Shown: piece by piece, positions 1 to 52,212 of the stretch
Layout of the letters: every line of letters begins with the position of its first letter
Position numbering within the stretch: the first letter of the stretch is position 1
IMG/VR virus record: IMGVR_UViG_3300049830_000248
Location: 1 to 52,212 of that record
Length of the DNA stretch: 52,212 bases
Origin: a virus
Lineage: Duplodnaviria > Caudoviricetes
Reading direction: 5' to 3' (one strand)
Made by a program: the position numbers and the translations under genes
Notes under the pieces: generated by a model
Told to the model about the DNA's origin: nothing
The model's input: the letters and a program-made list of their open reading frames with translations, nothing else
Databases searched by the model: none

Positions 1-5
1 TGACG

Positions 6-176
6 ATGAATAAAAATCCCGCAGCCGTGGCGCTCGGCAAAATGAAAAGTGCGGCCAAGTCGAAAGCTGCCCGCGAGAACGGCAAGCTCGGCGGTCGCCC
101 GCGCAAACCAAAGCGTGTGGCTCGGAGTGCTAACGCCGCGCTCTGCGAAGTGGCGGACAAGACGCGACCGAATTAA
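6..176 (+). CDS. Small basic AT-hook-like protein (56 aa), last ORF of a cassette cut by the window start
   Basis: ATG at 6 gives MNKNPAAVALGKMKSAAKSKAARENGKLGGRPRKPK...; GRPRK motif; reads through the AAC of the attC at 128 and stops at TAA 174-176 in its loop. Not in the ORF track. Confidence 0.65.
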   Translation: MNKNPAAVALGKMKSAAKSKAARENGKLGGRPRKPKRVARSANAALCEVADKTRPN

Positions 177-220
177 CCGATGCCGTGGCCCGCCACTTTC
201 GCAGCAGCAAGTGGTTAGAG
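128..220 (-). other. attC site A1
   Basis: TGCTAAC(128-134)-5 nt-GCTCTGCGAAGTGGCGG ... CCGCCACTTTCGCAGCAGC-5 nt-GTTAGAG(214-220); two unpaired bases (T, C) in the right arm on the + strand. Confidence 0.85.
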
Positions 221-241
221 GCGAATAATCGTAATACAAAT

Positions 242-574
242 ATGAAAAATGCAATCGAATGGTTCAAAGAAAAAGGCTTTGACGCTAACTGGAATGGAAA
301 AATAAAGCTGAAGGACATCATCGCTCTGCAAAATGACGCTGCGAAATCCGCGCTGATGACGGCGCAAATGGTCGCGTCCGAAGTCATCCAAAAAGAGGCT
401 ACGAAGTATGCCGTCATCGGCGACCCGATACCCGGCCCACCGGCTGAAATGTCACTGTCAGGACTCCAATACAAAGTCACGAGTGCAATCGTGGCGATGG
501 CGGACAAACTGGAATACATACCTGAAGCCTCTAACGTAGAACTGAGCGACCGGCGCGAGAACAATCAACGATGA
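242..574 (+). CDS. Hypothetical cassette protein (110 aa; possible GTG start at 185)
   Basis: ATG after an A/T-rich leader; cassette ends GTTAGAGGC(214-222)/GCCTCTAAC(527-535) are perfect reverse complements. Confidence 0.7.
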   Translation: MKNAIEWFKEKGFDANWNGKIKLKDIIALQNDAAKSALMTAQMVASEVIQKEATKYAVIGDPIPGPPAEMSLSGLQYKVTSAIVAMADKLEYIPEASNVELSDRRENNQR

Positions 575-639
575 CCGCTACTCTACCAGCATCCGAATTG
601 CAGAGGCCCGCGCCGGTTCGCTCCAGTGATTTGTTAGCG
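529..639 (-). other. attC site A2
   Basis: CTCTAAC ... ACTGAGCGACCGGCGCG / CGCGCCGGTTCGCTCCAGT ... GTTAGCG; bulged T and C in the right arm. Confidence 0.85.
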
Positions 640-1380
640 CGTCCGGCCCGAATCGTTGCGCTGTCTGGCGGGAAGGACTCAACGGCGATGGCACTCGGAC
701 TCGCGGAGCGTGAACCAGACGAATACGAATACTGCATCACGCCGACCGGACGTGAACTGCCGGTGATGGTGGAACACTGGAAGCGCCTCGAATGTCTGCT
801 CGGCAAACCGCTCATCAAAGTGCCCGCGCCGACGCTGGTGGAACTCATCATCAAATACAAAACGCTCCCGAATCACCGGATGCGCTACTGCACGCGCCAA
901 GTGAAAATCGAGCCGTTCCAAATCTACGCGGCAGGCAAAGCTCCGGCGGTGTGCTATGTAGGAATCCGCGCCGACGAAGCGGACTCACGCGAAGGAACTG
1001 ACCACACGGGCATCGTCGGCGTGACGCAAGACTGCCCGCTCGTGCGATGGGGCTGGGACATAAACGACGTGAGGAACTACCTCCGCAAGCGCGGTGTGGA
1101 AGTGCCGGAGCGAACAGACTGTGACATGTGCTACCACCAGCAACTCGGCGAATGGTGGCGGCTGTGGCGCGACCACAAAGACCGCTGGCAGGAAATCGAG
1201 GCACTCGAAGCGTGGACAGGGCACACGCTGCGGAGCGAGCAACGCGACACCTGGCCGGCGAGCCTGAAAGAACTCGCCAAGAAATTTGAGGCTGGATACG
1301 TGCCGAAAGGAGCAGCGCAAACAAACCTCCGCCTCGACGTGTCCGAGCGGTCAACAATGTGCGCGTGGTGTGCTCGATGA
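571..1380 (+). CDS. Phosphoadenosine phosphosulfate (PAPS) reductase-family protein (cassette)
   Basis: PP-loop IVALSGGKDSTAM, RYCTRQVKIEP, VGIRADE, PLVRWGW, CDMC cysteine cluster. Confidence 0.85.
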   Translation: MTATLPASELQRPAPVRSSDLLARPARIVALSGGKDSTAMALGLAEREPDEYEYCITPTGRELPVMVEHWKRLECLLGKPLIKVPAPTLVELIIKYKTLPNHRMRYCTRQVKIEPFQIYAAGKAPAVCYVGIRADEADSREGTDHTGIVGVTQDCPLVRWGWDINDVRNYLRKRGVEVPERTDCDMCYHQQLGEWWRLWRDHKDRWQEIEALEAWTGHTLRSEQRDTWPASLKELAKKFEAGYVPKGAAQTNLRLDVSERSTMCAWCAR

Positions 1381-1402
1381 ACACGAGACGCAACATCCGG
1401 CG

Positions 1403-1525
1403 CGCTAACGCAAAGGCCAGCAACGGCGGGGGACAATGAACGATGAACGCAGAACCGATATTGGAATTGGAACAAGGTGACGAACGCACGGCGCACCCGC
1501 CGTTGGCTGCGCCGCTTGGTTCTGC
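1403..1525 (-). other. attC site A3
   Basis: CGCTAAC ... GGCCAGCAACGGCGGG / CCCGCCGTTGGCTGCGCC ... GTTCTGC; two bulges in the right arm. Confidence 0.85.
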
Positions 1526-1970
1526 ATCCCCGCGTGACAAGCACATCATGTCAGTAATGGGAAGCTCGAAAGACATGACGTGGCCGACACCGACGGAATG
1601 GTTCGACTACCTCGACCTCGAATTTGGCTTCACGCTCGATCCGTGCTGCGAACACGCGACGGCGAAATGCGCGAAGCACTACACGCCAGCCGAAGATGGA
1701 CTGGCGCAACCGTGGAAAGATGAACGTGTCTTTATGAATCCGCCGTATGGCCGCGAAATCGGCGCGTGGATGAAGAAGGCATACGAGGAAGCCCGCGACA
1801 ACGGCGCACTGGTGGTGTGCTTCGTGCCTGCTCGCGTGGATACAAACTGGTGGCATAGCTACGCTGCGAAAGCCACAGAAGTCCGCTATCCAAAAGGGCG
1901 CGTGAAAAACCCGGACGGCGTGGCATGGCCGTTCCCAATCGCGGTGATAATCTACCGCCCGCGACTGTGA
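1443..1970 (+). CDS. Phage DNA N6-adenine methyltransferase, Dam-like (cassette)
   Basis: WPTPTEWF...FTLDPCC, catalytic VFMNPPYG, VPARVDTNWW; cassette ends GTTCTGCATC/GATGCAGAAC are perfect complements. Confidence 0.9.
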   Translation: MNAEPILELEQGDERTAHPPLAAPLGSASPRDKHIMSVMGSSKDMTWPTPTEWFDYLDLEFGFTLDPCCEHATAKCAKHYTPAEDGLAQPWKDERVFMNPPYGREIGAWMKKAYEEARDNGALVVCFVPARVDTNWWHSYAAKATEVRYPKGRVKNPDGVAWPFPIAVIIYRPRL

Positions 1971-1971
1971 T

Positions 1972-2069
1972 GCAGAACGCTCGTGCTGACCTACCCCGCA
2001 TTGACGATGTGGCCCGCGAAAGCGGATGTGAGGGGAACAATAGGGGTTAGGTCCGGCACGTTGTTAGCA
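1972..2069 (-). other. attC site A4
   Basis: GCAGAAC ... TGCTGACCTACCCC / GGGGTTAGGTCCGGCA ... GTTAGCA; two extra bases in the right arm. Confidence 0.8.
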
Positions 2070-2083
2070 GGCGAATTTGAGAT

Positions 2084-2236
2084 ATGAAACAAAAACCGAA
2101 AAGCAAAAAGGCCGACTCTTTGAAGTGGGCAATCGGCCAGCTTGAAAAGATGGCGGCGGAAGAAACAGACCCAAAACTGAAAGCTCTCTGGCTGCGAAGT
2201 GCGGCTGCTGGCTACGAACGAAAGGCAAGGCAATGA
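2084..2236 (+). CDS. Small hypothetical protein (50 aa), first ORF of a two-gene cassette
   Basis: MKQKPKSKKADSLKWAIGQLEKMAAEE...; its TGA overlaps the next ATG (ATGA 2233-2236). Confidence 0.6.
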   Translation: MKQKPKSKKADSLKWAIGQLEKMAAEETDPKLKALWLRSAAAGYERKARQ

Positions 2237-2604
2237 CCGAAGAACTGAAATCAAACACTCCGAAAACGGACGCATACGACAAAGACAACTGGCGTGGCAA
2301 CTCCGCTGGCTGGCGCGAGCGATCAATCACCATCGAGGACGCTCTGGACTTCGCACGCAAGCAAGAATACTCGGCGGCGTGCGCCGAAAAGCTCCTGCTC
2401 GAAATCGGCCATGCGATAGCCGAACGGCTCGAAAAAATCCGCATAGACTCCGACAAAGAACCGCACCGCCGAAACGCAGAGTGCGACATCAAAACCGAAG
2501 ATATGCTGGATATGATAACGCGCAGCATCCACACCTATAAACTCACTCAATCCGACGACGTGGCCGAGCCTGCTAACGTGAAGTCCTGCGGTGGCGGGGA
2601 ATAA
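2233..2604 (+). CDS. Hypothetical cassette protein (123 aa)
   Basis: TPKTDA...DFARKQE phage-like motif; cassette ends GTTAGCAGGC/GCCTGCTAAC. Confidence 0.7.
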   Translation: MTEELKSNTPKTDAYDKDNWRGNSAGWRERSITIEDALDFARKQEYSAACAEKLLLEIGHAIAERLEKIRIDSDKEPHRRNAECDIKTEDMLDMITRSIHTYKLTQSDDVAEPANVKSCGGGE

Positions 2605-2691
2605 ATCTATGAGCGCAAAATCACCAGTTGAAATTGAGGCGAGCGGCGAGCGTAAAAAAATCACGCCATCCGCAGCGACGCTTGGTTCGGC
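2571..2691 (-). other. attC site A5
   Basis: TGCTAAC ... GTCCTGCGGTGGCG / CGCCATCCGCAGCGAC ... GTTCGGC; bulged T and C. Confidence 0.85.
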
Positions 2692-2700
2692 AGCTCCCAC
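2574..2700 (+). repeat. 127-bp exact repeat, internal copy (other copy 52086-52212)
   Basis: Direct comparison from TAACGTGAAGTCC to GCAGCTCCCAC. Confidence 0.95.
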
Positions 2701-2941
2701 GTTCTGCGCTGGCTGTGACTGGTGGAAACCGCGTAGAACGGCAGACGGCATGACCGGACTCGTCGGGTGGTGTGATGCCTTCAAGAAAACAACCAATGCG
2801 ACTCACGGTTCGCGCTGCACTGCGTGGACTCGCTGGCAAGAGCCGCCGAACGATGAAGCCAGCGAACCCGGAACTATGACTCACGACAACCCAAAACCCG
2901 AAGCGGCGAACCCAAGGCGTAATCCGGGTTCGCTGCGCTGA
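2609..2941 (+). CDS. Cys-rich hypothetical cassette protein (110 aa)
   Basis: Starts in the attC A5 loop; CAGC...WC...C pattern; ends inside attC A6. Confidence 0.65.
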   Translation: MSAKSPVEIEASGERKKITPSAATLGSAAPTFCAGCDWWKPRRTADGMTGLVGWCDAFKKTTNATHGSRCTAWTRWQEPPNDEASEPGTMTHDNPKPEAANPRRNPGSLR

Positions 2942-2951
2942 CTGGTTAAGC
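2845..2951 (-). other. attC site A6
   Basis: GCCGAAC ... AGCCAGCGAACCCGGA / TCCGGGTTCGCTGCGCT ... GTTAAGC; bulged C in the right arm. Confidence 0.85.
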
Positions 2952-2972
2952 ATCCCGAACAACAACACAAAT

Positions 2973-3155
2973 ATGAAACTGAAAAAAATAATGATACTGG
3001 AACTGACCGAACTCGAAACCGATGCAATCAAAACGCTCATCGGCAGAACGTCCGAGAAGGCGCGACTCGACCTCGGCCTGACTCTCGCTCAATCCAACAC
3101 TGTGTCTGACATCTACGACCACCTTCCGAATCTGGATGATGGCAAGGATGCTTAA
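2973..3155 (+). CDS. Hypothetical protein (60 aa), attI-proximal cassette
   Basis: Cassette ends GTTAAGCATCC(2945-2955)/GGATGCTTAAC(3146-3156), 11 bp perfect. Confidence 0.7.
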   Translation: MKLKKIMILELTELETDAIKTLIGRTSEKARLDLGLTLAQSNTVSDIYDHLPNLDDGKDA

Positions 3156-3182
3156 CAATCATTAACAAACTTCTGTTCGTAT
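3150..3182 (-). other. Putative attI site
   Basis: The last cassette end is followed by a non-hairpin A/T-rich 26 bp with TTAACAA repeated at 3152 and 3162, directly before the intI start. Confidence 0.6.
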
Positions 3183-4151
3183 ATGAGAATTGAAACCGCC
3201 TTGGAAACATTAAGGGATGTGATTCGCAGGAAACATTTCTCTTTGGCTACGGAACGGAGTTATCTCATGTGGGTGTCACGTTATGCGAGATTTGTTTCTG
3301 ACCTTGCCCGCAGGAATTGCCCGCAGGGATTGCCCGCCCAAAAGTTAGAGGCGTTTCTTACACAACTCGCCCGTCAGGACGTTTCAGCCTCAACTCAAAA
3401 TCAGGCGTTCAATGCGCTAATCTTTTTTTACCGCGAAGTCGTCAAGGTCGAGGTTGGAAACGTAAATGCGTTGCGCGCCAAGAAGCCTGTGCAATTGAGA
3501 TTCGCGCCCGAATTTTCAGAGGTAAAAAAACTGCTCGAATCAGTTCAGGACATTGGAGGCTATCCTACCCGCCTGATTGTGAAATTAATTTACGGTTGCG
3601 GCCTGCGCGTTTCCGAGCCGCTGAATCTTCGCGTGAAGGACGTTTTGCTGGAAGATTCCAAGCTGGTGATTTGCGGAGCGAAGGGCGGAAAAGATCGGTT
3701 TATTTCAATCCCCTGCTCGCTGGCTGGAGAACTGAAAACGCAACTGGCTTTTGCAAAATCGGTTCAGGCGCAAGACCGCACCAATTTGGTTCCAGTTGCT
3801 TTGCCTGGATTGCTGGCGAAGAAATACCCGCATTGGCAGTTCTCTCCGAAATGGGCGTTTTTGTTTCCTGCCCGGACGACTTGCCAACATCCGCGCGAAG
3901 GATTTAATGTCCGATGGCGTTGCCACGAGGCGAATGTTCAGCGGGCGGTTCGGGCAGCGGCGCGGCCTTTGGGTCTGGACATCACGCCGCACCACCTACG
4001 CCACGCCTACGCGACCCACTGTTTGAACAGTGGGCACAATCCGCGAGCGATTCAACAGGCGATGGGTCACAGCCAGCTAGAGACAACGATGGGCTACCTC
4101 CATGCCGAAGCCATGAGCGTTAAATCACCTTTGGAATTTCAAACTCACTAA
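3183..4151 (+). CDS. intI: Integron integrase (IntI-type tyrosine recombinase)
   Basis: IRRKHFSLATERSYLMWV, VSASTQNQAFNALIFFY, YGCGLRVSE, KGGKDR, IntI-specific insertion ALPGLLAKKYP...WAFLFP...HEANVQRAV, HHLRHAYATH, MGHSQLETTMGY; catalytic R-K-H-R-H-Y all present. Confidence 0.92.
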   Translation: MRIETALETLRDVIRRKHFSLATERSYLMWVSRYARFVSDLARRNCPQGLPAQKLEAFLTQLARQDVSASTQNQAFNALIFFYREVVKVEVGNVNALRAKKPVQLRFAPEFSEVKKLLESVQDIGGYPTRLIVKLIYGCGLRVSEPLNLRVKDVLLEDSKLVICGAKGGKDRFISIPCSLAGELKTQLAFAKSVQAQDRTNLVPVALPGLLAKKYPHWQFSPKWAFLFPARTTCQHPREGFNVRWRCHEANVQRAVRAAARPLGLDITPHHLRHAYATHCLNSGHNPRAIQQAMGHSQLETTMGYLHAEAMSVKSPLEFQTH

Positions 4152-4155
4152 AACC

Positions 4156-5241
4156 ATGTTCAAAAACGCAAAAATCTTCTCCATCGGCGCGAATCCAGAA
4201 GAATACCACAGCCAGCCAGCCGAGCGCGGTCAATCCAACTATGTGATGTCGTCATCCGCGCTGCGGATGTTCGCGCTCTGTCCGTCGAAGTGGCGGAATG
4301 GATGGGAGCTTCCGCGCTCCGCGTCCCTCGAATACGGGAGCTTGTTTGATACGCTCATGCTGACGCCGGAGCAGTTTGACACGCGTTACGCGTTGATTCC
4401 AGCCACTTACGATTCGGCGGCGATGAAGTGTCCGAAGTGCGGCTCGGTGTCCGAGGCTGCATCCTGCCGCGCCTGCAAGACCGAGCGCGAGCCGACGACG
4501 ATTCAAAAGCCGTGGAACGGTAATTCGGACACCTGCCGGGCGTGGCTGGACGCGCAGAAGGCCACTGGACGCGAGGTAGTGTCCGCTGACGCCCTGGGGG
4601 ACGCGCAGAGCGCGGCAAAGAGGCTTCTGGCCGACGACCAGCTTAAACGGTTCATCGAAGCCTGTGACAAGCAGGTTTGGCTGACTGCTGACTGGCACGA
4701 CGAAAACACCGGCATCATCGTGCCGGTCAAATGCCTTCTGGACTTGGCGGGAAAGGCAGACAGCGCGTTTGCGAAATCCCTTGGTGATCTGAAAACCACG
4801 AAGAACGCCGCTCCTTTGGCGTGGGCGAAGTGGGCGCATTACGCTGGTTACGAGATTCAGGCCGCTTGGAACACCGACATATTTGTAGCCGCATCGCAGC
4901 GCGAGATTACGAACTTTTGCTTTGTTCTGTCCGAAAGCGAATTCCCTTTTGAAACTGGCCGGCGCTTCATGTCACAAGACCTTCTTGAGCCGGGGATGGA
5001 CACGGGCGACATCGCATCGGGGCGGCGGCAATACCTTGGGATGCTCAAAGGGTATTGCAAATGTGTCAAAAACAACTTCTGGCCGGGATTTGACGACACT
5101 GACGAGGCGAGCGCGGACGGTTGGACGCTGGTTTTACCCGAACCTTACGCAGAACAACGCCGGATGTTCGCTCCGAAATTCAATTATGAGACGGGCGACA
5201 CGGAGGAGGCGGAAGAATCCGACCCAGATTTAATCCCTTAA
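4156..5241 (+). CDS. RecE/exonuclease VIII-like PD-(D/E)XK exonuclease with zinc-ribbon insert
   Basis: EEYH...SSSALR, GSLFDTLML, KCLLD, DLKTT, YEIQAA; CPKC...CRAC insert. Confidence 0.8.
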   Translation: MFKNAKIFSIGANPEEYHSQPAERGQSNYVMSSSALRMFALCPSKWRNGWELPRSASLEYGSLFDTLMLTPEQFDTRYALIPATYDSAAMKCPKCGSVSEAASCRACKTEREPTTIQKPWNGNSDTCRAWLDAQKATGREVVSADALGDAQSAAKRLLADDQLKRFIEACDKQVWLTADWHDENTGIIVPVKCLLDLAGKADSAFAKSLGDLKTTKNAAPLAWAKWAHYAGYEIQAAWNTDIFVAASQREITNFCFVLSESEFPFETGRRFMSQDLLEPGMDTGDIASGRRQYLGMLKGYCKCVKNNFWPGFDDTDEASADGWTLVLPEPYAEQRRMFAPKFNYETGDTEEAEESDPDLIP

Positions 5242-5400
5242 TTCCTGACCTGCCAGCCTGACCGTCTCGCGCATGGCCTCAAACCACTCTTTAGGCGTTC
5301 GGACGCGGGAAACGGGCGTTGGCGAGCGGCGCGGAGCCTTCTGACGCGGTTCGGGCTGGTCGTCATCCAGCCACCAGAACCGTTTATTTCCTGATTTCAT
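5230..5400 (-). CDS. Small hypothetical protein (56 aa)
   Basis: ATG at 5400, MKSGNKRFWWLDD...; last gene of a leftward operon. Confidence 0.5.
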   Translation of the reverse strand: MKSGNKRFWWLDDDQPEPRQKAPRRSPTPVSRVRTPKEWFEAMRETVRLAGQELRD

Positions 5401-5411
5401 AATTTTATGGG

Positions 5412-5651
5412 TTAAGGTTTGGGTAATAGGTAGATGGTCTTGCCACACTCGCAGGCCAACGGCTTTCCGAACGCCTGTTGCCAAAGAAGCGTCTGTTGGT
5501 ATGGCATCACCGAAACCTTCTGGCCGCTCCGGTCGTGGCCGGTGTATTTCGCGCACGAACCAGCGCACTCCACGCAGAGCAGCGCGCCGTTGTCGCCGGA
5601 GTAGATGACGCCTGCTTTCAACACTGGCGTCGTATGGTCGAGCGGTCTCAC
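5412..5651 (-). CDS. Zn-binding hypothetical protein (79 aa)
   Basis: CVEC...CECG; the GTG start overlaps the stop of a 31-aa ORF (5743-5648). Confidence 0.55.
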   Translation of the reverse strand: MRPLDHTTPVLKAGVIYSGDNGALLCVECAGSCAKYTGHDRSGQKVSVMPYQQTLLWQQAFGKPLACECGKTIYLLPKP

Positions 5652-5748
5652 GATTGCACCGCCTTTCCTTCGGTAAACATGACGGAATAATTGACCCATC
5701 CAAGCGCGCTTACGCCTTTGTATTGTCGAGTTTCAGTTTTCATTTTTG

Positions 5749-6048
5749 TTAGTCGTTGGAGTGCCGGTCGGCACGTTCAGTTTCTTCGATGCTGCTCGGC
5801 GACGGAGCGGAGATAGCTTCCGCGTTCTCCCTGCCCACAGTTTCCGATGGGCTAGTTCGCTGTTCCGCCGCCGAGAAGATTTTCGGAGTGTGATTTCGGA
5901 CATAGATGCCGAGCGCGTCAGGGTAGTAGCACCCGTCGCGGTCACACTTGTTGATTAGCTCTTTCATCAGGTCGGGCAGCCAGCAGGCCGGAGCTTCTAC
6001 GATCTGCCGCTGTAGTTCTTCGATTGTTATTTTCATATTTATTTTCAT
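5749..6048 (-). CDS. Hypothetical protein in an ectopic gene cassette
   Basis: Bounded by GTTGGAGTG(5755) and CACTCCAAC(6063-6071) plus an attC. Confidence 0.65.
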   Translation of the reverse strand: MKINMKITIEELQRQIVEAPACWLPDLMKELINKCDRDGCYYPDALGIYVRNHTPKIFSAAEQRTSPSETVGRENAEAISAPSPSSIEETERADRHSND

Positions 6049-6064
6049 ATTTATTTTCCGGTCA

Positions 6065-6158
6065 CTCCAACCAATCGCCGAAGCGAAAGTGGCGGGCGAT
6101 GGCCATTGGTTAATCCGAACGTCTCCCGTCCGCCACTTCGCTTGGCTCGGCGTTGATC
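6065..6158 (+). other. Orphan attC site homologous to A1, opposite orientation
   Basis: CTCCAAC ... GCCGAAGCGAAAGTGGCGG / CCGCCACTTCGCTTGGC ... GTTGATC; closely resembles the reverse complement of 128-220. Confidence 0.8.
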
Positions 6159-6430
6159 TTGAGCGTGTCGAGGTTGCGCCAAGCCGTCTTGCCGTTGCGC
6201 TCGTTCTTCACCAGCGCGCGGGCAACCCCATACGCAAGCTTGAAATCCGTAATGGTTACGAGGGTTTCCTCAACCGCGCCAGCATACAGCAGGGCGGTTG
6301 AGCCGATGAGTTTCTGCGATTCGATTGTGGTCATAAGTCGCCCACCGCGAATCTGGTCGTTGATGTGGTTCGCAATCAACTCGGCGTTTGGCCCGATGAT
6401 CTCTATATTGCTTCCAAGTATCGTTTTCAT
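6110..6430 (-). CDS. Hypothetical protein (106 aa)
   Basis: First gene after a leftward promoter; C-terminus encoded by the attC arm. Confidence 0.65.
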   Translation of the reverse strand: MKTILGSNIEIIGPNAELIANHINDQIRGGRLMTTIESQKLIGSTALLYAGAVEETLVTITDFKLAYGVARALVKNERNGKTAWRNLDTLKINAEPSEVADGRRSD

Positions 6431-6478
6431 ATCAATTCCATTGGTTAATTGTTGATTCCAGTTTTGCCTAGCACCGAT

Positions 6479-6507
6479 AAACTACCATTGTGCCGAATAG
6501 GTGTCAA
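6479..6507 (-). promoter_or_regulatory. Sigma70-like leftward promoter
   Basis: TTGACA-17 bp-TAGTTT on the - strand. Confidence 0.6.
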
Positions 6508-6572
6508 CGTCTATTTCATCTTTTCTTTATCCCCTTGACTTTTCCAGCCGCTACGCCGATTTTCCCGCTGAT

Positions 6573-6965
6573 ATGCCGCTATTTACCGTTGAAAACGCCG
6601 CCGAACTTGGACGCAAAGGAGCTATTCGCCGCAAGGAGCTAATCGAGCAGCGGAAGGCCGAAGCCAAGCAAGCCGAATTTGAACGCGCCACACCGGAGCC
6701 AGAAGCGGCGATTGAGCGGACTAAACGGCAACTGTCGAAGGTGGATGACATGATAGATGCCGCACTGGAGGAGGATGACGCCGACCTGTTTTTACGCCTC
6801 TCTGCCGCCAAAGAGCGCCTCTGGAAGCTGGTTTCCCCGACCGCTGGCGTCCTGAAACAGCCTCGTGGTCGTCAAGATCGGCTCCGGCCTGCAATCGCGC
6901 CGATGTCCGAGCAGCAGCCAGCGACACCACAAGCGGAAACTTCGATTTCTGCCAACGCCTCTTGA
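6573..6965 (+). CDS. Hypothetical helical protein, possible terminase small subunit
   Basis: MPLFTVENAAELGRKG then a coiled coil, followed by a long non-coding G-rich region; the TerS call is inference only. Confidence 0.45.
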   Translation: MPLFTVENAAELGRKGAIRRKELIEQRKAEAKQAEFERATPEPEAAIERTKRQLSKVDDMIDAALEEDDADLFLRLSAAKERLWKLVSPTAGVLKQPRGRQDRLRPAIAPMSEQQPATPQAETSISANAS

Positions 6966-7519
6966 TTTGCCAATGTTTTTGTGCGTGTTTTGAATTGCCA
7001 AAAGCGCCTCACGAAACCAGCATGAACATTGATTGAATAATTATAGACACACAATAGTCCTTGTGTTCACTTGTGTTTTCTTGTGGTGTCCAAGACCAGG
7101 AACTTTTGATGGAGGCAAGGAATCTCTTTGGCTGGCCGAGGGGGTGGGACGGGTGACGGGGGGAGGGGGAATCACAGCGACGATGGCGCGGCGTGACTCC
7201 CCCTTTTCACACGAGGAATAAAAATGGAAGGGATTGTAGAAAGGAGGATGAATCTTTTGTGGACATAGTTCGCCCCTAAATGGAAGGGAAGCCGCTGTTG
7301 TTCGGAGAGCTTCCGCAGCGGGTGTCACCGGCCCTTTGCTCACAAGACGCTGGTGCGCCTTTGGGGAGGGACGAATGTTAATGCGGAGAGTTCGGGTGCG
7401 GGGCGATTTCGGGATGTGAAAAGCCGGTGCAAAGACTGGCAGATCGTTCCTATTGTTGAGCGGGCAACAACACCACGATGAGGCGGGTATCCGAGCCTGG
7501 CGGATGCAACCGAGGACGC

Positions 7520-7556
7520 AAAAAACCCGTGCCATCTTTGAGGGATGACACGGGTT
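7520..7556 (-). terminator. Rho-independent terminator-like hairpin
   Basis: AACCCGTGCCATC / GATGACACGGGTT stem with an A6 tract (U-tract on the - strand). Confidence 0.55.
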
Positions 7557-7894
7557 ACAATGTTCCGCCAGTTCTGCCAACGCCCTGAAAAGGACGCCGG
7601 CATATTCTTAAAGTTGGTGGCTGGTGGAACCGACATTGTGATGAACTAATCGCATAGGCAGGAGAAAAAGTAAAACAGTTCTTGCACGCAGGTTGCGTGG
7701 TGTGGTAGAAATGGGTGTCAGCGCGAGTTGACCCGGTTGGAAGCCGGAAAAAAAGAGTGCAGGCTAATGAAAACAACCACCAACGAAAATTCTGTGCGTC
7801 ATCTGGCGCAATCGGTAAACCTTCACGGTCGCAAGGCCGGGCTGCGCTCGCCGCTTCCAACGTCGGGTGACGCACAGAGGATTTGGAGGCAGGT

Positions 7895-8170
7895 ATGAGC
7901 GAAAAATCAGGCACGGATAAAATGTCGGCTCACTGGCCGCCGTCGTATCGCGGAAGAATCCCCGTCAAGGTGCGTATGGCCTGCGTGAGTCGAAAACACA
8001 TTCATTGGAAAATCAAGCAGTCCATTTGGGCATCGCCGTGTGCTTCGTGTGGTTCTGGCACTAATGTTCAGATAGACCACATAATTCCAGTTTCAAAGGG
8101 TGGAACAAGCACGCAAGAAAATCTTCAACCTTTGTGCGGAATTTGTAATGGAAGAAAGGGGAACAAGTGA
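7895..8170 (+). CDS. HNH endonuclease
   Basis: CASC...IDHIIPVSKGG...NLQPLCGICNGRKG. Confidence 0.88.
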   Translation: MSEKSGTDKMSAHWPPSYRGRIPVKVRMACVSRKHIHWKIKQSIWASPCASCGSGTNVQIDHIIPVSKGGTSTQENLQPLCGICNGRKGNK

Positions 8171-8844
8171 ATAAACCACCAGCCTTTCAGTTCTACGCCG
8201 ACGACTTCCTTGCCGGAACCGTCACCATGTCGAACGAAGAACGTGGTCTGTTCATCACCCTGCTTTGTCGCCAATGGTCACAAGGGTTTGTTACAAAATC
8301 GGAGATTGAAAGGATTAGCAAAGGTATGGCTGTGCCATCGATTACCCATGTCACAGCCAAGTTCAAGCCATCAGGAAAAGACCAGTTTCAGAACGAAAGA
8401 TTGGAGTTGGAGCGTAAAAAACAGGAAGAATACCGAAAAAACCGCTCAAATTCAGGAAAAATAGGTGCTTTATCAAGATGGCACAGCCATAGCACAGCCA
8501 TAGCACAGCCTATGGCAAACGATGGCTCTCCGTCTCCGTCTCCGTCTCCGTCTTCAGAAGAAGAGAGAGAGAGTGGCGCACACACTCACTTTCCTGAAGC
8601 TCAAATCCCGTCATGGTCTGAATTCTGGACATACTGCCAGTCTCAAGCCTGCCTTCTCCCAGCGGAATGGTATGCCCGCGACAAGTTCGAGGCAGCGGAG
8701 TCTGACCATTGGAAGGGAAAAGGCAACTGGCGGGCGTATGCCCGGCGGTGCAAAGGCTGGTGGGAATCAGACGGCAGACCAATGCAGCCCAAGAAAAAGG
8801 TTGGAAAAATAGATGCCAGCGCACCAGTGGGAGGGCGTTTCTAA
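8167..8844 (+). CDS. YdaU/DUF1376-like replication initiator
   Basis: KPPAFQFYADDFL...EERGLFITLLC..W, NERLELER, SPSPSPS linker; directly upstream of the helicase. Confidence 0.75.
   Translation: MNKPPAFQFYADDFLAGTVTMSNEERGLFITLLCRQWSQGFVTKSEIERISKGMAVPSITHVTAKFKPSGKDQFQNERLELERKKQEEYRKNRSNSGKIGALSRWHSHSTAIAQPMANDGSPSPSPSPSSEEERESGAHTHFPEAQIPSWSEFWTYCQSQACLLPAEWYARDKFEAAESDHWKGKGNWRAYARRCKGWWESDGRPMQPKKKVGKIDASAPVGGRF
8481..8513 (+). repeat. Three 11-bp direct repeats, probable replication iterons
   Basis: GCACAGCCATA x2 plus GCACAGCCTAT inside the initiator linker, as in lambda O-type origins. Confidence 0.55.
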
Positions 8845-10115
8845 TGGACAAACTGCCGCCATACGCGCCGGAGGCTGAGAAGTGCATCATCGGGTCATGC
8901 CTGATTGATCCGAAGATTCGCCTTCCAGAATGTCAAATGGTCATTACCAACTCGGAATTCTTCTACCAATTCCAGTGTCAAATTGTTTGGGATACCATCA
9001 ACGCAATGAGTCTGGAAACAGTGAACTTTGTCAGCGTCATCCAAAAGCTGCGGGACGGGACGCCCGAACAGAAATCGGTCACGCTGGAATTTATGTCGGA
9101 ATGTCAGGACATGGTGACGAGCGCAGCCAACCTTCCGACGTGGCTTGAGGAGGTCGAAAAAAAGTTCATCGCGCGCAAGGTGATTTCGGTCTGCACCCGT
9201 GCGGTGGCGTCCATGTATGAGGGTGGGGACGTGATGGCGATGCTGGACGGCATTGAATCATCCGTGCTGGGAATCAGGCCGGCGGAACGGAATACGAAAG
9301 ACATCAAATCACTCATGCGCGAAGCAACCGGACTGATTGAACAGCGTTCGCAGAATTGGGACTTGGTGCTTGGACATGAAACAGGGTTTTCCGATCTTGA
9401 CCGAAAGACTGACGGCATCCACGGCGGCGAGTTCATCGTCATCGGCGCACCTACGAGTTGCGGCAAGACCGCGCTCGCGCTTAACATCATCGTTCACAAC
9501 GCGCTTAATGGCGTTCCGTCCGGTATCTTGTCGGCTGAAATGCTGCCGGTGAAGCTGGCTCTGCGCTCGCTCTGCGCTGAATCGCGCGTTAACTTCAAAC
9601 GCATCGCCGAAACGGACGTTTCAAAGATGATTGCCAACATCGGGCGCATTGCAAATTCACCCATTCACATGGACACCATCAACGGCTTCACCATCGGCCA
9701 GGTGCGGGCGCTCGCGCGCCGGATGAAGCAGTTGCACAGAATCAAGATTCTGGCGATTGAGAACATCCAGCTATTGCAGGGCAAAGGCGACACGCGCGAG
9801 CAGCAGATTTCTGACATCAGCCGGGGCATGAAAGGCATCGCGCTTGAATTGGACATTGCCGTGCTTGGATTATCTCAATTGAACGACGATAACCGCCTGC
9901 GCGAGTCACGCGCCATTGGGCATGATGCGGATTCGGTTTGGATCATCGAGAACGACGGCCCGTGGCAACCAGCCATCCAGCCGGTAAAGCTGAATGTGGA
10001 GAAATGCCGGGACGGGGAGACAGGAATAGTGCCGCTGATGTTTTTTAAGGAACATACACGGTTTGAACAACCGTCGAAGATTGCAGATGACGACGTGCCA
10101 AACGGAGAAGATTGA
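8844..10115 (+). CDS. dnaB: DnaB-like replicative helicase (423 aa)
   Basis: LPPYAPEAEKCIIGS, TGFSDLDRKTDG, GAPTSCGKT, SAEM, LSQLN, LRES...DAD, KCRDGETG; TAATG coupling. Confidence 0.9.
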   Translation: MDKLPPYAPEAEKCIIGSCLIDPKIRLPECQMVITNSEFFYQFQCQIVWDTINAMSLETVNFVSVIQKLRDGTPEQKSVTLEFMSECQDMVTSAANLPTWLEEVEKKFIARKVISVCTRAVASMYEGGDVMAMLDGIESSVLGIRPAERNTKDIKSLMREATGLIEQRSQNWDLVLGHETGFSDLDRKTDGIHGGEFIVIGAPTSCGKTALALNIIVHNALNGVPSGILSAEMLPVKLALRSLCAESRVNFKRIAETDVSKMIANIGRIANSPIHMDTINGFTIGQVRALARRMKQLHRIKILAIENIQLLQGKGDTREQQISDISRGMKGIALELDIAVLGLSQLNDDNRLRESRAIGHDADSVWIIENDGPWQPAIQPVKLNVEKCRDGETGIVPLMFFKEHTRFEQPSKIADDDVPNGED

Positions 10116-10118
10116 ATT

Positions 10119-10508
10119 ATGAAAATACTGCAACCGATCATCCAAATTATACGCGATGCAAAGACCTTCCGTCTGACAATGCGCGAATGGCTGGGCGAAG
10201 GGGGTCATCCGGTTCATGCCACAGTTTCACAGAACAGAGCAGAAATGTGCTTCCTTTGCCCTCACAACCAGACTGCGCCGATGGAACTTCCGGCCTCCAT
10301 CCTCAACCGCCATTTTCAGGCAAAGGGCAGGATGAAACTGTCCGTTCATGGCGAGGAAAAACTTCGCACCTGCGAACTGTGCAACTGCCATCTTCCGTTG
10401 AAGGTTCATGTCCCGCAGGCGTTCATCCGCCAGTATCAGCGCGAGGAAGTGCGCGAACGCATCAAGGCCGGCAAGCCGGAGTGCTGGCAATTACGCAGTG
10501 CCGACTGA
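10119..10508 (+). CDS. Cys-rich hypothetical protein
   Basis: RAEMCFLCP...CELCNCHLPLK...CW pattern. Confidence 0.65.
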   Translation: MKILQPIIQIIRDAKTFRLTMREWLGEGGHPVHATVSQNRAEMCFLCPHNQTAPMELPASILNRHFQAKGRMKLSVHGEEKLRTCELCNCHLPLKVHVPQAFIRQYQREEVRERIKAGKPECWQLRSAD

Positions 10509-12806
10509 TTCCTGCTCCGGTGTCGCGGCTGCCACCGCCTGTGCGCGGTGGATTTCTGCCCCAGCCTGGATGTCCTTGCGCCGCTCCTCGCCAGCCAAAG
10601 CGATGTCCTTGTGTTGCGCGGATTGGCGGGCGTTCTGATCTTTGATGTGCATGGCCTGTGCCGCCTTTGCAATCTTCGGGTCGGGCATGGGCATTTGGGA
10701 CGGTTGCAGCCCCGCCTGCGCCTCAATCTGGCGTTTTACATCATCCGGCACGTCCTTGTAGGACATGGTTTCAAAAATCTTCGTCCGGCTTTCACCCTGC
10801 TGCTGCTTCTGCATTTCCATCTGCATTTTCTGTTGCAGTTTTTTAAGTTCGTTGTCCATCTGGTTCTTCGACTTCAAAAACTCTTTCATCTTGGACTCGT
10901 TTCCAGTGTCACCCTGCATCCCTTGAATGAGCGATTGCACGAACGCGGACACGTTTTGCAGGCCAATCATTTCGTCCGGCGTCGGAACCTTGGTGGTGGA
11001 TTCGACCTTGACGATGTAGCGGACGGCCAAATCGAGCAGGGTTTGAATCTGCTGGACGACACTCAAGCCTTCGGGGATTTGCGGTGGCATACCGAGCATC
11101 ATTTGAGTAAAGGCGTTTGCAGCGGCAACGCTGGCGTCAGAAACAGTCTTGGCCGCGCCCTTGACCCAGCGGCGGGCGCGCTTCGCCCCGACCATTTGAA
11201 CGGCGGCATCATGCAAAGCCTCGGCCTGCGCCGACGGGTCGAGCATGGGACGAAGTTGCAGCGCGTTTTGAGATTCCACCATCGCCATCGTGGGGTTGCC
11301 GTTGCCCAAAGGCATCGTGATTTCAACACGCCACTTCTTGATGTCGAGCCATTCGGACGGGATACCTTCTTTTTTACAAGTTTCCTGAAACTCTTTCACG
11401 TCGTCATCATCGGAATTTTGGAGCGTGAACCGGCGGCAGATTTCTTTACAGGCGAATTTTTCGTAGATGGCGGCGGTCAACATGAGTCCGGACAGCATGG
11501 CGTTGTTTTGCTGAACCTTCACGCCCGTTTCAAAGGCGGTCTGCTCGCGTGCCGTGCCATTGTCAATGCTCTGCGTGTAGGACGTGGACGCCTCGCTCTG
11601 CAACTGCTTGGTCTGCGCCAGGACGCCTTCCACGAGATCGGCGTCCACCTGATGCCGCTCATTGGACGGCACGATGGAAACGCCCGGCTTAATTACGCCA
11701 AGATTTTGGAACATCTGCACCTGGGCGCGGGCGCGGTCAACCGGGTCGTTGATTCGGAGCAGTATGTTGAACTGGTCAAGCGTGTGTTGCAAAAGTTTGC
11801 ACCGTGTAAAATCCGTCCAATAGCACGGCTCGAACAGCGCAAATCCAAGCGACCGGACGGAATGGTAGAGGAACGGGGCTTTGTTGTTCAGATCGCCGAA
11901 CTGAACATGGATGATTTGCCGCCAGTTGTCGGCGACCGCGCCATCGCTTTCGCAGATGAACGTGTCAGCGGTGGCCGCACCCGTGCCAGACGTGTTCTTT
12001 TCCGGCACAACCTTGAGATTCCATTTGCCGCCATCTTCGCGGTGGTAAAAATGCCAGAGATTGATTGTCGGCATAGCATCGCCCGACCAGTAACCGGCGT
12101 TCTGCTTGCGAAGCTCCTCAAATTTTTCCGGCACGGTCTGAAAATCGTAATTATTCTCGGCCATGACCGTGTTACACTCCTTGATGTTGGCGAGGATGTC
12201 CGCGACGGCCTTCGTGTCCCACTTGAATTTTCCACTGACCGTCGAAAACGCCTTGCGCGAAAGTTCTCCAGGCGTGTAGGGGACGCGGACGGCGAACCAT
12301 GTCAGATTGCGAAAACTCAATTCAGTGTCCGTCGGGACGCGCAAATCTTCGATGGCGACGTAGCGTGGCAACCAAGAGTATTTGTCCTCCCACATGACCG
12401 CGCCGATGCCGTGAGAAACCACGCCCGCCCATTTTGAACGGTGAACCTCGAAGTATTCCAAGGCGCAATCTCCCTCCTTCATCGAATCGTTAATCGCCTC
12501 GGTGATGATGCCCTCCCAATTCGCACGGTTTTCTTCCGGGGCTTTCGGTATGGACACATTGAAGAAAGTGACCGGCGACATGAAGTTGGTTATGTATTGC
12601 CTGCGGGCGTGAGAGAGCGCGCCCATGAGTTCGCCCCAACGGTTGTAAATCTTCATGTTGAGGCGTTTTGCCTCATCCTCGTCCAGCAACGGCTCGTTGT
12701 TCGCAGCCTTGTTGATAAGAACGCGGTTCTTGCCGCGCGCCATTTCGGTTTCATCGCCTGCGCGGATGGTGGCTAAAACTTTGTCCGGCGTTGTCCAGTC
12801 GCTCAT
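10491..12806 (-). CDS. Probable portal protein (771 aa)
   Basis: Size, position downstream of TerL, TAFE motif, Gln-rich coiled-coil C-terminus typical of podovirus-type portals. Confidence 0.7.
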   Translation of the reverse strand: MSDWTTPDKVLATIRAGDETEMARGKNRVLINKAANNEPLLDEDEAKRLNMKIYNRWGELMGALSHARRQYITNFMSPVTFFNVSIPKAPEENRANWEGIITEAINDSMKEGDCALEYFEVHRSKWAGVVSHGIGAVMWEDKYSWLPRYVAIEDLRVPTDTELSFRNLTWFAVRVPYTPGELSRKAFSTVSGKFKWDTKAVADILANIKECNTVMAENNYDFQTVPEKFEELRKQNAGYWSGDAMPTINLWHFYHREDGGKWNLKVVPEKNTSGTGAATADTFICESDGAVADNWRQIIHVQFGDLNNKAPFLYHSVRSLGFALFEPCYWTDFTRCKLLQHTLDQFNILLRINDPVDRARAQVQMFQNLGVIKPGVSIVPSNERHQVDADLVEGVLAQTKQLQSEASTSYTQSIDNGTAREQTAFETGVKVQQNNAMLSGLMLTAAIYEKFACKEICRRFTLQNSDDDDVKEFQETCKKEGIPSEWLDIKKWRVEITMPLGNGNPTMAMVESQNALQLRPMLDPSAQAEALHDAAVQMVGAKRARRWVKGAAKTVSDASVAAANAFTQMMLGMPPQIPEGLSVVQQIQTLLDLAVRYIVKVESTTKVPTPDEMIGLQNVSAFVQSLIQGMQGDTGNESKMKEFLKSKNQMDNELKKLQQKMQMEMQKQQQGESRTKIFETMSYKDVPDDVKRQIEAQAGLQPSQMPMPDPKIAKAAQAMHIKDQNARQSAQHKDIALAGEERRKDIQAGAEIHRAQAVAAATPEQESVGTA

Positions 12807-12810
12807 AGAT

Positions 12811-13131
12811 TTATTGGTTTGTCGGCGTTCCGCACGTCGCGCAAAAAGGTTTTACGAAGGGGTGTCCGGCGTGGGTGGTGGTGAAAGATTCCGGCGAGTC
12901 CCAGCAATAGGCGGGGTTGTTGCCAAGGCGTCCGCAGTTGAAGCTGTCAACATCTTCAAGGGACTCGGCAAGACTTCCACGCGGAAGATGGTTGGCGATA
13001 CGAAACGAACTAACAGTCTTGGCGAGTTGTTCAATGACCGGCTCGGCCTTGAACCGGAAAAAGATTCCAAACGCCTGCTCATAGCAAAAATTGCCGGGCG
13101 GATTGTTGTTGTAGGATTTCAGTTGCCACAT
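12811..13131 (-). CDS. Hypothetical protein (106 aa)
   Basis: MWQLKSYNNNPPGNFCY...CATCG; lies between TerL and portal. Confidence 0.65.
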   Translation of the reverse strand: MWQLKSYNNNPPGNFCYEQAFGIFFRFKAEPVIEQLAKTVSSFRIANHLPRGSLAESLEDVDSFNCGRLGNNPAYCWDSPESFTTTHAGHPFVKPFCATCGTPTNQ

Positions 13132-13133
13132 GG

Positions 13134-15890
13134 TCAATGCTTCAAAAGTCCCGCTTGAATGGCATCGTCCCATTCTTTCACTTCCTTGTCAAAATAATCC
13201 TCATCATCTGCATTGTTGGATTTCACGTCGCGTCCGATGCGTTCAATCTTGAATCCCATGCGCCTTGCGCCTTCGATTGCGATGGCAAACCAGTCGTAAA
13301 GGTCGGGGCTTTTCTTTACCCGCTCTTTCATGTCATCCTTCGATTCGACTTCAACCTTGTTGCCGGCAACAACTTTGAACAACCGCAACTGACCCTCCTG
13401 CGCGACATTGGCCGGCAGGTTTCGCACTTGGTTTGACTCAATCGCCTCACGGGTAGAGAACCACATTTCCGTGACGAACTTTGAATAATGCTCGTCACAC
13501 CGTTTCAGCCGTTTTTCACCCTCCTTTTCGTCAACAAACAAGTCGAACCGGACTGGCCGCGTTGTTGTCCTCGCACCGGAGTCAACCGGCTGCGGGCAGC
13601 TGGCTCCAAAAACCTTTGCAAAAGAGTTTCCAAGAGTCCCGCGCCCAAACGAGTCGTAAAAAATGTTTTCAGGCTTCAAGTCCAAGCGTTCGGACTGCTG
13701 CTTGATGAATTCTGCAATCTGATCCTCTGCATCCAGGCTGGAATTAAGCCGGATTGGAATTATCTCTGGTGTCCCAACGGAAAAAATCAAATTGCCGTCC
13801 TTGTCCTCGCCAAACTCGCACTCGCCACCAACGCAACGGTCGCCGCCACCGTATGCTGGATCAAGCGCATAAATTTTTGTTCGTGGAGTCCCTTTCCAAA
13901 TCGCGGATTTGAAAGCGCCATGCCGTTCACACAGTCCGATGGTGATGACGCGGTTTGAAACCATGCCGCGCGACGGCTTGCCGATGCCCTGCTGATAAAC
14001 CTGCCACGAGTCGGCCCCATAGGTGTCAATCAGCTTTTGAACGTAGCCGGAATTTGCCAAAAACGGGAAACTATCCTTCGGCTCGTCGTTGTTCGGCGTG
14101 TCGCGCCCGTCGTAGGCCACGCAAAAGGCGTTGAGCCAGCGCGAACGCCAAACTTGCGTCTTGCCGTTGTCAATGAAAGTGTCCCAACCTCCTGGCGGTT
14201 CGCTGGCGACACAAAGCGGGTCGGAAATGTCGGTCGGATTTCCGGCCATTACCCCTTTGAACCGCGAGTTTGCCATCCAGTTTGTGTAACCGTCCAACAG
14301 CGAAGGCTGCATCACCGCGCAGTTGTGGACTAAAAAACCATTTACGGAGTAGCTTGGATGTCCGGCAACCGCGAGATTATAGACCGAAGTTCTGCCTTCA
14401 CAATCTGCGGCGTCAGAATGACTCGCTTGTTCGCATATCTCAACACTGTCCACCCAAGCGAAGCTAGAAAATTCGTTTTCTTCGCGTCTTGCTCCTGCCG
14501 CGCAATCGTGTTGTGTGATGCTCCGTCTAATTCCACCGCCAGTTTCTTTTTCGGAAATGCAACATCCACTTTGTAGTGCGTCGGGTAGCCGCTCCCCGCT
14601 GGCATTTTCGTTTTGACTGGAAAATTGTTCTTGGCTCGCGGAGAGAATGTTTTGAGGAGAATCAATTCTGCCTTCGTCGGCCCTGTTCCATTTCCGCCGC
14701 GAATAGTAGGCTTGTGACCCGCCGCCTTCAACCGCCTGCTTATATTGCGATTGATTTCCAACTTCTGTTTGTCCGTCAGTGAAGCGCGGAAATCCTGAAA
14801 CCCTTGCTCCATCTTCTCCCGCATATCCGCATAACGCTCCGGCTGCTCCGCAAACAGCTTCTTGCGAGCTTTCTGAATCTTTTGGGAACGCTCCGGCGTG
14901 TAAAGTTTCTTGCGGTAGTCCGGTTGCGCTGCGAACCACTTCCCTTTGCAGGACAGCCCGCAGAACATCCGATTGGGCGGGATTAAAACCCCACAGCGGC
15001 GACATTTCTTTTCCTGACAAGATTTGATTTGCTTCATGCGCCGTTATCATAACACAACCCTGGTCAAGCTCAAACGCTTTTTTCCATCCGAATTGTGTCA
15101 GGACAGGATGCTCTGGTGTGCAGACGATTTCTTTTCCATTGCTGATTTTTATTCTGACAAGATTTCTGGCGGCGCGCTTCATAGTTGCAATTACCCTTGA
15201 CGCACCAACGGCAGAAAAAACCAAGTCGCCAGTTCGGATGGATTCAATCGGCCTTTTTCCGTGTGGCGTATCAACCAAAGTCCCCGCAGGGAAACACTCG
15301 TCTCCGTAGTGTTTAAGGATGCCATCATTTTTCCCCGGCGAACTTGGAGCCTTCACGCCCTGAAACTTCGACATCCCGACAAATCGCCCGCCGCTGACGC
15401 AGGGGACGCACACGATTCCTCGGTCTATCTGCCGCGCAAATTCACCATCCTCATCAATGTCATCGCTGACAATCGCCATCTTGGATTCAAGAATGTGGCC
15501 GGGCAACCACGGAAAGCGGGAGCGGCCACGGTTGAACAGCCATTTGATGCCTCGCCCCCAGATGCGGAGTTCGAGCGACCGGATGTCAGTCGAAGAAATC
15601 AAAGCCAGAGAAGTTTCGGGAAAACACCAGAAATCAATCAGCGCATGGCATGACATCAAATAAGTCTTTGAAGCGTTCGCGCAGCCAAGAATCACCGTCA
15701 CCTGATTTTCTACGATACCTGCCATGCCCAACTCAAACCAGCGGTGTTGCTTGTCCTCCGGCCAAAGCAGGGAGTGTGCTTTCAGGTAGTGCTGGACTGT
15801 GGACGGCTTGCCATAGTCGCGCCGAATCATGGCGAATTCAATTTCCAGCGGGTCAGCACCATCCGGCCAGTTCAGATTATATTTCTGCAC
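13134..15890 (-). CDS. terL: Terminase large subunit with intein (918 aa precursor, about 593 aa spliced)
   Basis: Walker A-like GCANASKT, Walker B HYGDE, MAGNP, nuclease ALDPAYGGGDR, C-terminal KSPDLYD. Confidence 0.88.
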   Translation of the reverse strand: MQKYNLNWPDGADPLEIEFAMIRRDYGKPSTVQHYLKAHSLLWPEDKQHRWFELGMAGIVENQVTVILGCANASKTYLMSCHALIDFWCFPETSLALISSTDIRSLELRIWGRGIKWLFNRGRSRFPWLPGHILESKMAIVSDDIDEDGEFARQIDRGIVCVPCVSGGRFVGMSKFQGVKAPSSPGKNDGILKHYGDECFPAGTLVDTPHGKRPIESIRTGDLVFSAVGASRVIATMKRAARNLVRIKISNGKEIVCTPEHPVLTQFGWKKAFELDQGCVMITAHEANQILSGKEMSPLWGFNPAQSDVLRAVLQREVVRSATGLPQETLHAGAFPKDSESSQEAVCGAAGALCGYAGEDGARVSGFPRFTDGQTEVGNQSQYKQAVEGGGSQAYYSRRKWNRADEGRIDSPQNILSASQEQFSSQNENASGERLPDALQSGCCISEKETGGGIRRSITQHDCAAGARREENEFSSFAWVDSVEICEQASHSDAADCEGRTSVYNLAVAGHPSYSVNGFLVHNCAVMQPSLLDGYTNWMANSRFKGVMAGNPTDISDPLCVASEPPGGWDTFIDNGKTQVWRSRWLNAFCVAYDGRDTPNNDEPKDSFPFLANSGYVQKLIDTYGADSWQVYQQGIGKPSRGMVSNRVITIGLCERHGAFKSAIWKGTPRTKIYALDPAYGGGDRCVGGECEFGEDKDGNLIFSVGTPEIIPIRLNSSLDAEDQIAEFIKQQSERLDLKPENIFYDSFGRGTLGNSFAKVFGASCPQPVDSGARTTTRPVRFDLFVDEKEGEKRLKRCDEHYSKFVTEMWFSTREAIESNQVRNLPANVAQEGQLRLFKVVAGNKVEVESKDDMKERVKKSPDLYDWFAIAIEGARRMGFKIERIGRDVKSNNADDEDYFDKEVKEWDDAIQAGLLKH
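14322..15296 (-). mobile_element. Intein (325 aa) inserted immediately after the Walker B DE
   Basis: N-terminal CFPAGTLVDT...IESIRTGDLV, block B CTPEHP, C-terminal VYNLAVAGHPSYSVNGFLVHN followed by Cys +1. Confidence 0.93.
14342..15037 (-). CDS. DUF559/Vsr-like endonuclease nested in the +1 frame of the intein
   Basis: CRRCG...FCGLSC zinc finger, PTKAE, YKVDVAFPKKKLAVELDGASH...QDAKKTNFLASLGWTVLR. Confidence 0.85.
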   Translation of the reverse strand: MKQIKSCQEKKCRRCGVLIPPNRMFCGLSCKGKWFAAQPDYRKKLYTPERSQKIQKARKKLFAEQPERYADMREKMEQGFQDFRASLTDKQKLEINRNISRRLKAAGHKPTIRGGNGTGPTKAELILLKTFSPRAKNNFPVKTKMPAGSGYPTHYKVDVAFPKKKLAVELDGASHNTIARQEQDAKKTNFLASLGWTVLRYANKRVILTPQIVKAELRSIISRLPDIQATP

Positions 15891-15941
15891 GACGCAAAAT
15901 AGCCGTTGTCAAATCGCGGTGCAAGTGCTATGGGTTGACGC

Positions 15942-16160
15942 ATGGGTTTATACGTCTTAACTCCGGTCTGCCAATCCTGCTCCACGTCCACGACGCAGGC
16001 AACATCCCAAAACCCCGTGATGACCTACGACGTGACGCTTGGGACACCCGCCGCGCAACTCATCGTGCCGCCATTTCCGAACCTGCCTTGCCACTTGGAT
16101 GAAGTGAACGGCGTCGGCTCGGCCTACACTTGGAACATCACCAAACAAGCCTGGAACTGA
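15942..16160 (+). CDS. Small hypothetical virion-region protein
   Basis: First ORF of the rightward structural operon; abuts the next start. Confidence 0.6.
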   Translation: MGLYVLTPVCQSCSTSTTQATSQNPVMTYDVTLGTPAAQLIVPPFPNLPCHLDEVNGVGSAYTWNITKQAWN

Positions 16161-16161
16161 C

Positions 16162-17247
16162 ATGAAAAAAATTATGCTCGCGGTGCTGCTCGCCTTCTCG
16201 TTCTTTCACCGGGCGCACGCCGCTTATCCTTCCTACACCGATCTGACGAATGTTTGCAACGCCCTGATTGCGGCGTCCGGCGGCGGCGGGAGCGGCGGAC
16301 TCGGCGCGGGTGTTCCGGTGAAAAGCCCGAACCTCTACTGGACGAATAACGTCTTTCGCTCATTCTGGACAACCAACGCAAATTTCACGAACGCGCAGGT
16401 CGGTCTGGCCTCAAGCAATTTTTATGTCGCACAAATCACGATTTCAAATTCGGCGGCAACATCCATCACCGACACGTTTCCATTCAAGGTATTTTCGGTT
16501 TCAGCAAAAACCAACGTGGGCGCGGTGCTGATTGGGGCGGGGGCGGTGGTTGATCTGCAATTCTATTACAACGGGTCGGGTGCATATTTCGTGGTTGACC
16601 ACGGGGCAAACAATCCGGCGCTGACCGCGCTGGCGGCTTCTGGAGCGGCTGGCAGCAGCGGCGTATTGACGCTCAACGCTGGGACATTGCAGGTGAATCC
16701 CGGCGTCCAACTGGCGACGAATGTTCCATCTGGAATCAGCATCACCAATCCAGTCATCGCTACCATCACGACGGCGGCGACAGAATTCCTCGCGCAGCAA
16801 ACCGGCGACACTTTTGGAACATCAAGGCTGCATCTTCAAAACCGGACACCGAACTACGGCGCATTGCTGGAAAATCTAGCCTTCGACTTGTGTGATCTGG
16901 CGTTGATTGGCAACACCGCAAATCAAGGCAACCTGCGGTTTGAACACCGGAGCGGCAGCGTGACCAGCGGCAACATCAGCGGCGAACTACAAGGCTGGCT
17001 CAACAATGCAAGCATCCAGACATTTGCCTTTGGGTCAAACAGCGCCAGCATTTACTCGCCGCTTTACTCGCCGCAAATCATAATCACCAACATCGGTCTG
17101 ATTTACGGGTCGAACACATGGAACATCGTGAGCGTGACGAACCGGATGCCGAATTTTTCTTTCCAGACATTGAACAGCAACGGGCAGGCGCTCGTTTCGG
17201 TTTCGGTTTCCAACGGCGTGACTCGCATCAAACAGCTTGCCCCTTGA
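16162..17247 (+). CDS. Asn/Thr/Ser-rich beta protein with signal peptide (fibre/adhesin-like)
   Basis: MKKIMLAVLLAFSFFHRAHA; Gly linker; many TN/SN motifs. Confidence 0.65.
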   Translation: MKKIMLAVLLAFSFFHRAHAAYPSYTDLTNVCNALIAASGGGGSGGLGAGVPVKSPNLYWTNNVFRSFWTTNANFTNAQVGLASSNFYVAQITISNSAATSITDTFPFKVFSVSAKTNVGAVLIGAGAVVDLQFYYNGSGAYFVVDHGANNPALTALAASGAAGSSGVLTLNAGTLQVNPGVQLATNVPSGISITNPVIATITTAATEFLAQQTGDTFGTSRLHLQNRTPNYGALLENLAFDLCDLALIGNTANQGNLRFEHRSGSVTSGNISGELQGWLNNASIQTFAFGSNSASIYSPLYSPQIIITNIGLIYGSNTWNIVSVTNRMPNFSFQTLNSNGQALVSVSVSNGVTRIKQLAP

Positions 17248-18767
17248 AAAACATCGCGCTCATATTGCTCCTGCTCGGCACACTGGCGGCGCAAGGCGCA
17301 ACCAACAACGCGGCTTCCTGCTCATTCCTTGACGTAACCAACGCCATCGCGCACTCGGTTTATGGCGACACAGTTCTACTTCCGGCTGGCACGGCCACAT
17401 GGTCAAACACGGTGAACATGACGGGCATCACCCTGCAAGGTTCGGGGACAAATCTTACCATCATCGCCGATGGCACGGCGCAATTCGCGTATTTGGCAAC
17501 ACTGCAACTCAACGTCATTGCAAATTATCCGACGCGCGTGACCGGCATCCAGTTCACCATCTTCACGAACAGCTACAACAATTACAAAGGGATGATTGCG
17601 GTGTATGGGCAGCAACCGACATGGCGGATTGACAACAGCTTTTTCAACTACACGGGTGCGAAATCAATCCTTGTCGGAGATTCATCCTACGGACTGATTG
17701 ACCACAATTATTTTGCAGGCAACACGAAGCAATACATCGAGGCGTTCGGCACGGCCTACGGCGATGCGTCATGGGCGGCGGCGGACACGTTTGGGACAAC
17801 CAACACGCTTGTCATCGAGGACAATGTTTTTGTGGACTCAAACAGGTTCGGATCAATTGACTGCGATGCCGGCGGAAGAATTTGCGTCCGGCACAACACG
17901 TTCACGGGAACATTTTTCACCGTTCACGGAACTGAAAGCGGATTGAGGTATCGCGGTTGCCGCCAGCTTGAGGTCTATAATAATTCTTTCTACTATCCGT
18001 CATTCGCGCCTTCCGACGATTTTTACACTGGTTGCGACATTCGCGGCGGCGCAGCGATGATTTTTTCAAACACCTTCACAGGCTTCAATTCTTCCATCAA
18101 CCTGAACCAATACCGCGAGACGGACAACGACCCGAACTTTGCACCGTGGTATGGGGCGAGCGGCATCAACGGTTACGACAGCAATTCCGTCGTCCTGCTT
18201 TCTGGGACAGCCGCCGCGACCAGCAACCGGCTCTACGTCGCCATCGCCGCATGGGCGACCAACCAGTTTTACGGTGCGACGGTCTATAATTCCAACAGTG
18301 TGAACGGTAACAAGGTTTTTGGCATGGTAATCAGCAACGACAACCGCACGATGTATTTCAAAACGTCGAGAACTGCGGCGTATCAATTTTACATCACCAA
18401 CGGCGACCCTTTCTCCATTCACACAGCATATCCGACTATTGACCAGCTAGGCTATGGGCGAAGCGATCTGATGACGGGCGCAGTTCCGCCTGCCGTGTGG
18501 CCGAACCAGCAAAAAAGCCCGTGTTATTTTTGGTCGAATACGGTTGCCACATGGACTTACGCCAGCGTTTATACAACCAATGACGGGGCGGCATCCAGCA
18601 GCTACCCGAACGTGCTTTTGAACCGAGACTTTTTCAACACGACGAATCCGGCTTACACGCCGCTGATTTATCCGCATCCGTCCATTGGCACGAACGCCGC
18701 CGCTGCGCCGACGTTCTCCGGTGGATTGTTGCAACCCATCGGACAAAATTCAACGGGGGTATTTTGA
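17244..18767 (+). CDS. Pectin-lyase-like beta-helix protein with signal peptide (tailspike/depolymerase-like)
   Basis: TTG start MKNIALILLLLGTLAAQG; GDTVLLPAGT, repeated IDNSFF/IDHNYF/IEDNVF/VRHNTF/VYNNSF strands. Confidence 0.7.
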   Translation: MKNIALILLLLGTLAAQGATNNAASCSFLDVTNAIAHSVYGDTVLLPAGTATWSNTVNMTGITLQGSGTNLTIIADGTAQFAYLATLQLNVIANYPTRVTGIQFTIFTNSYNNYKGMIAVYGQQPTWRIDNSFFNYTGAKSILVGDSSYGLIDHNYFAGNTKQYIEAFGTAYGDASWAAADTFGTTNTLVIEDNVFVDSNRFGSIDCDAGGRICVRHNTFTGTFFTVHGTESGLRYRGCRQLEVYNNSFYYPSFAPSDDFYTGCDIRGGAAMIFSNTFTGFNSSINLNQYRETDNDPNFAPWYGASGINGYDSNSVVLLSGTAAATSNRLYVAIAAWATNQFYGATVYNSNSVNGNKVFGMVISNDNRTMYFKTSRTAAYQFYITNGDPFSIHTAYPTIDQLGYGRSDLMTGAVPPAVWPNQQKSPCYFWSNTVATWTYASVYTTNDGAASSSYPNVLLNRDFFNTTNPAYTPLIYPHPSIGTNAAAAPTFSGGLLQPIGQNSTGVF

Positions 18768-18768
18768 C

Positions 18769-21700
18769 ATGGAGCGAAGGATATACGCATACCTGAAATC
18801 TTTCCCGAAGGGGATGAACAGCAATGTTGACCCGTTGCTGCTTCCGAACGACCAGCTTTCGTTCGCCTCAAATGCGACGGTGCGAGGCGATTTTATTTCA
18901 CAGCGACCGCCGTTCTACAACATTTCGTTGAGCTACGATTCGGCGAACACGAGTAGCCATTTTCAGGCCGGACTGTTCCAGGGCGCGGCGTATTACCGGA
19001 CAACCACCAACGGACTCATCATGGTAGCCGTGGCTGGCAGGCTATTCCAAATCGCGGTGAACGCCGACCAGACTGCGCTGGTTTCGGAAATTGCGCTTCC
19101 GTCGGTCAACTCGCCAACGGCGGTTCAGAATTGGCTTTGGCAGGCGGAAAACTTTCTGATCTGGAATGACGGCGTGAACCTGCCGATTTTCTACGATGGC
19201 AACATCACGCGCCGTTCTTACGGTGCAGCACCGACGCAACTCGGTTCGGCGGCGGTGTCGTTCACTGTGCCAGCGCAAAACCAATACGTCAGCGGTGACG
19301 TTCAGTTGAATAACGCATGGACGGCAGGCGTTGGCATGGTCTTGATTGGTCAGGCGCTTTACTACGTCCAGAGTTTCTACGGTGGTTCAATCGGTGGCCG
19401 AATCACGATTGGGCTGAACGCCATCACCTATTCCGGCGGCGACCTGCTAAATCCAGGCGCGGCAATTTCGTTGAACAACAAAAACGCGGGGACAATACTC
19501 GCGGCGACGGATAACAGCCTTGCGGCCATTACGAACTTTCCGCCGATTGCGGTTCAGGGAACTCCTGGCAATGCACTCACATTGAAGGTGGTTTCAGACA
19601 CCGCTTCTGGAATCGCCAGCACGGTTGCACTTGGAACGGCAGTAAGCGGCAGCGCAAAGTATTCTGGAACTATTGTTTCTGCCAAAGTCGGGGGCGTTGA
19701 CATTGGAAGTTGGCCGGCAAATGCAGCGGCACAAATGACGATTACTCTGCAAGGCCCCGCCGGAGGAATCGGGGTTCAAAATGTTGGAAGAAACGTGACA
19801 TTCACAAACTCTTTCGGTGGCCCCGCAATCTATGCCAGCGGAACTTTTATATCTACCAATGGAGTCAATACGGTAACTTTTTCGCTCGACTCATTGCTTG
19901 GTGGTCAAGTTGCCGGCGGCGGTGTTCCGCCAATAGGAACCATTCCTTTTTGCGTTATTGGAGGTTTTACTGGGAGCGGTTTTGTAGTCACAAATTGGGG
20001 AACATCTACTTGGCCGACGTCTGGAATATCACAAGTTGACATCACATTAAGCCAAACATTTTCTGGCGCGATCAACGACATTCTTCAAGTCGGAACCGCG
20101 ACGATGAAGGTGATTGCCCAATCTGGCGCATTGGTGACTTGCCAGATGGTCAGCAATTCGACAGGGGTAGCGGTTCCAATCGGCGGACTTGTAGTTAACA
20201 ACACAAAAGCATCGGCCACACCTGTAAATTACGGGTCTAGCATATTGGTTGTGCCAACAATACCAGCCGTAGGTAGCCAATTCTCACTCGACACAACCGT
20301 TGTGGCCGCAACGCCCGTCGTCGGCCAGATTCTTTATTTCAACACCGTCAACGCGGGCGCAGGCGGAGTTGTTGTCGCCGTCGTATTGGCTTCGTCAGGT
20401 GGTGTAATCGGACAGGCATTGAATTATTTCCGCCTGACACTTTCAATCCCGTTCGCGGGCAACGTGAGCGATTCAATCCACGTCGGCTCCGGCAATACGC
20501 TGGCGACGCTGACCGTGACCTCAAAAATCAGCGCGAGCATCATCCAATGTCAGATGACGAACACGCCGGTCAGCGCGCTCATCCCCATCACCAGCGCGAC
20601 ACCGACGGCGAGCCAGATTGTCGTGAACGATTCCGCAAGCGGTGCGCTTACCGGAGTTGGCACTTATCCTTTGACCGACGGCGGTTCGCCTGCCAACGCA
20701 TTAAATCCAGTTCCAGTCTCATCCTCGTTCACGCTCCAAACACTGCCCGGAACCACTTCCGCCGCCGTCGGTCAGATTGTGCAGATCAGCACGAGCCTCG
20801 GTGCAACCGATCTGTTCCAAATCGTATCTGTCAGCGGTGGCAGCGTCGGGACGCAGCCAAAAATCCGCGTCCAGAACATCAACGACATCGAGGGCAGCAC
20901 CGTCAACGCCGGGACGTTCATCTATTCCGTGCCAGAATTTGACGTGTCCAAGATGGGTGTTTATGGCATGGGCCGGAATTGGGTTGCGCTGGCCGACGGC
21001 ACAGAGTTTGTCGCGGGCGACCTCGTGGGCGCGACGACCGGAACGCAGTTTTACAAATACAAGGATGCCGTCCTGAAAGTATCGCAGAATTATTTCCTCG
21101 CTGGCGGCGGGACGTTTTCCATTCCCGGCAGCGGCGAACAAATCCGCGCGATGCAGTTCACGGCCCGTCTTGACGCATCGCTTGGACAGGGTGCGCTTCA
21201 AGTATTCACCGATGACACAGTTTTTTCCTGCGAAGCACCGACTGACATCACTGTTTGGTCAAAGCTGGCGAGTCCGATTTTGATTGAAGGGCTGATTGGT
21301 TCAGGGGCGATTTCGCAAAACGCCGTTGTTCAGAACAACGGAGATTTGATGTTCCGGCTTTCGGATGGCGGCGTCCAGTCAATGCTGATGGCGCGGCTCG
21401 ACTTCCATAAATGGGGCAACACACCAATCAGCAAGGAAGTGACGCGCAGCATCGTGAACGACCCGCCCGCGCTCTATCCGTTCACTAGCATGGCGGTGTT
21501 CAACAACCGGATGTTGATGACGTGCAAGCTGGCGCAAGCGGCGCGCGGAGTTTATGGCGCGGCGATGGTGTCGCTGAACTTCGACCCGATAAGTTCACTG
21601 GCCGGCAAAGCGCCGACGGTCTGGGAAAGCGAATGGTCTGGATTAAATGTATTACAAATAATCACCGGCTTTTTCAACGGGTCAAAACAGTGTTACGCGC

Positions 21701-22176
21701 TCTGCCTTTCCAACGACCTGACAAAAATCGAGCTTCACCAAATCCAGCAGGACAACGCGGCGACCGTGGACAATGGCAACAGTCCGATAACATGGTTTTT
21801 CGAGTCGCCAATGCTCTGCGGCGACAACCCAAACCAACCGCGCCGATACAAGCGGCTCGTGAACGGAGAATTTTCTTTCCACAACATCACCGCAGATGTT
21901 TCGTATCAATTCTTTTACAGCACCGACCAAAATCCGGCGTGGATTCCGTGGTATTCGTCCGTCATCAAGTATCAGGGGGCATCCGACCCCGGCTACCGCC
22001 GTCGCATCCCGATTGGTATGCCAAGTCCAACCGTGTTTGATCCGACAAACAATCAACCGACGCGCGAAGGTTATAATTTCCAGATAAAAATTCAAATCAC
22101 CGGCAGCGGGACACCGACAGACATCAGAATTGCCTGCGACGAGATTGACCAGCCGGAATTTGCCCAGCCAAAATGA
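18769..22176 (+). CDS. Tail nozzle / tubular-protein-B-like structural protein with large central insertion
   Basis: Beta-propeller-like N- and C-terminal parts (GMNS..DP..LP; WGNTPISKEV) flanking a Gly/Ser/Thr/Val-rich insert; structural operon context. Confidence 0.55.
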   Translation: MERRIYAYLKSFPKGMNSNVDPLLLPNDQLSFASNATVRGDFISQRPPFYNISLSYDSANTSSHFQAGLFQGAAYYRTTTNGLIMVAVAGRLFQIAVNADQTALVSEIALPSVNSPTAVQNWLWQAENFLIWNDGVNLPIFYDGNITRRSYGAAPTQLGSAAVSFTVPAQNQYVSGDVQLNNAWTAGVGMVLIGQALYYVQSFYGGSIGGRITIGLNAITYSGGDLLNPGAAISLNNKNAGTILAATDNSLAAITNFPPIAVQGTPGNALTLKVVSDTASGIASTVALGTAVSGSAKYSGTIVSAKVGGVDIGSWPANAAAQMTITLQGPAGGIGVQNVGRNVTFTNSFGGPAIYASGTFISTNGVNTVTFSLDSLLGGQVAGGGVPPIGTIPFCVIGGFTGSGFVVTNWGTSTWPTSGISQVDITLSQTFSGAINDILQVGTATMKVIAQSGALVTCQMVSNSTGVAVPIGGLVVNNTKASATPVNYGSSILVVPTIPAVGSQFSLDTTVVAATPVVGQILYFNTVNAGAGGVVVAVVLASSGGVIGQALNYFRLTLSIPFAGNVSDSIHVGSGNTLATLTVTSKISASIIQCQMTNTPVSALIPITSATPTASQIVVNDSASGALTGVGTYPLTDGGSPANALNPVPVSSSFTLQTLPGTTSAAVGQIVQISTSLGATDLFQIVSVSGGSVGTQPKIRVQNINDIEGSTVNAGTFIYSVPEFDVSKMGVYGMGRNWVALADGTEFVAGDLVGATTGTQFYKYKDAVLKVSQNYFLAGGGTFSIPGSGEQIRAMQFTARLDASLGQGALQVFTDDTVFSCEAPTDITVWSKLASPILIEGLIGSGAISQNAVVQNNGDLMFRLSDGGVQSMLMARLDFHKWGNTPISKEVTRSIVNDPPALYPFTSMAVFNNRMLMTCKLAQAARGVYGAAMVSLNFDPISSLAGKAPTVWESEWSGLNVLQIITGFFNGSKQCYALCLSNDLTKIELHQIQQDNAATVDNGNSPITWFFESPMLCGDNPNQPRRYKRLVNGEFSFHNITADVSYQFFYSTDQNPAWIPWYSSVIKYQGASDPGYRRRIPIGMPSPTVFDPTNNQPTREGYNFQIKIQITGSGTPTDIRIACDEIDQPEFAQPK

Positions 22177-23468
22177 GAAGCATCACCTTGCCAACACCAT
22201 TGCAGCCGATACAGGTTTTCATTGAGAAAATCGAGGCATTGCAATACGACAACGTGAACACTGTGAACATCGGTGCGGGCGGCAATGCGACCGCCTACCC
22301 GGTTGCGGTGACGGACGCCACGGATGCGGCGGCGATGTTGCAGCAAATCAACAACGCCATCAACTCAACGGCGATTTCAACTTTCATCACTGGAAATCCA
22401 GTGCCAACAACTGCGCCCGTCGCGCCCGTCGCCACGCCCGATTACGGCCAGACAAAAATCACATGGAACCAGATGGCGTCAAACTACGCCTTCCGCGTTT
22501 ATCGCAGCGAAGCCAGCGGCAGCGGTTACGCGGCCATCGGTGATACCAACGTCAATTCGTTTCTCGACCAGAACATCACACCCGGCGTCACCTACTACTA
22601 CGTTGTGACCACCTACACGGCTCGCGGTGAAAGCGGGTATTCGACCGAAGTGAACGGCGCGAGCCTGATACCGGCTGTTCCGGCGGGATTGCTGGCAACA
22701 GCAGACCTTTATCAGTCCGACCTGACATGGGGTGCGGTGACGGCGGCAGGCAGCGCGGCCTTCACCGATGCGGACGTTGCCTACGAGATTTACCGCGACG
22801 GAAATTCGCTGACAGCATCCGACCCGACCAGCTACAACGATTCCGCGTTGACGGCTGGACAATCATATTCCTACACCGTCGCCGCCGTCATCAACGGAGT
22901 TTCCAGCGCGCAATCAGTTGCCTCGGCCTGCACACCTACCGCCCTGGCTGCACCCGCTGGAATGGTGGCTTCTTCTGGCATTTACAGCGCGGACATTTCT
23001 TGGAGCGCAGTCGCCGGGGCGCTGGGTTACAACGTGTATCGCTCCGTTGTCAGCGGCACGGGCTATGTCATGGTCAGTCAATCAGCAACCCCAGGATTCA
23101 CTGACACCTATCTGCGTTCCGACACGGTTTATTATTACGTCGTCACGGCGACAGTCAACGGCGGCGAAAGCGTGGTGTCAACCGAATCCTCCTGCCAGCC
23201 GACGACGGTGACAATCAACGCCGCCTCGCCGAATCCGGCGAGCATCAGCGGCAGCACGATTACCTTCACCGGGACGGGCTTTGACCCGTCACAACAGGCA
23301 TTGCTGAAATATGGCACGGTTCAGATCGCTTACCTTCAAGTTGTGTATCTCGACGCCACACACTTCACCGTCATCACGCCGGGCGGATTGAGTGCTGGCG
23401 ACGTGCAATTTTATTACGAAGTGAACGGAAGCGACTACACAATACCGTTTTTGGTTGCATTTCAATAA
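22173..23468 (+). CDS. Fibronectin type III repeat protein with C-terminal IPT/TIG-like domain
   Basis: Three W...YR...D..L.....YYYVV...NG.ES units; ITFTGTGF. Confidence 0.8.
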   Translation: MRSITLPTPLQPIQVFIEKIEALQYDNVNTVNIGAGGNATAYPVAVTDATDAAAMLQQINNAINSTAISTFITGNPVPTTAPVAPVATPDYGQTKITWNQMASNYAFRVYRSEASGSGYAAIGDTNVNSFLDQNITPGVTYYYVVTTYTARGESGYSTEVNGASLIPAVPAGLLATADLYQSDLTWGAVTAAGSAAFTDADVAYEIYRDGNSLTASDPTSYNDSALTAGQSYSYTVAAVINGVSSAQSVASACTPTALAAPAGMVASSGIYSADISWSAVAGALGYNVYRSVVSGTGYVMVSQSATPGFTDTYLRSDTVYYYVVTATVNGGESVVSTESSCQPTTVTINAASPNPASISGSTITFTGTGFDPSQQALLKYGTVQIAYLQVVYLDATHFTVITPGGLSAGDVQFYYEVNGSDYTIPFLVAFQ

Positions 23469-23487
23469 ATTAACACGAAGATAAATC

Positions 23488-24501
23488 ATGCTGACGCTGG
23501 GACAGGTCAAAAATAGCACGGTGGCAAACATTGCTGGTGTCAATGTGAACGACGCGCAATTTTACGGCTACGTCAACGATGCCGTGCGGATGTTGATGGA
23601 CTTGGGCGATTGGTGGGGTTCGGTTGTGTCCATGACAGGTTACGTCGCGCAGGGCTGCATCACCTGGCCGAAACAGATTGACGCTGTTCTGGCGATGAAC
23701 ATAAACGACCGCTCGGTTCAGATTTCAAACCAATGGTATTCCTTCACGCCGATTCGCGGGACTTACGCGGGGCTGGCGCAAAGTTACGGCTGTTCGTGTG
23801 ACGACTTCATTTCGCGCTGGGGAACTTACGGGACGCAGGACAGCATCATCGAGTTTGCGGGGACGCAACCGATGTTCGACCCGCCAACCCCAGCCGACCC
23901 ATTTCGCATCCAAGTGACCGCCGACAACTCGGCAGATTACGGCAAGACCGTCACCATCTATGGGCAGGATGAAAACGCGCAGGAAATTTTCGCCACCCGC
24001 GACGACGGCAGCACCCAACGCGGCGTTCCATTCGTGCTTTCGCAGGCCGGAACAATTTCAACGCAGGTCTTTTCCACCGTAACCGCCGTCACGAAGGACA
24101 TCACCGTGAGCCTTGTGCGCGCTTGGAAATACACGACCGCCACAGGGCGCGTGTGCGCGATCTGGTCGGGCGGTCAAACTTCGCCGCAGTTCCTTTTCAG
24201 TCGCCTTGCCAATGTGCCGCAGAACACGACATTTTGCTTGAGCGCGCTGGTCAAGCTGGGATTCGAGCCGGTGACGCAGGACTCGGACATCCTGCCGCTT
24301 GGAAATCTGGACGCCATCAAGATAATGATTCAGGCCATCCGCAAGCGCGAGGCTGGCGACATTGACGGTTCGGTGAACTTCGAGAAGGATGCCATCCGCC
24401 GGCTGAACATGGAGTTGAATTCGCGCCTGCCAGTTGACCAGATGCCCATTGTTCAAGAACCGTTCGGAAGCCAATACCCTGTTCATCGGAGGATTTACTG
24501 A
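23488..24501 (+). CDS. Probable head-tail adaptor / tubular-protein-A-like
   Basis: MLTLGQVK...YVNDAVRML helical N-terminus; position before the ejection proteins. Confidence 0.5.
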   Translation: MLTLGQVKNSTVANIAGVNVNDAQFYGYVNDAVRMLMDLGDWWGSVVSMTGYVAQGCITWPKQIDAVLAMNINDRSVQISNQWYSFTPIRGTYAGLAQSYGCSCDDFISRWGTYGTQDSIIEFAGTQPMFDPPTPADPFRIQVTADNSADYGKTVTIYGQDENAQEIFATRDDGSTQRGVPFVLSQAGTISTQVFSTVTAVTKDITVSLVRAWKYTTATGRVCAIWSGGQTSPQFLFSRLANVPQNTTFCLSALVKLGFEPVTQDSDILPLGNLDAIKIMIQAIRKREAGDIDGSVNFEKDAIRRLNMELNSRLPVDQMPIVQEPFGSQYPVHRRIY

Positions 24502-24531
24502 TATGACTAAAACCAAAGACGCAATAAAAAT

Positions 24532-25230
24532 ATGGCGACCTCATACAATATAAGCCCAAGTCCGAGGGCTGGACAGGGTTCCTTCGGCATGGTTCCCGGC
24601 AGCATCGGCCTTCCACCCTCCATTTGGGAACAACTCAACCAGAACATTCCGAACTACGGTGCGCTGACAAACAGCGCGACGGGCAACATTCAGAGCGAAC
24701 TGAACGGCACATTGTCGCCATCCACCATGTCGGCCATCGGCAACTCGGCGGCGGCGCATGGAGTTTCTCTTGGACAACCCAACAGCGCCATGTCGAATCT
24801 ATTCGGCTACAACGTCACGGGCAACACGGTCGAAGGATTGCAGCATCAAGGCATAGCCGATTACGAGAATTTGACCGGAACACTTGGGCCAACCCAGCAA
24901 AACCCGCAGTTGTTGACGAACATTGCGGAAACGAACGCGGTGAACAATTCTGCGCCCGACCCCGGTGCGGCAGCGGCTTACTATAAGACTTTGTTTGATT
25001 CCTACATGAGGCCGGCTGCTGGCACAGGGCGTTATTCCGCCCCCGCTCCAACCTCTTTGTATTCTGGCGGTGGAAATCCGTGGGCGGGGATGGGGTTTGC
25101 GAGTCAAGGCGGCTACGGTGGAGGCAGCATAGCAGGCGCGCAAGGCGGATTTGCTTCTGGCATCGGCCCAGTGATCTCAACCGGCGCGGACTGGTATAGC
25201 CAGCCGTCCTACGGCGGGGAGGGCTATTGA
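24532..25230 (+). CDS. Probable internal virion/ejection protein
   Basis: Gly/Ser/Asn/Gln-rich low-complexity protein in the typical position. Confidence 0.5.
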   Translation: MATSYNISPSPRAGQGSFGMVPGSIGLPPSIWEQLNQNIPNYGALTNSATGNIQSELNGTLSPSTMSAIGNSAAAHGVSLGQPNSAMSNLFGYNVTGNTVEGLQHQGIADYENLTGTLGPTQQNPQLLTNIAETNAVNNSAPDPGAAAAYYKTLFDSYMRPAAGTGRYSAPAPTSLYSGGGNPWAGMGFASQGGYGGGSIAGAQGGFASGIGPVISTGADWYSQPSYGGEGY

Positions 25231-25231
25231 T

Positions 25232-26095
25232 ATGGAAGTCCCGCCCTGGCTACAAATCACGCCGTCATCCTACCTTAACGCGATGGAGGCCGGGGCGCAC
25301 ATTGGGTTGCAACGGCAGCAGATGGCGGCGGCAGAACGCGAGGCGCAGATGCGCGATGCCATTTCACAGCGCGAACTGCAACAACGGGCGATGCAGGAGC
25401 AGGCTTCACTTGGGTTGCAACGGAACAGCCTGATGCAATCCGGCCAAGAGGCGGCTGGACGGCTCGCGTTGGGCAACAGGGAGGCCGACAACAGCGCGGC
25501 GGCTGCGCTGATGAATAATTCCATGCGCGGACAGGAGCTTGAACGGCAGACCGCGCAGCAGGAGGCAACGCGGGCATTGGAGGAGGCGCGGTTGAATCAG
25601 TCCGGCGATTTGGGCGAGCAACGGCTGGATGCGATACGGCAGCGGAACGAGGATTTGAACAAATACAACACCGACCGCAATCAGAACCGCTCCGATTGGC
25701 TGGACTTGCGCGAAAAGCAGCTACAGAGAAACCCCGGCTACTTAAACTTTGTGAAAGTCACGGAAAAAGACGGGAATGAAACCAAAACCCGCTGGGTTTC
25801 GAAGGATGAATACGACGCGCAGAATTCTGCGCCTGCGCCCGACTACGCGGCCAGCGCGCTCAAGCCGACGGGCGATTTTTACGGCAACAAGTTTTTTAAC
25901 GGCCAACAGCCTCCGGTAACGCTTGGCGAACAGCCGGCCACATCGCCAGCAGCAACCTCACTGGATGGAAAAACCGTGGTTTCAAAGAAAACGCCGCCAA
26001 CCGCCGCCATCGCAAAACTTCTTACTCATCCAGAACTGGCCGCTCAATTTGACGAATGGTATGGTGAAGGAAGCTCTGCAAACTATCTCAAGTAA
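25232..26095 (+). CDS. Probable internal virion/ejection protein
   Basis: Gln/Ala/Arg-rich helical protein ending FDEWYGEG. Confidence 0.5.
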   Translation: MEVPPWLQITPSSYLNAMEAGAHIGLQRQQMAAAEREAQMRDAISQRELQQRAMQEQASLGLQRNSLMQSGQEAAGRLALGNREADNSAAAALMNNSMRGQELERQTAQQEATRALEEARLNQSGDLGEQRLDAIRQRNEDLNKYNTDRNQNRSDWLDLREKQLQRNPGYLNFVKVTEKDGNETKTRWVSKDEYDAQNSAPAPDYAASALKPTGDFYGNKFFNGQQPPVTLGEQPATSPAATSLDGKTVVSKKTPPTAAIAKLLTHPELAAQFDEWYGEGSSANYLK

Positions 26096-29000
26096 TGGCG
26101 AATCCGTTCGCAGAATTTGATTCTGACACGGCGGTTGCAGAAGCACCGCCATCTGCCAACCCGTTCGCAGAATTCGACAACCAGGCAGCACCATCCAGCG
26201 ACATTGACGACCTGAATTCCGGCGACCCTATCCGTGTAGCCAACGCACAGGCGTCCATGCTCGGCAACGCCGGCAGGATGCTCGACACCGGACTGGCGGC
26301 GCAGCGTCAGAGCGATGCCAATGACGTTGCCAGAATCAAGGTTTCACCAACCGAAATTTCCAAGCTCGAAGGCAACACGCCGGACGAGACTTTTGAGCAT
26401 TATCAGGAGCGAAATCCGACCCCAAGCCAGTTGACGGCGGCGCGACTGCTTCCATTGGCCGATACGCCGGAGAAAAAACAGCAGCTTGCGCGGTTCATTC
26501 AGGACAAGAATTTAGACCTTCCGGTTGGCAGCGCGGCAGGCGACTTATACAGGTCTGTTTCACAAGGCCCGTTGCCAGATGGCGAACATCTTTTGCAGGC
26601 GCATCCGACCAGCGCAATCGGCAAGACCGCGCTGGGTGTCGAGCATGGCGTCGAAAATCTTGGCAACTTTTTTCTGTCCCCGTTCGGCATCGCCACGCTC
26701 GGCATCGGAGAATTGCCGGTGGTGGCGCAGCGGGCGGTTGCGCTCGGTTTTTCGGCGCAGATGGCGAGCCAGTTGCCGGATCAATCCATCGAATTGTTGC
26801 GCGAGTTGAACAAACCTGAAAAGGACTGGACAAAAATCGGCGAGCTTGTGACCGAGGCGGCGGGTGGAGCAGGCTTTGCCGCATTGGGTGCGGCGCACGG
26901 GCTTGCGCCCAAGACAGACTTCATCGCGGCGCGACTGGCGAAGGAATTGAACAAGGCGAAACTGACGCCCAAATCAATGCCCGTGACACCGATTGTGCAG
27001 TCTGTAAACGCCGCGCCTGCGCCGGATATGCCGCCAGACCCTAAAAAGTTTGTTCCAGCAAAGCCGCCTTTCCAGCCAATAAATCCAACCCCGCCAGCCC
27101 CTAAAACTGACGCAGCGGAAACCTTCAATTCGATGCTGGATTATTTCGCAAAGTCGAAACCGAACAAGGGCGACTTGCGCGGTCTGATTCAAGGCGGAAA
27201 AGAAATCGGATTGTCCGAATCGGAAGTTCTGGCGCAACTGGCAGAGCGGACGAAAATTTCTCAACCCGAAGTCGAAAAACCTTTGTCGCCAACCGCAACA
27301 CGCGGCATCGAAAAACTCGTCGAGCTTTCGCCGGAAGAAAAGTCCGACCCGCGTATGGACGAACCGGGCGTAACGCGCAAGGCAACGCCGAACACCATTA
27401 CCGTGCAGTTTCGAGATCGGAATTCAATTCCCATCGGCGAAGCTGAATTAACACCTTCTGGCGATTCACTTTCACAGGCGCAGCGAGTCGTCAACCGCAT
27501 CAGAACAGAGGCCGGAAACAACCCAAACGTCAGCATCAGGGAGTCGGCTGGCGTCCTGACAGACGAGCGCGGCCACGGCATAATTCATTTTACGGATTCA
27601 CCGAACGGAGCGGCTTTTGCAAAAGTTGAAGATTTAATAAAGGCGAGACAGCAAACCAAAGAACCGCAGCCCTCCGCGCCAGCAGCGCAACTGGCGAAGC
27701 GCAAGAAGGGCTTCACTGGATTGGGCGCGGCGGGCAAGAAAGTTGCGGTGGTGGATCAGTCCGGCGAAGTGATGCAGGGAAAGCCAGTTGAGCGCAAGGT
27801 GACTGAAATTATTGGAGAGAAGCCAAATCCCGAAAACCTTTCGCGTCCATCGCCGGCTACATCCGACCATGAACAGCTTTTGGCATCTGCCGACCTTGCC
27901 AACCGCCAAGCAAGGCTTGATGAGGAGCAGGCTTTTAAGGATTTCGAGTCAGCAAAGGAGAATAAGAAAAAAGCCTATTCCAAAGGCGATTACGAAAAAG
28001 CAAATAAGCTGCAACTGAAAGTTGATGCCGCTGAAAAGCGATGGCTCGAAATGTCCGACAAGACTTCCGAGGCGATGATTAAAATTGCAGACTTGAAAGA
28101 GCGGACGGAATGGGATTCTGCCGAGCCGTTCAATCAGGAGATTTGGCGTGATTATCAAAAGCTGGACAAACTTCCGAAAGGCAAAGAGCGCGACAGCGAG
28201 CGGCAACGCTTGCTGGACAAGATTGAAGAAGAATGGACTCGCCAGACGATTGCCATCATGGGCGACAAAGAACGCGGCGAGTCTGCCGTCCGTGGTATTC
28301 ACACACTGAACAGCGGCGTCCTATCTCGCCCGCTCGAAAAGAGCAACCAGATTTCCAATTTGGCAAAAACCGCCGCCCGCACTTACGAACAACGTGAGGC
28401 GAAAAAAGCTGCCGAGAGTGAGATTCAGGGGATGGATTTGGCGTGGCAGGAAAAGCCGAAATTTAACGACTACGATTCTGTCGGTGAGATTCAAAACAAG
28501 CTCGAAAAAGCCCGCGCCGCAAATGCTGTCAATCGCAAGGCAAAATCGGCGGAAGAAAAACGTCAAGCGGACGACGCCGCGAAAGAATCTGCCGATGAAG
28601 CGATTAAGGCCAAAGAATTATCCAAGTCAGGAAAACTCGTCTGGCGCAGGATTGGAAGCAAAGCTGATCCCGTTGGAAAATGGCAACCGATGGAAGGCAA
28701 AAAGTTTTTCCATGCTCAACTGCCTGGAATTGAAATGGGCATTTTCAAGGATGCCTCCGGCTGGGTCATCTCCGAGCAGACGACTGGACACAAATTGGCG
28801 GGCGGCAAAACAATGGAAGCGGCGAAGTCTGAATTGGCTGCAAAGGCCAGCCAGTTCGGTGTTGCCAAGATTAAAGAGTTAATCGCAACTGCGTTGAAAG
28901 ACGCTCCGCCGAAGCCGGTCATTGAGGGCGATGTCGCCACTCCACCCGCCGCCGTCGCCAAAGTCGCCGAACACATTGCCGAGGTCGCAAGCGGCGACAA

Positions 29001-32000
29001 GGTTGCCAAGCCAGAGGCCGCGCTGGACGCGACGACGGGCGTTCGCGCCGCGAAGGAAATCAAGAGTGAGTTGGTTCAGCGGTTGGAGAAGGCGATTGAG
29101 GATGCGCCCGCAGCAACTGACGATCAAGCGGCGGCGTTGAACAACACGCCGAAGCTGACCAGCTACAAAGACTTTATCAAGGAAGGCGAAAAAGGAACGA
29201 ACGAGCAACGCATCAGAGCAACAAAAGAATCGGATGTTGAAAACTCGAAACGCCGCGCCGCTTGGGTTGAAGCCATCAAAAAGGAAAATGGATTAACCCA
29301 AGTCACGATTGACATTCCGGGCGACGGAACTTTTACCGTCTGGAATACCAAGCAGGCTTTGCAGGAGGTTTTAGACCGCGCTAAAAAACTTTCCACCGCA
29401 ACCGAAAGCAAGCAGCCAACCGCCTTTACGAATGTTCGTCCAACTGGAAACATCCCCGCCGACGTTTGGGTTGAATCCAGCGAGCCAACCCATAAGGTCA
29501 CTGTCAGCGCGGGCAACATCAAGACGCAGGAGCCGGGCAAGCGGATTGAGATAAAGGGACTCGAAGGAAAAGAGCTTTACCTGACTTCGAATGGCAAAGA
29601 GTTCAAGATTACCGAGCCGCAGACTGGTTTCAGCATCGGGCGCGGCGCAAAAATCTCCGATGCCGTAAAAGACGCAGAGCAAATTCACGAACGCCTGAAA
29701 GAAAAGAAAATGGGCTACGATGAAGTTGTGAAGCGTAATGTTTCCGCCAACGGGAAACTGCCATCGCCAGAGCCGATTCAGAAACCATCCCCCATCACCG
29801 AGGCGCAGGAAATGGGCGGGGATGTTCACGAAGTTCGGCAAGGGCCGGGCGGACGCTCCTACCGCGCAAAATCATCGGATGAACAGCCGGAAAGCTACGA
29901 TGCCACTTCGCTCAAAAATGCCGTCGCCGAAATGGAGCGCGTCACCCACGGATTGCCCGAAGCTCCTGAAACTGAAAAGCGTGACATGGGCAAGGCGTGG
30001 ATTAAGGCTGGCGAAACGCTTGTTCAAAAACCGCACGAAGCTGAACGCATCCTTGGCGAACTTCAATCCGATCCTTCACGCGGACTGACCGACAGCGAAT
30101 CAGCCATCTTGCTTCGCCATAAAGTCGGCTTGGAAAACGCCTTGAACGACGCAGCGGAAAGAACATGGACGGCAGAAACCGCCCAAGGCAAACGTGCCGC
30201 GCAAAACGAAGTGCAGGAATTGAGCAACAAGCTGAAAGAATTTCTCGACTTGGTTAAGGCACGCGGAAGTGAGTGGGGGCGTGAAGGTCGTTGGCGTCAG
30301 GCGATGGCAAAAGAAGATTACTCATTTGCCACGCAAGAGCGACTTTATCGCGCCGCAAGAGGCGGAGAAGATTTGACCAAAACGCCCGAAGGTATGGCGC
30401 AACTTGAGCGCATCCAGAAAGACGCAGAGGCATTAAAAAGAAATGACGACGAGATTGCGCGATTGCGGGCTGAAAATGCAGCCAAAGAAAAAGCCATCGC
30501 ACAACTAGAGGCACAGAAAGTTTTGGATGACGCCTTGAAGGGAACGCCAGTGGCCGCGCCCGTCGAGCCATACATTCAGACGCTTGTTAAAAAAGTGGTG
30601 AAGTCCATTGAGAATCAAGCCAAGGACGCCCGCGATCGCATTAAAGCGCGGCGTTCCGAAGGCAGAACATTCAACGACCCAACCGCGATAGTCACGCTCG
30701 GAAAGTTCACTACCGAGGACGTAGCCGACGCCGCCATCATCGGGGCGGAATACTTGGCGCATGGAATTGAAGATTTTGCCGCTTGGTCAAAGGTGATGAA
30801 AGACGAGTTTGGGGAGAAGATTCTGCCAAAACTCAAAGAAATTTTCGCAAAATCAAAATCATTCACTGAAAAAACAGTGATAAAAGAAGTGCTTCCGAAA
30901 GACCGCGACAAGGTTAGAAAATCCGTCAAGAGCATGACGGTTGATGAGCGACAGGCGCGGGTTGAGGGCATGATTAAAAAACGTCTATCCGAAGGCGAAA
31001 AAGATTCCGTCACGCCACTGGTTCAAGGCTTGGCGCGTCTGTTTGTCGAACGCGGCGTGAAAGACCGCAATGAACTTTTAGACAAGGTTCACGGTGTTCT
31101 TGAATCCATTGACCCCGCCATCACCCGCGATGAAGCGATGGACGCCATCAGTGGTTATGGCGATTACAAGCAGCTTTCCAAAGACCGCGTGAGTGTCCAG
31201 TTGAGGGATTACAAGCGGCAGTATCAGATTCTTGGCGCGTTGCGGGACATGGAGGCAGGCAAGCCATCCCTGCGTTCTGGAATTGAAAAAACCAAGTGGA
31301 CAGAAGAACAGGGCAAACTTTTGAAGCAGTTGAACGAGGCCAAGTTCAAGTTTCAAGTGCCAATCACTGATCCTGAAACACAGTTGAAATCCGCGCTCGA
31401 CACAGCCAAAACCCGCGTCGAAGGCCAGATTAAAGAATACCAGCGGCGATTGGATGAATCCGATTTCGAGAAAAAGCCCCGCCGCGAACTTGTGCGCGAC
31501 CCGAAACTTTTGGAGTTGGAATCGCAGCGCAACAAAATCAAGAACCGCTTTATCGAAGCGCGGATGGCAGCAGAGCGGGCGCAACGCAACTGGTTTCAAA
31601 AGGCAACGGGGGCGATTGCCAACCTGAATCGCGTCTCCATCTTGGGACACGTTTCTGTCCTTGAACATTTGTCCGGCGCGGCACTCGAAAACTTTGCCAC
31701 CCGTCCAGTTGGAACTGCGATTGCCCAACTTATGCGATTCAGCAAGACGCTTGATGACATCCGCAGAAAAGCGGTTTATGAAGGCAGTCTTGGCGGAGAA
31801 CGGGCTGGCATTGCGGGGACGCTCAAATCCTACGCCGCGTTGATGGCGAAATTAAAGACCGGCAAGAGCGAACTGGACTGGTTGCACGATGCCAAAACTT
31901 ATCCGAAAGAATTTGCTCAAATCGTCCAGAATTGTCACGGCGCAATAAAAGAGCCGGTGCGTCAGGGAATTTACGCGCGCTCAATGGAGCTTCGCACGAA

Positions 32001-33060
32001 AGCCGCTGAAAAAATGGGTTTAGACCCGCAGCATGACGAGGTGCTTGCCAAGGTTCTTTCGCAAGAGGCATACAACGACGCCAACATGGACATCTTCATG
32101 GGCGACAATTTTCTTACGAAGGCGTTGCACAACAACGTCGGTGCGTATCTTCGCGGACAAAAGGGCGACCCCGGACTTGCAAAGTTCACAGCCGACGTGC
32201 TGGACATCTTGTTTCCAATCGTGAACGTCAGCACAAACTTGGCAATCAGAAAGTTTAGGCTGGCGGCTGGACTACCAGAGGCGGCAGTCAGAATCGGCGT
32301 AGCAAAAGCGCGGGGAGAGCTTGCCAACGGAGCGGAGAAATTGACGCCGCGCGATGCGGAGCTAATCACCCGCGCAATGAAATACGGATTATTTGGCATC
32401 GCCCTTGGAATTTACGCATGGCGAAACAAAGACCAGTTCGGCGGAATTTATGTTCCCGGCGCAAACGCTCCAAAAAATAAAAAGGTGAAAACCGGCGACA
32501 TCGCCCTGCCAGATGGTATGTATTTTGACCACATCAGCCATCACTTCGCACATGGGCCAGTGGGCGGCTACATGAATCTGATTGCCGATGCTTCGCGCCT
32601 TTATGATTCAGAAGTGAAGGGTAATAAAAACAGTCCGTGGAGCGCGGCATCCGACGCGGCATTTTTTGCCATGTTCGCCGGCGTGAAAGATTTGCCAGCA
32701 TTTTCAACTGTGGCGCGTCTTGCTTCTCCATTCAAAACCGCCGGTCAAAAGGCGGGTGAAATGGTTCGCAATATGTTTATTTTCGGTGGTCTACAAGATA
32801 TAGCTGCACATGCAGACCAACCCAATTTGACGCTAGCAAAGTTTTTTACCGGAACACCGACTCCAAGAAGCCCAAAAACATTTGTTCAAGAAATCGAATC
32901 TGGAATCCCTGTTCTGCGCGAGACTGTGCCAGCCAAAGGCGGTCAGGCATCTGACTCCGACCAAAACGCCAGTTTTTTCCACAAAAACGCCAGTTTTTTC
33001 CACAAAAGTTTTTTCCACAAAAACGCCAGTTTTTTCCACAAAAAACCCGCGTCACCGTGA
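26095..33060 (+). CDS. Large internal virion / DNA-ejection protein (2321 aa)
   Basis: ANPFAEFD repeated at the N-terminus, Lys/Glu/Ala-rich helical body, last gene of the tail operon. Confidence 0.6.
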   Translation: MANPFAEFDSDTAVAEAPPSANPFAEFDNQAAPSSDIDDLNSGDPIRVANAQASMLGNAGRMLDTGLAAQRQSDANDVARIKVSPTEISKLEGNTPDETFEHYQERNPTPSQLTAARLLPLADTPEKKQQLARFIQDKNLDLPVGSAAGDLYRSVSQGPLPDGEHLLQAHPTSAIGKTALGVEHGVENLGNFFLSPFGIATLGIGELPVVAQRAVALGFSAQMASQLPDQSIELLRELNKPEKDWTKIGELVTEAAGGAGFAALGAAHGLAPKTDFIAARLAKELNKAKLTPKSMPVTPIVQSVNAAPAPDMPPDPKKFVPAKPPFQPINPTPPAPKTDAAETFNSMLDYFAKSKPNKGDLRGLIQGGKEIGLSESEVLAQLAERTKISQPEVEKPLSPTATRGIEKLVELSPEEKSDPRMDEPGVTRKATPNTITVQFRDRNSIPIGEAELTPSGDSLSQAQRVVNRIRTEAGNNPNVSIRESAGVLTDERGHGIIHFTDSPNGAAFAKVEDLIKARQQTKEPQPSAPAAQLAKRKKGFTGLGAAGKKVAVVDQSGEVMQGKPVERKVTEIIGEKPNPENLSRPSPATSDHEQLLASADLANRQARLDEEQAFKDFESAKENKKKAYSKGDYEKANKLQLKVDAAEKRWLEMSDKTSEAMIKIADLKERTEWDSAEPFNQEIWRDYQKLDKLPKGKERDSERQRLLDKIEEEWTRQTIAIMGDKERGESAVRGIHTLNSGVLSRPLEKSNQISNLAKTAARTYEQREAKKAAESEIQGMDLAWQEKPKFNDYDSVGEIQNKLEKARAANAVNRKAKSAEEKRQADDAAKESADEAIKAKELSKSGKLVWRRIGSKADPVGKWQPMEGKKFFHAQLPGIEMGIFKDASGWVISEQTTGHKLAGGKTMEAAKSELAAKASQFGVAKIKELIATALKDAPPKPVIEGDVATPPAAVAKVAEHIAEVASGDKVAKPEAALDATTGVRAAKEIKSELVQRLEKAIEDAPAATDDQAAALNNTPKLTSYKDFIKEGEKGTNEQRIRATKESDVENSKRRAAWVEAIKKENGLTQVTIDIPGDGTFTVWNTKQALQEVLDRAKKLSTATESKQPTAFTNVRPTGNIPADVWVESSEPTHKVTVSAGNIKTQEPGKRIEIKGLEGKELYLTSNGKEFKITEPQTGFSIGRGAKISDAVKDAEQIHERLKEKKMGYDEVVKRNVSANGKLPSPEPIQKPSPITEAQEMGGDVHEVRQGPGGRSYRAKSSDEQPESYDATSLKNAVAEMERVTHGLPEAPETEKRDMGKAWIKAGETLVQKPHEAERILGELQSDPSRGLTDSESAILLRHKVGLENALNDAAERTWTAETAQGKRAAQNEVQELSNKLKEFLDLVKARGSEWGREGRWRQAMAKEDYSFATQERLYRAARGGEDLTKTPEGMAQLERIQKDAEALKRNDDEIARLRAENAAKEKAIAQLEAQKVLDDALKGTPVAAPVEPYIQTLVKKVVKSIENQAKDARDRIKARRSEGRTFNDPTAIVTLGKFTTEDVADAAIIGAEYLAHGIEDFAAWSKVMKDEFGEKILPKLKEIFAKSKSFTEKTVIKEVLPKDRDKVRKSVKSMTVDERQARVEGMIKKRLSEGEKDSVTPLVQGLARLFVERGVKDRNELLDKVHGVLESIDPAITRDEAMDAISGYGDYKQLSKDRVSVQLRDYKRQYQILGALRDMEAGKPSLRSGIEKTKWTEEQGKLLKQLNEAKFKFQVPITDPETQLKSALDTAKTRVEGQIKEYQRRLDESDFEKKPRRELVRDPKLLELESQRNKIKNRFIEARMAAERAQRNWFQKATGAIANLNRVSILGHVSVLEHLSGAALENFATRPVGTAIAQLMRFSKTLDDIRRKAVYEGSLGGERAGIAGTLKSYAALMAKLKTGKSELDWLHDAKTYPKEFAQIVQNCHGAIKEPVRQGIYARSMELRTKAAEKMGLDPQHDEVLAKVLSQEAYNDANMDIFMGDNFLTKALHNNVGAYLRGQKGDPGLAKFTADVLDILFPIVNVSTNLAIRKFRLAAGLPEAAVRIGVAKARGELANGAEKLTPRDAELITRAMKYGLFGIALGIYAWRNKDQFGGIYVPGANAPKNKKVKTGDIALPDGMYFDHISHHFAHGPVGGYMNLIADASRLYDSEVKGNKNSPWSAASDAAFFAMFAGVKDLPAFSTVARLASPFKTAGQKAGEMVRNMFIFGGLQDIAAHADQPNLTLAKFFTGTPTPRSPKTFVQEIESGIPVLRETVPAKGGQASDSDQNASFFHKNASFFHKSFFHKNASFFHKKPASP
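32963..33043 (+). repeat. Tandem repeat (21/15/21 bp spacing) with four TTTTCCACA motifs
   Basis: AACGCCAGTTTTTTCCACAAA units encoding NASFFHK. Confidence 0.9.
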
Positions 33061-33072
33061 GGCAACGCGGGT
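33040..33072. terminator. Terminator hairpin between convergent operons
   Basis: A-tract plus ACCCGCGT...ACGCGGGT stem. Confidence 0.6.
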
Positions 33073-33090
33073 GAATCCATTATCTCTGGT

Positions 33091-34272
33091 TCAGCCCTGA
33101 ACCGCCTCGGTGAGTCCCTTGCCCCAATCTTCTTCTCCGGTTGGTGCATCTCCACCACCACCGCGCCGCGTCTTGCCGGGAGCCGCGCCTTTCAATTCCT
33201 CAATCTGCGCCTCTGCCGCCGCCAGCTTCTCATTGAGGCGGGTAATCTGCAATTTCTGAACCGCAAACGCACCGACACGCTGCCGGATATGGGCATCGCG
33301 CAGCACCTTCTTTTGAACGAAGTCGGCGCGGTCTGCCGCCTTGATTTCCGCATCAAACACTGACAAGGCGTGTTTTCTGGCTTCCACCGCATCGGCGTCC
33401 GTCGGGTCGTCTTTGTAATCGGCAACGGATTCAGCCAGTTTCGAGTTTGTTTCCTTCCACTTGGCAACCACGGTTTCGCGCTCTTTCACATGGTTGGCGA
33501 CTTCCTGCTCGTTGCGGGTTTTGAACTGCGCTTTTTCTTCCTCAAGCGCAGCGGCGCGGGCGGTATCCAAGTCCAGCAGCTTCTCGCGCAGTTGCAGGAC
33601 ATAGTTTGCCGTCGTGCCGAAAAGTGCGTTGGCCTGTTCAATCGCCTTGCCGACTGGCAACTGGTAGATGGCGGCAAAATCCTGCCATGTTGCGGCACGG
33701 GTCGTTCCATCATCGGGATTGGTTACAGACAACTCGGTGATCTGCTTCCGGGCGCGCTCGGCGGCGGTGCTGAACGGTTTCTCGAACTTCTCTTTGAATT
33801 CGGGGCTGGCTTCCTGCTTGGCAGCGCGCAACTCCGCAAGGGCGGCGTCACGCTCTTTTTCAACCGCCGTTAACCGTCCGGTCAAAGCCGTGGTGTCCTT
33901 GCCCGCCGCCTCGTATTCGGCGATTTTCTTTTCAAGCGCGCTCTTGGCAGTCGTGGCGGTCTGCGATTCGAGCTTCAAAGCCTTCACGCGCTCGCGCAGT
34001 TCCTTCGGCGCGAGCTTGTCAATGTCGTCCAGTGGGGCGGTGGTCGCGGCGGCGGGCTTTTCGCCCGGCTTCGGAGCGGCGGCAGGCGCGGCCTTCTTTG
34101 GCGGTTCAAACGGGTCGTCGCTGGCGGTTTCAGCCGGCGTAGATGGCGGCGCGGCGGCGGATGGGGTTGGCGCAGGCGCGGCGGTAGGTTTCGGTTGGGC
34201 GGCAGCGGCAGGCGCGGCAGGCGCACCACCAGCGGTCGCTACGGGGTCGAGGAGCAGGCGATTCAGTTTCAT
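33091..34272 (-). CDS. Probable capsid scaffolding protein
   Basis: Pro/Ala-rich N-terminus, long coiled coil, flexible C-terminal tail. Confidence 0.55.
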   Translation of the reverse strand: MKLNRLLLDPVATAGGAPAAPAAAAQPKPTAAPAPTPSAAAPPSTPAETASDDPFEPPKKAAPAAAPKPGEKPAAATTAPLDDIDKLAPKELRERVKALKLESQTATTAKSALEKKIAEYEAAGKDTTALTGRLTAVEKERDAALAELRAAKQEASPEFKEKFEKPFSTAAERARKQITELSVTNPDDGTTRAATWQDFAAIYQLPVGKAIEQANALFGTTANYVLQLREKLLDLDTARAAALEEEKAQFKTRNEQEVANHVKERETVVAKWKETNSKLAESVADYKDDPTDADAVEARKHALSVFDAEIKAADRADFVQKKVLRDAHIRQRVGAFAVQKLQITRLNEKLAAAEAQIEELKGAAPGKTRRGGGGDAPTGEEDWGKGLTEAVQG

Positions 34273-34547
34273 TTTGTTTGTTCAGTTTCAACGGTTTTAC
34301 GGTGGACTTCCAAATCGTGATTCAGGCCGGGCTTGGCAAATTCAGGCCCAGCGCTGTCCTTCTGTGAAAGTGTCAGCAACACTTCCTTGAAAAATAAAAC
34401 ACCGGCTCTTTGCTGCGAGTCTGGGCAAGCCTCAAGCGTCACGGCGGCGGCATGAAGCAGCACGGCGTCAAATTTTGGATCACCAGCGATGGATGCCCAC
34501 CATTCGGCGAGTGGTTTTTGATTAAGAAACTGATTTTTAGCGTCCAT
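34269..34547 (-). CDS. Hypothetical protein (92 aa)
   Basis: Coupled to the scaffold gene by overlapping stop/start. Confidence 0.65.
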   Translation of the reverse strand: MDAKNQFLNQKPLAEWWASIAGDPKFDAVLLHAAAVTLEACPDSQQRAGVLFFKEVLLTLSQKDSAGPEFAKPGLNHDLEVHRKTVETEQTK

Positions 34548-34641
34548 AATTTTTTCTGGTATTTTTGATTTGTTGCTCTTTTGTACCCCATCTAATGTTT
34601 TTAGTCCATCCGTTTTTTAGACATTCAAGTTTTCTCATAAA

Positions 34642-35262
34642 TCATATTGGGATGTAGGTGTCAAACTGGTCTGCAATGCGCGGTAGGACGGTGAATACTT
34701 TCAACTGCGGAAAGGTATGGAACGCCAGCGAAATGTCAATGGGCGCATAAACCTTGCGCTGCGTCCGCAACATCACTGGCAGGGCTTTCTTGGCGATGAT
34801 GCTGGCGTGGCCGCACATCGGCCAGCGCACGTCAAAAACCTCCCCGGCAATATGCTTGGTCGGTTTCTTATCGCAACAGCATGAGCCAAGCATGAGGATG
34901 TCGAAGTCCGGCGGCGCATCGCGCAACGCGCGCTCGGTGCGTTCACGCCAGTCAGGTGCAAACTTTGCATCCCATTCGAGCGTGAGAAAGTGTGAATCTG
35001 GCAGCAGGTTTAGCGCAGACCAAAGCGAATAAAAACTCAACCAAGAGGCAACCGGCTTTGCGCCGATGCAGTAGCCGCTGCCAGGATTATCAACCTCGTA
35101 GGTGTGGGTTGTTACCAGACCGGACAGGTTCGCGTTGAAGCCGTTGAATTCCTCGGCGTCAATTCCGACCTCGCGGAAGTGGTTTTGAATCGCCAGTGTG
35201 CGTTCCGGCATTTCTTGAAGCGTCACGACGAACGGACGGATGTTGTAATCTCCAATTTTCAT
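34642..35262 (-). CDS. Glycosyltransferase family 25-like
   Basis: VVTL...PER, ASWLSFYSLW, LTLEWDA, DFDILMLG, CGHASII, PID. Confidence 0.7.
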   Translation of the reverse strand: MKIGDYNIRPFVVTLQEMPERTLAIQNHFREVGIDAEEFNGFNANLSGLVTTHTYEVDNPGSGYCIGAKPVASWLSFYSLWSALNLLPDSHFLTLEWDAKFAPDWRERTERALRDAPPDFDILMLGSCCCDKKPTKHIAGEVFDVRWPMCGHASIIAKKALPVMLRTQRKVYAPIDISLAFHTFPQLKVFTVLPRIADQFDTYIPI

Positions 35263-35846
35263 TTCTGCACCCTCGCAGGGTTTCCAAAAACGGTTGTTCC
35301 ATCTGGCACGTTCTTGGTGACTACCGCGCCCATTCCCACAACGCAATCGTCGCCGATGGTGATGCCGTCCCGAATCATTGCGCCCAAGCCAATCGTTGTT
35401 CGGCTACCGATCTTGACGCGCCCGCCCGTAATGACGCCTGGGCAAAGGTGTGAGTAATCACCAATGCTGGAATCATGCTCCAAGATTGCGCCCGTGTTGA
35501 TGATGCAGAAGTTTCCAACAAATGAATTATTTCCGACCACGGAATTAGCCGCCAAAAACGTGCCGACACACTCAAGGTTCGCGTGAGTTGCCGTTGGATG
35601 GATGACATTGACAAAATTAAAGTTGCTGCCAGAGAGCTTTTCACGGATGGCGTTGTCGCCGATGGCGGCGTGGGCAAACAGGCGCGACCAATCTTTTTTC
35701 GGATCGCCGACCGGATAGCCGTGCCGCATCGTGCCTACGGCGTAATGCTCGTCAAGCACACCACCGATGTCGAACGACTTGCCGCGCTTGATGGCGGCAA
35801 TGACAACACCCGCATGACCGCCTGCGCCGAGGATGACGATTCTCAT
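35259..35846 (-). CDS. NeuD/PglD-family sugar acetyltransferase
   Basis: IVILGAGGHAGVV, AIGDNAIR, IHPTA, hexapeptide repeats, EHD, GNPAR. Confidence 0.9.
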   Translation of the reverse strand: MRIVILGAGGHAGVVIAAIKRGKSFDIGGVLDEHYAVGTMRHGYPVGDPKKDWSRLFAHAAIGDNAIREKLSGSNFNFVNVIHPTATHANLECVGTFLAANSVVGNNSFVGNFCIINTGAILEHDSSIGDYSHLCPGVITGGRVKIGSRTTIGLGAMIRDGITIGDDCVVGMGAVVTKNVPDGTTVFGNPARVQK

Positions 35847-36481
35847 GGGATTTGATTATACACCGCAAATTGTGAAAGCAACGGGTAGGGGATTTTCTTG
35901 TCCTCGTTCTGAATCTTTGTGCCGTCAAGGTTGTAAAACTGCTGGATGAGCAGAAGCCCCTGCGCGGCGATCTGCGGCATCATGTAGCAGTTCCGGCCAA
36001 TCATCGTGAACTTGTCCACATGATACGAACACTCATCACGGCCAGAGTTGCGCGCTTTCTTGAACCATTTGTAATCCTCCTCATTGTCGCAGAGAATCGC
36101 GCCGCCTTTGCCGAGCTTCAAATGCTTGTAAGCACCCGTGAACGAAATGCACATGAGTTGCCCCGGCAAATACATATCGGCGGTGAACCGCAGCGCGGAG
36201 TCCCAGATGCGCGTCGGCACAAGCGGATACATTCCGACGATGCACTTGCCATCAACGTGTGACCAATCAACCCGCGCGCCGGCCAGAATTATCTCGCACG
36301 GCACAGATGGATAGGTGCGTTCAGGAATGGTGATGGTCTTGCCTTTGACCTTCTCGCGCATGAGGCAAAGCCAGAGCGCATTTGAAGCATTATCCACCGC
36401 GACGGCGTAGGGTGCGCCAGTGTAGCGGCACAATTCGGCTTCAAACATTTCAGTCACGATATGCGGGCCTTGCGCGCTCAT
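35843..36481 (-). CDS. DegT/DnrJ/EryC1/StrS-family aminotransferase, short form (212 aa)
   Basis: FEAELCRYTGAPYAVAVDNASNALWL, TYPSV, DSA, SFTGAYKHL..GKGGAIL, GRNCYM. Confidence 0.85.
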   Translation of the reverse strand: MSAQGPHIVTEMFEAELCRYTGAPYAVAVDNASNALWLCLMREKVKGKTITIPERTYPSVPCEIILAGARVDWSHVDGKCIVGMYPLVPTRIWDSALRFTADMYLPGQLMCISFTGAYKHLKLGKGGAILCDNEEDYKWFKKARNSGRDECSYHVDKFTMIGRNCYMMPQIAAQGLLLIQQFYNLDGTKIQNEDKKIPYPLLSQFAVYNQIP

Positions 36482-37431
36482 AGATTCAAGTCCTTCTCCG
36501 AAATTTTCACCAGCATCGAAGCAGAATCGTTGCACCCGCAACTAGCGAGCCATCCGCCTTCATGCTCAATCGCGCCGCAAACAAAAACCACATTCGGCTT
36601 GTGATGATGCCGCGACGTATCGCCGCCGAGTTCCGACCCGCGCAAGATTGGACGCTTCGACACCGCGAGCATTTGAAACGGCGGCTCGGCCTTCATCAGC
36701 ATCGCTCCCAGATAATACCGATGGCGCAGGGGTGGCATTTCGTTCCGCATGGATGAATGAAAAAACCGAAGCAGTTTTCCTTGATACGGCAGCGGCACAG
36801 TCCCTCCTCGAATCTCGCCGAACGGCCAGCGCAACCCAGGAGTTTTCATTTCTCGCTTGTCCGCTGGCGTGTAAATCACCTGTTCGGGGATGTTGCGATA
36901 GATGATGTTCAGTTCATCGCCCCACGGCAGCGGCAGATGATTCTTTTCCATCGTCTGACGGTCGGGCAACCAGTATTCAAAGGCGTCGGATGCGCGCCAA
37001 TGGTCGGGCTTCGCCAGCTTGATGCACTTCGTCGAGGACGCCGGAAACGTAGGCCATGTTGACGAGACATAGCAAATCCAAAGCTCTTTTTTCCAGACAA
37101 AGGCGCGGGCATCTTCACAGGAATTGTCATCGCGCAAATCCAACTCTTGATTGCTGGTGACAATGAAATTGTCATCAAGTTCGGCGATGGCAAGCTTGGT
37201 CGCCGCCGTGGTGTCAGGATGGAAACGATAGACCATGAGCAGCTTTCCTTGAAACCGAATGATGGAGGGGTTGTAAGCACCCGCGAACAATCCTTCAACA
37301 ACCGTCGTCGGCAACTGCTCGGTGACGGCAGGCCATTGGGAAACGATGTTGTGCTTGGCAAGGAAGGCGTCCATTTCGCGCTTGTTATGCACGATGCGCG
37401 GCGGAACGAATTGTGTTTTAATTTCAGACAT
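36478..37431 (-). CDS. GH130-like five-bladed beta-propeller glycosidase/phosphorylase
   Basis: YNPSII, EDARAF, EKNH, IRGGT, VVFVCG, GCND motifs. Confidence 0.65.
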   Translation of the reverse strand: MSEIKTQFVPPRIVHNKREMDAFLAKHNIVSQWPAVTEQLPTTVVEGLFAGAYNPSIIRFQGKLLMVYRFHPDTTAATKLAIAELDDNFIVTSNQELDLRDDNSCEDARAFVWKKELWICYVSSTWPTFPASSTKCIKLAKPDHWRASDAFEYWLPDRQTMEKNHLPLPWGDELNIIYRNIPEQVIYTPADKREMKTPGLRWPFGEIRGGTVPLPYQGKLLRFFHSSMRNEMPPLRHRYYLGAMLMKAEPPFQMLAVSKRPILRGSELGGDTSRHHHKPNVVFVCGAIEHEGGWLASCGCNDSASMLVKISEKDLNL

Positions 37432-38683
37432 TCCGGTAAATCCCTCCGATTTCTTTTGCTCCATTCATCTTGAATAATTCCAGCAAGACCCTGCTCCAAT
37501 ACGAATCAGTCCCCATTACCATGTCTGGAATTTCTGGGAGTATTTTCTGCCAGAATTCGACCGGAGCGGCAAATAGGTCAACGCAGGGAAAGAATTCGTC
37601 GTTGCCTTTTTTGTCTCGGTTCATGCGAAAAGCGTAGCAGGGATACGGAACATTAAATAAAACATCCTGCGTATCTTCTCTTGTTAAAACGGCGTAATCA
37701 TCCTCACAAACTTGAAGAAACATTCTAATTGCGCCGCGCAGCATCGGAAAATGCTCTTTGTCTTGCAGGCAGTTTGCAGAATCCCGAAAACAAGCCCCAG
37801 GCTGAATTGCAAAGTGCTTAATGGTATCACCCTTTTTCAACCCACCATGATAAGCGTGGAAAAATCTGGTTTCTAAACCTATGTCATCAATCGCCGTGAA
37901 CAACTCCAAAGCGCGTTTCGGAAAATCAACATACCGGCAATGAAAGTGATGCGAAGGACGCCACGCCGAACCGTGCCAATAAAGCGGCTCGCTCTGAATC
38001 AGCGCCATCACCGGCAGCGTCGGCACGGCATACGCCAGATGCAGATGCGCCGTGTCCACCGTCACAATGCAATGCGCGGCCTCATAAAGCCCAAGCAGAT
38101 CATAAAACCTTTCGGCCTTGATGGTCGTAAGGTCAATAATGTTGAAATTCGGATAGTTGATTTGCAGAATCTTCAAGAGCAAATCGCGGTAAGGGAATGG
38201 CGATGAAACCGAGTCTGCGGCCACGAGCAGTATCTTTTTCTTCTTGCCCGCACCAAACCAGCCCTTCGGCATCCAACCTTTTTCCCGCTCTTTGTCCCTC
38301 TTATCGAACACCAGTGGCAGCTTGCCCCAATCCTTGAGCATCCCAGCCAGCTTCCATTGCTCGCGGTTGTGCGCGTCCGTCGCCGCGTGTTTTTGGCCTG
38401 CCGGCTCGTAAGCGTATTTCAAGACTACATCCTTCGGCGCGTTGGTCTGCGTGACGACGACATTGGGGCAAAGTTTCTTGGCCTGCTCGAACGCATCTGG
38501 AATTTCCCACGGATTTCCGTCGAAAACAATTTTCTCGACGTAGGAACAACCGTCGAGGACGGAAGCGAATTCGGCGCAGGCCATGATGCCGACTTTCAAA
38601 CCCTTCTGGGAGTCGGCGTAGGCCATCGGCAAAATGGAAACCAAATCGCCAGTTTTCGAGAGTTGAAGGTAAATCTTGTCCAT
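37424..38683 (-). CDS. Glycosyltransferase family 9-like (heptosyltransferase-type)
   Basis: KTGDLVSILP and IVTVDTAHLHLAYA motifs. Confidence 0.7.
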   Translation of the reverse strand: MDKIYLQLSKTGDLVSILPMAYADSQKGLKVGIMACAEFASVLDGCSYVEKIVFDGNPWEIPDAFEQAKKLCPNVVVTQTNAPKDVVLKYAYEPAGQKHAATDAHNREQWKLAGMLKDWGKLPLVFDKRDKEREKGWMPKGWFGAGKKKKILLVAADSVSSPFPYRDLLLKILQINYPNFNIIDLTTIKAERFYDLLGLYEAAHCIVTVDTAHLHLAYAVPTLPVMALIQSEPLYWHGSAWRPSHHFHCRYVDFPKRALELFTAIDDIGLETRFFHAYHGGLKKGDTIKHFAIQPGACFRDSANCLQDKEHFPMLRGAIRMFLQVCEDDYAVLTREDTQDVLFNVPYPCYAFRMNRDKKGNDEFFPCVDLFAAPVEFWQKILPEIPDMVMGTDSYWSRVLLELFKMNGAKEIGGIYRNV

Positions 38684-38931
38684 CAGTTACTCGCTGGTTT
38701 TGTTGTGCCAGAATCCGAACCAGCCACGCCTGCCAGCGGTTGCGGCTGGAACAGCTTTCCGTCGGTGTCACAAGGCGCACCCTTCTCACGCACATGGCTG
38801 CACGGCACAAAGAACGGTTCGCCCATGACAACATCGAGAAGTTGAAATTTTCGGCAGCGCGGTTGGTCGTCCTTGGCGGCGGGGACGAAGTAAGCGCAGT
38901 TTTTGCAGAATGGTGGTGTTTTGTTTTCCAT
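38683..38931 (-). CDS. Cys-rich hypothetical protein (82 aa)
   Basis: CKNCAYF...C...C..VR....C; operon spacing. Confidence 0.65.
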   Translation of the reverse strand: MENKTPPFCKNCAYFVPAAKDDQPRCRKFQLLDVVMGEPFFVPCSHVREKGAPCDTDGKLFQPQPLAGVAGSDSGTTKPASN

Positions 38932-38934
38932 AGA

Positions 38935-39120
38935 TTATTTCGGTTCGGGGTTTTCGGCCATGCGGCGGCGAAGTTCGTTGATTGCGTAACGTCCGACGGG
39001 ACGACCGCTTTCCCATCCCTCGTAGGTTCGCTGGCTAGCGCCGAGGATTTCGCCCATGTTCTTTTGTGGCCTTGCGCCGCGCCACTTTTTCAACTCTTTT
39101 GCGAACGGAGTTAATTTCAT
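38935..39120 (-). CDS. XRE-type HTH protein (61 aa)
   Basis: FAKELKKWR...QKNMGEILGASQRTYEGWESGR. Confidence 0.8.
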   Translation of the reverse strand: MKLTPFAKELKKWRGARPQKNMGEILGASQRTYEGWESGRPVGRYAINELRRRMAENPEPK

Positions 39121-39318
39121 TTCGGCGACTATCACGCAAACTGCGTAATCATGCAAGTGGTAATTTTGGGAATCGGTGGTAAATCTGAATTCAGAGCAAC
39201 GTAGCAGTCGCCGTTCTTGCTCCGGCAAAAGGTAGAACCGGACTCCACCACCCGGACAGGCAAATTCCCGAAAAACAACCGCCATGCTCGCGCATAGGCA
39301 CAACCAAAAGCAAATTTT

Positions 39319-40881
39319 ATGGCATTGACCTCAACACAGTGTAGCCAGTTCAACGACTATCTCGGTCGCCGCCCCTATCCGTGGGACAAGCGCATCGCCA
39401 AAGACCGTTACCCGCAGGAATTCATCTACGCGGGTATGTATTCCACGAAGAAGTGGGATAATTTCACCGAGACGCAAACACTCTGGGAACAGGTTCACGT
39501 CGCCCGTGCGAATGACCCCGGCCTGTGGGCGCAGTTCTTCACCGACCCGTGCCTGGGGACTCCGTGCAAAACGGACATCCGCTACATCGGCCACGGCGTC
39601 ACGCAGAAGAAATTCGGTCGTTACCGGCAGGAATACCGGACTTCCGTGTTCTGCCTCGACCAACTCAACTCCATTGAGGAAGCGCCGGCAAAGCTGGACA
39701 TCATCGTGGCCGGCTACAAGAACATCCCCGAAGAAGTCGCGGGCGGTTTCATCCGGCAGTTGTCACTCGTGAACGCCGGGGCAGTTTCCGAGGGCGGCGG
39801 TCTGTTCCTCGCGGGTCTGGCCGACAGCTCTGGCAACCCGGTTGCCATTGACTTTGATGCCTCGCTGCTCGCCATCAGTCACGGCGGCAACGCCGGCACG
39901 GACAACGGAATGTTCATCAACCTCAACGCCAATGGCGCGTTGACATCGCTCGTCACGAGCGGCGTCATTTCAGCGGCTACGACCGCCGCCCTCGTCGCCA
40001 AGATGGGGCAGTTGACGATGGAATACCTCGCCAATCAGCAGGAAGATTTGGCGATTGCCGGCTATCACGACCAGAAAATGTCTGTGGGCGGCAAGTTCGA
40101 GATCACGATGGACGGCACGACCAGCCGCAATCTCACGTCGGCGAATCAGGCGTTGACCGCGCTCTACAAGGCGACGGACTTCACCAAGACTGGTCAGTTC
40201 TACGGTTTGGGCGTTCAATCCGGCTGCGGCGACTGGCTTTTCAAGCGCGACAATATGCAGATGCGTTTCGCGTTCCGGGCCGATCTGGACGGCAAGAAGC
40301 TGGACAGCGGTTCGCTGGCGAACGCGGTCTGGCTGGAACAGGTTCAGCCGTTCGAGAACATCGCGGCCACCTTCGGCATCAAGCCGCGCCCGAACGCCCG
40401 CTGGAAGTCCGCTCCGGTGCGCCTCTACCATTGCTACAACCGCGATGCGCGCGAGGTTTATGTCGGCGACATTACTTCGGTCAACTCCGAAATGAAGTTC
40501 GGCCTGGCTCGCTCGTTCATGGGCAAATGGTCTTGGAAACATCCCGATTACTTCGTGGCCGTTGACCCGCTCACCGGCTCAAACTGCAGTTACGACAACG
40601 TGAAGCAGAATCAGGGCTTTTTCCTCGCCGAATACGACTTGGGCTGCAAAACGCTCTATCCGAACATCGAACGATGGATCATGGCGCTCGGCGAAGCCAC
40701 TCCGTATGTGCGCCGTCCGAACACCGTCACGCCGACCACGGCTCCGGCGAGCAAGACGGATTACCAAGCGTTGCTGGCCTACAACGCGCATTGCGCGGAC
40801 AACCCGACTTATTGGGGTGATTCGAGCATCGCGGAGCAGATGGAGTCGGATTACAACCCGCTCCTGCCGGACAACGATTGA
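39319..40881 (+). CDS. Probable major capsid protein (520 aa)
   Basis: Strong C/G-ending codon bias, first gene of a rightward unit, followed by a GC hairpin; size and context only. Confidence 0.6.
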   Translation: MALTSTQCSQFNDYLGRRPYPWDKRIAKDRYPQEFIYAGMYSTKKWDNFTETQTLWEQVHVARANDPGLWAQFFTDPCLGTPCKTDIRYIGHGVTQKKFGRYRQEYRTSVFCLDQLNSIEEAPAKLDIIVAGYKNIPEEVAGGFIRQLSLVNAGAVSEGGGLFLAGLADSSGNPVAIDFDASLLAISHGGNAGTDNGMFINLNANGALTSLVTSGVISAATTAALVAKMGQLTMEYLANQQEDLAIAGYHDQKMSVGGKFEITMDGTTSRNLTSANQALTALYKATDFTKTGQFYGLGVQSGCGDWLFKRDNMQMRFAFRADLDGKKLDSGSLANAVWLEQVQPFENIAATFGIKPRPNARWKSAPVRLYHCYNRDAREVYVGDITSVNSEMKFGLARSFMGKWSWKHPDYFVAVDPLTGSNCSYDNVKQNQGFFLAEYDLGCKTLYPNIERWIMALGEATPYVRRPNTVTPTTAPASKTDYQALLAYNAHCADNPTYWGDSSIAEQMESDYNPLLPDND

Positions 40882-40898
40882 GCGACGGTCAACCTTTG

Positions 40899-40925
40899 GG
40901 CGGGCTTGGGTGAACCAAGCCCGCC
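40899..40925 (+). terminator. Hairpin after the capsid gene
   Basis: GGCGGGCTTGG-GTGAA-CCAAGCCCGCC perfect 11-bp stem; no U-tract. Confidence 0.45.
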
Positions 40926-40943
40926 GTCAACCAATTCAAAAAT

Positions 40944-41201
40944 ATGATGACCGACAATCAAACGGGCGACGACGCTGGGGCAGCTTTGGCCGCTCCTGCT
41001 GCACCGGACGCCAGCGGCGGAAACACCTGCACCGTTCCGGTGGACTTGCTGCCAAACGCCAAGGTTGGGGACGAATTCAAGGTGCAATCCATCGCGGACG
41101 GCAACGTAACGCTCTCTTGCGAGGCGGCGGATGACGAAAGCGGTGAGGATTGGGGCAAGGGTCTGACACAGGCCGCTGCGCCCGGAGAGGAGGGGATGTA
41201 A
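40944..41201 (+). CDS. Small acidic protein
   Basis: 85 aa; shares EDWGKGLT with the scaffold C-terminus. Confidence 0.65.
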   Translation: MMTDNQTGDDAGAALAAPAAPDASGGNTCTVPVDLLPNAKVGDEFKVQSIADGNVTLSCEAADDESGEDWGKGLTQAAAPGEEGM

Positions 41202-41202
41202 C

Positions 41203-41625
41203 ATGGCCTTTGGAGCAAAAACACTTGTTGCTATTTCCGCGCCATCAATTCCACCAACGAGAACGAGCGCGGACAATCTGCTGACGGACATCGCCAAGTT
41301 CAATGCACTCACGTTGATTGAAAAGAAAGCCATCATGGTTCTTTGCTTGGCAGCAGAAGTAAATGCCACGCAGAGCATCGGCAACTACTCTCCGGCGTCT
41401 GGCTCAAAACTTGACGCATTGATGCAGGATTCAAATGCTTACATTGGCAACGTGCCAACCTCGGACTTGCTTTCGGCGCAGGCGGCAATCATGTGGCAAA
41501 ACTCGGCGAGTGGTTTGTCGAGCGACATTGACACTCTACGCGGGCAGGTTCAAGGGCTTGTTCAATACAGCGAGGAAGAACTTGACCGTTCGCTGCTTTA
41601 TTTGCGCTTGCTGAACGTATTCTAA
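41203..41625 (+). CDS. Hypothetical virion-region protein (140 aa)
   Basis: Tightly packed operon, GGAGG upstream. Confidence 0.7.
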   Translation: MAFGAKTLVAISAPSIPPTRTSADNLLTDIAKFNALTLIEKKAIMVLCLAAEVNATQSIGNYSPASGSKLDALMQDSNAYIGNVPTSDLLSAQAAIMWQNSASGLSSDIDTLRGQVQGLVQYSEEELDRSLLYLRLLNVF

Positions 41626-41628
41626 TTT

Positions 41629-41832
41629 ATGGACGCCGCCACCCTGCTTTCTGGTGCGATGGCAGGCGGCGCGGACGGATTAAGCCCGCGCGACTGCCTG
41701 CTTTGTCTGGCCTACGATTACGCCGGCGGAAACTCTGCGGCAACACAGCTTGCTACCGCCGTCGCCAGCGGATGCGACAGACTTTCAGACGGCGATTTAC
41801 AGAAATGCCTGGCTTCGGTCTTGAATCCTTAA
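41629..41832 (+). CDS. Small protein with two G-x-D-x-L-S-x-x-D repeats
   Basis: GADGLSPRDCLLCL and GCDRLSDGDLQKCL. Confidence 0.65.
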   Translation: MDAATLLSGAMAGGADGLSPRDCLLCLAYDYAGGNSAATQLATAVASGCDRLSDGDLQKCLASVLNP

Positions 41833-41836
41833 AACT

Positions 41837-42073
41837 ATGGACGCCACAACCACACTCGCATCGGCCATCAGCAACGGTTACGACCGTCTCTCTGACCGCG
41901 ATCTGAAACTCTGCATCCTTCAAGGGGCTTCTGCTGGCGGTGGCGGCACGGGTGCAACATTCGGCAACTATGCCGGCATTGCGCCCAATTTCACACCTAG
42001 CGGGGGAACCGGGCTGGCGGTGGACACTTCAAACGGAACAATCTGGTCTTATTACAACGGTGCTTGGCATTGA
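41837..42073 (+). CDS. Small paralog of the preceding gene with a fibre-like tail
   Basis: GYDRLSDRDLKLCI, GGGG linker, DTSNGTIWSYYNGAW. Confidence 0.65.
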   Translation: MDATTTLASAISNGYDRLSDRDLKLCILQGASAGGGGTGATFGNYAGIAPNFTPSGGTGLAVDTSNGTIWSYYNGAWH

Positions 42074-42077
42074 TTTT

Positions 42078-43799
42078 ATGAAAACATTCTTTTTTTTTAT
42101 CTCGGTTTTGTTGATGCCGGTTCTCGCTGACGCGGGGGTTGTGCTGAATACTCTGACCACAAACGCCAACCCTTCATTTGGAATTCAATCGGCTGGTGGT
42201 CAAGTTTATTCAACCAACTTCTTGACTGTTGCTCCTAATGGGATTTTGGCTACCGCTGCCCGTAATGGTGCGCCTTATCCAAATCTGTCAAGTGCGGTAA
42301 GCAACGCGCTAAATTTTGATACCATTTATGTGAATGGGATAACCAGTGACACGAATATGTGCGTGTTCACAAGTCAGAGCAATGCAATCATTTTTAACAA
42401 CGCGGCGAGAATTAACTACAACGGTGGTTCTTTTAATGGTGGCTCTTACGACTCGTTCTGCTATCTAAAGTTCGTCAACGGACTTCGAGTTTATTACGCC
42501 GACATAGAGCCTGTGGATTTCGGCCACTATTCAACGGTTACAGGGCCATTTACCAACGGTGTCGGAACAACGAATGTTTTGTTCTACGGATGCAAGCTCG
42601 TGGGGGTTGCTGATACGATTTACGACCGTTCGGCTAAACTTCAAAAGAATGTGGTGTTTGACTCCTGTTGGTTAGAATCGCAGTATGATATGTTTGCTAC
42701 TTTTAATTCTAGTGGCTTTATCTCTAACCCAAACTCAGATTATACGTTTAAGAACTGCGATGTTGTGTTAAATACGAATTGGGGTTCTAGTATTGGTGAC
42801 AAAGCTTGTTTTCGCAATAATGGAGCAAGTGTAAGTGTTCTCATTTCAAGGATTCACGCTTCAAACACAGGAACAAGTGTTGTGCATTCATTTGTAAATG
42901 ATGCTTATACAAGCTCTAAACTAACAACACTAAACAACATTCTTTATGTAGAGACTAATTCGGCGGCAACTTCCTATGACGACTTTACTTTGCTTGGTGG
43001 TTTTGGCGACCCTATTAACACCACGGCAGGGGGTAATCTACGCACAGACGGACAGCAACTTGTATTCAACAACGCTGGTTTCGAGACGATTCTTTTCCTT
43101 CCGTCTGCTTTTGGTGCGCTGTCATTCCCAATGGCGGATGTCAACTCTGGTCAGTGGCTAATGCTTCCGGCGACTGATGGTAATGGTAGTTTTATGATTA
43201 CAAACGCACCAACGCCAACGGGCGGAAATCCTGCGATGTTGTTCGCTTTTGCCAACCCTTCTGCGGGGACTATCAATTTTGGCGGTGGAGCGGTATTAAG
43301 TGGCAATGGCAACAGCTTTACCAATCTAAACGCGAGCAGCCTTGCGAGCGGCAGCGTTCTCCCCGCCCGTCTCGACGGCGTGAACCTGAATCTTGGCATC
43401 GTTAACGCCGCGAGCGGAACCTTTACGAACACATTCACCAATCGCGGCACGGTCTATCTGCCGACGAACACCGCGCCGTTCGCCACCGCATCAAACCCGA
43501 CCAATCAGTTCACCACGGGAGTCATCTATACAAACCTGCCGATGCAGACCGTCCTGCGTGGCGCGGCGGTGCTGACCGGCGCAACGGCTGGAACGGCCAA
43601 CATCACGCTCTGGCATACGAACAACGGCATCGGCTATCCCGTGCCGATGCAGCAGGGCGCGGGGCTTGCGTTCACCAGCGGCACGATGATAACCTTTTTT
43701 GAACCCATGTCGCCGAACGACACCTTTCAATTCGTCGCCGCGATGGGGACGGGCGCGAGCGGCTATATTACAAACGTCGTTTTGTGGAAAGTGCCATGA
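42078..43799 (+). CDS. Beta-helix tailspike/fibre-like protein with signal peptide
   Basis: MKTFFFFISVLLMPVLADA; PYPNLSSAV...DTIYV beta-helix cap; GNGNSFTNLNASSLASG fibre-like motif. Confidence 0.65.
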   Translation: MKTFFFFISVLLMPVLADAGVVLNTLTTNANPSFGIQSAGGQVYSTNFLTVAPNGILATAARNGAPYPNLSSAVSNALNFDTIYVNGITSDTNMCVFTSQSNAIIFNNAARINYNGGSFNGGSYDSFCYLKFVNGLRVYYADIEPVDFGHYSTVTGPFTNGVGTTNVLFYGCKLVGVADTIYDRSAKLQKNVVFDSCWLESQYDMFATFNSSGFISNPNSDYTFKNCDVVLNTNWGSSIGDKACFRNNGASVSVLISRIHASNTGTSVVHSFVNDAYTSSKLTTLNNILYVETNSAATSYDDFTLLGGFGDPINTTAGGNLRTDGQQLVFNNAGFETILFLPSAFGALSFPMADVNSGQWLMLPATDGNGSFMITNAPTPTGGNPAMLFAFANPSAGTINFGGGAVLSGNGNSFTNLNASSLASGSVLPARLDGVNLNLGIVNAASGTFTNTFTNRGTVYLPTNTAPFATASNPTNQFTTGVIYTNLPMQTVLRGAAVLTGATAGTANITLWHTNNGIGYPVPMQQGAGLAFTSGTMITFFEPMSPNDTFQFVAAMGTGASGYITNVVLWKVP

Positions 43800-45037
43800 G
43801 AATCTTTTTTTACACACTTCTACTCGCGGGTTTTTGCGTTCGGGCGCAGACGAACTTTCAAGACCTGCTCGACAACGGCGTTCCAAAGACGCGGATGCCT
43901 TGGATGCCTGCCTCGGCAACCGGCGATATGTCCACCGCCACGAACCTGATTCATTTCCTGGTGATTCAGGTCAACGGCGATTATACCGTCACGGCGGCGG
44001 AGGCGAACGCCATGTGGACGACGAACGTGATTTACAAGGTGAACACCGCTGCGAGCAACATCGCGCTGACATTTCCAGCGACATTCCCGAACACGTTCAA
44101 GGCCATCAACGCCGGAACGAATCAGGCGATTATGACGGCGGCGAACGGCAACACCTTTATGCTCGCGCCTGCGGGCGGCGGAATCAGCTACATGACGACG
44201 CTTGTGAACAAGGACGTGCTGAAGTGTCAGGAGTTCTTCATGTTGACGGCGACGAACTGCGTCGTGAGCGGAGATTTCCGTCCGCTGCCGAACTTCATCT
44301 ACAACGTGACGAACAACCTGCCGCTGCTGACCGCGCTGGCCGCAGGCGATGGGAGCGCGCTGTCGGGCGTGACGGCGGCTGTTCCCGCTTCGGCCACGAA
44401 CCTTTTTCTGATTACAATTCCGGTGTCCGCCACGAACCTGTTTTTAATCACCATCCCAACATCGGCCACGAATCAATTCCTCGTCACGATACCGACCGGC
44501 GCGACGAACAGCTTCCTTGTCACCGTGCCGTCGTCCGCCACGAACCAGATGACGCGGACGAATGACGCGACTTGGTTTGACGCGAAGGGCGCGGCTACGG
44601 CCAGCACGAACGGGTTTCCTTGGGGAAGCCTCTACTACGGCGCGGCCAATCCAAGCGGGTTTATTTCCACCGTCCCGGCGTCCGCCACCAACACCTTCAC
44701 GCGGACGTTCAGCACGAACTTCGTTTCCGGCGTGCCGTTCACGAACAACTACGGGCGCGAGATTGATGTCAGTGTGGTAGTCACCAACATCTGCCCGCCC
44801 GCCGCCATTGGACGTGCGGGCATGGAATTGTGGCTGGCCTACACCAACGGCGGCGTGTTCGTCGCGGTGGATTCCCGCGTGGTCGGGACGTTCGCCTTGA
44901 GCCTCGGCAGCACGAACCAGGTTCTCCTCAAGACGAGTGTGCCGACGAACGGCGTCATCGTGTTCACGAACTTGTCCAGCGGCGGCAACAACAACGCCGT
45001 GCTGCGGAACAACAGCGGTCAAATCGTCATCAAATGA
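43796..45037 (+). CDS. Thr/Asn-rich fibre-like protein with signal peptide
   Basis: MRIFFYTLLLAGFCVRAQ; internal 12-aa repeats. Confidence 0.65.
   Translation: MRIFFYTLLLAGFCVRAQTNFQDLLDNGVPKTRMPWMPASATGDMSTATNLIHFLVIQVNGDYTVTAAEANAMWTTNVIYKVNTAASNIALTFPATFPNTFKAINAGTNQAIMTAANGNTFMLAPAGGGISYMTTLVNKDVLKCQEFFMLTATNCVVSGDFRPLPNFIYNVTNNLPLLTALAAGDGSALSGVTAAVPASATNLFLITIPVSATNLFLITIPTSATNQFLVTIPTGATNSFLVTVPSSATNQMTRTNDATWFDAKGAATASTNGFPWGSLYYGAANPSGFISTVPASATNTFTRTFSTNFVSGVPFTNNYGREIDVSVVVTNICPPAAIGRAGMELWLAYTNGGVFVAVDSRVVGTFALSLGSTNQVLLKTSVPTNGVIVFTNLSSGGNNNAVLRNNSGQIVIK
44381..44550 (+). repeat. Degenerate 36-bp coding tandem repeat (P-x-SATN-x-FL-x-T-I/V, about 4.5 copies)
   Basis: VPASATNLFLITIP-VSATNLFLITIP-TSATNQFLVTIP-TGATNSFLVTVP-SSATNQ. 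Confidence 0.85.
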
Positions 45038-45624
45038 ATCTCCACAACTCACACAACGTCCAGCCGAAGTCGCTGTCCGTGACGGGCTGGTGCGTCATCG
45101 TCGGCCTGATCCTGCTCTGCCTGATGGCGAAGTCGCAAGGCCAGCCGTATTCCGAAAGCAATCCGCCCGTGCTGCCGGACGTTAAAATCTCGCCGGGCGC
45201 AGTCGCCACGAACGGCGCGACAGTGGAACAGGTGATGGTCGTCGGCTTCACCAAGACCGTCCGCAACGTGCCGGATTCGGAAAAGAAACAGGTATTCATC
45301 CGCTACTTCGGTCACGTCCCCAAGAACCCCGGCGCTTTCGAGATTGACCACATCATTTCCTGCGAACTCAACGGAAGCCAGTCGGTTGAAAACCTTTGGC
45401 CGCAATGCTATTCTGGCGTCTGGAACGCGCGCGTGAAGGACCATCTGGAAAACGTCCTCGCGGCGAACGTGCGGAAAGAACTCGCGGCGAACGGACACGA
45501 CGCGGCGGAAAAACTCTTGATTCGTTACCAGCAAGAGGTTTCAAATAACTGGACGAACGCCTTCGCCAAATACGTCGGCGACCCGACGAAGGCAAAAACC
45601 AAACACGGAAAGGCAACCGAATGA
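45034..45624 (+). CDS. Exported or membrane-anchored HNH-like protein
   Basis: Hydrophobic N-terminal segment; LPD...PGA, EIDHIISCELNG...NLWPQ...KDHLEN. Confidence 0.65.
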   Translation: MNLHNSHNVQPKSLSVTGWCVIVGLILLCLMAKSQGQPYSESNPPVLPDVKISPGAVATNGATVEQVMVVGFTKTVRNVPDSEKKQVFIRYFGHVPKNPGAFEIDHIISCELNGSQSVENLWPQCYSGVWNARVKDHLENVLAANVRKELAANGHDAAEKLLIRYQQEVSNNWTNAFAKYVGDPTKAKTKHGKATE

Positions 45625-45722
45625 AAATCTCGTTCGCAAAATCGCTGCTCATCGTCATCGCCTGCGGCTTCATGGTGGTTCGCGGTCTGGCGGAACTTGG
45701 CAAAAATCACCGAGAAATATGA
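45621..45722 (+). CDS. Small membrane peptide (33 aa)
   Basis: MKISFAKSLLIVIACGFMVVRGL...; ATGA overlaps on both sides. Confidence 0.5.
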   Translation: MKISFAKSLLIVIACGFMVVRGLAELGKNHREI

Positions 45723-46075
45723 CAACTGATATGCAACAACCAAGGGATAAATTCGAGGAGAGCGTGATGACCATGTTGGTCGGATTTGGAAACAAGCTGG
45801 ACGATTTGCAAAAGGCCATATTTGCCGTCGAAAAGGTTTCAGCGACATCAACCCGCGTTGACAACATCCGCATGGAAGTTCAAGCCGAGAAAGAGGAGCG
45901 CCACAAACTAGAGCGACTCATCGAAATGCGCCACGCCGAGCTTTCAAAAGAGGCAGCGGTTGAGATCGCAAAAATAAGAACATTTGTTTGGGGCGTTGGA
46001 ATGGCGTGGACATTTGTTTGCGCCATCGTCGTCGCCGGTTGGGCAATCTACACCTACACGCACCCGCATCCGTGA
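45719..46075 (+). CDS. Coiled-coil protein with C-terminal transmembrane helix
   Basis: FVWGVGMAWTFVCAIVVAGWAIY tail; lysis-module-like position. Confidence 0.65.
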   Translation: MTTDMQQPRDKFEESVMTMLVGFGNKLDDLQKAIFAVEKVSATSTRVDNIRMEVQAEKEERHKLERLIEMRHAELSKEAAVEIAKIRTFVWGVGMAWTFVCAIVVAGWAIYTYTHPHP

Positions 46076-46401
46076 GCGAAGAATCACACATCAAGTCCGG
46101 CGCGCTGACGAAGCTCGGCGAACTACTGGCCGACGCCGTAGGTCACTGGCTGGCGAAGGTTCTCGGCATCTTGCTCGTGCCGGTGGCTACTGGCTGGTTC
46201 GCCAGCCATCATGCCGTCGAGGCCGCGAAGGTGGACGCCGCCGTGACCGCGACCAACGCCGTGCAGAACGTCTGGCCTGCACTCGTGGGCGAGCATATCA
46301 TGGCGGAACACGAAACCATTTGGCGTCACCATGACGAGTTCGTGGCGTTTACGAACTCGGTCAGCGAAAGACTGAAAACAATCGAAACAAAAATACCATG
46401 A
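46072..46401 (+). CDS. Membrane protein, holin candidate
   Basis: GTGA overlap start; WLAKVLGILLVPVATGWF segment. Confidence 0.5.
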   Translation: MSEESHIKSGALTKLGELLADAVGHWLAKVLGILLVPVATGWFASHHAVEAAKVDAAVTATNAVQNVWPALVGEHIMAEHETIWRHHDEFVAFTNSVSERLKTIETKIP

Positions 46402-46802
46402 AAGCATTAAACCAGTATGAAAAGAGAAATCGCATTTTTAGCAGCCGTGCGGCTACCATTTTATTTCTTCTCGTGGCCATCATCGTCGCGCTTCCGCTTA
46501 CCTGCCCAGCGCAGGAAGCCAACTCCATTGCCGCCGCAGGCGCAACCCACATCCCGCCAAACGTGAAGGCCGACCTTGTGAAGCTATTCAGCGACATCCT
46601 CGACTCGGTGAGTTTTACCGGCCTTGGCAGCGCGGGCTTCCTCGCATGGGTGTCCGCTCGCTTCCTGCGAAAAGGCATCCCCGACAATTTACAGAACGGG
46701 ATTCTCGGCGCGGTCTTGAAACACGCTGCGCTTGAAATCAATCCGCAGACCAAACCACAAACACCGGACGCTCCGGCACAGACAACCAAAACAACCACAT
46801 GA
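46398..46802 (+). CDS. Membrane protein (two hydrophobic segments)
   Basis: ILFLLVAIIVALPL and GLGSAGFLAWV. Confidence 0.6.
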   Translation: MKALNQYEKRNRIFSSRAATILFLLVAIIVALPLTCPAQEANSIAAAGATHIPPNVKADLVKLFSDILDSVSFTGLGSAGFLAWVSARFLRKGIPDNLQNGILGAVLKHAALEINPQTKPQTPDAPAQTTKTTT

Positions 46803-47359
46803 AAAAAACCATCGCAATCCTCACCCTCGCCATGCTCGCCGTCGCAGGCTTCGCGCAATCCAATCCAAGCGCGTCGTTCACCGGCGCAGTTCAACAGTTC
46901 AGCGAAGCCGTTACCAGCGCGACCAACTGGACGGCCATCGCCGGCTATGGCCGCTCGACGGCTGGAAACAAGAATGTCGCGTTTGCAGACGTGGCCTACA
47001 ACTTCAACCAGAACGTCGGCATCGTCATCGGTTACGACTATCTCTGGGCGAAGGGTCAATCGCAGGCCAACGTCGTCAAAGGCGGCGTCACTCTGTCCGC
47101 AACCGTCCATCCGTTCGCGTTCCTCGGCTCAACATTCGCCACGAACATCGTCGCCACACCGTTCGTCGCCGACCTGCTGGCCACGCCGAAAAACAATTCT
47201 GGCATCGGCAACATCATCACCACCGGCATCAACTTCGATGTCTATTCTTTCAAGAACTTTGAACTCGGCGCAGGCGTCCAAATGGAACGCCGCTACGGTC
47301 AAGGCTATTGGAACGGGAATTACTGGCTCGGACATATCGGTGTCACCCGTAAGTTCTGA
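46799..47359 (+). CDS. Secreted outer-membrane beta-barrel-like protein
   Basis: Signal peptide MKKTIAILTLAMLAVAGFA, alternating amphipathic strands, C-terminal YWLGHIGVTRKF. Confidence 0.65.
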   Translation: MKKTIAILTLAMLAVAGFAQSNPSASFTGAVQQFSEAVTSATNWTAIAGYGRSTAGNKNVAFADVAYNFNQNVGIVIGYDYLWAKGQSQANVVKGGVTLSATVHPFAFLGSTFATNIVATPFVADLLATPKNNSGIGNIITTGINFDVYSFKNFELGAGVQMERRYGQGYWNGNYWLGHIGVTRKF

Positions 47360-47412
47360 ACCAAAAATGCCCGTCACCGCGAAATAGAGAGCGCGGCGAC
47401 GGGCAATCTCTA

Positions 47413-47823
47413 ATGAATCCTCCGTTACAATACGAGCGCGGCTACAAGTATCAGGTTTACGCCGACTACGGCATCCAGACCGCCATTAAGGGTTACGACG
47501 TTCACGAGGATTTCTTCTCACTCGACAAGAGCGGCTGGATAATCGTCAAGCGCGGTTACGCATGGGACGGCGCGAGCGGGCCGACGATTGACACAAAGAG
47601 CAGCATGGTCAGTTCGCTGGTGCATGACGTGTTCTACCAGTTGCTCCGCGAAGGACACCTGCCGCACGACCCTTGTTTCCATATCGCCAACGAAGAGTTG
47701 CGCCGACTGTGCGAGAATGACGGAATGTGGCGATGGCGGGCGACGATGTGGTTCGACTTCGTTGAACAGTTCGGCACGGCGTTCGCCGCCGTCCAGCCGG
47801 ACAAGGTATTCACCGCGCCCTGA
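47413..47823 (+). CDS. DUF1353-like protein
   Basis: GYAWDGASGP...SLVHDVFYQL...AN. Confidence 0.75.
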   Translation: MNPPLQYERGYKYQVYADYGIQTAIKGYDVHEDFFSLDKSGWIIVKRGYAWDGASGPTIDTKSSMVSSLVHDVFYQLLREGHLPHDPCFHIANEELRRLCENDGMWRWRATMWFDFVEQFGTAFAAVQPDKVFTAP

Positions 47824-47857
47824 AAGCGGAGTGAATCACTCTCGCTAGAGCACTTTT

Positions 47858-48010
47858 TTACATCCAAACGCACGATAACTGGTATCGCGGTGACATCGAG
47901 GAATCGTTTGACAACGGCCTGACGTGGCACCGGATTGCATCCACATCTTTTTCGGTTGCCGATGCCGCGAAGTAGTCGCGGAGAGACATTCCCGGCGCTG
48001 TTGTCGTCAT
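47858..48010 (-). CDS. Small phage protein with GMSLRDYFAA motif
   Basis: Common phage motif; coupled to the VRR-NUC gene. Confidence 0.55.
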   Translation of the reverse strand: MTTTAPGMSLRDYFAASATEKDVDAIRCHVRPLSNDSSMSPRYQLSCVWM

Positions 48011-48354
48011 TTGATTACCTCGAAAAAGTCTTTCATTGATCTTACAACTTCGTAACGGTAGCCAGACAATTCTGCGGCCAACTTGAAACCGGCCTGCTCC
48101 GGCGTCAGTTTGCCGAGCCGTGTTTTGCACTCGATAAATAGAGCCTTCGCGTTTGGCGGATAGATTTGGAAATCGGGAACGCCCTTCGCCGTCGTCGCAG
48201 CCTTGTCCATCCTGGAATGGATGTAAAGCCAGCGACGGCGTTTCAATTCAGCTTCGATGTCGTCGTGCAGCGGGCGTTCGCGTTCGACCGGCGATTCGGA
48301 GGGGGCGGCTCTGCGGCTTCGCATCATTTCGTATTCGGCGGTTGTGATTGGCAT
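48007..48354 (-). CDS. VRR-NUC domain nuclease
   Basis: GVPDF...LFIECKTRLGKLTPEQ..F. Confidence 0.85.
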   Translation of the reverse strand: MPITTAEYEMMRSRRAAPSESPVERERPLHDDIEAELKRRRWLYIHSRMDKAATTAKGVPDFQIYPPNAKALFIECKTRLGKLTPEQAGFKLAAELSGYRYEVVRSMKDFFEVIK

Positions 48355-48360
48355 GACGGC

Positions 48361-48438
48361 ATCCTAGCCTTTGGCTTTTCTGGGCGCAAGAAAAAAAACA
48401 ACTTTTTTGTTGACGCACCGCTTTGGCTCTGGCATAGT
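48361..48438. promoter_or_regulatory. Divergent sigma70-like promoters
   Basis: Rightward TTGACG-17-CATAGT (48410-48438); leftward TTGCGC-17-TAGGAT (48389-48361). Confidence 0.6.
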
Positions 48439-48444
48439 CGCGTT

Positions 48445-48621
48445 GTGAAGAATAATCCACTAAAAGAAAAGATCAGGTTGCTGCGCGTGAAGGGTGTTCC
48501 GGTGATTGTAAAGACCCACCTTGACCGGCTCAACTGCCACAACTACGCGCGCCAGTTCAACGTCGAAATCAAAACCATCCGGCGACTGTCGGGCGGCATT
48601 GAAATCCACCGTGTTAAATGA
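48445..48621 (+). CDS. Small basic protein (58 aa), first gene of the early operon
   Basis: GTG 6 nt after the -10 box; overlaps the next start. Confidence 0.5.
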   Translation: MKNNPLKEKIRLLRVKGVPVIVKTHLDRLNCHNYARQFNVEIKTIRRLSGGIEIHRVK

Positions 48622-48878
48622 GCGACCATCTTCAACAATCGTTCGACCGAGCGCAAAGGCAATACGACGCGCAGATGCCAGACGAGCCGCGCATGAAGGA
48701 GTGTCCGAACTGCGAAGGCGCGGGAACGGTGGAGATTGAGGCGCATGACGGTGTGCGCGAAATGCCGTGCCGAGTTTGCGACGGAGACGGTGAAGTCGAG
48801 CAGACCGCAGACGACGCCATTGACCGCGAGGCTGACGCCGCAGATCACCTAAACCAAATCGAAAAGGACGGACAATGA
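48618..48878 (+). CDS. DnaJ-type zinc-finger small protein
   Basis: CPNCEGAG and CRVCDGDG. Confidence 0.7.
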   Translation: MSDHLQQSFDRAQRQYDAQMPDEPRMKECPNCEGAGTVEIEAHDGVREMPCRVCDGDGEVEQTADDAIDREADAADHLNQIEKDGQ

Positions 48879-49027
48879 AAACTGATTTCCCATTCCACCA
48901 CTCATACATCGAAAACGAAATGGCCGTGCGCCGCGCCGTCGCCAAGAAAAAACTCGCCATCATCGGGCTGTGTGTGGCGTCCACCGGCATTGGATTCGTC
49001 TTGGGAGTCGTTTTTGCTTGGGTATAA
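48875..49027 (+). CDS. Small membrane protein (50 aa)
   Basis: ATGA overlap; LAIIGLCVASTGIGFVLGVVFAWV tail. Confidence 0.55.
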   Translation: MKTDFPFHHSYIENEMAVRRAVAKKKLAIIGLCVASTGIGFVLGVVFAWV

Positions 49028-49085
49028 CGCTCCTCGAAAAACCTATGAATACCGCACGTTCTGAAACCTCACAAGAAACCAGTCA

Positions 49086-49958
49086 ATGCGTATGAACAAA
49101 CCAGCCGAACAACCATCCCTCGAAATCGCCCACCTTGAAACCGGCGCGCTGGAAAAACAATCCGCGCAAACCGAAACTGAACGGATGTTCGCCATGATTG
49201 AGCGCATGGCAACCGACCCGCAGGTTGACCCGGCAAAACTCCGAGAGATTCTGTCCGTCAAACAGGCATGGGAAGCCGACGAGTCCCGAAAGGCTTTTGC
49301 CTCGGCGATGGCAAAGTTTCAATCGCTCTGCCCAATCATTGAAAAGCTGGATACGGCGAACGGGCGCGGTTACGCGCGTCTTGATCGGATTCACCGCGAG
49401 ACTCGTCCGCTTTTGCGCGATTGCGGGCTTTGGTTTTCTTGGACGGTTTGCGAGGAACGCGATGGCGGCTTGATTCACCTTGAAGGCATCTTGGGTCATT
49501 CCAGCGGGCATCAAGTCCCATGCCGCCAGTTGATTTCACTCCCCGACAAGATTTCCGGCACGAACGCCGCGCAACGTGCCGGAAGCGGACAGACATACGC
49601 GAAGCGTTACGGGGAGCTTGCAGCATTGAATGTCGTCACAGGCGATGACAACGACGGCAATTCGCGCAAGGAGCGTCCGGTAGGGCCGGCAGCGCGTCCG
49701 GCGGCTAACCCGTCCGCGCCCTCTGCGCCACAAAAAGAAACTTTTGAAGAATTGAAGAAAAAGCTGTCGAAAGAGCTTTGGGACTTACTCAAGCCGACCG
49801 TCAGCCAAGTCGCCGGCTGGAATCCAAAAACGTGGGACGGCCACAATCAGTGGCTATTCCGCGAGGACATCTTGGACGGCGGAATTCCAGAAGTCATGCC
49901 CGATCTGAAACCGGAGCGGATTGCGGCGGTTATCGGGCTGGTGAAGGAGCGGATTTAA
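49086..49958 (+). CDS. ERF-family single-strand annealing protein
   Basis: AMAKFQ, YARLD, HSSG, QRAGSGQTYAKRY...LNV..GDDNDGN. Confidence 0.85.
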   Translation: MRMNKPAEQPSLEIAHLETGALEKQSAQTETERMFAMIERMATDPQVDPAKLREILSVKQAWEADESRKAFASAMAKFQSLCPIIEKLDTANGRGYARLDRIHRETRPLLRDCGLWFSWTVCEERDGGLIHLEGILGHSSGHQVPCRQLISLPDKISGTNAAQRAGSGQTYAKRYGELAALNVVTGDDNDGNSRKERPVGPAARPAANPSAPSAPQKETFEELKKKLSKELWDLLKPTVSQVAGWNPKTWDGHNQWLFREDILDGGIPEVMPDLKPERIAAVIGLVKERI

Positions 49959-50036
49959 CGACCCAAGCTGACGACGTGAATTGAAACCTGCGGCTCAATC
50001 GGCCCACTCCGATTGTATTGTTAGCGAGCAACGACT

Positions 50037-50372
50037 ATGAAAAAGACCATAAAAAAAGAAGTTCGGTTCTGCGACAAATGCGGAAAGGAATACTCATATC
50101 CAGACGCCTGCATGAAGTGCGGGACGGAAATGTGCTACGAGTGCAAACAGAAACACGGGAAGTCCTACAACCACGCCATCTACCTTCAAGGCAGTGGAGA
50201 CGGCTTCTACTGCAATCCGTGCGATGCGAAACTGACCGCCGCCGGAACTGACAAACGCCACAACGCCTACCGCGCCATCAAATCCCTGAAAGATGAACTG
50301 GAAGCGTGGCACACCGACTTCAAAAAACGCCAAGAGGCAGCCGAGAACGCGGTGAAGGCTCTTGCTCGCTAA
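50037..50372 (+). CDS. Zn-binding hypothetical cassette protein (111 aa)
   Basis: Four CxxC pairs; ends GTTAGCGAGCAA(50020)/TTGCTCGCTAAC(50373). Confidence 0.75.
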   Translation: MKKTIKKEVRFCDKCGKEYSYPDACMKCGTEMCYECKQKHGKSYNHAIYLQGSGDGFYCNPCDAKLTAAGTDKRHNAYRAIKSLKDELEAWHTDFKKRQEAAENAVKALAR

Positions 50373-50470
50373 CGCAGACTTGAGTGGCGCGAAATAAAAT
50401 CTATGACAACCCCTGACGTTTCCGAAAAACTGAATGCGCTAATCGCGTCCACTCCAAGGACGGGTTCGGC
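50367..50470 (-). other. attC site B1
   Basis: CGCTAAC ... CTTGAGTGGCGCGA / TCGCGTCCACTCCAAG ... GTTCGGC; bulged T and C. Confidence 0.85.
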
Positions 50471-50645
50471 ATCACCAGAGCGCCTCCAACATCTGGGCAC
50501 AGTCCTGCGAATCAGGCTCAATCGCATCGCTGAAACCAGCGACACAAATAAAATCTGGCTCGAAGCCCGCGAATCTCTTGAAGTCTTGCGCCAACTCGAA
50601 GCTGTGATGCCGAACGCTCCGCATGAGCGAACCCCGGACAAGTGA
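50403..50645 (+). CDS. Hypothetical cassette protein (80 aa)
   Basis: Starts in the B1 loop; ends GTTCGGCATCAC/GTGATGCCGAAC, 12 bp perfect. Confidence 0.65.
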   Translation: MTTPDVSEKLNALIASTPRTGSASPERLQHLGTVLRIRLNRIAETSDTNKIWLEARESLEVLRQLEAVMPNAPHERTPDK

Positions 50646-50650
50646 CGTAT
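50609..50650 (-). other. Truncated attC B2 (left arm only)
   Basis: GCCGAAC plus an arm-like GCATGAGCGAACCCCGG with no complementary arm or GTTGGGC downstream. Confidence 0.55.
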
Positions 50651-50673
50651 GAAAACCAAAAACTCTCTCGCAA

Positions 50674-50898
50674 ATGCCACCTACACCGATGAACGAACCT
50701 ATCTGCATAAAATGCAAAACACCAATGTCGCCAGTCCCGAAGCAAACGGGCATCTTGGCAAACGCGACATTCACAGTCACGGGCTTCCGGTGCGAAAACT
50801 GCGGTCACTGGAATAATCTCAAACGCAGAAAACAGAAGCAGCCCAACACCAAGCTCACAGATGCCGGGACTGTGAGCGTGAAATTGGATGAGACGTAA
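50674..50898 (+). CDS. Zinc-ribbon cassette protein
   Basis: CIKC...FRCENCG; stop lies in the B3 loop. Confidence 0.65.
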   Translation: MPPTPMNEPICIKCKTPMSPVPKQTGILANATFTVTGFRCENCGHWNNLKRRKQKQPNTKLTDAGTVSVKLDET

Positions 50899-50929
50899 TC
50901 CCGGCATTCTGTGCAGCTTTTCGTTAGCG
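50841..50929 (-). other. attC site B3
   Basis: GCCCAAC ... GCTCACAGATGCCGGGA / TCCCGGCATTCTGTGCAGC ... GTTAGCG. Confidence 0.85.
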
Positions 50930-50959
50930 TGTCGCGCCAAAGAATCTCGAAAAAAAATG

Positions 50960-50993
50960 TTGCGTAGCATGGTAGAAAGATGTAGCATGGTAG
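50960..50993 (+). promoter_or_regulatory. Cassette-internal promoter overlapped by 12-bp direct repeats
   Basis: TTGCGT-17-TAGCAT with TG extension; GTAGCATGGTAG at 50964 and 50982. Confidence 0.55.
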
Positions 50994-50997
50994 GACT

Positions 50998-51285
50998 ATG
51001 ACAAAATTCTGTTACAAGAAACTATCGGAAAACGAACTGCACGAAATGGCGTTACTGCTATCTCGTGCGATTCACAACGAACAGGTCGGCATCGAAACTG
51101 AAAGCCCGGACGGTAAAAATCCCGGCTTCATCACGAAACAGCTATTCGGTGTGTGTGACGGCATGGAAGATACTACCATCCTCATCCAGCCCGAAGGCTT
51201 GAAGTGGCTGTGGGTGCGATATATGGGTGCGAAAGGCGGAAAAGCCAAGGCCGCGAAAACAAAGAAGCGTGACCGCGCACGCTAA
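50998..51285 (+). CDS. Hypothetical cassette protein with basic KGG-like tail (95 aa)
   Basis: MGAKGGKAKAAKTKKR; its stop is the TAA of the TAAC box. Confidence 0.7.
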   Translation: MTKFCYKKLSENELHEMALLLSRAIHNEQVGIETESPDGKNPGFITKQLFGVCDGMEDTTILIQPEGLKWLWVRYMGAKGGKAKAAKTKKRDRAR

Positions 51286-51380
51286 CGACAAGCTCACGCC
51301 ATGACTACCGCGCCAACAGCGTCCGCCTCGCCGAAAACCGTCAACGCGGTAGTCATTGAGCGTGCAGCGACTGGTTCGCC
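51280..51380 (-). other. attC site B4
   Basis: CGCTAAC ... GCTCACGCCATGACTACCGCG / CGCGGTAGTCATTGAGCGTGCAGC ... GTTCGCC. Confidence 0.85.
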
Positions 51381-51711
51381 ATTTCGGGTGCGACTCTCTC
51401 GCAAGCGCGGATGGAGGATGCCGGAAAATACTGTGGTCGTGTCGAAGCCGAGCGTGTGGGGAAATCCATTCTGGAAAGGTTTCGGCTGCCGGATGAGCGC
51501 GGCCTGGAGCTATCGCGTCCACCTGCAAGTGGCGCTCGTGCAAATACGCCTCGGCCTGCCATGCGATGAACCACACTTCGAGCGCATCGCAAAACGGCTG
51601 CCCGAACTGCGCGGGAAGAATCTCGCCTGCTGGTGTCCACTCGATATGCCGGACTGCTACTGCCACGCGGGCGTGCTGCTAGAAATGGCGAACGAAAAGC
51701 TGACCGCATGA
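51301..51711 (+). CDS. DUF4326-family protein (cassette)
   Basis: SRKRGWRMPENTVVVSKPSVWGNPF ... LRGKNLACWC...CHAGVLLEMAN. Confidence 0.85.
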   Translation: MTTAPTASASPKTVNAVVIERAATGSPFRVRLSRKRGWRMPENTVVVSKPSVWGNPFWKGFGCRMSAAWSYRVHLQVALVQIRLGLPCDEPHFERIAKRLPELRGKNLACWCPLDMPDCYCHAGVLLEMANEKLTA

Positions 51712-51786
51712 CTACCGCGCCAACAACGCCTCGCCTCGCCGAAAACCGTGAACGCGGTAGTCATTGCGTGCAGTGCTGGGTTATGC
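51687..51786 (-). other. attC site B5
   Basis: GGCGAAC ... CGCATGACTACCGCG / CGCGGTAGTCATTGCG ... GTTATGC; near copy of B4. Confidence 0.8.
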
Positions 51787-51806
51787 CACGTTAACGAAAA
51801 ATCAAT

Positions 51807-52088
51807 ATGAAAACCGGAGAAAAAGTAGTCTGCGTAAAAGGCTGGTCAATGCCGTAAGCCAACGATGCAAGTCACAAGCCAATCGTCGGAAATGTGTATG
51901 TGGTAGCCGGTGTCCATGAGTGCTACGAGACGATGGGAGGTCTGCATCTGCTCGGAATAGAAGTGCCGCACCACTGCTGCCGATGCGGTGGCGCTGCGGC
52001 GTGGAGATCCTACCACTTCCGAAAGCTGGATGAAATGAAACTCGAAGCAAAACAAAACCAACAACAGCCACAGACGCAAGTGGCATAA
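51807..52088 (+). pseudogene. Cassette gene with in-frame TAA at 51855-51857
   Basis: MKTGEKVVCVKGWSMP*ANDASHKPIVGNVYVV... continues in frame to 52088; ends GTTATGCCAC/GTGGCATAAC. Confidence 0.65.
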
Positions 52089-52203
52089 CGTGAAGTCCTG
52101 CGGTGGCGGGGAATAAATCTATGAGCGCAAAATCACCAGTTGAAATTGAGGCGAGCGGCGAGCGTAAAAAAATCACGCCATCCGCAGCGACGCTTGGTTC
52201 GGC
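52083..52203 (-). other. attC site B6 (second copy of A5 with a different neighbour)
   Basis: Identical to A5 from TAAC onward; the left flank is GTGGCA instead of GCCTGC. Confidence 0.85.
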
Positions 52204-52212
52204 AGCTCCCAC
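52086..52212 (+). repeat. 127-bp exact repeat, terminal copy
   Basis: Identical to 2574-2700. Confidence 0.95.

Follow-up and report, generated by a model that had tools for sequence, protein, structure and literature searches.

The window analysed here, a whole IMG/VR virus record of 52,212 bp (CheckV 96%), likely carries a complete and probably active phage integron, which follows the classical recombination grammar with its genes on the other strand. Integrons are gene-capture systems that are so far known mainly from bacteria. The array in the window comprises about 13 one-gene cassettes, whose genes lie on the same strand as the recombined strand and are directed at the integrase gene (intI), rather than lying on the top strand and pointing away from intI, as do the promoterless, Pc-expressed cassette genes of a classical integron. 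Computation established the parts of this system and their orientation, alternative cassette junctions, conservation within a family and a contrast to bacterial integrons. The label 'phage' is based on how IMG/VR and CheckV class the record, on the replication genes and on a weak TerL and tail match, these being among the weakly recognisable virion genes of the window. Judging from MAG bins only, the host probably belongs to the Verrucomicrobiota.

Integrase and attI-like site

The intI gene (3183-4151, + strand) is full-length and encodes 322 aa. Its product matched the 'integron integrase' family TIGR02249 over profile positions 2-313 of 315 with 256.2 bits, a near miss 9 bits below the NCBIfam curated cut-off of 265, while the next-best family, XerA, reached 136 bits. 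The alignment to VchIntIA (PDB 2a3v; E 8e-44) was unbroken over 8-309, including residues 205-250, whereas a XerC-like chain aligned in two pieces only and skipped 189-250. Because the IntI-specific insertion (205-250) is aligned here and is skipped by Xer-type chains, the enzyme is of the IntI type and not of the Xer type. In a tree of 120 IntI sequences, it falls inside a clade of 40 (SH-aLRT 100), which, besides the window, comprises 28 viral contigs and 11 contigs from MAGs, nine of the latter being labelled Verrucomicrobiota. The intact IntI-type gene of the original prediction is therefore borne out by the family match, the VchIntIA alignment and the phylogeny that had been proposed as a check. 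The enzyme is predicted to be catalytically active.

An attI-like site (3150-3182, + strand), consisting of the crossover box GCTTAAC followed by AATCATTA, adjoins the 5' end of intI, with only 26 nt between the box and the ATG. Of 44 related viral loci, 29 have a conserved AAC-N3-5-ATT motif within the 90 nt that precede intI. The box is also used as an insertion point in contig data: public run X1 shows the A1 cassette end joined to it (26 letters on the short side), and a junction of A5 to the box is probable in run X2 (11 letters only). As the array ends in an intact intI 26 nt from the last cassette, it does not qualify as a CALIN, i.e., an attC cluster lacking an integrase.

attC sites on the + strand

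To locate attC sites, we ran our own hairpin scanner (score at least 20) over the whole window and obtained 11 matches, ten in the array regions and one outside (6065-6158). The extra bases lie solely in the right arm in all ten array sites (left arm 0), in line with the original claim that unpaired bases are always in the right arm on the + strand; in the site outside the array, they lie in the left arm of the + strand. A covariance model trained on 16 attC sites, all taken from viral contigs other than the window, was then searched against both strands with filters off. It returned 11 + strand sites at E <= 7e-4 within 128-2951 and 50367-52197 as well as the lone inverted site at 6065-6158 (- strand), which was the best match of the window (61.5 bits); beyond these, there was none at E < 0.01 in the whole window on either strand. 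Opposite-strand scores at the same sites were far lower (e.g., 15.9 versus 59.1 bits). A search with Rfam at the gathering threshold gave 0 matches. Two further sites show boxes only (49953-50026 and 50609-50615), so that the 'about a dozen' hairpins predicted earlier correspond to 11 attC sites, one of which is a contig-end duplicate, plus these two.

The sites are imperfect hairpins with an AAC/GTT R box, an unpaired spacer, extrahelical bases in one arm and a variable loop. Their order of elements (R box, 5-nt spacer, 3 bp, extra base at position 16, about 5 bp, extra T, stem) is the same as in the bacterial attC sites picked up by the same scanner, and agrees with the G16/T20-24 numbering given in Nivina et al. 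2016 (PMC5027507). According to the same paper, the bottom strand has its extrahelical bases in the arm that faces the recombining 5'-AAC-3', with the crossover between A and C; the rule that the original prediction had taken as established is thus in print.

Cassettes of the array

All the following features are on the + strand unless stated otherwise. The first cassette, Bz (49953-50372), carries a zinc-ribbon ORF (50037-50372; weak zinc-ribbon matches; codon model + by 22.9). In Bz, the left box (ATTTAAC) shares bases with the stop codon of erf, and the right box lies at 50020-50026; both boxes are present, with no hairpin detectable by the covariance model, and 50020-50031 is complementary to 50362-50373 (12 nt). 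Cassette B1 (50373-50614; attC 50367-50470, E 7.6e-10, 2 extra bases in the right arm) has an ORF (50403-50645) whose tail extends beyond the cassette end and whose strand is ambiguous in the codon model (-1.8). Segment B2 (50615-50846) contains a zinc-ribbon-like ORF (50674-50898; + by 10.4), with no hairpin after the boundary box 50609-50615 and no covariance-model site; it may be a cassette whose attC has decayed. Next come B3 (50847-51285; attC 50841-50929, 52.4 bits on + versus 28.6 on -, 2 extra bases in the right arm), with an ORF at 50998-51285 (+ by 18.0), and B4 (51286-51692; attC 51280-51380, 3.7e-8, 3 extra bases in the right arm), with a DUF4326 gene (51301-51711; Pfam DUF4326, 1.1e-18). 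Cassette B5 (51693-52088) shows no convincing single ORF, is ambiguous in the codon model (-2.2) and may be decayed; its attC (51687-51786, 1.2e-5) is 85-97% like that of B4 and belongs to repeat families D5 and D6 of a repeat analysis of the window. The contig end (52086-52212) is an exact 127-nt copy of 2574-2700, includes the duplicate attC found by the covariance model (52089-52197) and records A5 immediately behind B5.

At the other end of the record, A0 (1-133) is cut by the contig start and contains a small basic ORF (6-176; + by 4.9). It is followed by A1 (134-534; attC 128-220, 5.2e-16), with an ORF at 242-574 (+ by 17.5), and A2 (535-1408; attC 529-639, model match 529-637 at 3.3e-11, fold computed), with a PAPS-reductase-like gene (571-1380; Pfam PAPS_reduct) whose start codon sits in the attC hairpin loop. 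A3 (1409-1977; attC 1403-1525, model match 1410-1518 at 7e-6) encodes a Dam-type N6-adenine methylase (1443-1970; Pfam Dam, 2.4e-24, also TIGR01712), and A4 (1978-2576; attC 1972-2069, 6.6e-4) contains ORFs 2084-2236 and 2233-2604 (+ by 34.1). In A5 (2577-2850; attC 2571-2691, model match 2577-2685 at 6e-5), the tail of the ORF (2609-2941) enters the next attC, which belongs to A6 (2851-3155; attC 2845-2951, 4.7e-14; ORF 2973-3155, + by 13.7), the cassette adjoining attI. Reverse-complementary cassette ends, as described in the original prediction, were seen in A6 (2945-2955 with 3146-3156, 11 nt), between 51374-51385 and 51682-51693 (12 nt) and, perfectly matched, in B1 (50464-50475 with 50604-50615, 12 nt). 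The two parts of the array (1-2573 and 49953-52212) may be different array variants of one population, the contig being unphased.

A single cassette lies outside the array (5749-6158, - strand), in which the attC (6158-6065) heads an ORF (6048-5749) on the same strand (codon model - by 20.5). Its location recalls the insertion of cassettes at non-att genomic sites (attG) described by Loot et al. (bioRxiv 2022.09.11.507474), with which it shares matched ends and the lack of a far-side partner attC; unlike those insertions, it lies in a phage genome and its gene polarity is reversed.

Alternative junctions in public contigs

Evidence for cassette movement came from the Logan contigs, not raw reads, of four public runs (X1-X4; three studies), among which X1 may be the source sample. 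The contigs showed the cassettes in differing orders. One joint in X1 (531->3153) connects the end of A1 to attI, and one in X4 (3152->131) connects the end of A6 to the start of A1; both share just TAAC at the join, and the former, with 26 letters on its shorter side, was flagged as weak by the tool. The loose ends listed lie at 130, 135, 2574, 2863 and 3154, the last being backed by 11 letters only. At 135, a cassette different from A1 stands behind A0 in X1, X2 and X3. The loose end at 2574 in X1 and X2 is the same B5-to-A5 junction as that at the contig end, and A5 thus occurs behind three upstream neighbours, namely A4 (contig), B5 (X1 and X2) and an unknown cassette (X3). Breaks in the X1 contigs are confined to the left boxes of attC sites and to attI. 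Overall, the alternative junctions fall at the AAC of left boxes or, in one case (2863), 12 nt past the left box, and no joint or listed loose end was found at any right-box GTT. In these data, the cassettes move as units, and crossover takes place inside the AAC of the bottom strand, between its A and its C. Divergent intI alleles were also present, appearing as loose ends at 3381 and 3416, and strain mixtures are present.

The side of the unpaired bases and the positions of the junctions agree, so these two separate kinds of evidence support the + strand as the bottom strand of attC, i.e., the recombined strand, as originally predicted. It follows that each attC heads its gene.

Gene direction in the window and its relatives

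In the window, Pfam matches were on the + strand, and the codon model assigned 11 of 13 segments to +, with two ambiguous (B1 and B5) and none clearly on -. The same layout was found in related viral contigs. The codon model called 63 of 81 inter-attC segments in 22 loci '+', with 14 unclear and 4 '-' (58, 11 and 4 of 73 when two duplicate loci were left out). Among array ORFs, 26 Pfam families matched within 141 + strand ORFs and 0 within 141 - strand ORFs. We further counted the side of the extra bases in 31 non-duplicate viral loci (IntI at least 43% identical; 8 kb on each side of intI): upstream of intI, they were in the right arm in 95 sites, in the left arm in 0 and symmetric in 4, and downstream the numbers were 5, 5 and 6, respectively. 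In a looser training run, two loci were called 'away' (L023) and 'away1' (L010), calls that are contradicted by the ORF map and by the codon segment calls, respectively.

Bacterial integrons analysed with the same pipeline had the attC-intI orientation of the window and genes on the opposite strand, i.e., the canonical arrangement. The codon model called 13 of their 23 segments '-', 2 '+' and 8 unclear, and the phage-derived covariance model placed all 34 upstream sites (in seven of the eight bacterial loci searched) on the intI-sense strand. The claim that every cassette ORF is antisense to the canonical layout thus agrees with both the Pfam and the codon-model results in the window and with the opposite result in these controls.

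The cassettes of the 28 viral contigs in the same IntI clade carry DNA methylases, Lar and Mom; the relatives' cargo includes C5, N6/N4 and Dam methylases, Lar, Mom, HNH and a dNMP kinase. In the window, Pfam recognised Dam, PAPS_reduct and DUF4326, with weak zinc-ribbon matches, so that the phage-type cargo proposed earlier was recovered. The erf-array-intI-exonuclease synteny, which was searched for in the relatives as suggested, was not conserved. The layout of the window also occurs in other viral IntI lineages (e.g., L050).

Discussion

The system shares with classical integrons (class 1 IntI1; Vibrio cholerae, VchIntIA) an IntI with the family-specific insertion, an attI next to the intI 5' end, a crossover at AA|C, attC hairpins with an R box, an unpaired spacer, extrahelical bases opposite AAC and a variable loop, and an intI encoded on the attC bottom strand. 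It differs from them in that its genes lie on the bottom strand facing intI, each attC stands before its gene, the attC arms and loops are coding and the replicon is a phage. [quoted passage not shown] 2016 (PMC5027507).

That integrons and attC clusters occur in phages is already known (Qi et al. 2023, PMC9892861). The complete integrons of that study are either fragments of host chromosomes or class 1 integrons carried by temperate phages, and its virulent phages are without IntI; integron parts on phage genomes and DNA methyltransferase cargo are common to those phages and the window. The words 'reverse', 'upstream' and 'opposite' are absent from its main text. In the literature, we found no description of reversed gene polarity or of this phage clade. 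In a GenBank phage set, nine records matched and the nearest IntI was less than 40% identical to that of the window.

A different origin, which we consider unlikely, would be that the phage picked up the array together with intI as part of a host chromosomal integron, which is not adapted to the phage. The IntI clade includes MAG contigs, and captured integrons in prophages have been published (Vibrio anguillarum, Qi et al. 2023, PMC9892861). One locus of the clade (L064), on a 714-kb MAG contig, is likely a Verrucomicrobiota chromosomal integron; its IntI is 56% identical to that of the window, its attC-intI orientation is the same, and its attC sites are of the same type, their scores with the phage-derived model (up to 60.8 bits) equalling those of phage sites. 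However, its gene strand is the opposite, canonical one, with tiling - strand ORFs (Pfam matches in 2 of 10) and an attC trailing each gene. The polarity of the window is opposite to that of L064 and the other bacterial controls and recurs in the 28 viral clade contigs and in other viral IntI lineages; the cargo is of phage type, the attC sites sit within closely packed ORFs of the phage, and 26 nt separate attI from intI. Moreover, bacterial housekeeping genes do not flank the array, unlike the published integron of Vibrio phage p16, in which 3 of 3 sites are of the window type and most annotated genes are on the other strand.

It is very improbable that the genes and attC sites are canonical, with the + strand as the top strand, and that only intI is turned. 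In such a Treponema-type layout, intI comes before the array, and the genes lie on the attC top strand. Two integron types are distinguished in PMC13323075, and the co-directional intI and cassette genes of the window do match the inverted type. Exactly this type occurs in the GenBank phage Virus Rctr41k (KX853513.1; integrase annotated xerD), whose attC sites lie downstream of the integrase and have their extra bases in the left arm, with genes on the + strand. In contrast, the window array precedes the intI 5' end, its gene strand is the bottom strand, on which intI also lies, and the extra bases are in the right arm. Furthermore, the strand-aware model, built from sites matching the bacterial bottom-strand orientation, prefers +, and the junctions lie at or just past left boxes, with none at a right box among the listed ends.

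There is also scarcely any likelihood that the hairpins are regulatory or repeat elements (e.g., translation-coupling structures or REP-like repeats), the variation a product of homologous recombination between related phages or of assembly chimeras, and the integrase a Xer-like or integration enzyme: the hairpins do enclose start codons and could affect translation, and strain mixtures do exist, but the junctions recur in different studies and share only 4 letters, too short for homologous recombination or k=31 mis-joins, the sites are built in the same way as bacterial attC, the IntI insertion is present in the enzyme, and the other 46 kb are without attC sites save one complete cassette, lone and inverted.

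Taken as a phage integron with reversed gene polarity, the system may work as follows. The intI gene lies at the downstream end of the array, inside a long co-directional early operon that begins before erf and continues into an exonuclease gene. Each cassette opens with its own attC hairpin, in whose loop and right arm the gene often has its ribosome-entry region, its start codon and its first few codons, and ends at xxxxAA, the C being supplied by the next cassette. The + strand, which is sense for both the cassette genes and intI, is predicted to fold in single-stranded form into the canonical bottom-strand attC. IntI would then cut the left box between A and C, cassettes would be excised by attC x attC recombination, and reinsertion would take place at the attI box 26 nt upstream of the intI start codon. 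The 26 nt between attI and the ATG leave no room for Pc or Pint in the window, and a promoter search gave no call above chance. Since the genes are on the other strand, a promoter beside attI cannot drive the cassettes, whose transcription would come by read-through from a phage promoter lying upstream and would reach intI last. The cargo consists of phage accessory and counter-restriction genes, and this integron may serve its phages in counter-defence.

Integron integrase of the phage genome

The original prediction held that the window carries an intact IntI-type gene, and both the profile match and the alignment to PDB chains bore this out. The ORF at 3183-4151 (+) scored 256.2 bits against the NCBIfam family TIGR02249 ('integron integrase') over profile positions 2-313 of 315, which is 9 bits below the curated cut-off of this family; the runner-up family, XerA, reached 136 bits. 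This protein also gave an unbroken alignment to the integron integrase of Vibrio cholerae (PDB 2a3v; residues 8-309, E 8e-44), which covers the IntI-specific segment at residues 205-250 that is absent from Xer-type chains, while the XerC-like chain 4a8e aligned in two separate pieces (52-188 and 251-314). Motifs surrounding the catalytic residues (Arg, Lys, His-x-x-Arg, His and Tyr) were visibly conserved in the 2a3v alignment.

The window record (52,212 bp) is labelled 'linear' and has a CheckV completeness of 96%. Its terminal 127 bases (52086-52212) are an exact copy of 2574-2700, and because 127 is a frequent assembler word length, we take the contig end to be a graph junction. PHROG and Pfam profiles were mostly blank on the large ORFs, including the 2321-aa ORF at 26095-33060 (+), which had zero matches in either. 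The matches found were a DnaB-type helicase (PHROG 19, E 3e-65), an Erf-family protein (49086-49958), a DUF3799/exonuclease VIII-like protein (4156-5241), a weakly matching major-tail protein candidate, and a 918-aa ORF at 13134-15890 (-) with a weak terminase-large-subunit match and an intein (Intein_splicing and Hint domains). As most virion proteins had no match, the phage label rests on the record classification, these matches and the gene layout. Two tandem repeats were also seen, one at 44393-44546 (four copies, 36-nt period, within an ORF) and the other at 32950-33042, where a T-rich unit (21-36 nt) occurs three times at the end of the 2321-aa ORF.

attC sites and their strand

Folding with DNA parameters gave long imperfect hairpins at 10 places, and the 3' arm of each carried single-base bulges. 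We then scored sites with our own scanner, which takes xxxxAAC and GTTxxxx boxes separated by 55-150 nt, aligns the arms locally and requires a score of at least 20. It returned 11 sites in 52 kb: ten within 5.4 kb of array, with the extra bases in the right arm only in 10/10, just as had been predicted for the + strand, and an eleventh (6065-6158) with extra bases in the left arm. Furthermore, an Infernal model trained on 16 attC sites of other viral contigs and none from the window was run on both strands with filters off. This independent model recovered 11 + strand sites (E from 5e-16 to 7e-4), in line with the dozen or so attC hairpins first proposed, as well as 6065-6158 on the - strand (E 9e-17); opposite-strand echoes were much weaker, and no further attC site appeared at E < 0.01 on either strand of the window. 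An earlier hairpin scan requiring 6/7 R-box pairs and a strong fold had missed every array site, because an R box in the array combines sequence of two cassettes, and was replaced by the arm-alignment scanner. A MAFFT alignment of the window's own attC sites mis-aligned the arms and was left out of model building, and an Rfam gathering search of the window gave 0 matches, a result with no bearing on attC identity.

The plan of the attC sites does not vary. A 7-nt box is followed by a 5-nt spacer, by 3 bp and by an extra base at position 16 (C in 9/10); after about 5 bp more comes an extra T, and the site closes with 5-13 bp and a 20-70 nt loop. This plan also holds for bacterial attC sites detected with the same scanner, and the extrahelical bases are named G16 and T20/T23/T24 by Nivina et al. 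2016 (PMC5027507). Two places in the array look different. At 49953-50026 the boxes are present with no detectable hairpin, and the first box of the array overlaps the stop codon of erf; at 50609-50846 a proper box (GCCGAAC) closes cassette B1 with no hairpin after it, and the next zinc-ribbon-like ORF (50674-50898) is without its own attC.

Cassette genes face the integrase

PAPS_reduct, Dam and DUF4326 profiles matched + strand ORFs of the array. A codon model trained on 15 long window genes (leave-one-out strand accuracy, 108/113 chunks of 240 nt) called + for 11 of the 13 array segments, with two ambiguous (B1, -1.8; B5, -2.2) and none clearly -. Thus, the Pfam matches and the codon model agree with the proposal that the ORFs are antisense to the canonical layout. 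Start codons frequently lie inside the hairpin loop (e.g. 571, 2609 and 50403), and the tail of the preceding ORF extends into the next left arm. An open-frame strand test, which is weak in GC-rich DNA, gave 36 '+', 8 '-', 32 both open and 32 neither among 108 segments and was superseded by the codon models and Pfam. Promoter and terminator scans gave counts near the shuffled expectation.

Cassette B5 (51693-52088), which may be decayed or frameshifted, offers no single convincing ORF: one of 16 codons lies at 51807, and a GTG ORF of 64 aa is in a different frame. Outside the array, a lone cassette at 5749-6158 (-) consists of an attC and a 99-aa ORF between two - strand genes, with matching ends and no second hairpin. 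Its codon score favours the - strand (-20.5), on which its attC also lies, so that the attC-then-gene order is kept. It resembles a cassette inserted at a non-att site.

Cassette junctions point to the + strand as the probable recombined strand

According to Nivina et al. 2016 (PMC5027507), recombination takes place between the A and C of 5'-AAC-3' in the bottom-strand R' box, and the extrahelical bases of this strand sit in the arm facing that AAC. On the + strand of the window, the extra bases lie opposite the left-box AAC. Junctions were collected from Logan contigs of four public runs (X1-X4) from three studies, X1 possibly being the source sample, by alignment to 1-6500; uncovered parts carry no claim, and the small-share runs X5-X7 were left out. 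Joint 531->3153 was found in X1 (with just 26 letters on one side and a depth of 69.8 next to about 175, contig depths not being taken as copy numbers), and joint 3152->131 in X4 on a 440-nt contig with a shorter side of 158 letters; this A6-to-A1 joint may represent an excised circle. Only TAAC is common at each join, and an overlap of four letters is too short for homologous recombination or word-31 mis-assembly, which are thus disfavoured as the source of these junctions.

Loose ends of contigs were also located. The end at 2574 led to the B5 end in two runs (X1, X2) and to a different cassette in X3, and that at 135 led to a different cassette after A0 in X1, X2 and X3, which starts with nearly the same letters as the 49953-50026 site. 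Others lay at 130 (X2), at 3154 (X2; the A5 end joined to attI, 11 letters only) and at 2863 (X1 and X4), the last of which falls 12 nt beyond the left box of A6 and is read as shared attC sequence. Contigs of X1 broke in the array only at 127/135, 535, 2574/2603, 2852/2862 and 3153/3182, and none of the joints and loose ends listed for X1-X4 was a GTT-box junction. A cassette therefore runs from the left-box C through the hairpin and gene up to the next xxxxAA, and each attC heads its gene, as proposed. Together with the extra bases opposite the left-box AAC, these junction positions indicate that the + strand is the cut strand, i.e. the bottom strand, as originally suggested. In an all-vs-all blastn of the arrays, common ORF segments stopped at the boxes (e.g. 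loci L010 and L018, 72% over 532 bp), the crossover box not being distinguishable in this comparison. Within intI, loose ends flank a conserved 36-nt stretch (3381-3416) in all four runs; divergent intI alleles from related phages co-occur in the same samples.

A viral family with the same polarity

An IntI-derived pattern search yielded 55 viral loci with IntI 35-76% identical to that of the window. In the 31 non-duplicate loci whose IntI is at least 43% identical, 95 right-arm, 0 left-arm and 4 symmetric sites lay within 8 kb upstream of intI, against 5, 5 and 6, respectively, within 8 kb downstream. Locus-trained codon models of 81 inter-attC segments in 22 viral loci called 63 '+', 14 unclear and 4 '-' (58, 11 and 4 of 73 without the duplicates L050 and L029). 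Looser training had labelled L023 'away' and L010 'away1'; both are taken as training errors, since the ORFs of L023 tile the + strand and L010 was locus-trained '+' twice. Pfam searches of 141 + strand ORFs from viral arrays matched 26 families, and those of 141 - strand ORFs from the same arrays matched 0.

In a quick IntI tree (120 sequences, LG+G4, SH-aLRT, midpoint root, no outgroup), the window IntI fell into a clade of 40 (support 100) comprising the window, 28 other viral contigs and 11 MAG contigs, 9 of which are labelled Verrucomicrobiota. Other viral IntI lineages lie elsewhere in the tree, and they too (e.g. L050) have co-directional genes. An AAC-N3-5-ATT attI motif, often AACAAGGATT or AACAGTGATT, occurs 31-71 nt before the intI start in 29/44 loci. 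The erf/exonuclease synteny around intI, which was suggested as a search handle, is not conserved in relatives; a DnaB-type helicase gene follows intI in L006, L013 and L020.

As for the cargo, tblastn of the window cassette ORFs against the 55 viral loci found relatives only for the PAPS-reductase-like, Dam, DUF4326 and A0 ORFs, and therefore loci hardly share cassette content; short high-identity matches were attC sites. The attC of cassette B4 (51280-51380) is about 85-96% identical (translated level) to L048:3462-3578, although the L048 IntI is only 37% identical. Distant phage integrons seem to share attC sites but not cassette genes. The + strand families include C5 methylase (3 members), N6_N4 methylase (3), Lar (2), Mom, Dam, DUF5131 and HNH. 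Phage-type cargo was found both in the window (Dam, PAPS_reduct, DUF4326) and in related arrays (methylases, Lar, Mom).

Comparison with bacterial and other phage integrons

Promoter-facing cassettes are described as never observed by Nivina et al. 2016 (PMC5027507). In 29 bacterial loci with IntI 35-41% identical, 43 right-arm, 6 left-arm and 15 symmetric sites were found upstream of intI, and the codon model called 13 '-', 8 unclear and 2 '+' of 23 segments, the strand opposite to that of the phage genes. Of eight bacterial loci searched with the phage-derived model, seven gave sites, 34 in all; 34/34 lay on the intI-sense strand upstream of intI. Based on these controls, the attC-intI geometry of the window is canonical, and only the genes are turned. 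The same contrast appeared in L064, a 714-kb MAG contig (likely a Verrucomicrobiota chromosomal integron) whose IntI lies inside the phage clade: its 15 phage-model matches (maximum 60.8 bits) fit the model equally well as phage sites, but its ORFs tile the - strand (2/10 with Pfam matches), whereas phage arrays use the + strand. The published integron of Vibrio phage p16 also differs, with 3 right-arm sites and most annotated array genes on the opposite strand. At 4680-10101 of Virus Rctr41k (L138, KX853513.1), an IntI-like gene annotated xerD precedes five attC-like sites together with methyltransferase genes; the locus is an unannotated inverted-integrase integron. The phage-derived model had no match at E <= 0.01 on L139 and L138, and the Vibrio and Rctr41k sites come from the scanner only.

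Discussion

Integrons are the textbook system of bacterial gene capture, in which a promoter lies beside attI and promoterless genes point away from the integrase; this logic is the stated reason for the strict strand selectivity of the enzyme. The window carries a real, complete and probably active phage integron with canonical recombination geometry and mirror-image gene polarity. Among 10,705 phage genomes, Qi et al. 2023 (PMC9892861) reported three complete integrons, which are host fragments or class 1 elements, as well as one In0 and 17 attC clusters; their main text contains no discussion of gene polarity, and the supplementary tables may hold orientations. Only 9 of 50,697 GenBank phage records matched the window IntI, all at <40% identity, and Virus Rctr41k is among these nine. 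We found no account of reversed cassette polarity or of this phage IntI clade in a literature search lying mostly outside subscription journals and supplements.

A question raised from these findings is whether phages keep a second, mirror-image cassette pool, using the host IntI/attI/attC grammar with genes on the recombining strand, a reading to which we give an even chance. With every gene on the recombining strand, cassette expression would require a replicon whose transcription runs towards intI. If so, host and phage cassettes would be functionally separate yet recombinationally compatible, and the phage counter-defence set could be reshuffled in each infection, because intI would be co-transcribed with the early operon. 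Folding and sense strand would also coincide, and this may help hairpins to extrude in phage replication.

Overall, a whole family of phage integrons retains the recombination chemistry with the genes reversed, indicating that expression logic is separable from recombination logic. While the intI of classical integrons is under SOS control, this would be a natural system with intI expressed alongside the cassettes. An attC that carries the gene start bears on the open question of cassette origin, and arrays of this kind may be mis-annotated by tools that expect genes on the top strand of attC. Host cassettes frequently carry defence genes (Darracq et al., preprint), and the phage arrays may offer a testable route for shuffling of anti-restriction genes, as a counterpart to the defence cassettes of bacterial chromosomal integrons.

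Follow-up and report, generated by a model that had tools for sequence, protein, structure and literature searches.

Integron biology assumes promoterless cassette genes that lie on the top strand of their attC sites and are read from Pc, and attC hairpins in mRNA are treated as obstacles to the translation of downstream cassettes. The 52-kb viral record analysed here over its whole stretch of 52,212 nucleotides (the window) carries an integron integrase gene, an attI, 12 plus-strand attC hairpins, and a single half-site on that strand, and it raises the question of which attC strand encodes its cassette genes, where the crossover falls in their reading frames, and what the hairpins do at the gene junctions. 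We consider it probable, with a good deal of confidence, that the locus is a complete phage-native integron (intI, attI, and at least 13 cassettes) with its genes on the attC bottom strand and with attCs that serve as adaptors giving the upstream gene a tail and a stop and the next gene a restart.

The viral status of the record follows the collection's own classification and its completeness estimate of 96%, and the array extends past both contig ends (Table 1). Its integrase is a tyrosine recombinase with the IntI-specific insert, as integron integrases are: it aligns with VchIntIA (2A3V) over residues 8–309, insert included (E 8e-44), and with TIGR02249 over the full length at 256.2 bits, 9 bits below the curated cut-off of 265. 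The nearest integrases among bacterial genomes come from Verrucomicrobiota MAGs (55–59% identity), which points to little-studied bacteria as the likely hosts. The attI adjoins intI, and in 10 related loci, 9 of them distinct, conservation begins exactly at an AAC lying 27–45 nt ahead of the intI ATG, from which the crossover is predicted at this triplet.

Table 1. Positions of the integron features in the window, with the evidence for each and the reading of its AAC
Feature	Positions	Strand	Evidence and reading
attC A	128..220	+	fold, R1 model; ORF 6-176 reads AAC 132 as Asn (13 residues after N, stop 174)
attC B	529..639	+	fold, R1 model; ORF 242-574 reads AAC 533 as Asn (12 residues, TGA 572 within ATGA, overlapping ATG 571 of PAPS-reductase-like gene 571-1380)
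attC C	1403..1525	+	fold, R1 model; upstream ORF ends 27 nt ahead of attC C; loop ATG 1443 in frame with Dam-like gene 1443-1970
attC D	1972..2069	+	R1 model, inverted repeat; upstream ORF ends 6 nt ahead of AAC
attC E	2571..2691	+	fold, R1 model; ORF 2233-2604 reads AAC 2575 as Asn (8 residues); loop ATG 2609 opens ORF 2609-2941
attC F	2845..2951	+	fold, R1 model; ORF 2609-2941 reads AAC 2849 as Asn (29 residues), spans nearly the whole hairpin
attI, left box GCTTAAC and about 27 nt to intI start	3150..3182	+	conservation from AAC in 10 loci; left box an 11-nt inverted repeat with right box of F; ORF 2973-3155 ends at attI TAA
intI, integron integrase gene, same strand as cassette genes, downstream of them	3183..4151	+	TIGR02249; 2A3V alignment
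Solo cassette outside array, attC 6158-6065 and ORF 6048-5749	5749..6158	-	R1 33.4 bits, E 1e-6; sequence by eye
Erf-like ssDNA-annealing gene	49086..49958	+	PHROG 155, E 3e-28; sequence
attC G, distal array end, weak hairpin	49953..50026	+	R1 29.9 bits; 12-nt inverted repeat with next left box
attC H	50367..50470	+	R1 73 bits; fold; loop ATG 50403 opens ORF 50403-50645
Half-site I, left box alone, no hairpin after	50609..50615	+	12-nt inverted repeat with right box of H; ORF 50403-50645 reads AAC 50613 as Asn (9 residues)
attC M	50841..50929	+	fold, R1 model; ORF 50692-50898 reads AAC 50845 as Asn (16 residues)
attC J	51280..51380	+	fold, R1 model; stem/loop ATG 51301 in frame with DUF4326 gene 51301-51711
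attC K	51687..51786	+	fold, R1 model; DUF4326 ORF reads AAC 51691 as Asn (5 residues), TGA within ATGA
attC L, second copy of cassette E, cut by contig end	52083..52212	+	identity to 2574-2699 from TAAC; R1 model

A brute-force folding scan of the whole window for AAC...GTT proved too permissive, and a covariance model (R1) trained on 11 window hairpins was used instead; it returned 12 plus-strand sites in the window at E ≤ 9e-6, and the sites in related loci are thus finds of a window-trained model. In 141 distinct related attCs, in an alignment fitted to that model, 98.2% of cells pair (73.6% in shuffles and 25–35% in slid controls), with 283 compensatory cells. The sites have the parts expected of attCs, namely an R box (AAC/GTT), an unpaired spacer of 5–6 nt, an L box, extrahelical bases opposite the AAC, and a variable loop; a bulged C and a bulged T sit on the 3′ arm, opposite the AAC arm, the spacer measures 5 nt, and the L box has 3 bp. 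A point against the match is that most sites have C as their first extrahelical base, where G is usual. In the relevant passages of Nivina 2016 (PMC5027507), bulged bases on the arm opposite the AAC are the mark of the recombined bottom strand. The plus strand therefore has the recombinogenic geometry of the attC bottom strand, which sets the crossover between AA and C in the 5′ box of each hairpin. The initial annotation had placed it at this left-hand AAC, a placement upheld by the arm that bears the bulges, by the attI conservation, and by cassette E, which occurs twice in the window behind different upstream genes, its 126-nt copy starting at TAAC. In 11 of 12 pairs, a right box and the left box that follows it form a perfect inverted repeat of 7–12 nt, and these cassette-end repeats covary between homologous cassettes; since both bottom- and top-strand models predict terminal inverted repeats, the repeats cannot separate the two.

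The crossover triplet is read in a preferred frame. At the 14 boxes of the window, seven upstream ORFs read the AAC as Asn and stop inside the next attC, all seven as first proposed; five stop at the TAA of TAAC, comprising the four already noted at boxes G (49957), H (50371), J (51284), and L (52087) and a fifth at the attI box (3154) that had gone uncounted; and two (ORFs 571–1380 and 1443–1970) stop short of the box. Against 55 IntI-related viral loci the window cassettes gave 7 short DNA matches and a handful of protein matches, so the frame statistics were drawn from all cassettes of those loci. Among 71 unique cassettes from 23 related viral loci and the window (selected from 104 intervals for terminal repeats of 7 nt or more, with genes called by 'longest ORF' heuristics), 48 are in phase 0 (Asn), 9 end at the TAA, 3 are in phase 2, and 11 stop earlier. 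The bias across related arrays, proposed as a check on the reading, is thus non-random for the 60 box-reaching ORFs (48/9/3; chi-square p 1e-13 against uniform use and 3e-11 when compared with how 519 other AAC triplets of these ORFs are phased), and a count free of gene calls gives 84/29/12 of 125 sites, whereas the right-hand GTT box has no frame bias (21/31/19). With 11 of 71 ORFs stopping before the box, 9 using the TAA of TAAC, and 3 in another frame, the Asn convention is one that most cassettes follow but that does not bind them all.

Stops and starts are arranged around the same frame. A phase-0 stop lies inside 138 of 142 attCs (97%), as against 91 of 142 for phase 2; this stop is part of an ATGA at 46 of 138 sites, compared with 17 of 91 for the phase-2 control, and at 72 of 138 (control, 13 of 91) an ATG that opens a frame of 50 codons or more is located between −4 and +12 nt of it. 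Of 40 successive gene pairs, 12 share a 4-nt overlap. The overlap reported at 571–574 is present as described. The five starts assigned to attCs (571, 1443, 2609, 50403, and 51301) are all ATGs in attC loops and in frame with the downstream ORF, but their standing differs: 571, 2609, and 50403 have no usable later start (the next in-frame start after 50403 is residue 62 of 80), whereas 1443 and 51301 are followed by in-frame starts 8 and 3 codons past the attC, where their homologues (Dam and DUF4326) begin. Because of these homologues, and because 23 of 41 ORFs whose first start is in an attC offer a second in-frame start no further than 10% into the body, many N-terminal leaders may not be made.

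Most genes would accordingly carry no stop of their own: the AAC would be read as Asn across the AA-C junction, reading would continue through the 5′ arm of the next hairpin for a tail of about 11 residues at the median, and it would end in the hairpin loop, at a stop that the ATG of the following gene often overlaps as ATGA; this following gene would then read out through the 3′ arm. Since genes read into the next attC, stop in its loop, and restart at ATGA, every attC would be a standard-frame adaptor that supplies a C-terminal tail, a stop, and a coupled restart to any gene landing upstream, and reordering of cassettes would rewrite protein tails. Site anatomy and strand, cassette ends, frame bias, the confinement of stops to the Asn frame, ATGA enrichment, and the break in conservation at the AAC can be read from the DNA itself; sequence statistics suggest, further, that the ORFs are translated to their in-attC stops and that termination–reinitiation may melt the hairpin and drive the next gene. 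The same pattern could be a neutral by-product, in which tails, loop stops, and starts are only tolerated, through genome compaction or the birth of cassettes in a fixed register, and are not selected for coupling. Phage operons in general often contain ATGA overlaps, the tails are short, differ from one another, and are not conserved, 20 of the 71 cassettes end without a neighbour's help, and many in-attC starts have alternatives, all of which this explanation accommodates; it does not account for the concentration of stops in the frame that upstream genes use, for the clustering of long-ORF starts at the Asn-frame stop, or for the right box, which is no cassette interface and lacks the bias. 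These last three features point to selection at the cassette interface, and we regard a neutral origin as unlikely, while giving it real weight.

The break in conservation at the Asn that had been set as a test was found. In the o2233 family, all five sequences (four homologues and the window's own) keep N115 and then continue in five different tails. Conservation breaks at the Asn in two methylase families as well: the methylases of loci L048 and L017 read KPN followed by E and KPN followed by 12 residues, respectively, and the C5 methylases have three different tails, a fourth using the TAA of TAAC. In locus L138, an o6 homologue, whose conservation also breaks at the Asn, is followed by an o2233 homologue in a cassette order that differs from the window's, and at two junctions the DNA identity with the window runs out at AACG/AACGT. 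The o242 family has two homologues, and one of them (P0007) lacks an Asn where conservation breaks. The proposal that each cassette supplies the stop for the gene upstream, so that reordering rewrites C-termini, thus largely holds, given the near-universal phase-0 stops and the divergence of tails after the AAC.

Comparison also presents the cassettes as discrete mobile units (terminal repeats in 11 of 12 pairs, the duplicated cassette, and the L138 order with identity breaks at the AAC), which bears on whether the array is a fossil, an integron that no longer recombines and whose pattern was inherited from an ancestral array, not kept up by shuffling. Half-site I without a hairpin and an in-frame TAA at 51856 within one cassette ORF would suit a fossil, but an undamaged intI gives a protein that matches an IntI of solved structure along its length, 11 of the 12 cassette-end repeats are perfect and the repeats covary between homologous cassettes, one cassette sits at two window positions, the order of cassettes differs in L138, and phages with 72–76% identical IntI have almost no cassettes in common. 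A fossil array is on this evidence improbable, and we infer that the integrase is probably active today.

The attC bottom strand encodes all of the cassette genes, which run in the same direction as intI and point towards it, so that they cannot use a Pc-type promoter at attI; the canonical layout, with genes on the attC top strand and a promoter at the attI/intI end, is not found here. Pfam matched 11 families among 71 plus-strand ORFs and none among 71 minus-strand ORFs, whereas in bacterial arrays the same pipeline called minus-strand ORFs for 32 of 35 intervals (the three exceptions all in locus L059), with 68 of 71 attC matches on the intI strand; the attC–intI relation is the same in these controls and the genes are on the other strand. 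The canonical geometry, in which the plus strand would be the top strand, each gene would be followed by its own attC with crossover between G and TT, and tails would travel with the gene, can draw on the identical look of RYYYAAC...GTTRRRY on both strands, on terminal repeats that fit both, and on ORF ends at the TAA of TAAC that are ordinary in canonical arrays (7 of 14 cassettes in the bacterial array L064), but we rejected it as highly improbable on bulge position, attI conservation, the cassette E copy, the divergence of homologous proteins and DNA directly after the AAC, and the bacterial controls.

The bottom-strand array shares with canonical bacterial integrons (class 1 and Vibrio-type) an IntI with its insert, an attI by the 5′ end of intI, attCs with R box, spacer, L box, and two bulges, an attC bottom strand on the intI coding strand, and complementary boxes that bound the cassettes; it differs in the strand of the genes, in a first bulge that is C and not G, in its phage host, and in frame use, two thirds of its genes reading across the crossover where 2 of 14 in L064 read into their own attC. 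Two precedents come nearest, the coupling through ORF-11/ORF-18 of attI1 and the synthetic attCs that code for protein. In class 1 integrons the ORF-11/ORF-18 frame crosses the recombination point, takes an in-phase stop from the inserted cassette, and is held to drive the next gene by termination–reinitiation (PMC8876359); the phage sequences have the same layout, a crossover frame closed by the neighbouring cassette with a downstream start at or near the stop, and coupling would follow, but what is there one tiny top-strand leader peptide at attI here involves the proteins that the cassettes encode, at almost all attCs, with bottom-strand genes and the stop in a hairpin loop. Synthetic attCs within coding sequences (Nivina et al. 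2020, PMC7439510) were designed in the laboratory, as linkers or inside lacZ; they likewise put hairpin and coding frame on the same DNA, which here is natural and in which one gene finishes and its successor begins. Among 10,705 NCBI phage genomes, Qi et al. 2023 (PMC9892861) report, in main text passages, 3 complete integrons, described as pieces of host chromosomal or class 1 integrons carried by temperate phages, together with 17 clusters of attCs; the complete ones too have integrase, attI, and attC on a phage genome, and those passages make no mention of bottom-strand genes or frame use. Treponema 'reverse' integrons, as outlined in PMC4909258 and Cury 2016 (PMC4889954), also have intI and cassette genes in one direction, but there intI is flipped relative to attC, whereas here intI is on the attC bottom-strand side, like the canonical bacterial controls, the genes are flipped, and the array lies upstream of intI. 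In the collection of papers searched, we found no description of bottom-strand cassettes, a crossover frame bias, or a native phage integron family, a result on which the supplementary tables of Qi 2023 and Cury 2016 might bear.

The broader reading, for which we see about even chances, is of a natural frame-standardised cassette system: a phage integron family with in-codon crossover whose attCs evolved as universal adaptors, so that any order makes a coupled operon and phage and host pools are mutually silent. If this is true, each rearrangement gives proteins new C-terminal tails, any cassette order is a fully coupled operon, and, since the opposite strand holds the genes in those host chromosomal integrons whose attCs are similar, phage and host cassettes would be silent when swapped. 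A phage lineage of at least 23 related viral loci uses the same recombination machinery with the genes turned over and the crossover inside codons, and the hairpin apparently serves it as a coupling device. Such an array would be the natural counterpart of engineered coding attC sites, a concrete candidate answer to the polarity problem of cassette arrays, and a route for recombination to alter protein termini. The cargo, by Pfam, consists of C5 and Dam methylases, other methyltransferases, and HNH, GNAT, PAPS-reductase-like, and DUF4326 proteins, which suggests that the arrays shuffle phage accessory and anti-restriction genes.

The Erf-like gene, the final non-cassette gene ahead of the array, terminates on the very TAA that belongs to the first left box (G); a PHROG scan of ten large ORFs named only it, a DnaB-like helicase, and a weak tail match. 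A promoter-like site at 48410–48438, upstream of the operon, is a consensus match only, the promoter and terminator scans having given counts no higher than shuffles, and no GTT partner was seen by eye for half-site I. An attC 96% identical to attC J is present in L048 with unrelated flanks. At the solo cassette outside the array, the upstream ORF 6430–6110 reads the AAC as Asn, and its 13-residue tail resembles that of attC A.

An Erf-like annealing gene upstream of the cassette array and a PDDEXK nuclease gene downstream of intI, the integron integrase gene (see the table), therefore place the integron within a phage recombination/replication module. The integrase matches the NCBIfam model TIGR02249 from end to end at 256.2 bits (curated cut-off 265), and its residues 8-309 align with the solved Vibrio integrase IntI4 (2A3V; E 8e-44), including the IntI-specific insert. 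The viral record, which the window covers in full, has 52,212 bases, linear class and an estimated completeness of 96%; the array runs from the Erf-like gene to intI, leaving the record at its right end and continuing from its left end. Both ends lie inside the array, the boxes that meet across them mismatch, and the final 126 bases (52087-52212) exactly repeat 2574-2699, with identity setting in at TAAC. The assembly was therefore probably broken at a repeated cassette, the array being longer than seen, and 126 would be k-1 for k = 127. The last array ORF ahead of this repeat, 51808-52088 (+), contains an in-frame TAA (51856-51858) after 16 codons, past which the frame stays open until the TAA of the TAAC box; the codon could have arisen by a nonsense mutation or by a sequencing error, or the gene could be shorter, with a later start.

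Genes flanking the array and candidate start codons within attC sites in the window
Feature	Position	Strand	Remarks
Integron integrase gene intI	3183-4151	+	TIGR02249, 2A3V alignment
PDDEXK nuclease gene	4156-5241		Downstream of intI
Erf-like annealing gene	49086-49958	+	Upstream of array, same strand as intI
ATG	571	+	In-frame starts before residue 40 only inside attC; Pfam match from residue 28
ATG	1443	+	In-frame start 8 codons past attC; Pfam match from residue 43
ATG	2609	+	Next in-frame start at residue 48 of 110
ATG	50403	+	Next in-frame start at residue 62 of 80
ATG	51301	+	In-frame start 3 codons past attC; Pfam match from residue 34

The array comprises, on the + strand, twelve hairpins and one half-site, each of the twelve being bordered by a first box that ends in AAC and a last box that begins with GTT. 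Folding and an RNAalifold consensus give them a shared anatomy: the paired AAC/GTT is followed by some five unpaired bases per side and a stem of 3 bp; the 3' arm then has a bulged base, mostly C, and, 5-7 bp further on, a bulged T, beyond which comes a variable loop. A covariance model trained on 11 window sites regained all 12 + strand sites together with one minus-strand site (6065-6158), and at E <= 0.01 it detected 161 sites in 55 related viral loci encoding integrase relatives. Among the best 150 of these 161, 144 share the strand of the integrase gene, 135 of them upstream of it and 9 downstream, and the remaining 6 are on the other strand. In the alignment of 141 distinct rows, which is fitted to the model, 98.2% of cells are paired, compared with 73.6% in shuffles and 25-35% with a slid partner, and 283 cells are compensatory. 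The half-site, left box I (50609-50700), ends cassette H by a 12-nt inverted repeat and is followed by neither a hairpin nor a GTT box; the gene at 50692-50898 therefore seems to be fused to cassette H, as a cassette whose attC was lost. A separate 70-nt match (96%) between a related viral locus (L019, 7965-8034) and window positions 50371-50440 sets in exactly at AAC and spans the left arm of attC H, the loop ATG and about 12 codons, the right arm not being conserved in L019.

In bottom-strand attC sites, the extrahelical bases lie opposite the triplet, whereas in the top strand they share its arm; their spacer measures 5-6 nt, and a conserved T, some six pairs away from the first extrahelical base, forms the last one (Nivina 2016, PMC5027507). 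On this description the + strand of the window sites fits an attC bottom strand, with the exception that the first bulge is C, not G. The initial annotation had taken the AAC of the left box as the crossover (AA|C), and this assignment is borne out by the bulge arm, by attI conservation, by a cassette copy and by junctions in another locus. In 11 of 12 pairs, the right box and the left box that follows it form a perfect inverted repeat of 7-12 nt; only the pair at the contig break fails. In ten loci (nine distinct) with integrases 69-76% identical, the sequence before intI is unrelated until an invariant AAC and is conserved from there through to the intI start codon, which is how attI joined to varying first cassettes should look. 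The sequence of cassette E occurs twice, each time behind a different gene, the second copy being identical from TAAC. In a metagenomic locus (L138), a homologue of o6, the ORF starting at position 6, directly precedes that of ORF 2233-2604; the DNA at each of the two junctions is highly identical as far as AACG/AACGT and loses this identity beyond, and the ends of the homologous cassette carry a different 10-nt box pair that is again complementary.

The frame in which genes cross this triplet is strongly biased. At the 14 boxes of the window, seven upstream ORFs read AAC as Asn (phase 0) and end within the next attC after tails of 5-29 residues, as first proposed; five terminate with the TAA of TAAC, namely the four initially listed, all of which were confirmed, and a fifth at the attI box; and two stop before the box. 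Across related loci, consecutive detected sites delimit 104 intervals; terminal repeats of at least 7 nt occur in 73 of these, 71 of them unique. The longest plus-strand ORF is in phase 0 in 48 of these 71, with a median tail of 11 residues, uses the TAA in 9, stops earlier in 11 and is in phase 2 in 3. The predicted frame bias is thus present across related arrays (p = 3e-11 against other AAC triplets within the same ORFs, which split 191/223/105; p = 1e-6 for phase 0 versus phase 2, 48/51). A count free of gene calls, taking the frame with the longest upstream open stretch of at least 60 codons (125 of 142 unique sites qualify), gave 84/29/12. The right-hand box is internal to a cassette rather than a boundary between two, and there the frame of the downstream gene is spread 21/31/19.

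Conservation of the cassette proteins was expected to break at this Asn, and for several families it does. The protein collection contains four homologues of ORF 2233-2604; Asn 115 is present in these and in the window's own protein, and beyond it the five sequences carry five unrelated tails of 3-14 residues. Two methyltransferases from related viral loci (L048 and L017, 63% identical) align from residue 1 to the Asn and continue for 1 versus 12 residues; among four C5 methylases, three have 1, 5 or 12 residues after the Asn and the remaining one uses the TAA of TAAC; and the o6 homologue in L138 has a tail of 3 residues, against 13 in the window. The expectation fails for one of the two homologues of ORF 242-574: one ends in SN plus 2 residues, whereas the other (P0007) diverges a few residues sooner and has no Asn at the break. 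Alike attCs also give unrelated proteins alike tails: the motif EVAD occurs in the tail encoded at site A and in that encoded at the minus-strand site. This minus-strand site belongs to the single cassette outside the array, 5749-6158 (-), which lies within a minus-strand gene block. This cassette has an attC much like site A and an ORF of 99 residues, and its right box is complementary to the box at its end; its preceding ORF and its own ORF both read AAC as Asn.

The sites also close the phase-0 frame and open a new one nearby. That frame is closed within the site in 138 of 142 unique attCs, at a median of 33 nt past AAC, in or near the loop, compared with 91 of 142 for phase 2. In 46 of the 138 sites this stop is a TGA that forms part of an ATGA, 39 of these ATGs opening at least 50 codons (phase-2 control: 17 of 91, with 8 such openings), and 72 of 138 sites have, at -4 to +12 nt of the stop, an ATG that opens 50 codons or more (control, 13 of 91). 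Four-base overlaps join 12 of 40 consecutive gene pairs (11 ATGA, 1 TTGA). In the attI of all loci inspected by eye (L004, L005, L006 and L010), phase 0 from AAC is likewise closed, in L005 by a TAA one base ahead of the intI ATG, a hint at possible coupling between intI and the first cassette.

All five ATGs proposed as starts within attC are located in its loops; as starts, those at 571, 2609 and 50403 held up, whereas the genes at 1443 and 51301 have alternatives shortly after the site, and their homologues (L030, L011, L025) begin after the attC-encoded part or do without it. Family-wide, the first start lies inside attC in 41 of 71 ORFs (32 ATG, 7 TTG, 2 GTG), 13 of which would lose more than 20% of the body without it and 23 of which have another start in the first 10%. 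Judged from these sequences, some genes certainly have attC-encoded N-terminal leaders, whereas in others such leaders are optional or missing.

Translation, coupling and integrase activity are predicted features of the array. Transcription would enter from the early region upstream of Erf, where a promoter-like match (48410-48438) is not above chance. A ribosome on one cassette would cross AA|C, unwind the 5' arm of the next hairpin, terminate in the loop and reinitiate at the adjacent ATG, by analogy with ORF-11/ORF-18 at attI1 and short ORFs in attC sites (review, PMC8876359). The stop and restart codon would be a property of the downstream cassette and upstream genes would keep one frame, so that any cassette order would remain coupled, at the cost of a short tail set by the neighbour.

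Pfam recognized 11 families among the 71 longest plus-strand cassette ORFs and none among the 71 longest minus-strand ones. The same model and script were applied to 80 bacterial loci encoding integrase relatives, the closest being from Verrucomicrobiota MAGs (55-59% identity), which makes that phylum the leading candidate for the host: of 71 model hits, 68 are on the strand of the integrase, and the ORFs between sites are minus-strand in 32 of 35 intervals, all three exceptions belonging to a 15.7-kb contig of phage-type layout (L059). Since the attC sites lie on the integrase strand in the controls too, with the genes opposite, the platform (intI, attI and attC orientation) has the canonical layout, and it is the cargo that is inverted. 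The Treponema 'reverse' integrons are different: there intI is said to be turned relative to attC (PMC4909258; Cury 2016, PMC4889954), whereas in the window the genes are turned. One control, a 714-kb MAG contig (L064) whose integrase is 56% identical to that of the window, holds a canonical chromosomal array at 136-7268, with 16 sites, mostly of 99 nt, which the phage-trained model scores at 53 bits or less; the genes of this array occupy the opposite strand, 7 of 14 terminating with the TAA of the TAAC box that belongs to them. Arrays of phage and host type may have site types in common and differ in gene orientation.

Integrons on phages and coding attC sites are already known: 3 complete integrons in 10,705 phage genomes were described as captured host or class 1 elements (Qi 2023, PMC9892861), and coding attC sites have been engineered (Nivina 2020, PMC7439510). 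The literature searched yielded no description of bottom-strand cassettes, the crossover frame convention or this viral integron family. Most cassettes of the window and its viral relatives (L003-L055) have no Pfam match; those that do encode mostly DNA-modifying and accessory enzymes, namely three C5 methylases, two Dam and two other methyltransferases, HNH and GNAT proteins, a PAPS-reductase-like protein, a DUF4326 protein and an NrdR-type zinc ribbon.

Follow-up and report, generated by a model that had tools for sequence, protein, structure and literature searches.

An integron-type cassette likely placed by an IntI-like recombinase at a secondary site in the 3' end of a phage gene

Insertion of integron cassettes at secondary sites has been observed experimentally in E. 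coli and was deduced from isolated cassettes ('SALINs') in bacterial genomes (Loot et al., bioRxiv 10.1101/2022.09.11.507474). The off-site (attG) insertions mapped experimentally share the consensus 5'-GWT-3' (bioRxiv 10.1101/2022.09.11.507474). In classical integrons, an attC site is defined as an imperfect hairpin of 57-141 nt with the inverse core 5'-RYYYAAC and the core GTTRRRY-3'; in the bottom strand, which is the one recombined, the sequence is 5'-RYYYAA^C...GTTRRRY-3' and the extrahelical bases are found on the L'' (3') arm (PMC5027507). For phages, a survey of 10,705 genomes reported three complete integrons, all of them described as captured bacterial pieces, namely a Vibrio chromosomal integron, a class 1 integron on P1, and an integron in a Shewanella prophage (Qi et al. 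2023, PMC9892861). According to these sources, both secondary-site (attG) insertion and integrons on phage genomes are already known. Our literature search returned this one phage-integron survey (PMC9892861) and, in the accessible text of the sources, no report of a family of viral integrons whose cassettes are coded on the bottom strand.

Here, we describe a locus in a viral record of 52,212 nt, which consists of one contig and was analysed as a whole; this complete stretch is called the window below. Positions 2574-2700 are identical to its last 127 nt (52086-52212), the identity beginning at a TAAC box, and the record resembles a circle of 49,512 nt to which an alternative cassette segment of 2.57 kb has been joined. 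That the genome is a phage or phage-like element rests on several points, which are the source collection of its relatives, the apparent 49.5-kb circle, and the gene content (a DnaB-like helicase, an ExoVIII-type nuclease, and weak terminase and tail matches). We regard it as likely that the segment 5756-6152 is an integron-type cassette, which the genome's own IntI-like recombinase put into a non-att (attG-like) site within the last two codons of a target gene. The features are compiled in Table 1.

Table 1. Positions of the lone cassette, its target, and the integron components in the window
Feature	Positions	Strand	Basis or remark
Target gene, small phage protein family	6110..6430	-	homologues start at M33 (ATG 6334)
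Next small ORF of the leftward operon, 31 aa	5648..5743	-	ATG 5 nt past the shared TAA
Lone cassette (397 nt)	5756..6152	-	AA^C crossover rule, 9-nt box partner, upstream frame restored
Far-end box CCGGCACTCCAA^C	5755..5767	-	cassette's own 5' R-type box; complements GTTGGAGTGACCGG at 6071-6058
Cassette ORF, 99 aa	5749..6048	-	ORF table; second in-frame ATG at 6036
Structured tail module, three-way junction	5795..5876	-	fold; DNA alignment with L003; invariant peptide (P0003-P0006)
attC-type hairpin, 94 nt	6065..6158	-	folds, scan match, likeness to A1
IntI-like integron integrase	3183..4151	+	TIGR02249 and VchIntIA matches
attI-like site ATGCTTAA^C AATCATTAACAAACTTCTGTTCGTAT	3148..3182	+	immediately 5' of the intI ATG; last box partner of the array
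Array attC 'A1'	128..220	+	heads sibling cassette 134-534

The integrase was aligned with TIGR02249 over positions 2-313 of 315 and scored 256.2 bits, which is 9 bits below the cut-off of 265; its best match outside the integron-integrase models was an archaeal XerA model with 136 bits. The match to VchIntIA (PDB 2A3V; E 8e-44) covers the IntI-specific insert as well as the catalytic tail, and the alignment is gapless across VALPGLLAKKYPHWQFSPKWAFLFPA / VWLPTALKEKYPNAPYEFRWHYLFPS and on through HHLRH...GH...Y. The attI-like site was assigned by a motif kept upstream of intI in relatives and by the junctions 531>3153 and 3152>131, which occur in contigs of public runs and place cassette insertion at 3155^3156.

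For the detection of attC sites, we scanned the window for an AAC, paired arms, and a GTT, and tested the result against 30 first-order Markov simulations. (A MAFFT alignment of 11 attC sites misplaced the 5' arms; our own scan and the simulations were used, and no covariance model.) The scan found eight sites, compared to a simulated mean of 0.13 (maximum 1; n=30). Seven of them lie in one block, which begins at 50841 and, crossing the circle junction, reaches 2951; the site studied here is the sole other one. For the 9-nt 3' box of each array attC, an exact inverted match is present at a distance of 305-874 nt downstream; for five of the seven sites, this partner is the 5' box of another scanned attC. 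This chain of boxes terminates at ATGCTTAAC (3148-3156), 27 nt 5' of the intI start codon, and the genes of the array and intI seem to be strung together in one direction. The array cargo (50841-52089 and 128-3156) is of a phage-type accessory kind and includes PAPS_reduct (571-1380), a Dam N6-adenine methyltransferase (1443-1970), and DUF4326 (51301-51711). In several array cassettes the start codon is located within the attC loop, and the R box gives the preceding array ORF its TAA stop or an in-frame Asn codon.

Compared with classical integrons (PMC5027507), the system has in common the family-specific insert of IntI, an attI-like site abutting intI, the AA^C crossover, AAC/GTT hairpins in which the recombined strand has an extrahelical T in its 3' arm, and the relative geometry of array, attI, and intI. 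In contrast to them, the cassette ORFs are encoded on the bottom strand and co-directional with intI, so that attC precedes the ORF; moreover, attC holds the start codon in several cassettes, many ORFs lack a stop of their own, the cargo is of the phage type, and the integrase stays below the NCBIfam cut-off.

On the minus strand, the lone hairpin reads 5'-GATCAA^C, arm, loop, arm, GTTGGAG-3' (plus-strand bounds CTCCAAC and GTTGATC). The fold of this strand has a z value of -3.85, and in the MFE structure one unpaired T in the 3' arm is followed by a 6-bp stem. As is the case for the L'' arm of an attC site, the 3' arm is the longer one, exceeding the 5' arm by 2 nt; due to the unpaired T and these two extra nucleotides, the minus strand resembles an attC bottom strand. 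The strand of the recombining type is thus the minus strand at the lone site and the plus strand at A1. The length of 94 nt is within the range of known attC sites; AAC and GTT are exact and the outer consensus positions imperfect. The native boxes of the site are (A)CTCCAAC and GTTGGAG, whereas the integrated 5' box is GATCAAC. Unpaired stretches are GCCA in the 5' arm and GATTG in the 3' arm, offset by a 5-bp GCCGA/TCGGC helix; this layout differs from the textbook symmetric unpaired spacer of about 5-6 nt per arm. Rather than a promoterless top-strand ORF followed by its attC, we found an ORF that is bottom-strand-like and lies downstream of attC. At the gathering score, Rfam gave no match for the attC or for the tail module described below; Rfam has no attC model. 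A match of the hairpin to mir-5904 at a permissive threshold (E 0.28) was taken as chance.

The sequence-only reading had noted an attC akin to A1 in reversed orientation. The alignment bears this out: 65 of 87 aligned positions (75%) are identical, with the two sites on opposite strands. If the leader and the first codons are included, A1 and the lone site share 92 of 135 aligned positions, and the bodies that follow differ. The sibling cassette 134-534 consists of the A1 attC and a 110-aa ORF.

The extent of the cassette follows from its boxes. The attC box GTTGGAGTG (6071-6063) has its exact complement in CACTCCAAC (5763-5755) at a spacing of 397 nt; an exact 9-nt partner of the lone attC exists on the minus-strand side only. 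Therefore, the cassette runs from C6152 to A5756 on the minus strand, with attC first and the ORF on the bottom strand; the order is attC, leader, ORF, tail module, and ...CTCCAA. For any GTT 9-mer, the chance of an exact inverted partner within 1.6 kb is about 1%. Comparing CCGGCACTCCAAC (5767-5755) with GTTGGAGTGACCGG (6071-6058), the agreement is 9/9 for the exact part and 13/14 if extended. The same correspondence appears in the paired boxes GTTGGAGTGCCGG (5755-5767) and CCGGTCACTCCAAC (6058-6071), for which there are 13 complementary positions and one extra T; they had been proposed as the bounds of the ORF 6048-5749 and were recovered at these positions. C5755 of the far-end box is derived from the target, and upon circularisation the start of the linear cassette completes its own attC. 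At 397 nt, the lone cassette compares with 401 nt for the sibling cassette. The statement that there is no hairpin at the 5755 side holds in so far as no AAC/GTT-bounded attC occurs there; the side is nevertheless structured, as a 5-bp hairpin (5761-5774) and the three-way junction 5795-5876 are present.

At the attC-side junction, the AAC at 6154-6152 constitutes codon N93 of the target gene. If 5756-6152 is removed, the minus strand reads ATC AAC GAC TAA, followed by 5 nt and the ATG at 5743; the predicted restoration of an upstream gene ending in ...LKIND-stop ahead of the next ATG was confirmed on the sequence. Likewise, the rule that attC heads the ORF and that AAC is read as Asn applies, as attC precedes the ORF and the junction AAC is N93 of the upstream gene. 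In the present window, residues 94-106 of the target gene (AEPSEVADGRRSD) form a 13-residue tail, which is terminated by a TAA within the attC loop. A1 yields a parallel tail, AALCEVADKTRPN, in the same frame.

Whether this tail is native was judged by means of homologues, which were collected by running HMMER over the full set of 1.84 billion representative proteins. The five homologues comprise 56-66 aa, and all five start at M33 of the window protein. All five end 2-5 residues past an invariant TLK[ILM], i.e. at the junction, and none has the NAEPSEVADGRRSD tail; two more distant viral relatives likewise end soon past the TLK motif. Homologues always carrying the NAEPSEVADGRRSD end as a native one had been named beforehand as the outcome that would speak against an insertion, and the opposite was found: the tail is absent from all five and each stops at the junction. 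Hence, the AEPSEVADGRRSD of the window stems from reading on into the attC arm. The first 32 codons of the ORF 6430-6110 (6335-6430) have no counterpart in any of the five homologues. The true start of the target gene is probably the ATG at 6334, to judge by its sequence relatives; with a start at this position, a leader of about 100-170 nt would follow the divergent intergenic region 6431-6500. On the other side of the cassette, the ORF 5648-5743 is joined by a GTGA overlap to the following gene, which extends to 5412.

The target triplet is G^TT (top strand GTCG^TTGAT), which fits the consensus 5'-GWT-3' of attG insertions. The target has no hairpin and lacks the conserved attI motifs AAKGATTA and CTGTTCG; it shares TAACAAA with the attI-like site of the window. 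Taken together, the cassette boundaries, the closure of the site upon removal, and the target triplet support an off-site event of the IntI type.

These data also bear on the proposal that the ORF is a native gene of the operon, that its hairpin has a regulatory or structural role, and that the likeness to A1 arose from homologous exchange of 'head modules' and not from IntI. The leader and first codons common to A1 and the lone site would allow modules to move by homology, and an excision product is missing from the run contigs. However, homology exchange does not predict an exact complementary box at a distance of 397 nt, nor a family-typical C-terminus that is precisely restored at AA^C; furthermore, the minus strand has no T-run of the terminator type behind the hairpin. 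We consider this proposal very improbable.

The cassette ORF does not contain a stop codon; it continues across the end box (…RHSN) and borrows the GAC TAA of the target. Neither its product nor the target-gene protein could be assigned to a Pfam, NCBIfam, or PHROG family, and the ESM Atlas gave no usable match for these two small proteins. A single-sequence AF2 model of the ORF product (pLDDT 52.6) contains three helices in residues 9-53 and disorder in residues 54-99; in this prediction the cargo appears as a small helical protein whose tail is disordered. At the head of the ORF, a 12-nt tandem duplication (AAAATAAATATG twice on the minus strand, within 6023-6057) creates two in-frame ATGs; the same interval was flagged as a repeat when contigs were mapped to the window.

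The tail module lies within the 3' part of the ORF, where it is read through as disordered peptide, and is common to cassettes with unrelated bodies. The only database relatives of the cassette ORF share just the C-terminal TSPSETVGRENAEAISAP[SP]P, which is combined with at least three unrelated N-terminal bodies. At the DNA level the module is conserved with L003 (3860-3945), where one hairpin is altered by paired changes that keep the stem and replace the encoded peptide; with two DNA copies to compare, these paired changes are suggestive. A check of the module by eye showed no hammerhead core motifs. Given that attC, leader, and first codons are shared with A1, that the tail is shared elsewhere, and that the bodies differ, cassettes here seem to be assembled from exchangeable head and tail modules around a variable cargo.

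In order to follow the cassettes in populations, contigs of four public runs were mapped to positions 1-9000; X1 is possibly the source sample, and X2-X4 come from two other studies. In X1, a joint 531>3153 has a depth of 69.8, compared to about 175 on the main path; in X3, a contig joins 2995-3152 to 131-412. Both junctions lie within the shared TAAC and put the cassette 134-534 exactly at the TAA^C of the attI-like site. The position of this cassette is thus polymorphic, both within run X1 and in the run of another study (X3). Loose ends occur at 130/135 and at 2574, with several different partners each; for 2574, the run contigs contain both left partners, and a third one is found in X4. 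As the run contigs show 134-534 at the attI-like site, the AA^C crossover happens in these populations, and cassettes built like the lone one are moved by it. A loose end of an X3 contig at 5795 was not accepted as a junction, because it comprises just 8 letters, and these match the opposite arm of the same hairpin.

With regard to the lone cassette itself, a single X1 contig (3153-7161; depth even at 157) spans the filled site and differs from the window at 0 positions. This contig is relevant for the suspicion that the assembler stitched a cassette of the polymorphic array into the leftward operon. Such a chimera would be in line with a polymorphic array and with a record that is itself a composite of tail and circle (2574-2700 equalling 52086-52212). 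Yet a second assembly, that of run X1, which is possibly the source sample and hence not independent, spans the site in the single contig mentioned; none of the loose ends listed is located at 5755/6153, the junctions share AAC alone, which is too short to mislead a k-mer assembler, and both reading frames are preserved. A chimera is therefore extremely improbable.

The sequence-only reading had further proposed to look for the empty junction in reads and relatives. This search gave no empty site: joints skipping 5756-6152 were absent from all four runs among the contig pieces listed (69 further pieces lie outside this listing; contigs drop rare variants, and X2-X4 are 3-8x deep), and an 18-mer of the empty junction had 0 matches in viral contigs. 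Two scans of metagenome contigs, with alignments of the target gene and of the cassette ORF, respectively, led to 0 confirmed loci, and the single locus from the genome contigs (L060) proved to be a spurious 21-residue match inside an ABC-transporter region. In summary, neither an empty-site allele nor an excised circle was seen in the four runs, in the viral, metagenome, and genome contig collections, or in relatives. A tblastn search with eight neighbouring proteins against 59 loci found the leftward operon in none of them (0/59), so that the ancestral state is deduced from protein ends only. We infer integration from the anatomy of the locus, the ends of the homologues, and the behaviour of the sibling cassette, with no empty or excised form found.

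Relatives of the integrase, with 35-76% identity, are encoded by 55 IMG/VR contigs (L005-L059). In these, the 30 nt between an AAC and the intI ATG carry the conserved AAC-AAKGATTA-...-CTGTTCG, and the DNA left of this AAC varies from locus to locus; a conserved motif to the right of AAC and variable DNA to its left give the site its attI-like appearance. The hairpin scan found 77 sites upstream of intI versus 7 downstream, and most relatives have the array upstream. The direction of ORFs was scored by a crude measure of ORF coverage in the 44 relatives with enough flank: upstream of intI, ORFs are mostly co-directional in 31, opposite in 1, and ambiguous in 12. The flanking genes of the relatives are not shared with the window, which places the module in different backbones.

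Cassettes outside the array, located downstream of intI, occur in L009 (7608-7907) and, with the same sequence, in L010 and L011. They sit at second attI-like sites and not inside genes. The second attI-like sequences (L009 7600-7960; L011 4480-5110, same in L010) are orphans, as no integrase gene follows. The stretch 4480-5110 of L011 is a mini-array of two cassettes, one of which encodes a lipoprotein-like ORF. In L023, L033, and L035, the scan also hit hairpins downstream of intI; these lack a box partner and were not taken as cassettes.

In view of these relatives, the lone cassette could be the remnant of a second attI-type platform or of a small second array, having entered an orphan attI-like site that has since decayed; the TAACAAA shared by the target and the attI-like site of the window is compatible with this origin. 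Against it, the target has neither AAKGATTA nor CTGTTCG, and it is situated within the conserved end of a coding gene, where the homologues stop. We judge such a platform quite improbable. For the generalisation that IntI seeds cassettes into other operons, the outcome is mixed: this insertion is supported, whereas the plural rests on n = 1, given that the extra cassettes of the relatives occupy attI-like sites. True gene-internal use of a secondary site is represented by this single case.

For an off-site insertion by IntI, the following course would account for the observed arrangement. An excised circular cassette would fold its ORF-bearing strand into the attC hairpin, with CCGGCACTCCAAC and GTTGGAGTGACCGG as native R boxes. 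IntI would then cut between A and C of AA^C and exchange this strand with 5'-ATCAA^CGAC-3' of the double-stranded target (top GTCG^TTGAT); replication would resolve the junction. In the sequence, attC bears the hybrid 5' box GATCAAC and the original box is left 397 nt away. The target gene has traded its final Asp and stop for the 13-residue tail encoded by attC, with termination in the attC loop. The cassette ORF, in turn, is co-oriented with the leftward operon and has taken over the old stop and the old 5-nt spacing to the next gene; owing to this orientation and inheritance, it could be expressed by read-through and cause little polar damage.

Like the attG and SALIN cassettes (bioRxiv 10.1101/2022.09.11.507474), the present one is a single attC-bearing cassette outside attI with a crossover in G^(A/T)T; its expression would rely on a neighbouring promoter, and insertion at a gene end is tolerated. 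Sigma-70-like promoters were not detected in a scan of 5200-6700. The differences are as follows: the genome is phage-like and not a bacterial chromosome; the definition of SALINs requires that no integrase is nearby, whereas here one is present in cis, at 1.6 kb from the intI end to the near end of the cassette (5756) and at 1.9 kb to the attC hairpin; the ORF resides on the attC bottom strand, and both junction AACs are in-frame Asn codons. Unlike the mapped attG events, this is a natural case, deduced from sequence. With the integrons of Qi et al. 2023 (PMC9892861) the locus shares intI, attC, and cassettes on a phage genome. In contrast to those in the main text of that survey, the integrase family is represented here in 55 viral contigs and has its own conserved attI-like motif.

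On balance, we lean towards the broader view that phages or phage-like elements of one widespread lineage have a native integron of their own, which is active and reversed and is characterised by bottom-strand cassettes with attC first, exchangeable modules, shuffling in populations, and occasional off-site insertion at gene ends. In such a reversed integron, attC would often supply the leader or start codon, and the crossover AAC would often be a codon or part of a TAA. The case described here is a natural off-site insertion whose junctions are defined to the base pair; it is located on a viral genome that carries the recombinase, the array, and the attI-like site in cis, and both reading frames appear to have suffered little. 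The lone cassette suggests a route by which phages may spread accessory genes through their own operons and, together with the relatives, points to a whole viral integron family with reversed coding logic.

Follow-up and report, generated by a model that had tools for sequence, protein, structure and literature searches.

A forked contig end at an attC-type site in the integron-like cassette array of an environmental phage

Cassette arrays and terminal repeat of the window

The window, by which we mean the whole stretch of 52,212 nt analysed here, is an IMG/VR virus record that is classed as linear, is estimated by CheckV to be 96% complete and contains no N. Small cassette genes precede an integrase gene on the same strand and are separated by attC-type hairpins; further cassettes of this kind occupy the right end of the window. 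The main features, with the cassettes named K, A and T, are as follows.

1–2573, + strand: the stick, with cassettes K1, K2, K3, K4 and K5 (Pfam and PHROG matches, brackets, attC scan)
up to 133, + strand: K1, partial
134–534, + strand: K2
535–1408, + strand: K3, PAPS-reductase-like (Pfam/PHROG)
1409–1977, + strand: K4, Dam methylase (Pfam/PHROG)
1978–2576, + strand: K5, first left neighbour of A5 (R-box pair 2063–2072/2568–2577)
2574–2700, + strand: internal copy of the 127-mer, preceded by K5; unitigs of two public runs, X1 and X2, fork here
2575–2687, + strand (= bottom strand): attC of A5 (DNA fold; strict scan, 14/14 pairs)
2577–2850, + strand: A5 (R-box pair GTTCGGCAGC, 2685–2694, and GCCGCCGAAC, 2842–2851, with 1 mismatch, by eye)
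2851–3155, + strand: K7, adjoining the integrase (R-box pair 2945–2955/3146–3156; ORF 2973–3155)
3153–3182, + strand: attI-like site, comprising the last AAC and a further 26 nt as far as the integrase ATG
3183–4151, + strand: IntI-type tyrosine recombinase of 322 aa (TIGR02249 and 2a3v)
4156–5241: exonuclease VIII-like protein
49086–49958: Erf-type annealing protein
49987–52088, + strand: tail array in the circle, with T1, T2, T3a, T3b, T4 and T5
49987–50372, + strand: T1
50373–50614, + strand: T2
50615–50846, + strand: T3a
50847–51285, + strand: T3b
51286–51692, + strand: T4, DUF4326
51693–52088, + strand: T5, second left neighbour of A5 (R-box pair 51780–51789/52080–52089; ORF stop TAA at 52086–52088)
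52086–52212, + strand: terminal copy of the 127-mer, the A5 attC plus 13 nt, preceded by T5 (identity to 2574–2700)

K5 has two ORFs (2084–2236 and 2233–2604), the second of which crosses the TAAC and stops inside the 127-mer; the ORF of A5 (2609–2941) has its Cys-rich core within the cassette. The frame of T5 that begins with the ATG at 51807 meets an in-frame TAA at 51855–51857 and reopens at 51894, and is either a decayed cassette gene or one whose true start lies later.

It is chiefly IMG/VR and CheckV that identify the window as a phage. Its products include a primosomal protein and a DnaB-type helicase (PHROG/Pfam); for 20 large ORFs, these two collections gave only the DnaB, primosomal, weak terminase and tail matches and an intein, most of the large ORFs having no match in either. 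One ORF of 918 aa (13134–15890, − strand) combines Hint/intein domains (residues 199–523) with a weak match to the terminase large subunit (residues 661–888) and is probably an intein-bearing terminase. When compared with GenBank phages by DNA, positions 1–6000 gave one 276-nt methylase match and positions 46500–52212 gave none; with this lone match, an annotated relative is therefore absent. An Rfam scan and a tRNA scan gave no matches.

The last 127 nt of the window (52086–52212) equal 2574–2700 exactly, as a previous reading made from the sequence only had stated, and this is the sole long exact repeat found by self-BLAST; the runner-up pairs 51281–51367 with 51688–51773 over 88 nt at 87.5%. 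A chance origin of an exact 127-mer is impossible. The identity has zero leftward extension, the two copies being preceded by GTGGCA and GCCTGC, respectively, so that its start at the TAAC of the attC left box, also noted in that reading, is confirmed. Each flank moreover matches the other end of its own cassette, as claimed: GTTATGCCAC (51780–51789) is the perfect reverse complement of GTGGCATAAC (52080–52089), and GTTAGCAGGC (2063–2072) that of GCCTGCTAAC (2568–2577). Since the strict scan places a site at 2575–2687, the 127-mer consists of the entire A5 attC and 13 nt; the terminal copy is matched by the same scan at 52087–52199, with 14/14 pairs and bulges C and T.

The value 127 is a common largest k-mer of assemblers, and k up to 127 is used by JGI metaSPAdes. 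Because the repeat has this length and its terminal copy ends at the final base of the record, it points to a graph junction at the contig end. The last bases repeat 2574–2700 and not the first k bases, so the window is neither a circular contig with a terminal k-mer overlap nor a phage genome with direct terminal repeats (DTR); sequence comparison and self-BLAST found no second copy of bases 1–127 in the window. For the same reason the contig is a stick-and-loop walk, in which a 2,573-bp alternative branch (the stick, 1–2573) enters a 49,512-bp circle (the loop, 2574–52085). The possibility that the head is a diverged copy of the tail was ruled out by self-BLAST (zero similarity). An exact 50-mer of the repeat had 0 matches in viral_contigs and 0 in metagenome_contigs, searches from which the window's own records may be left out.

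attC-type sites, integrase and gene orientation

The cassette brackets are perfect inverted repeats of 9–12 nt, of the form GTTn...n'AAC, around small genes. Seven GTTA..TAAC brackets of at least 9 nt are present in the whole window, all within 214–3156 or 50020–52089, compared with a mean of 0.85 (maximum 5) in 200 local shuffles. Brackets with any GTT..AAC core number 24 (5.0 in shuffles, maximum 11) and include 1519/1978, 50464/50615 and 51374/51693. The bracket 616/1115, which interleaves with 633/1409 inside one PAPS-reductase gene, was treated as chance. The gap from the AAC of one bracket to the GTT of the next is 32–110 nt. The word CTAACG is not enriched overall (7 matches window-wide, 12.8 expected), all seven copies lying within the array, and AATAAAATCTATG is not significant as a motif in the window.

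Ten inter-cassette stretches were folded as + strand DNA. In most of them, an AAC/GTT stem is followed by some 5 unpaired nt of spacer, a stem of 12–17 bp whose 3' arm has single bases bulged out at one or two places, and a variable loop; for 1401–1528 the MFE fold deviates, and the centroid and the strict scan show the hairpin. The attC of A5 is composed, in order, of AAC, a 5-nt spacer, a 3-bp stem, a bulged C, a 6-bp stem, a bulged T, an inner stem, the loop (which contains the ATG at 2609) and GTT. Sites with C and T bulges and 13–14 of 14 pairs are found by the strict scan on the + strand at 132–216, 533–635, 1407–1521, 2575–2687, 50371–50466, 50845–50925 and 52087–52199; one site with G and T bulges lies at 1976–2065 (+).

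These features were compared across the window and 55 viral loci from IMG/VR whose integrases are related to that of the window, with identities of up to 76%. The 116 sites examined (108 unique) have 196 bulges on the 3' arm (T 88, C 73) and 43 on the 5' arm. A fixed-register pairing test proved too rigid (30/108 sites) and a best-register test was used instead: arms of the same site pair at 11.79 of 14 positions, against 8.29 (maximum 8.66) with arms shuffled among sites, and at least 12 of 14 pairs are formed by 63 of 106 sites, against a shuffle mean of 2.1 (maximum 7). At least four standard pair types occur at each of the 14 stem positions. Among the 63 well-formed sites, 50 have C as the outer bulge and 60 have T as the inner bulge; the two bulges occupy positions 16 and 23 (7-nt R box counted) with a 6-bp stem between them.

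[quoted passage not shown] Judged from sequence, the geometry of the window family matches this description, with an AAC/GTT R box, a spacer of 5–6 nt, bulges 6 bp apart and lengths within the published range, the outer bulge excepted. Because of the bulges at 16 and 23 and the 6-bp stem between them, the + strand is the attC bottom strand and exchange is predicted at the left AA/C. The identity of the two 127-mer copies starts at TAAC, where such cleavage is expected.

Sharing of attC sites extends further than that of genes or integrases. Nucleotide matches between the window and the viral loci are confined to them; the site at 51281–51367, which is 87.5% like its neighbour at 51688–51773, is 95.9% identical over 97 nt to 3470–3566 of locus L049, with unrelated flanks and an integrase only 37% identical. 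Among the 55 loci, recurrence is limited to the integrase and a few cassettes (Dam, PAPS, DUF4326), so gene order could not settle which junction is the 'normal' one. At 50613–50640, AACGCTCCGCATGAGCGA matches the 5' arm common to sites in L006, L015 and L024; in sequence this looks like a truncated attC, because the matching 3' arm is absent before the ORF 50674–50898. A single attC-type site is found on the opposite strand at 6069–6154 (−; 14/14 pairs, bulges C and T) and is 74% like the K2 attC (132–248). It lies beside the bracket 5755/6071, which surrounds a minus-strand ORF (5749–6048), and 5755–6154 (−) has the appearance of one cassette in reverse, some 1.9 kb beyond intI.

The integrase scores 256.2 bits against TIGR02249 (NCBIfam integron-integrase) over model positions 2–313 of 315, the curated cut-off of 265 being 9 bits higher. 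Among solved structures, V. cholerae IntI4 is the best relative (2a3v, E 8e-44). The two align without a gap across LPGLLAKKYPHWQFSPKWAFLFPA and the corresponding IntI4 stretch, which we take to be the IntI-specific additional stretch, the IntI hallmark; the match to the XerC-like 4a8e splits into two pieces. The nearest chromosomal or MAG relatives of the integrase (51–59% identity; L059–L071) are nearly all from Verrucomicrobiota MAGs, in which the arrays have ordinary gene orientation, and this hints at Verrucomicrobiota as the host phylum. Arrays are present in 36 of the 55 viral loci. In 21 of the 24 viral loci examined for it, the last of a run of non-overlapping brackets ends 27–62 nt ahead of the integrase start (27 nt in the window). 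The stretch of 27–30 nt to the right of the last AAC is conserved among relatives, and the sequence to its left is not; such a step has the expected look of an attI-like boundary.

The sequence-only reading had spoken of reversed polarity. This is correct for the genes relative to attC and incorrect for the array, whose placement with respect to intI is canonical, the attC bottom strand being the intI coding strand. PAPS_reduct (K3), Dam (K4) and DUF4326 (T4) all lie on the + (bottom) strand within their own brackets, and the canonical layout, with genes on the top strand, attC downstream and expression from Pc, is not found. Of 169 chained brackets in the viral loci, 100 have their longer open frame on the integrase strand and 25 on the opposite strand, and 44 are tied. 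As a control, bacterial genome loci were fetched with the same integrase; there the longer frame is + in 12 and − in 35 in total (3 and 16 for Verrucomicrobiota-type near relatives, 9 and 19 for distant relatives), the control being small because chains were found in only 3/13 and 8/67 bacterial loci. With the integrase on +, bulges on the 3' and 5' arms number 185 and 42 in the viral loci, and 29 and 9, and 13 and 0, in the two bacterial groups.

On the + strand, a cassette has the form C + attC + GTTn...gene...n'AA. Several cassette ORFs start inside the attC hairpin (2609, 51301, 1443 and 50403), which encodes their N-terminal 20–30 residues. The TAA of the TAAC core is often the stop codon; GAAC-ended cassettes read on into the next attC until a stop.

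Cassette junctions in public assemblies

Positions 1–6000 of the window are present in four public freshwater runs from three studies, X1 to X4, of which X3 and X4 are one sample; the runs hold 0.99, 0.79, 0.62 and 0.45 of the sampled words, respectively. X1 is not independent, since it may be the source sample of the window. The runs are contigs (k=31), not reads, in which molecule counts, circles and long-range phasing are invisible; they were aligned at 90% likeness, and joints found in this way may stem from other organisms.

As previously proposed, the left neighbour of A5 varies: it is K5 or T5 in both X1 and X2, and X3 has a third cassette in that place. K5–A5 unitigs extend over 506–2603 in X1 and 2307–2603 in X2, and their 30 letters beyond the junction, one under the 31-letter bridging rule, are what a unitig stopping at a fork would show. 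Ahead of 2574, X1 has loose ends of 255 letters and X2 of 74, and the 30 letters displayed are identical to window 52056–52085 (the T5–A5 order); in X3 a different 90-letter end is found at 2574. Contigs assembled independently of the window, in X1 (possibly its source) and in X2, thus stop or fork at 2574, in agreement with the proposal that the window ends at a graph junction.

Other junctions vary as well. In X1, A5 is a separate graph node (unitig 2574–2852) with two right neighbours, K7 and another behind 2863, and unitig ends at 535, 2603 and 2852 are at cores or one k−1 overlap past them. Loose ends behind 135 in X1, X2 and X3 represent another right neighbour of K1. In X4, record 25 joins 2995–3152 to 131–412 (158 and 282 letters, 4 shared = TAAC), giving K7 then K2, and record 30 contains the whole of A5 followed by 148 letters unlike K7. 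The two attI-like joints are weaker: X1 connects 531 to 3153 (K2 next to attI) with a shorter side of 26 letters, and X2 record 13 has 11 letters, equal to 2838–2848, ahead of 3154 (A5 next to attI). Contigs in all four runs also match only 3381–3416 of intI, 35 nt, and diverge on both sides of it, so many related integrases co-occur in these freshwater samples.

The forks are at 135, 535, 2574, 2852 and 3153, each at an xAAC core. Together with the start of the 127-mer identity at TAAC, they bear out the crossover at the left AAC suggested earlier; the joints share only TAAC or AAC, a resolution of 3–4 nt, and are as expected for exchange at 5'-AA/C-3' with the bulges opposite the triplet. 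In three contexts each, the attC of A5 remains attached to the A5 body and that of K2 to K2, which directly supports a unit with attC on its left.

We therefore favour, with a probability of about 0.8, the reading that the window is one linear walk through the forked assembly graph of a phage population, with the fork at the phage-integron attC of A5. The loop would be a 49,512-bp circular or circularly permuted phage genome and the stick an alternative cassette set entering it at the same node. This node would be the attC of A5 in a phage-borne integron made up of the IntI-type recombinase (3183–4151), the attI-like site 27 nt before its start codon and the upstream array. Cleavage of the IntI type, between A and C of 5'-AAC, would leave each attC attached to the gene that follows it on the right; all sequence to the left of TAAC (2574) would thus be exchangeable, and the divergence of the two 127-mer copies left of TAAC fits that boundary. 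Directly observed are the repeat, the architecture of the sites together with its conservation and covariation in relatives, and the alternative core junctions in four runs; alternative neighbours of A5 are present in at least two independent studies. Among the weak points are the integrase score, 9 bits under the cut-off, and the outer bulged base, C where canonical sites have G.

The junctions would have been made by the phage's own integrase. Genomes with different cassettes were said to coexist: the alternative junctions are there, and we infer that they belong to separate genomes, short contigs being compatible with a duplicated A5 as well. Similarly, what was called active shuffling stands as variation among co-occurring molecules, and exchange may still be going on; identity breakpoints date no event, because they mark only the end of homology.

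The most serious alternative, although an unlikely one, is a single genome of fixed order that carries A5 twice, after T5 and after K5, both junctions being in one molecule and the assembler having broken at the repeat. Duplicated cassettes are common in chromosomal integrons, A5 has its two right neighbours in X1, and a CheckV estimate of 96% for a 52-kb record leaves room for a few kb more. The X1 word depth of the A5 unitig (279.6) exceeds that of K3–K5 (175) and of K7 (112), but these values are not a clean 2:1:1 and contig depths are poor measures; they suggest that the stick is more than a rare variant. K1 and K2, with two neighbours each, would call for several duplications, and a single fixed order cannot yield the third neighbour in X3, the A5–attI record in X2 and the K7–K2 order in X4 across samples.

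Less probable still is a second alternative, in which two distinct related phages share A5, K7 and intI by descent or homologous exchange and the fork marks old mosaic boundaries instead of integrase activity here. Identity breakpoints as such reveal only where homology ends, one X1 contig over the intI start differs from the window at 3187 and 3189, and the other intI relatives in all four runs (loose ends at 3381 and 3416) imply that several lineages co-occur. Joints that share only a 3–4 nt core (K7–K2 and, more weakly, K2–attI and A5–attI) are nevertheless impossible by homologous recombination, and every boundary coincides with the cleavage triplet of a structured site beside a matching recombinase. 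This alternative departs from the population walk in timing, not in mechanism. A pure assembly artefact (a chimeric join or a mis-trimmed terminal overlap, with no biological variation) can practically be dismissed: the repeat has the standard largest k-mer length and IMG/VR classes the record as linear, but an ordinary circular overlap would match 1–127 and not 2574–2700, and both left neighbours of A5 are present in independent k=31 assemblies of a different study (X2).

Beyond the walk through a forked population graph, we lean slightly towards a broader interpretation: an environmental phage lineage, probably infecting Verrucomicrobiota, would own a working integron rebuilt for phage use, and its population would swap early or accessory genes via IntI at AA/C. 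An attC in front of the gene on the recombined strand would permit early transcription through the whole array towards intI. The swapped cargo would comprise methylases, PAPS-reductase-like proteins, DUF4326 and small zinc-ribbon proteins, possibly serving counter-defence. If this is true, the forked contig end is a snapshot of natural cassette exchange.

Comparison with known integrons and circular contigs

Integrons are known as bacterial gene-capture platforms (IntI, attI, attC), for example V. cholerae's chromosomal integron (VchIntIA, PDB 2a3v). The phage array resembles them in its IntI-type recombinase with the putative IntI-specific stretch, in its position upstream of intI, where the intI coding strand is the attC bottom strand, in the AAC/GTT R box, the 5–6 nt spacer and the two bulges 6 bp apart opposite AAC, and in exchange at AA/C and very diverse cassette content. 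It differs in the position of the cassette genes on the bottom strand (viral loci, 100 + and 25 −; bacterial loci, 12 + and 35 −), as a consequence of which attC precedes the gene and often supplies its start codon, and transcription is towards intI. It also differs in the outer bulge (C, not G), in a predicted crossover only 27 nt from the intI start and in its phage carrier. Such natural sites of inverted polarity offer material for probing the coupling of strand choice and expression.

The phage cases in print are captured fragments and integrase-less attC clusters. Qi et al. 2023 (PMC9892861) report a screen of 10,705 phage genomes that yielded 3 complete integrons and 1 In0, of which those covered in the main-text parts are described as captured host or class 1 pieces, and 17 further cases that were integrase-less CALINs. 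Integron parts on phages and DNA methyltransferase cassettes are common to those cases and ours; unlike them, the integrase lineage described here is carried by 55 IMG/VR contigs, with arrays in 36. Neither bottom-strand genes nor population-level junction variants are mentioned in those main-text parts, and the supplements might list such cases. A full-text literature search likewise found no paper on a phage-native integron lineage with bottom-strand genes or junction polymorphism, although supplements might contain examples. What is new here is the population-level evidence for alternative cassette orders at the cleavage triplet. A phage-native integron with cassette polymorphism in natural samples and breakpoints on the predicted triplet is the in situ signature expected of a working system, and would explain how small early phage genes are turned over as modules.

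The window also resembles circular contigs with a terminal k-mer overlap, and phage direct terminal repeats, in its exact end repeat of k-mer length and in a walk closed on itself. In contrast to both, its end corresponds to an internal position, 2,573 nt in from the start, and end-repeat tests call it linear. Stick-and-loop contigs therefore conceal complete circular genomes from such tests, and at mobile sites a published contig is only one among several coexisting orders.
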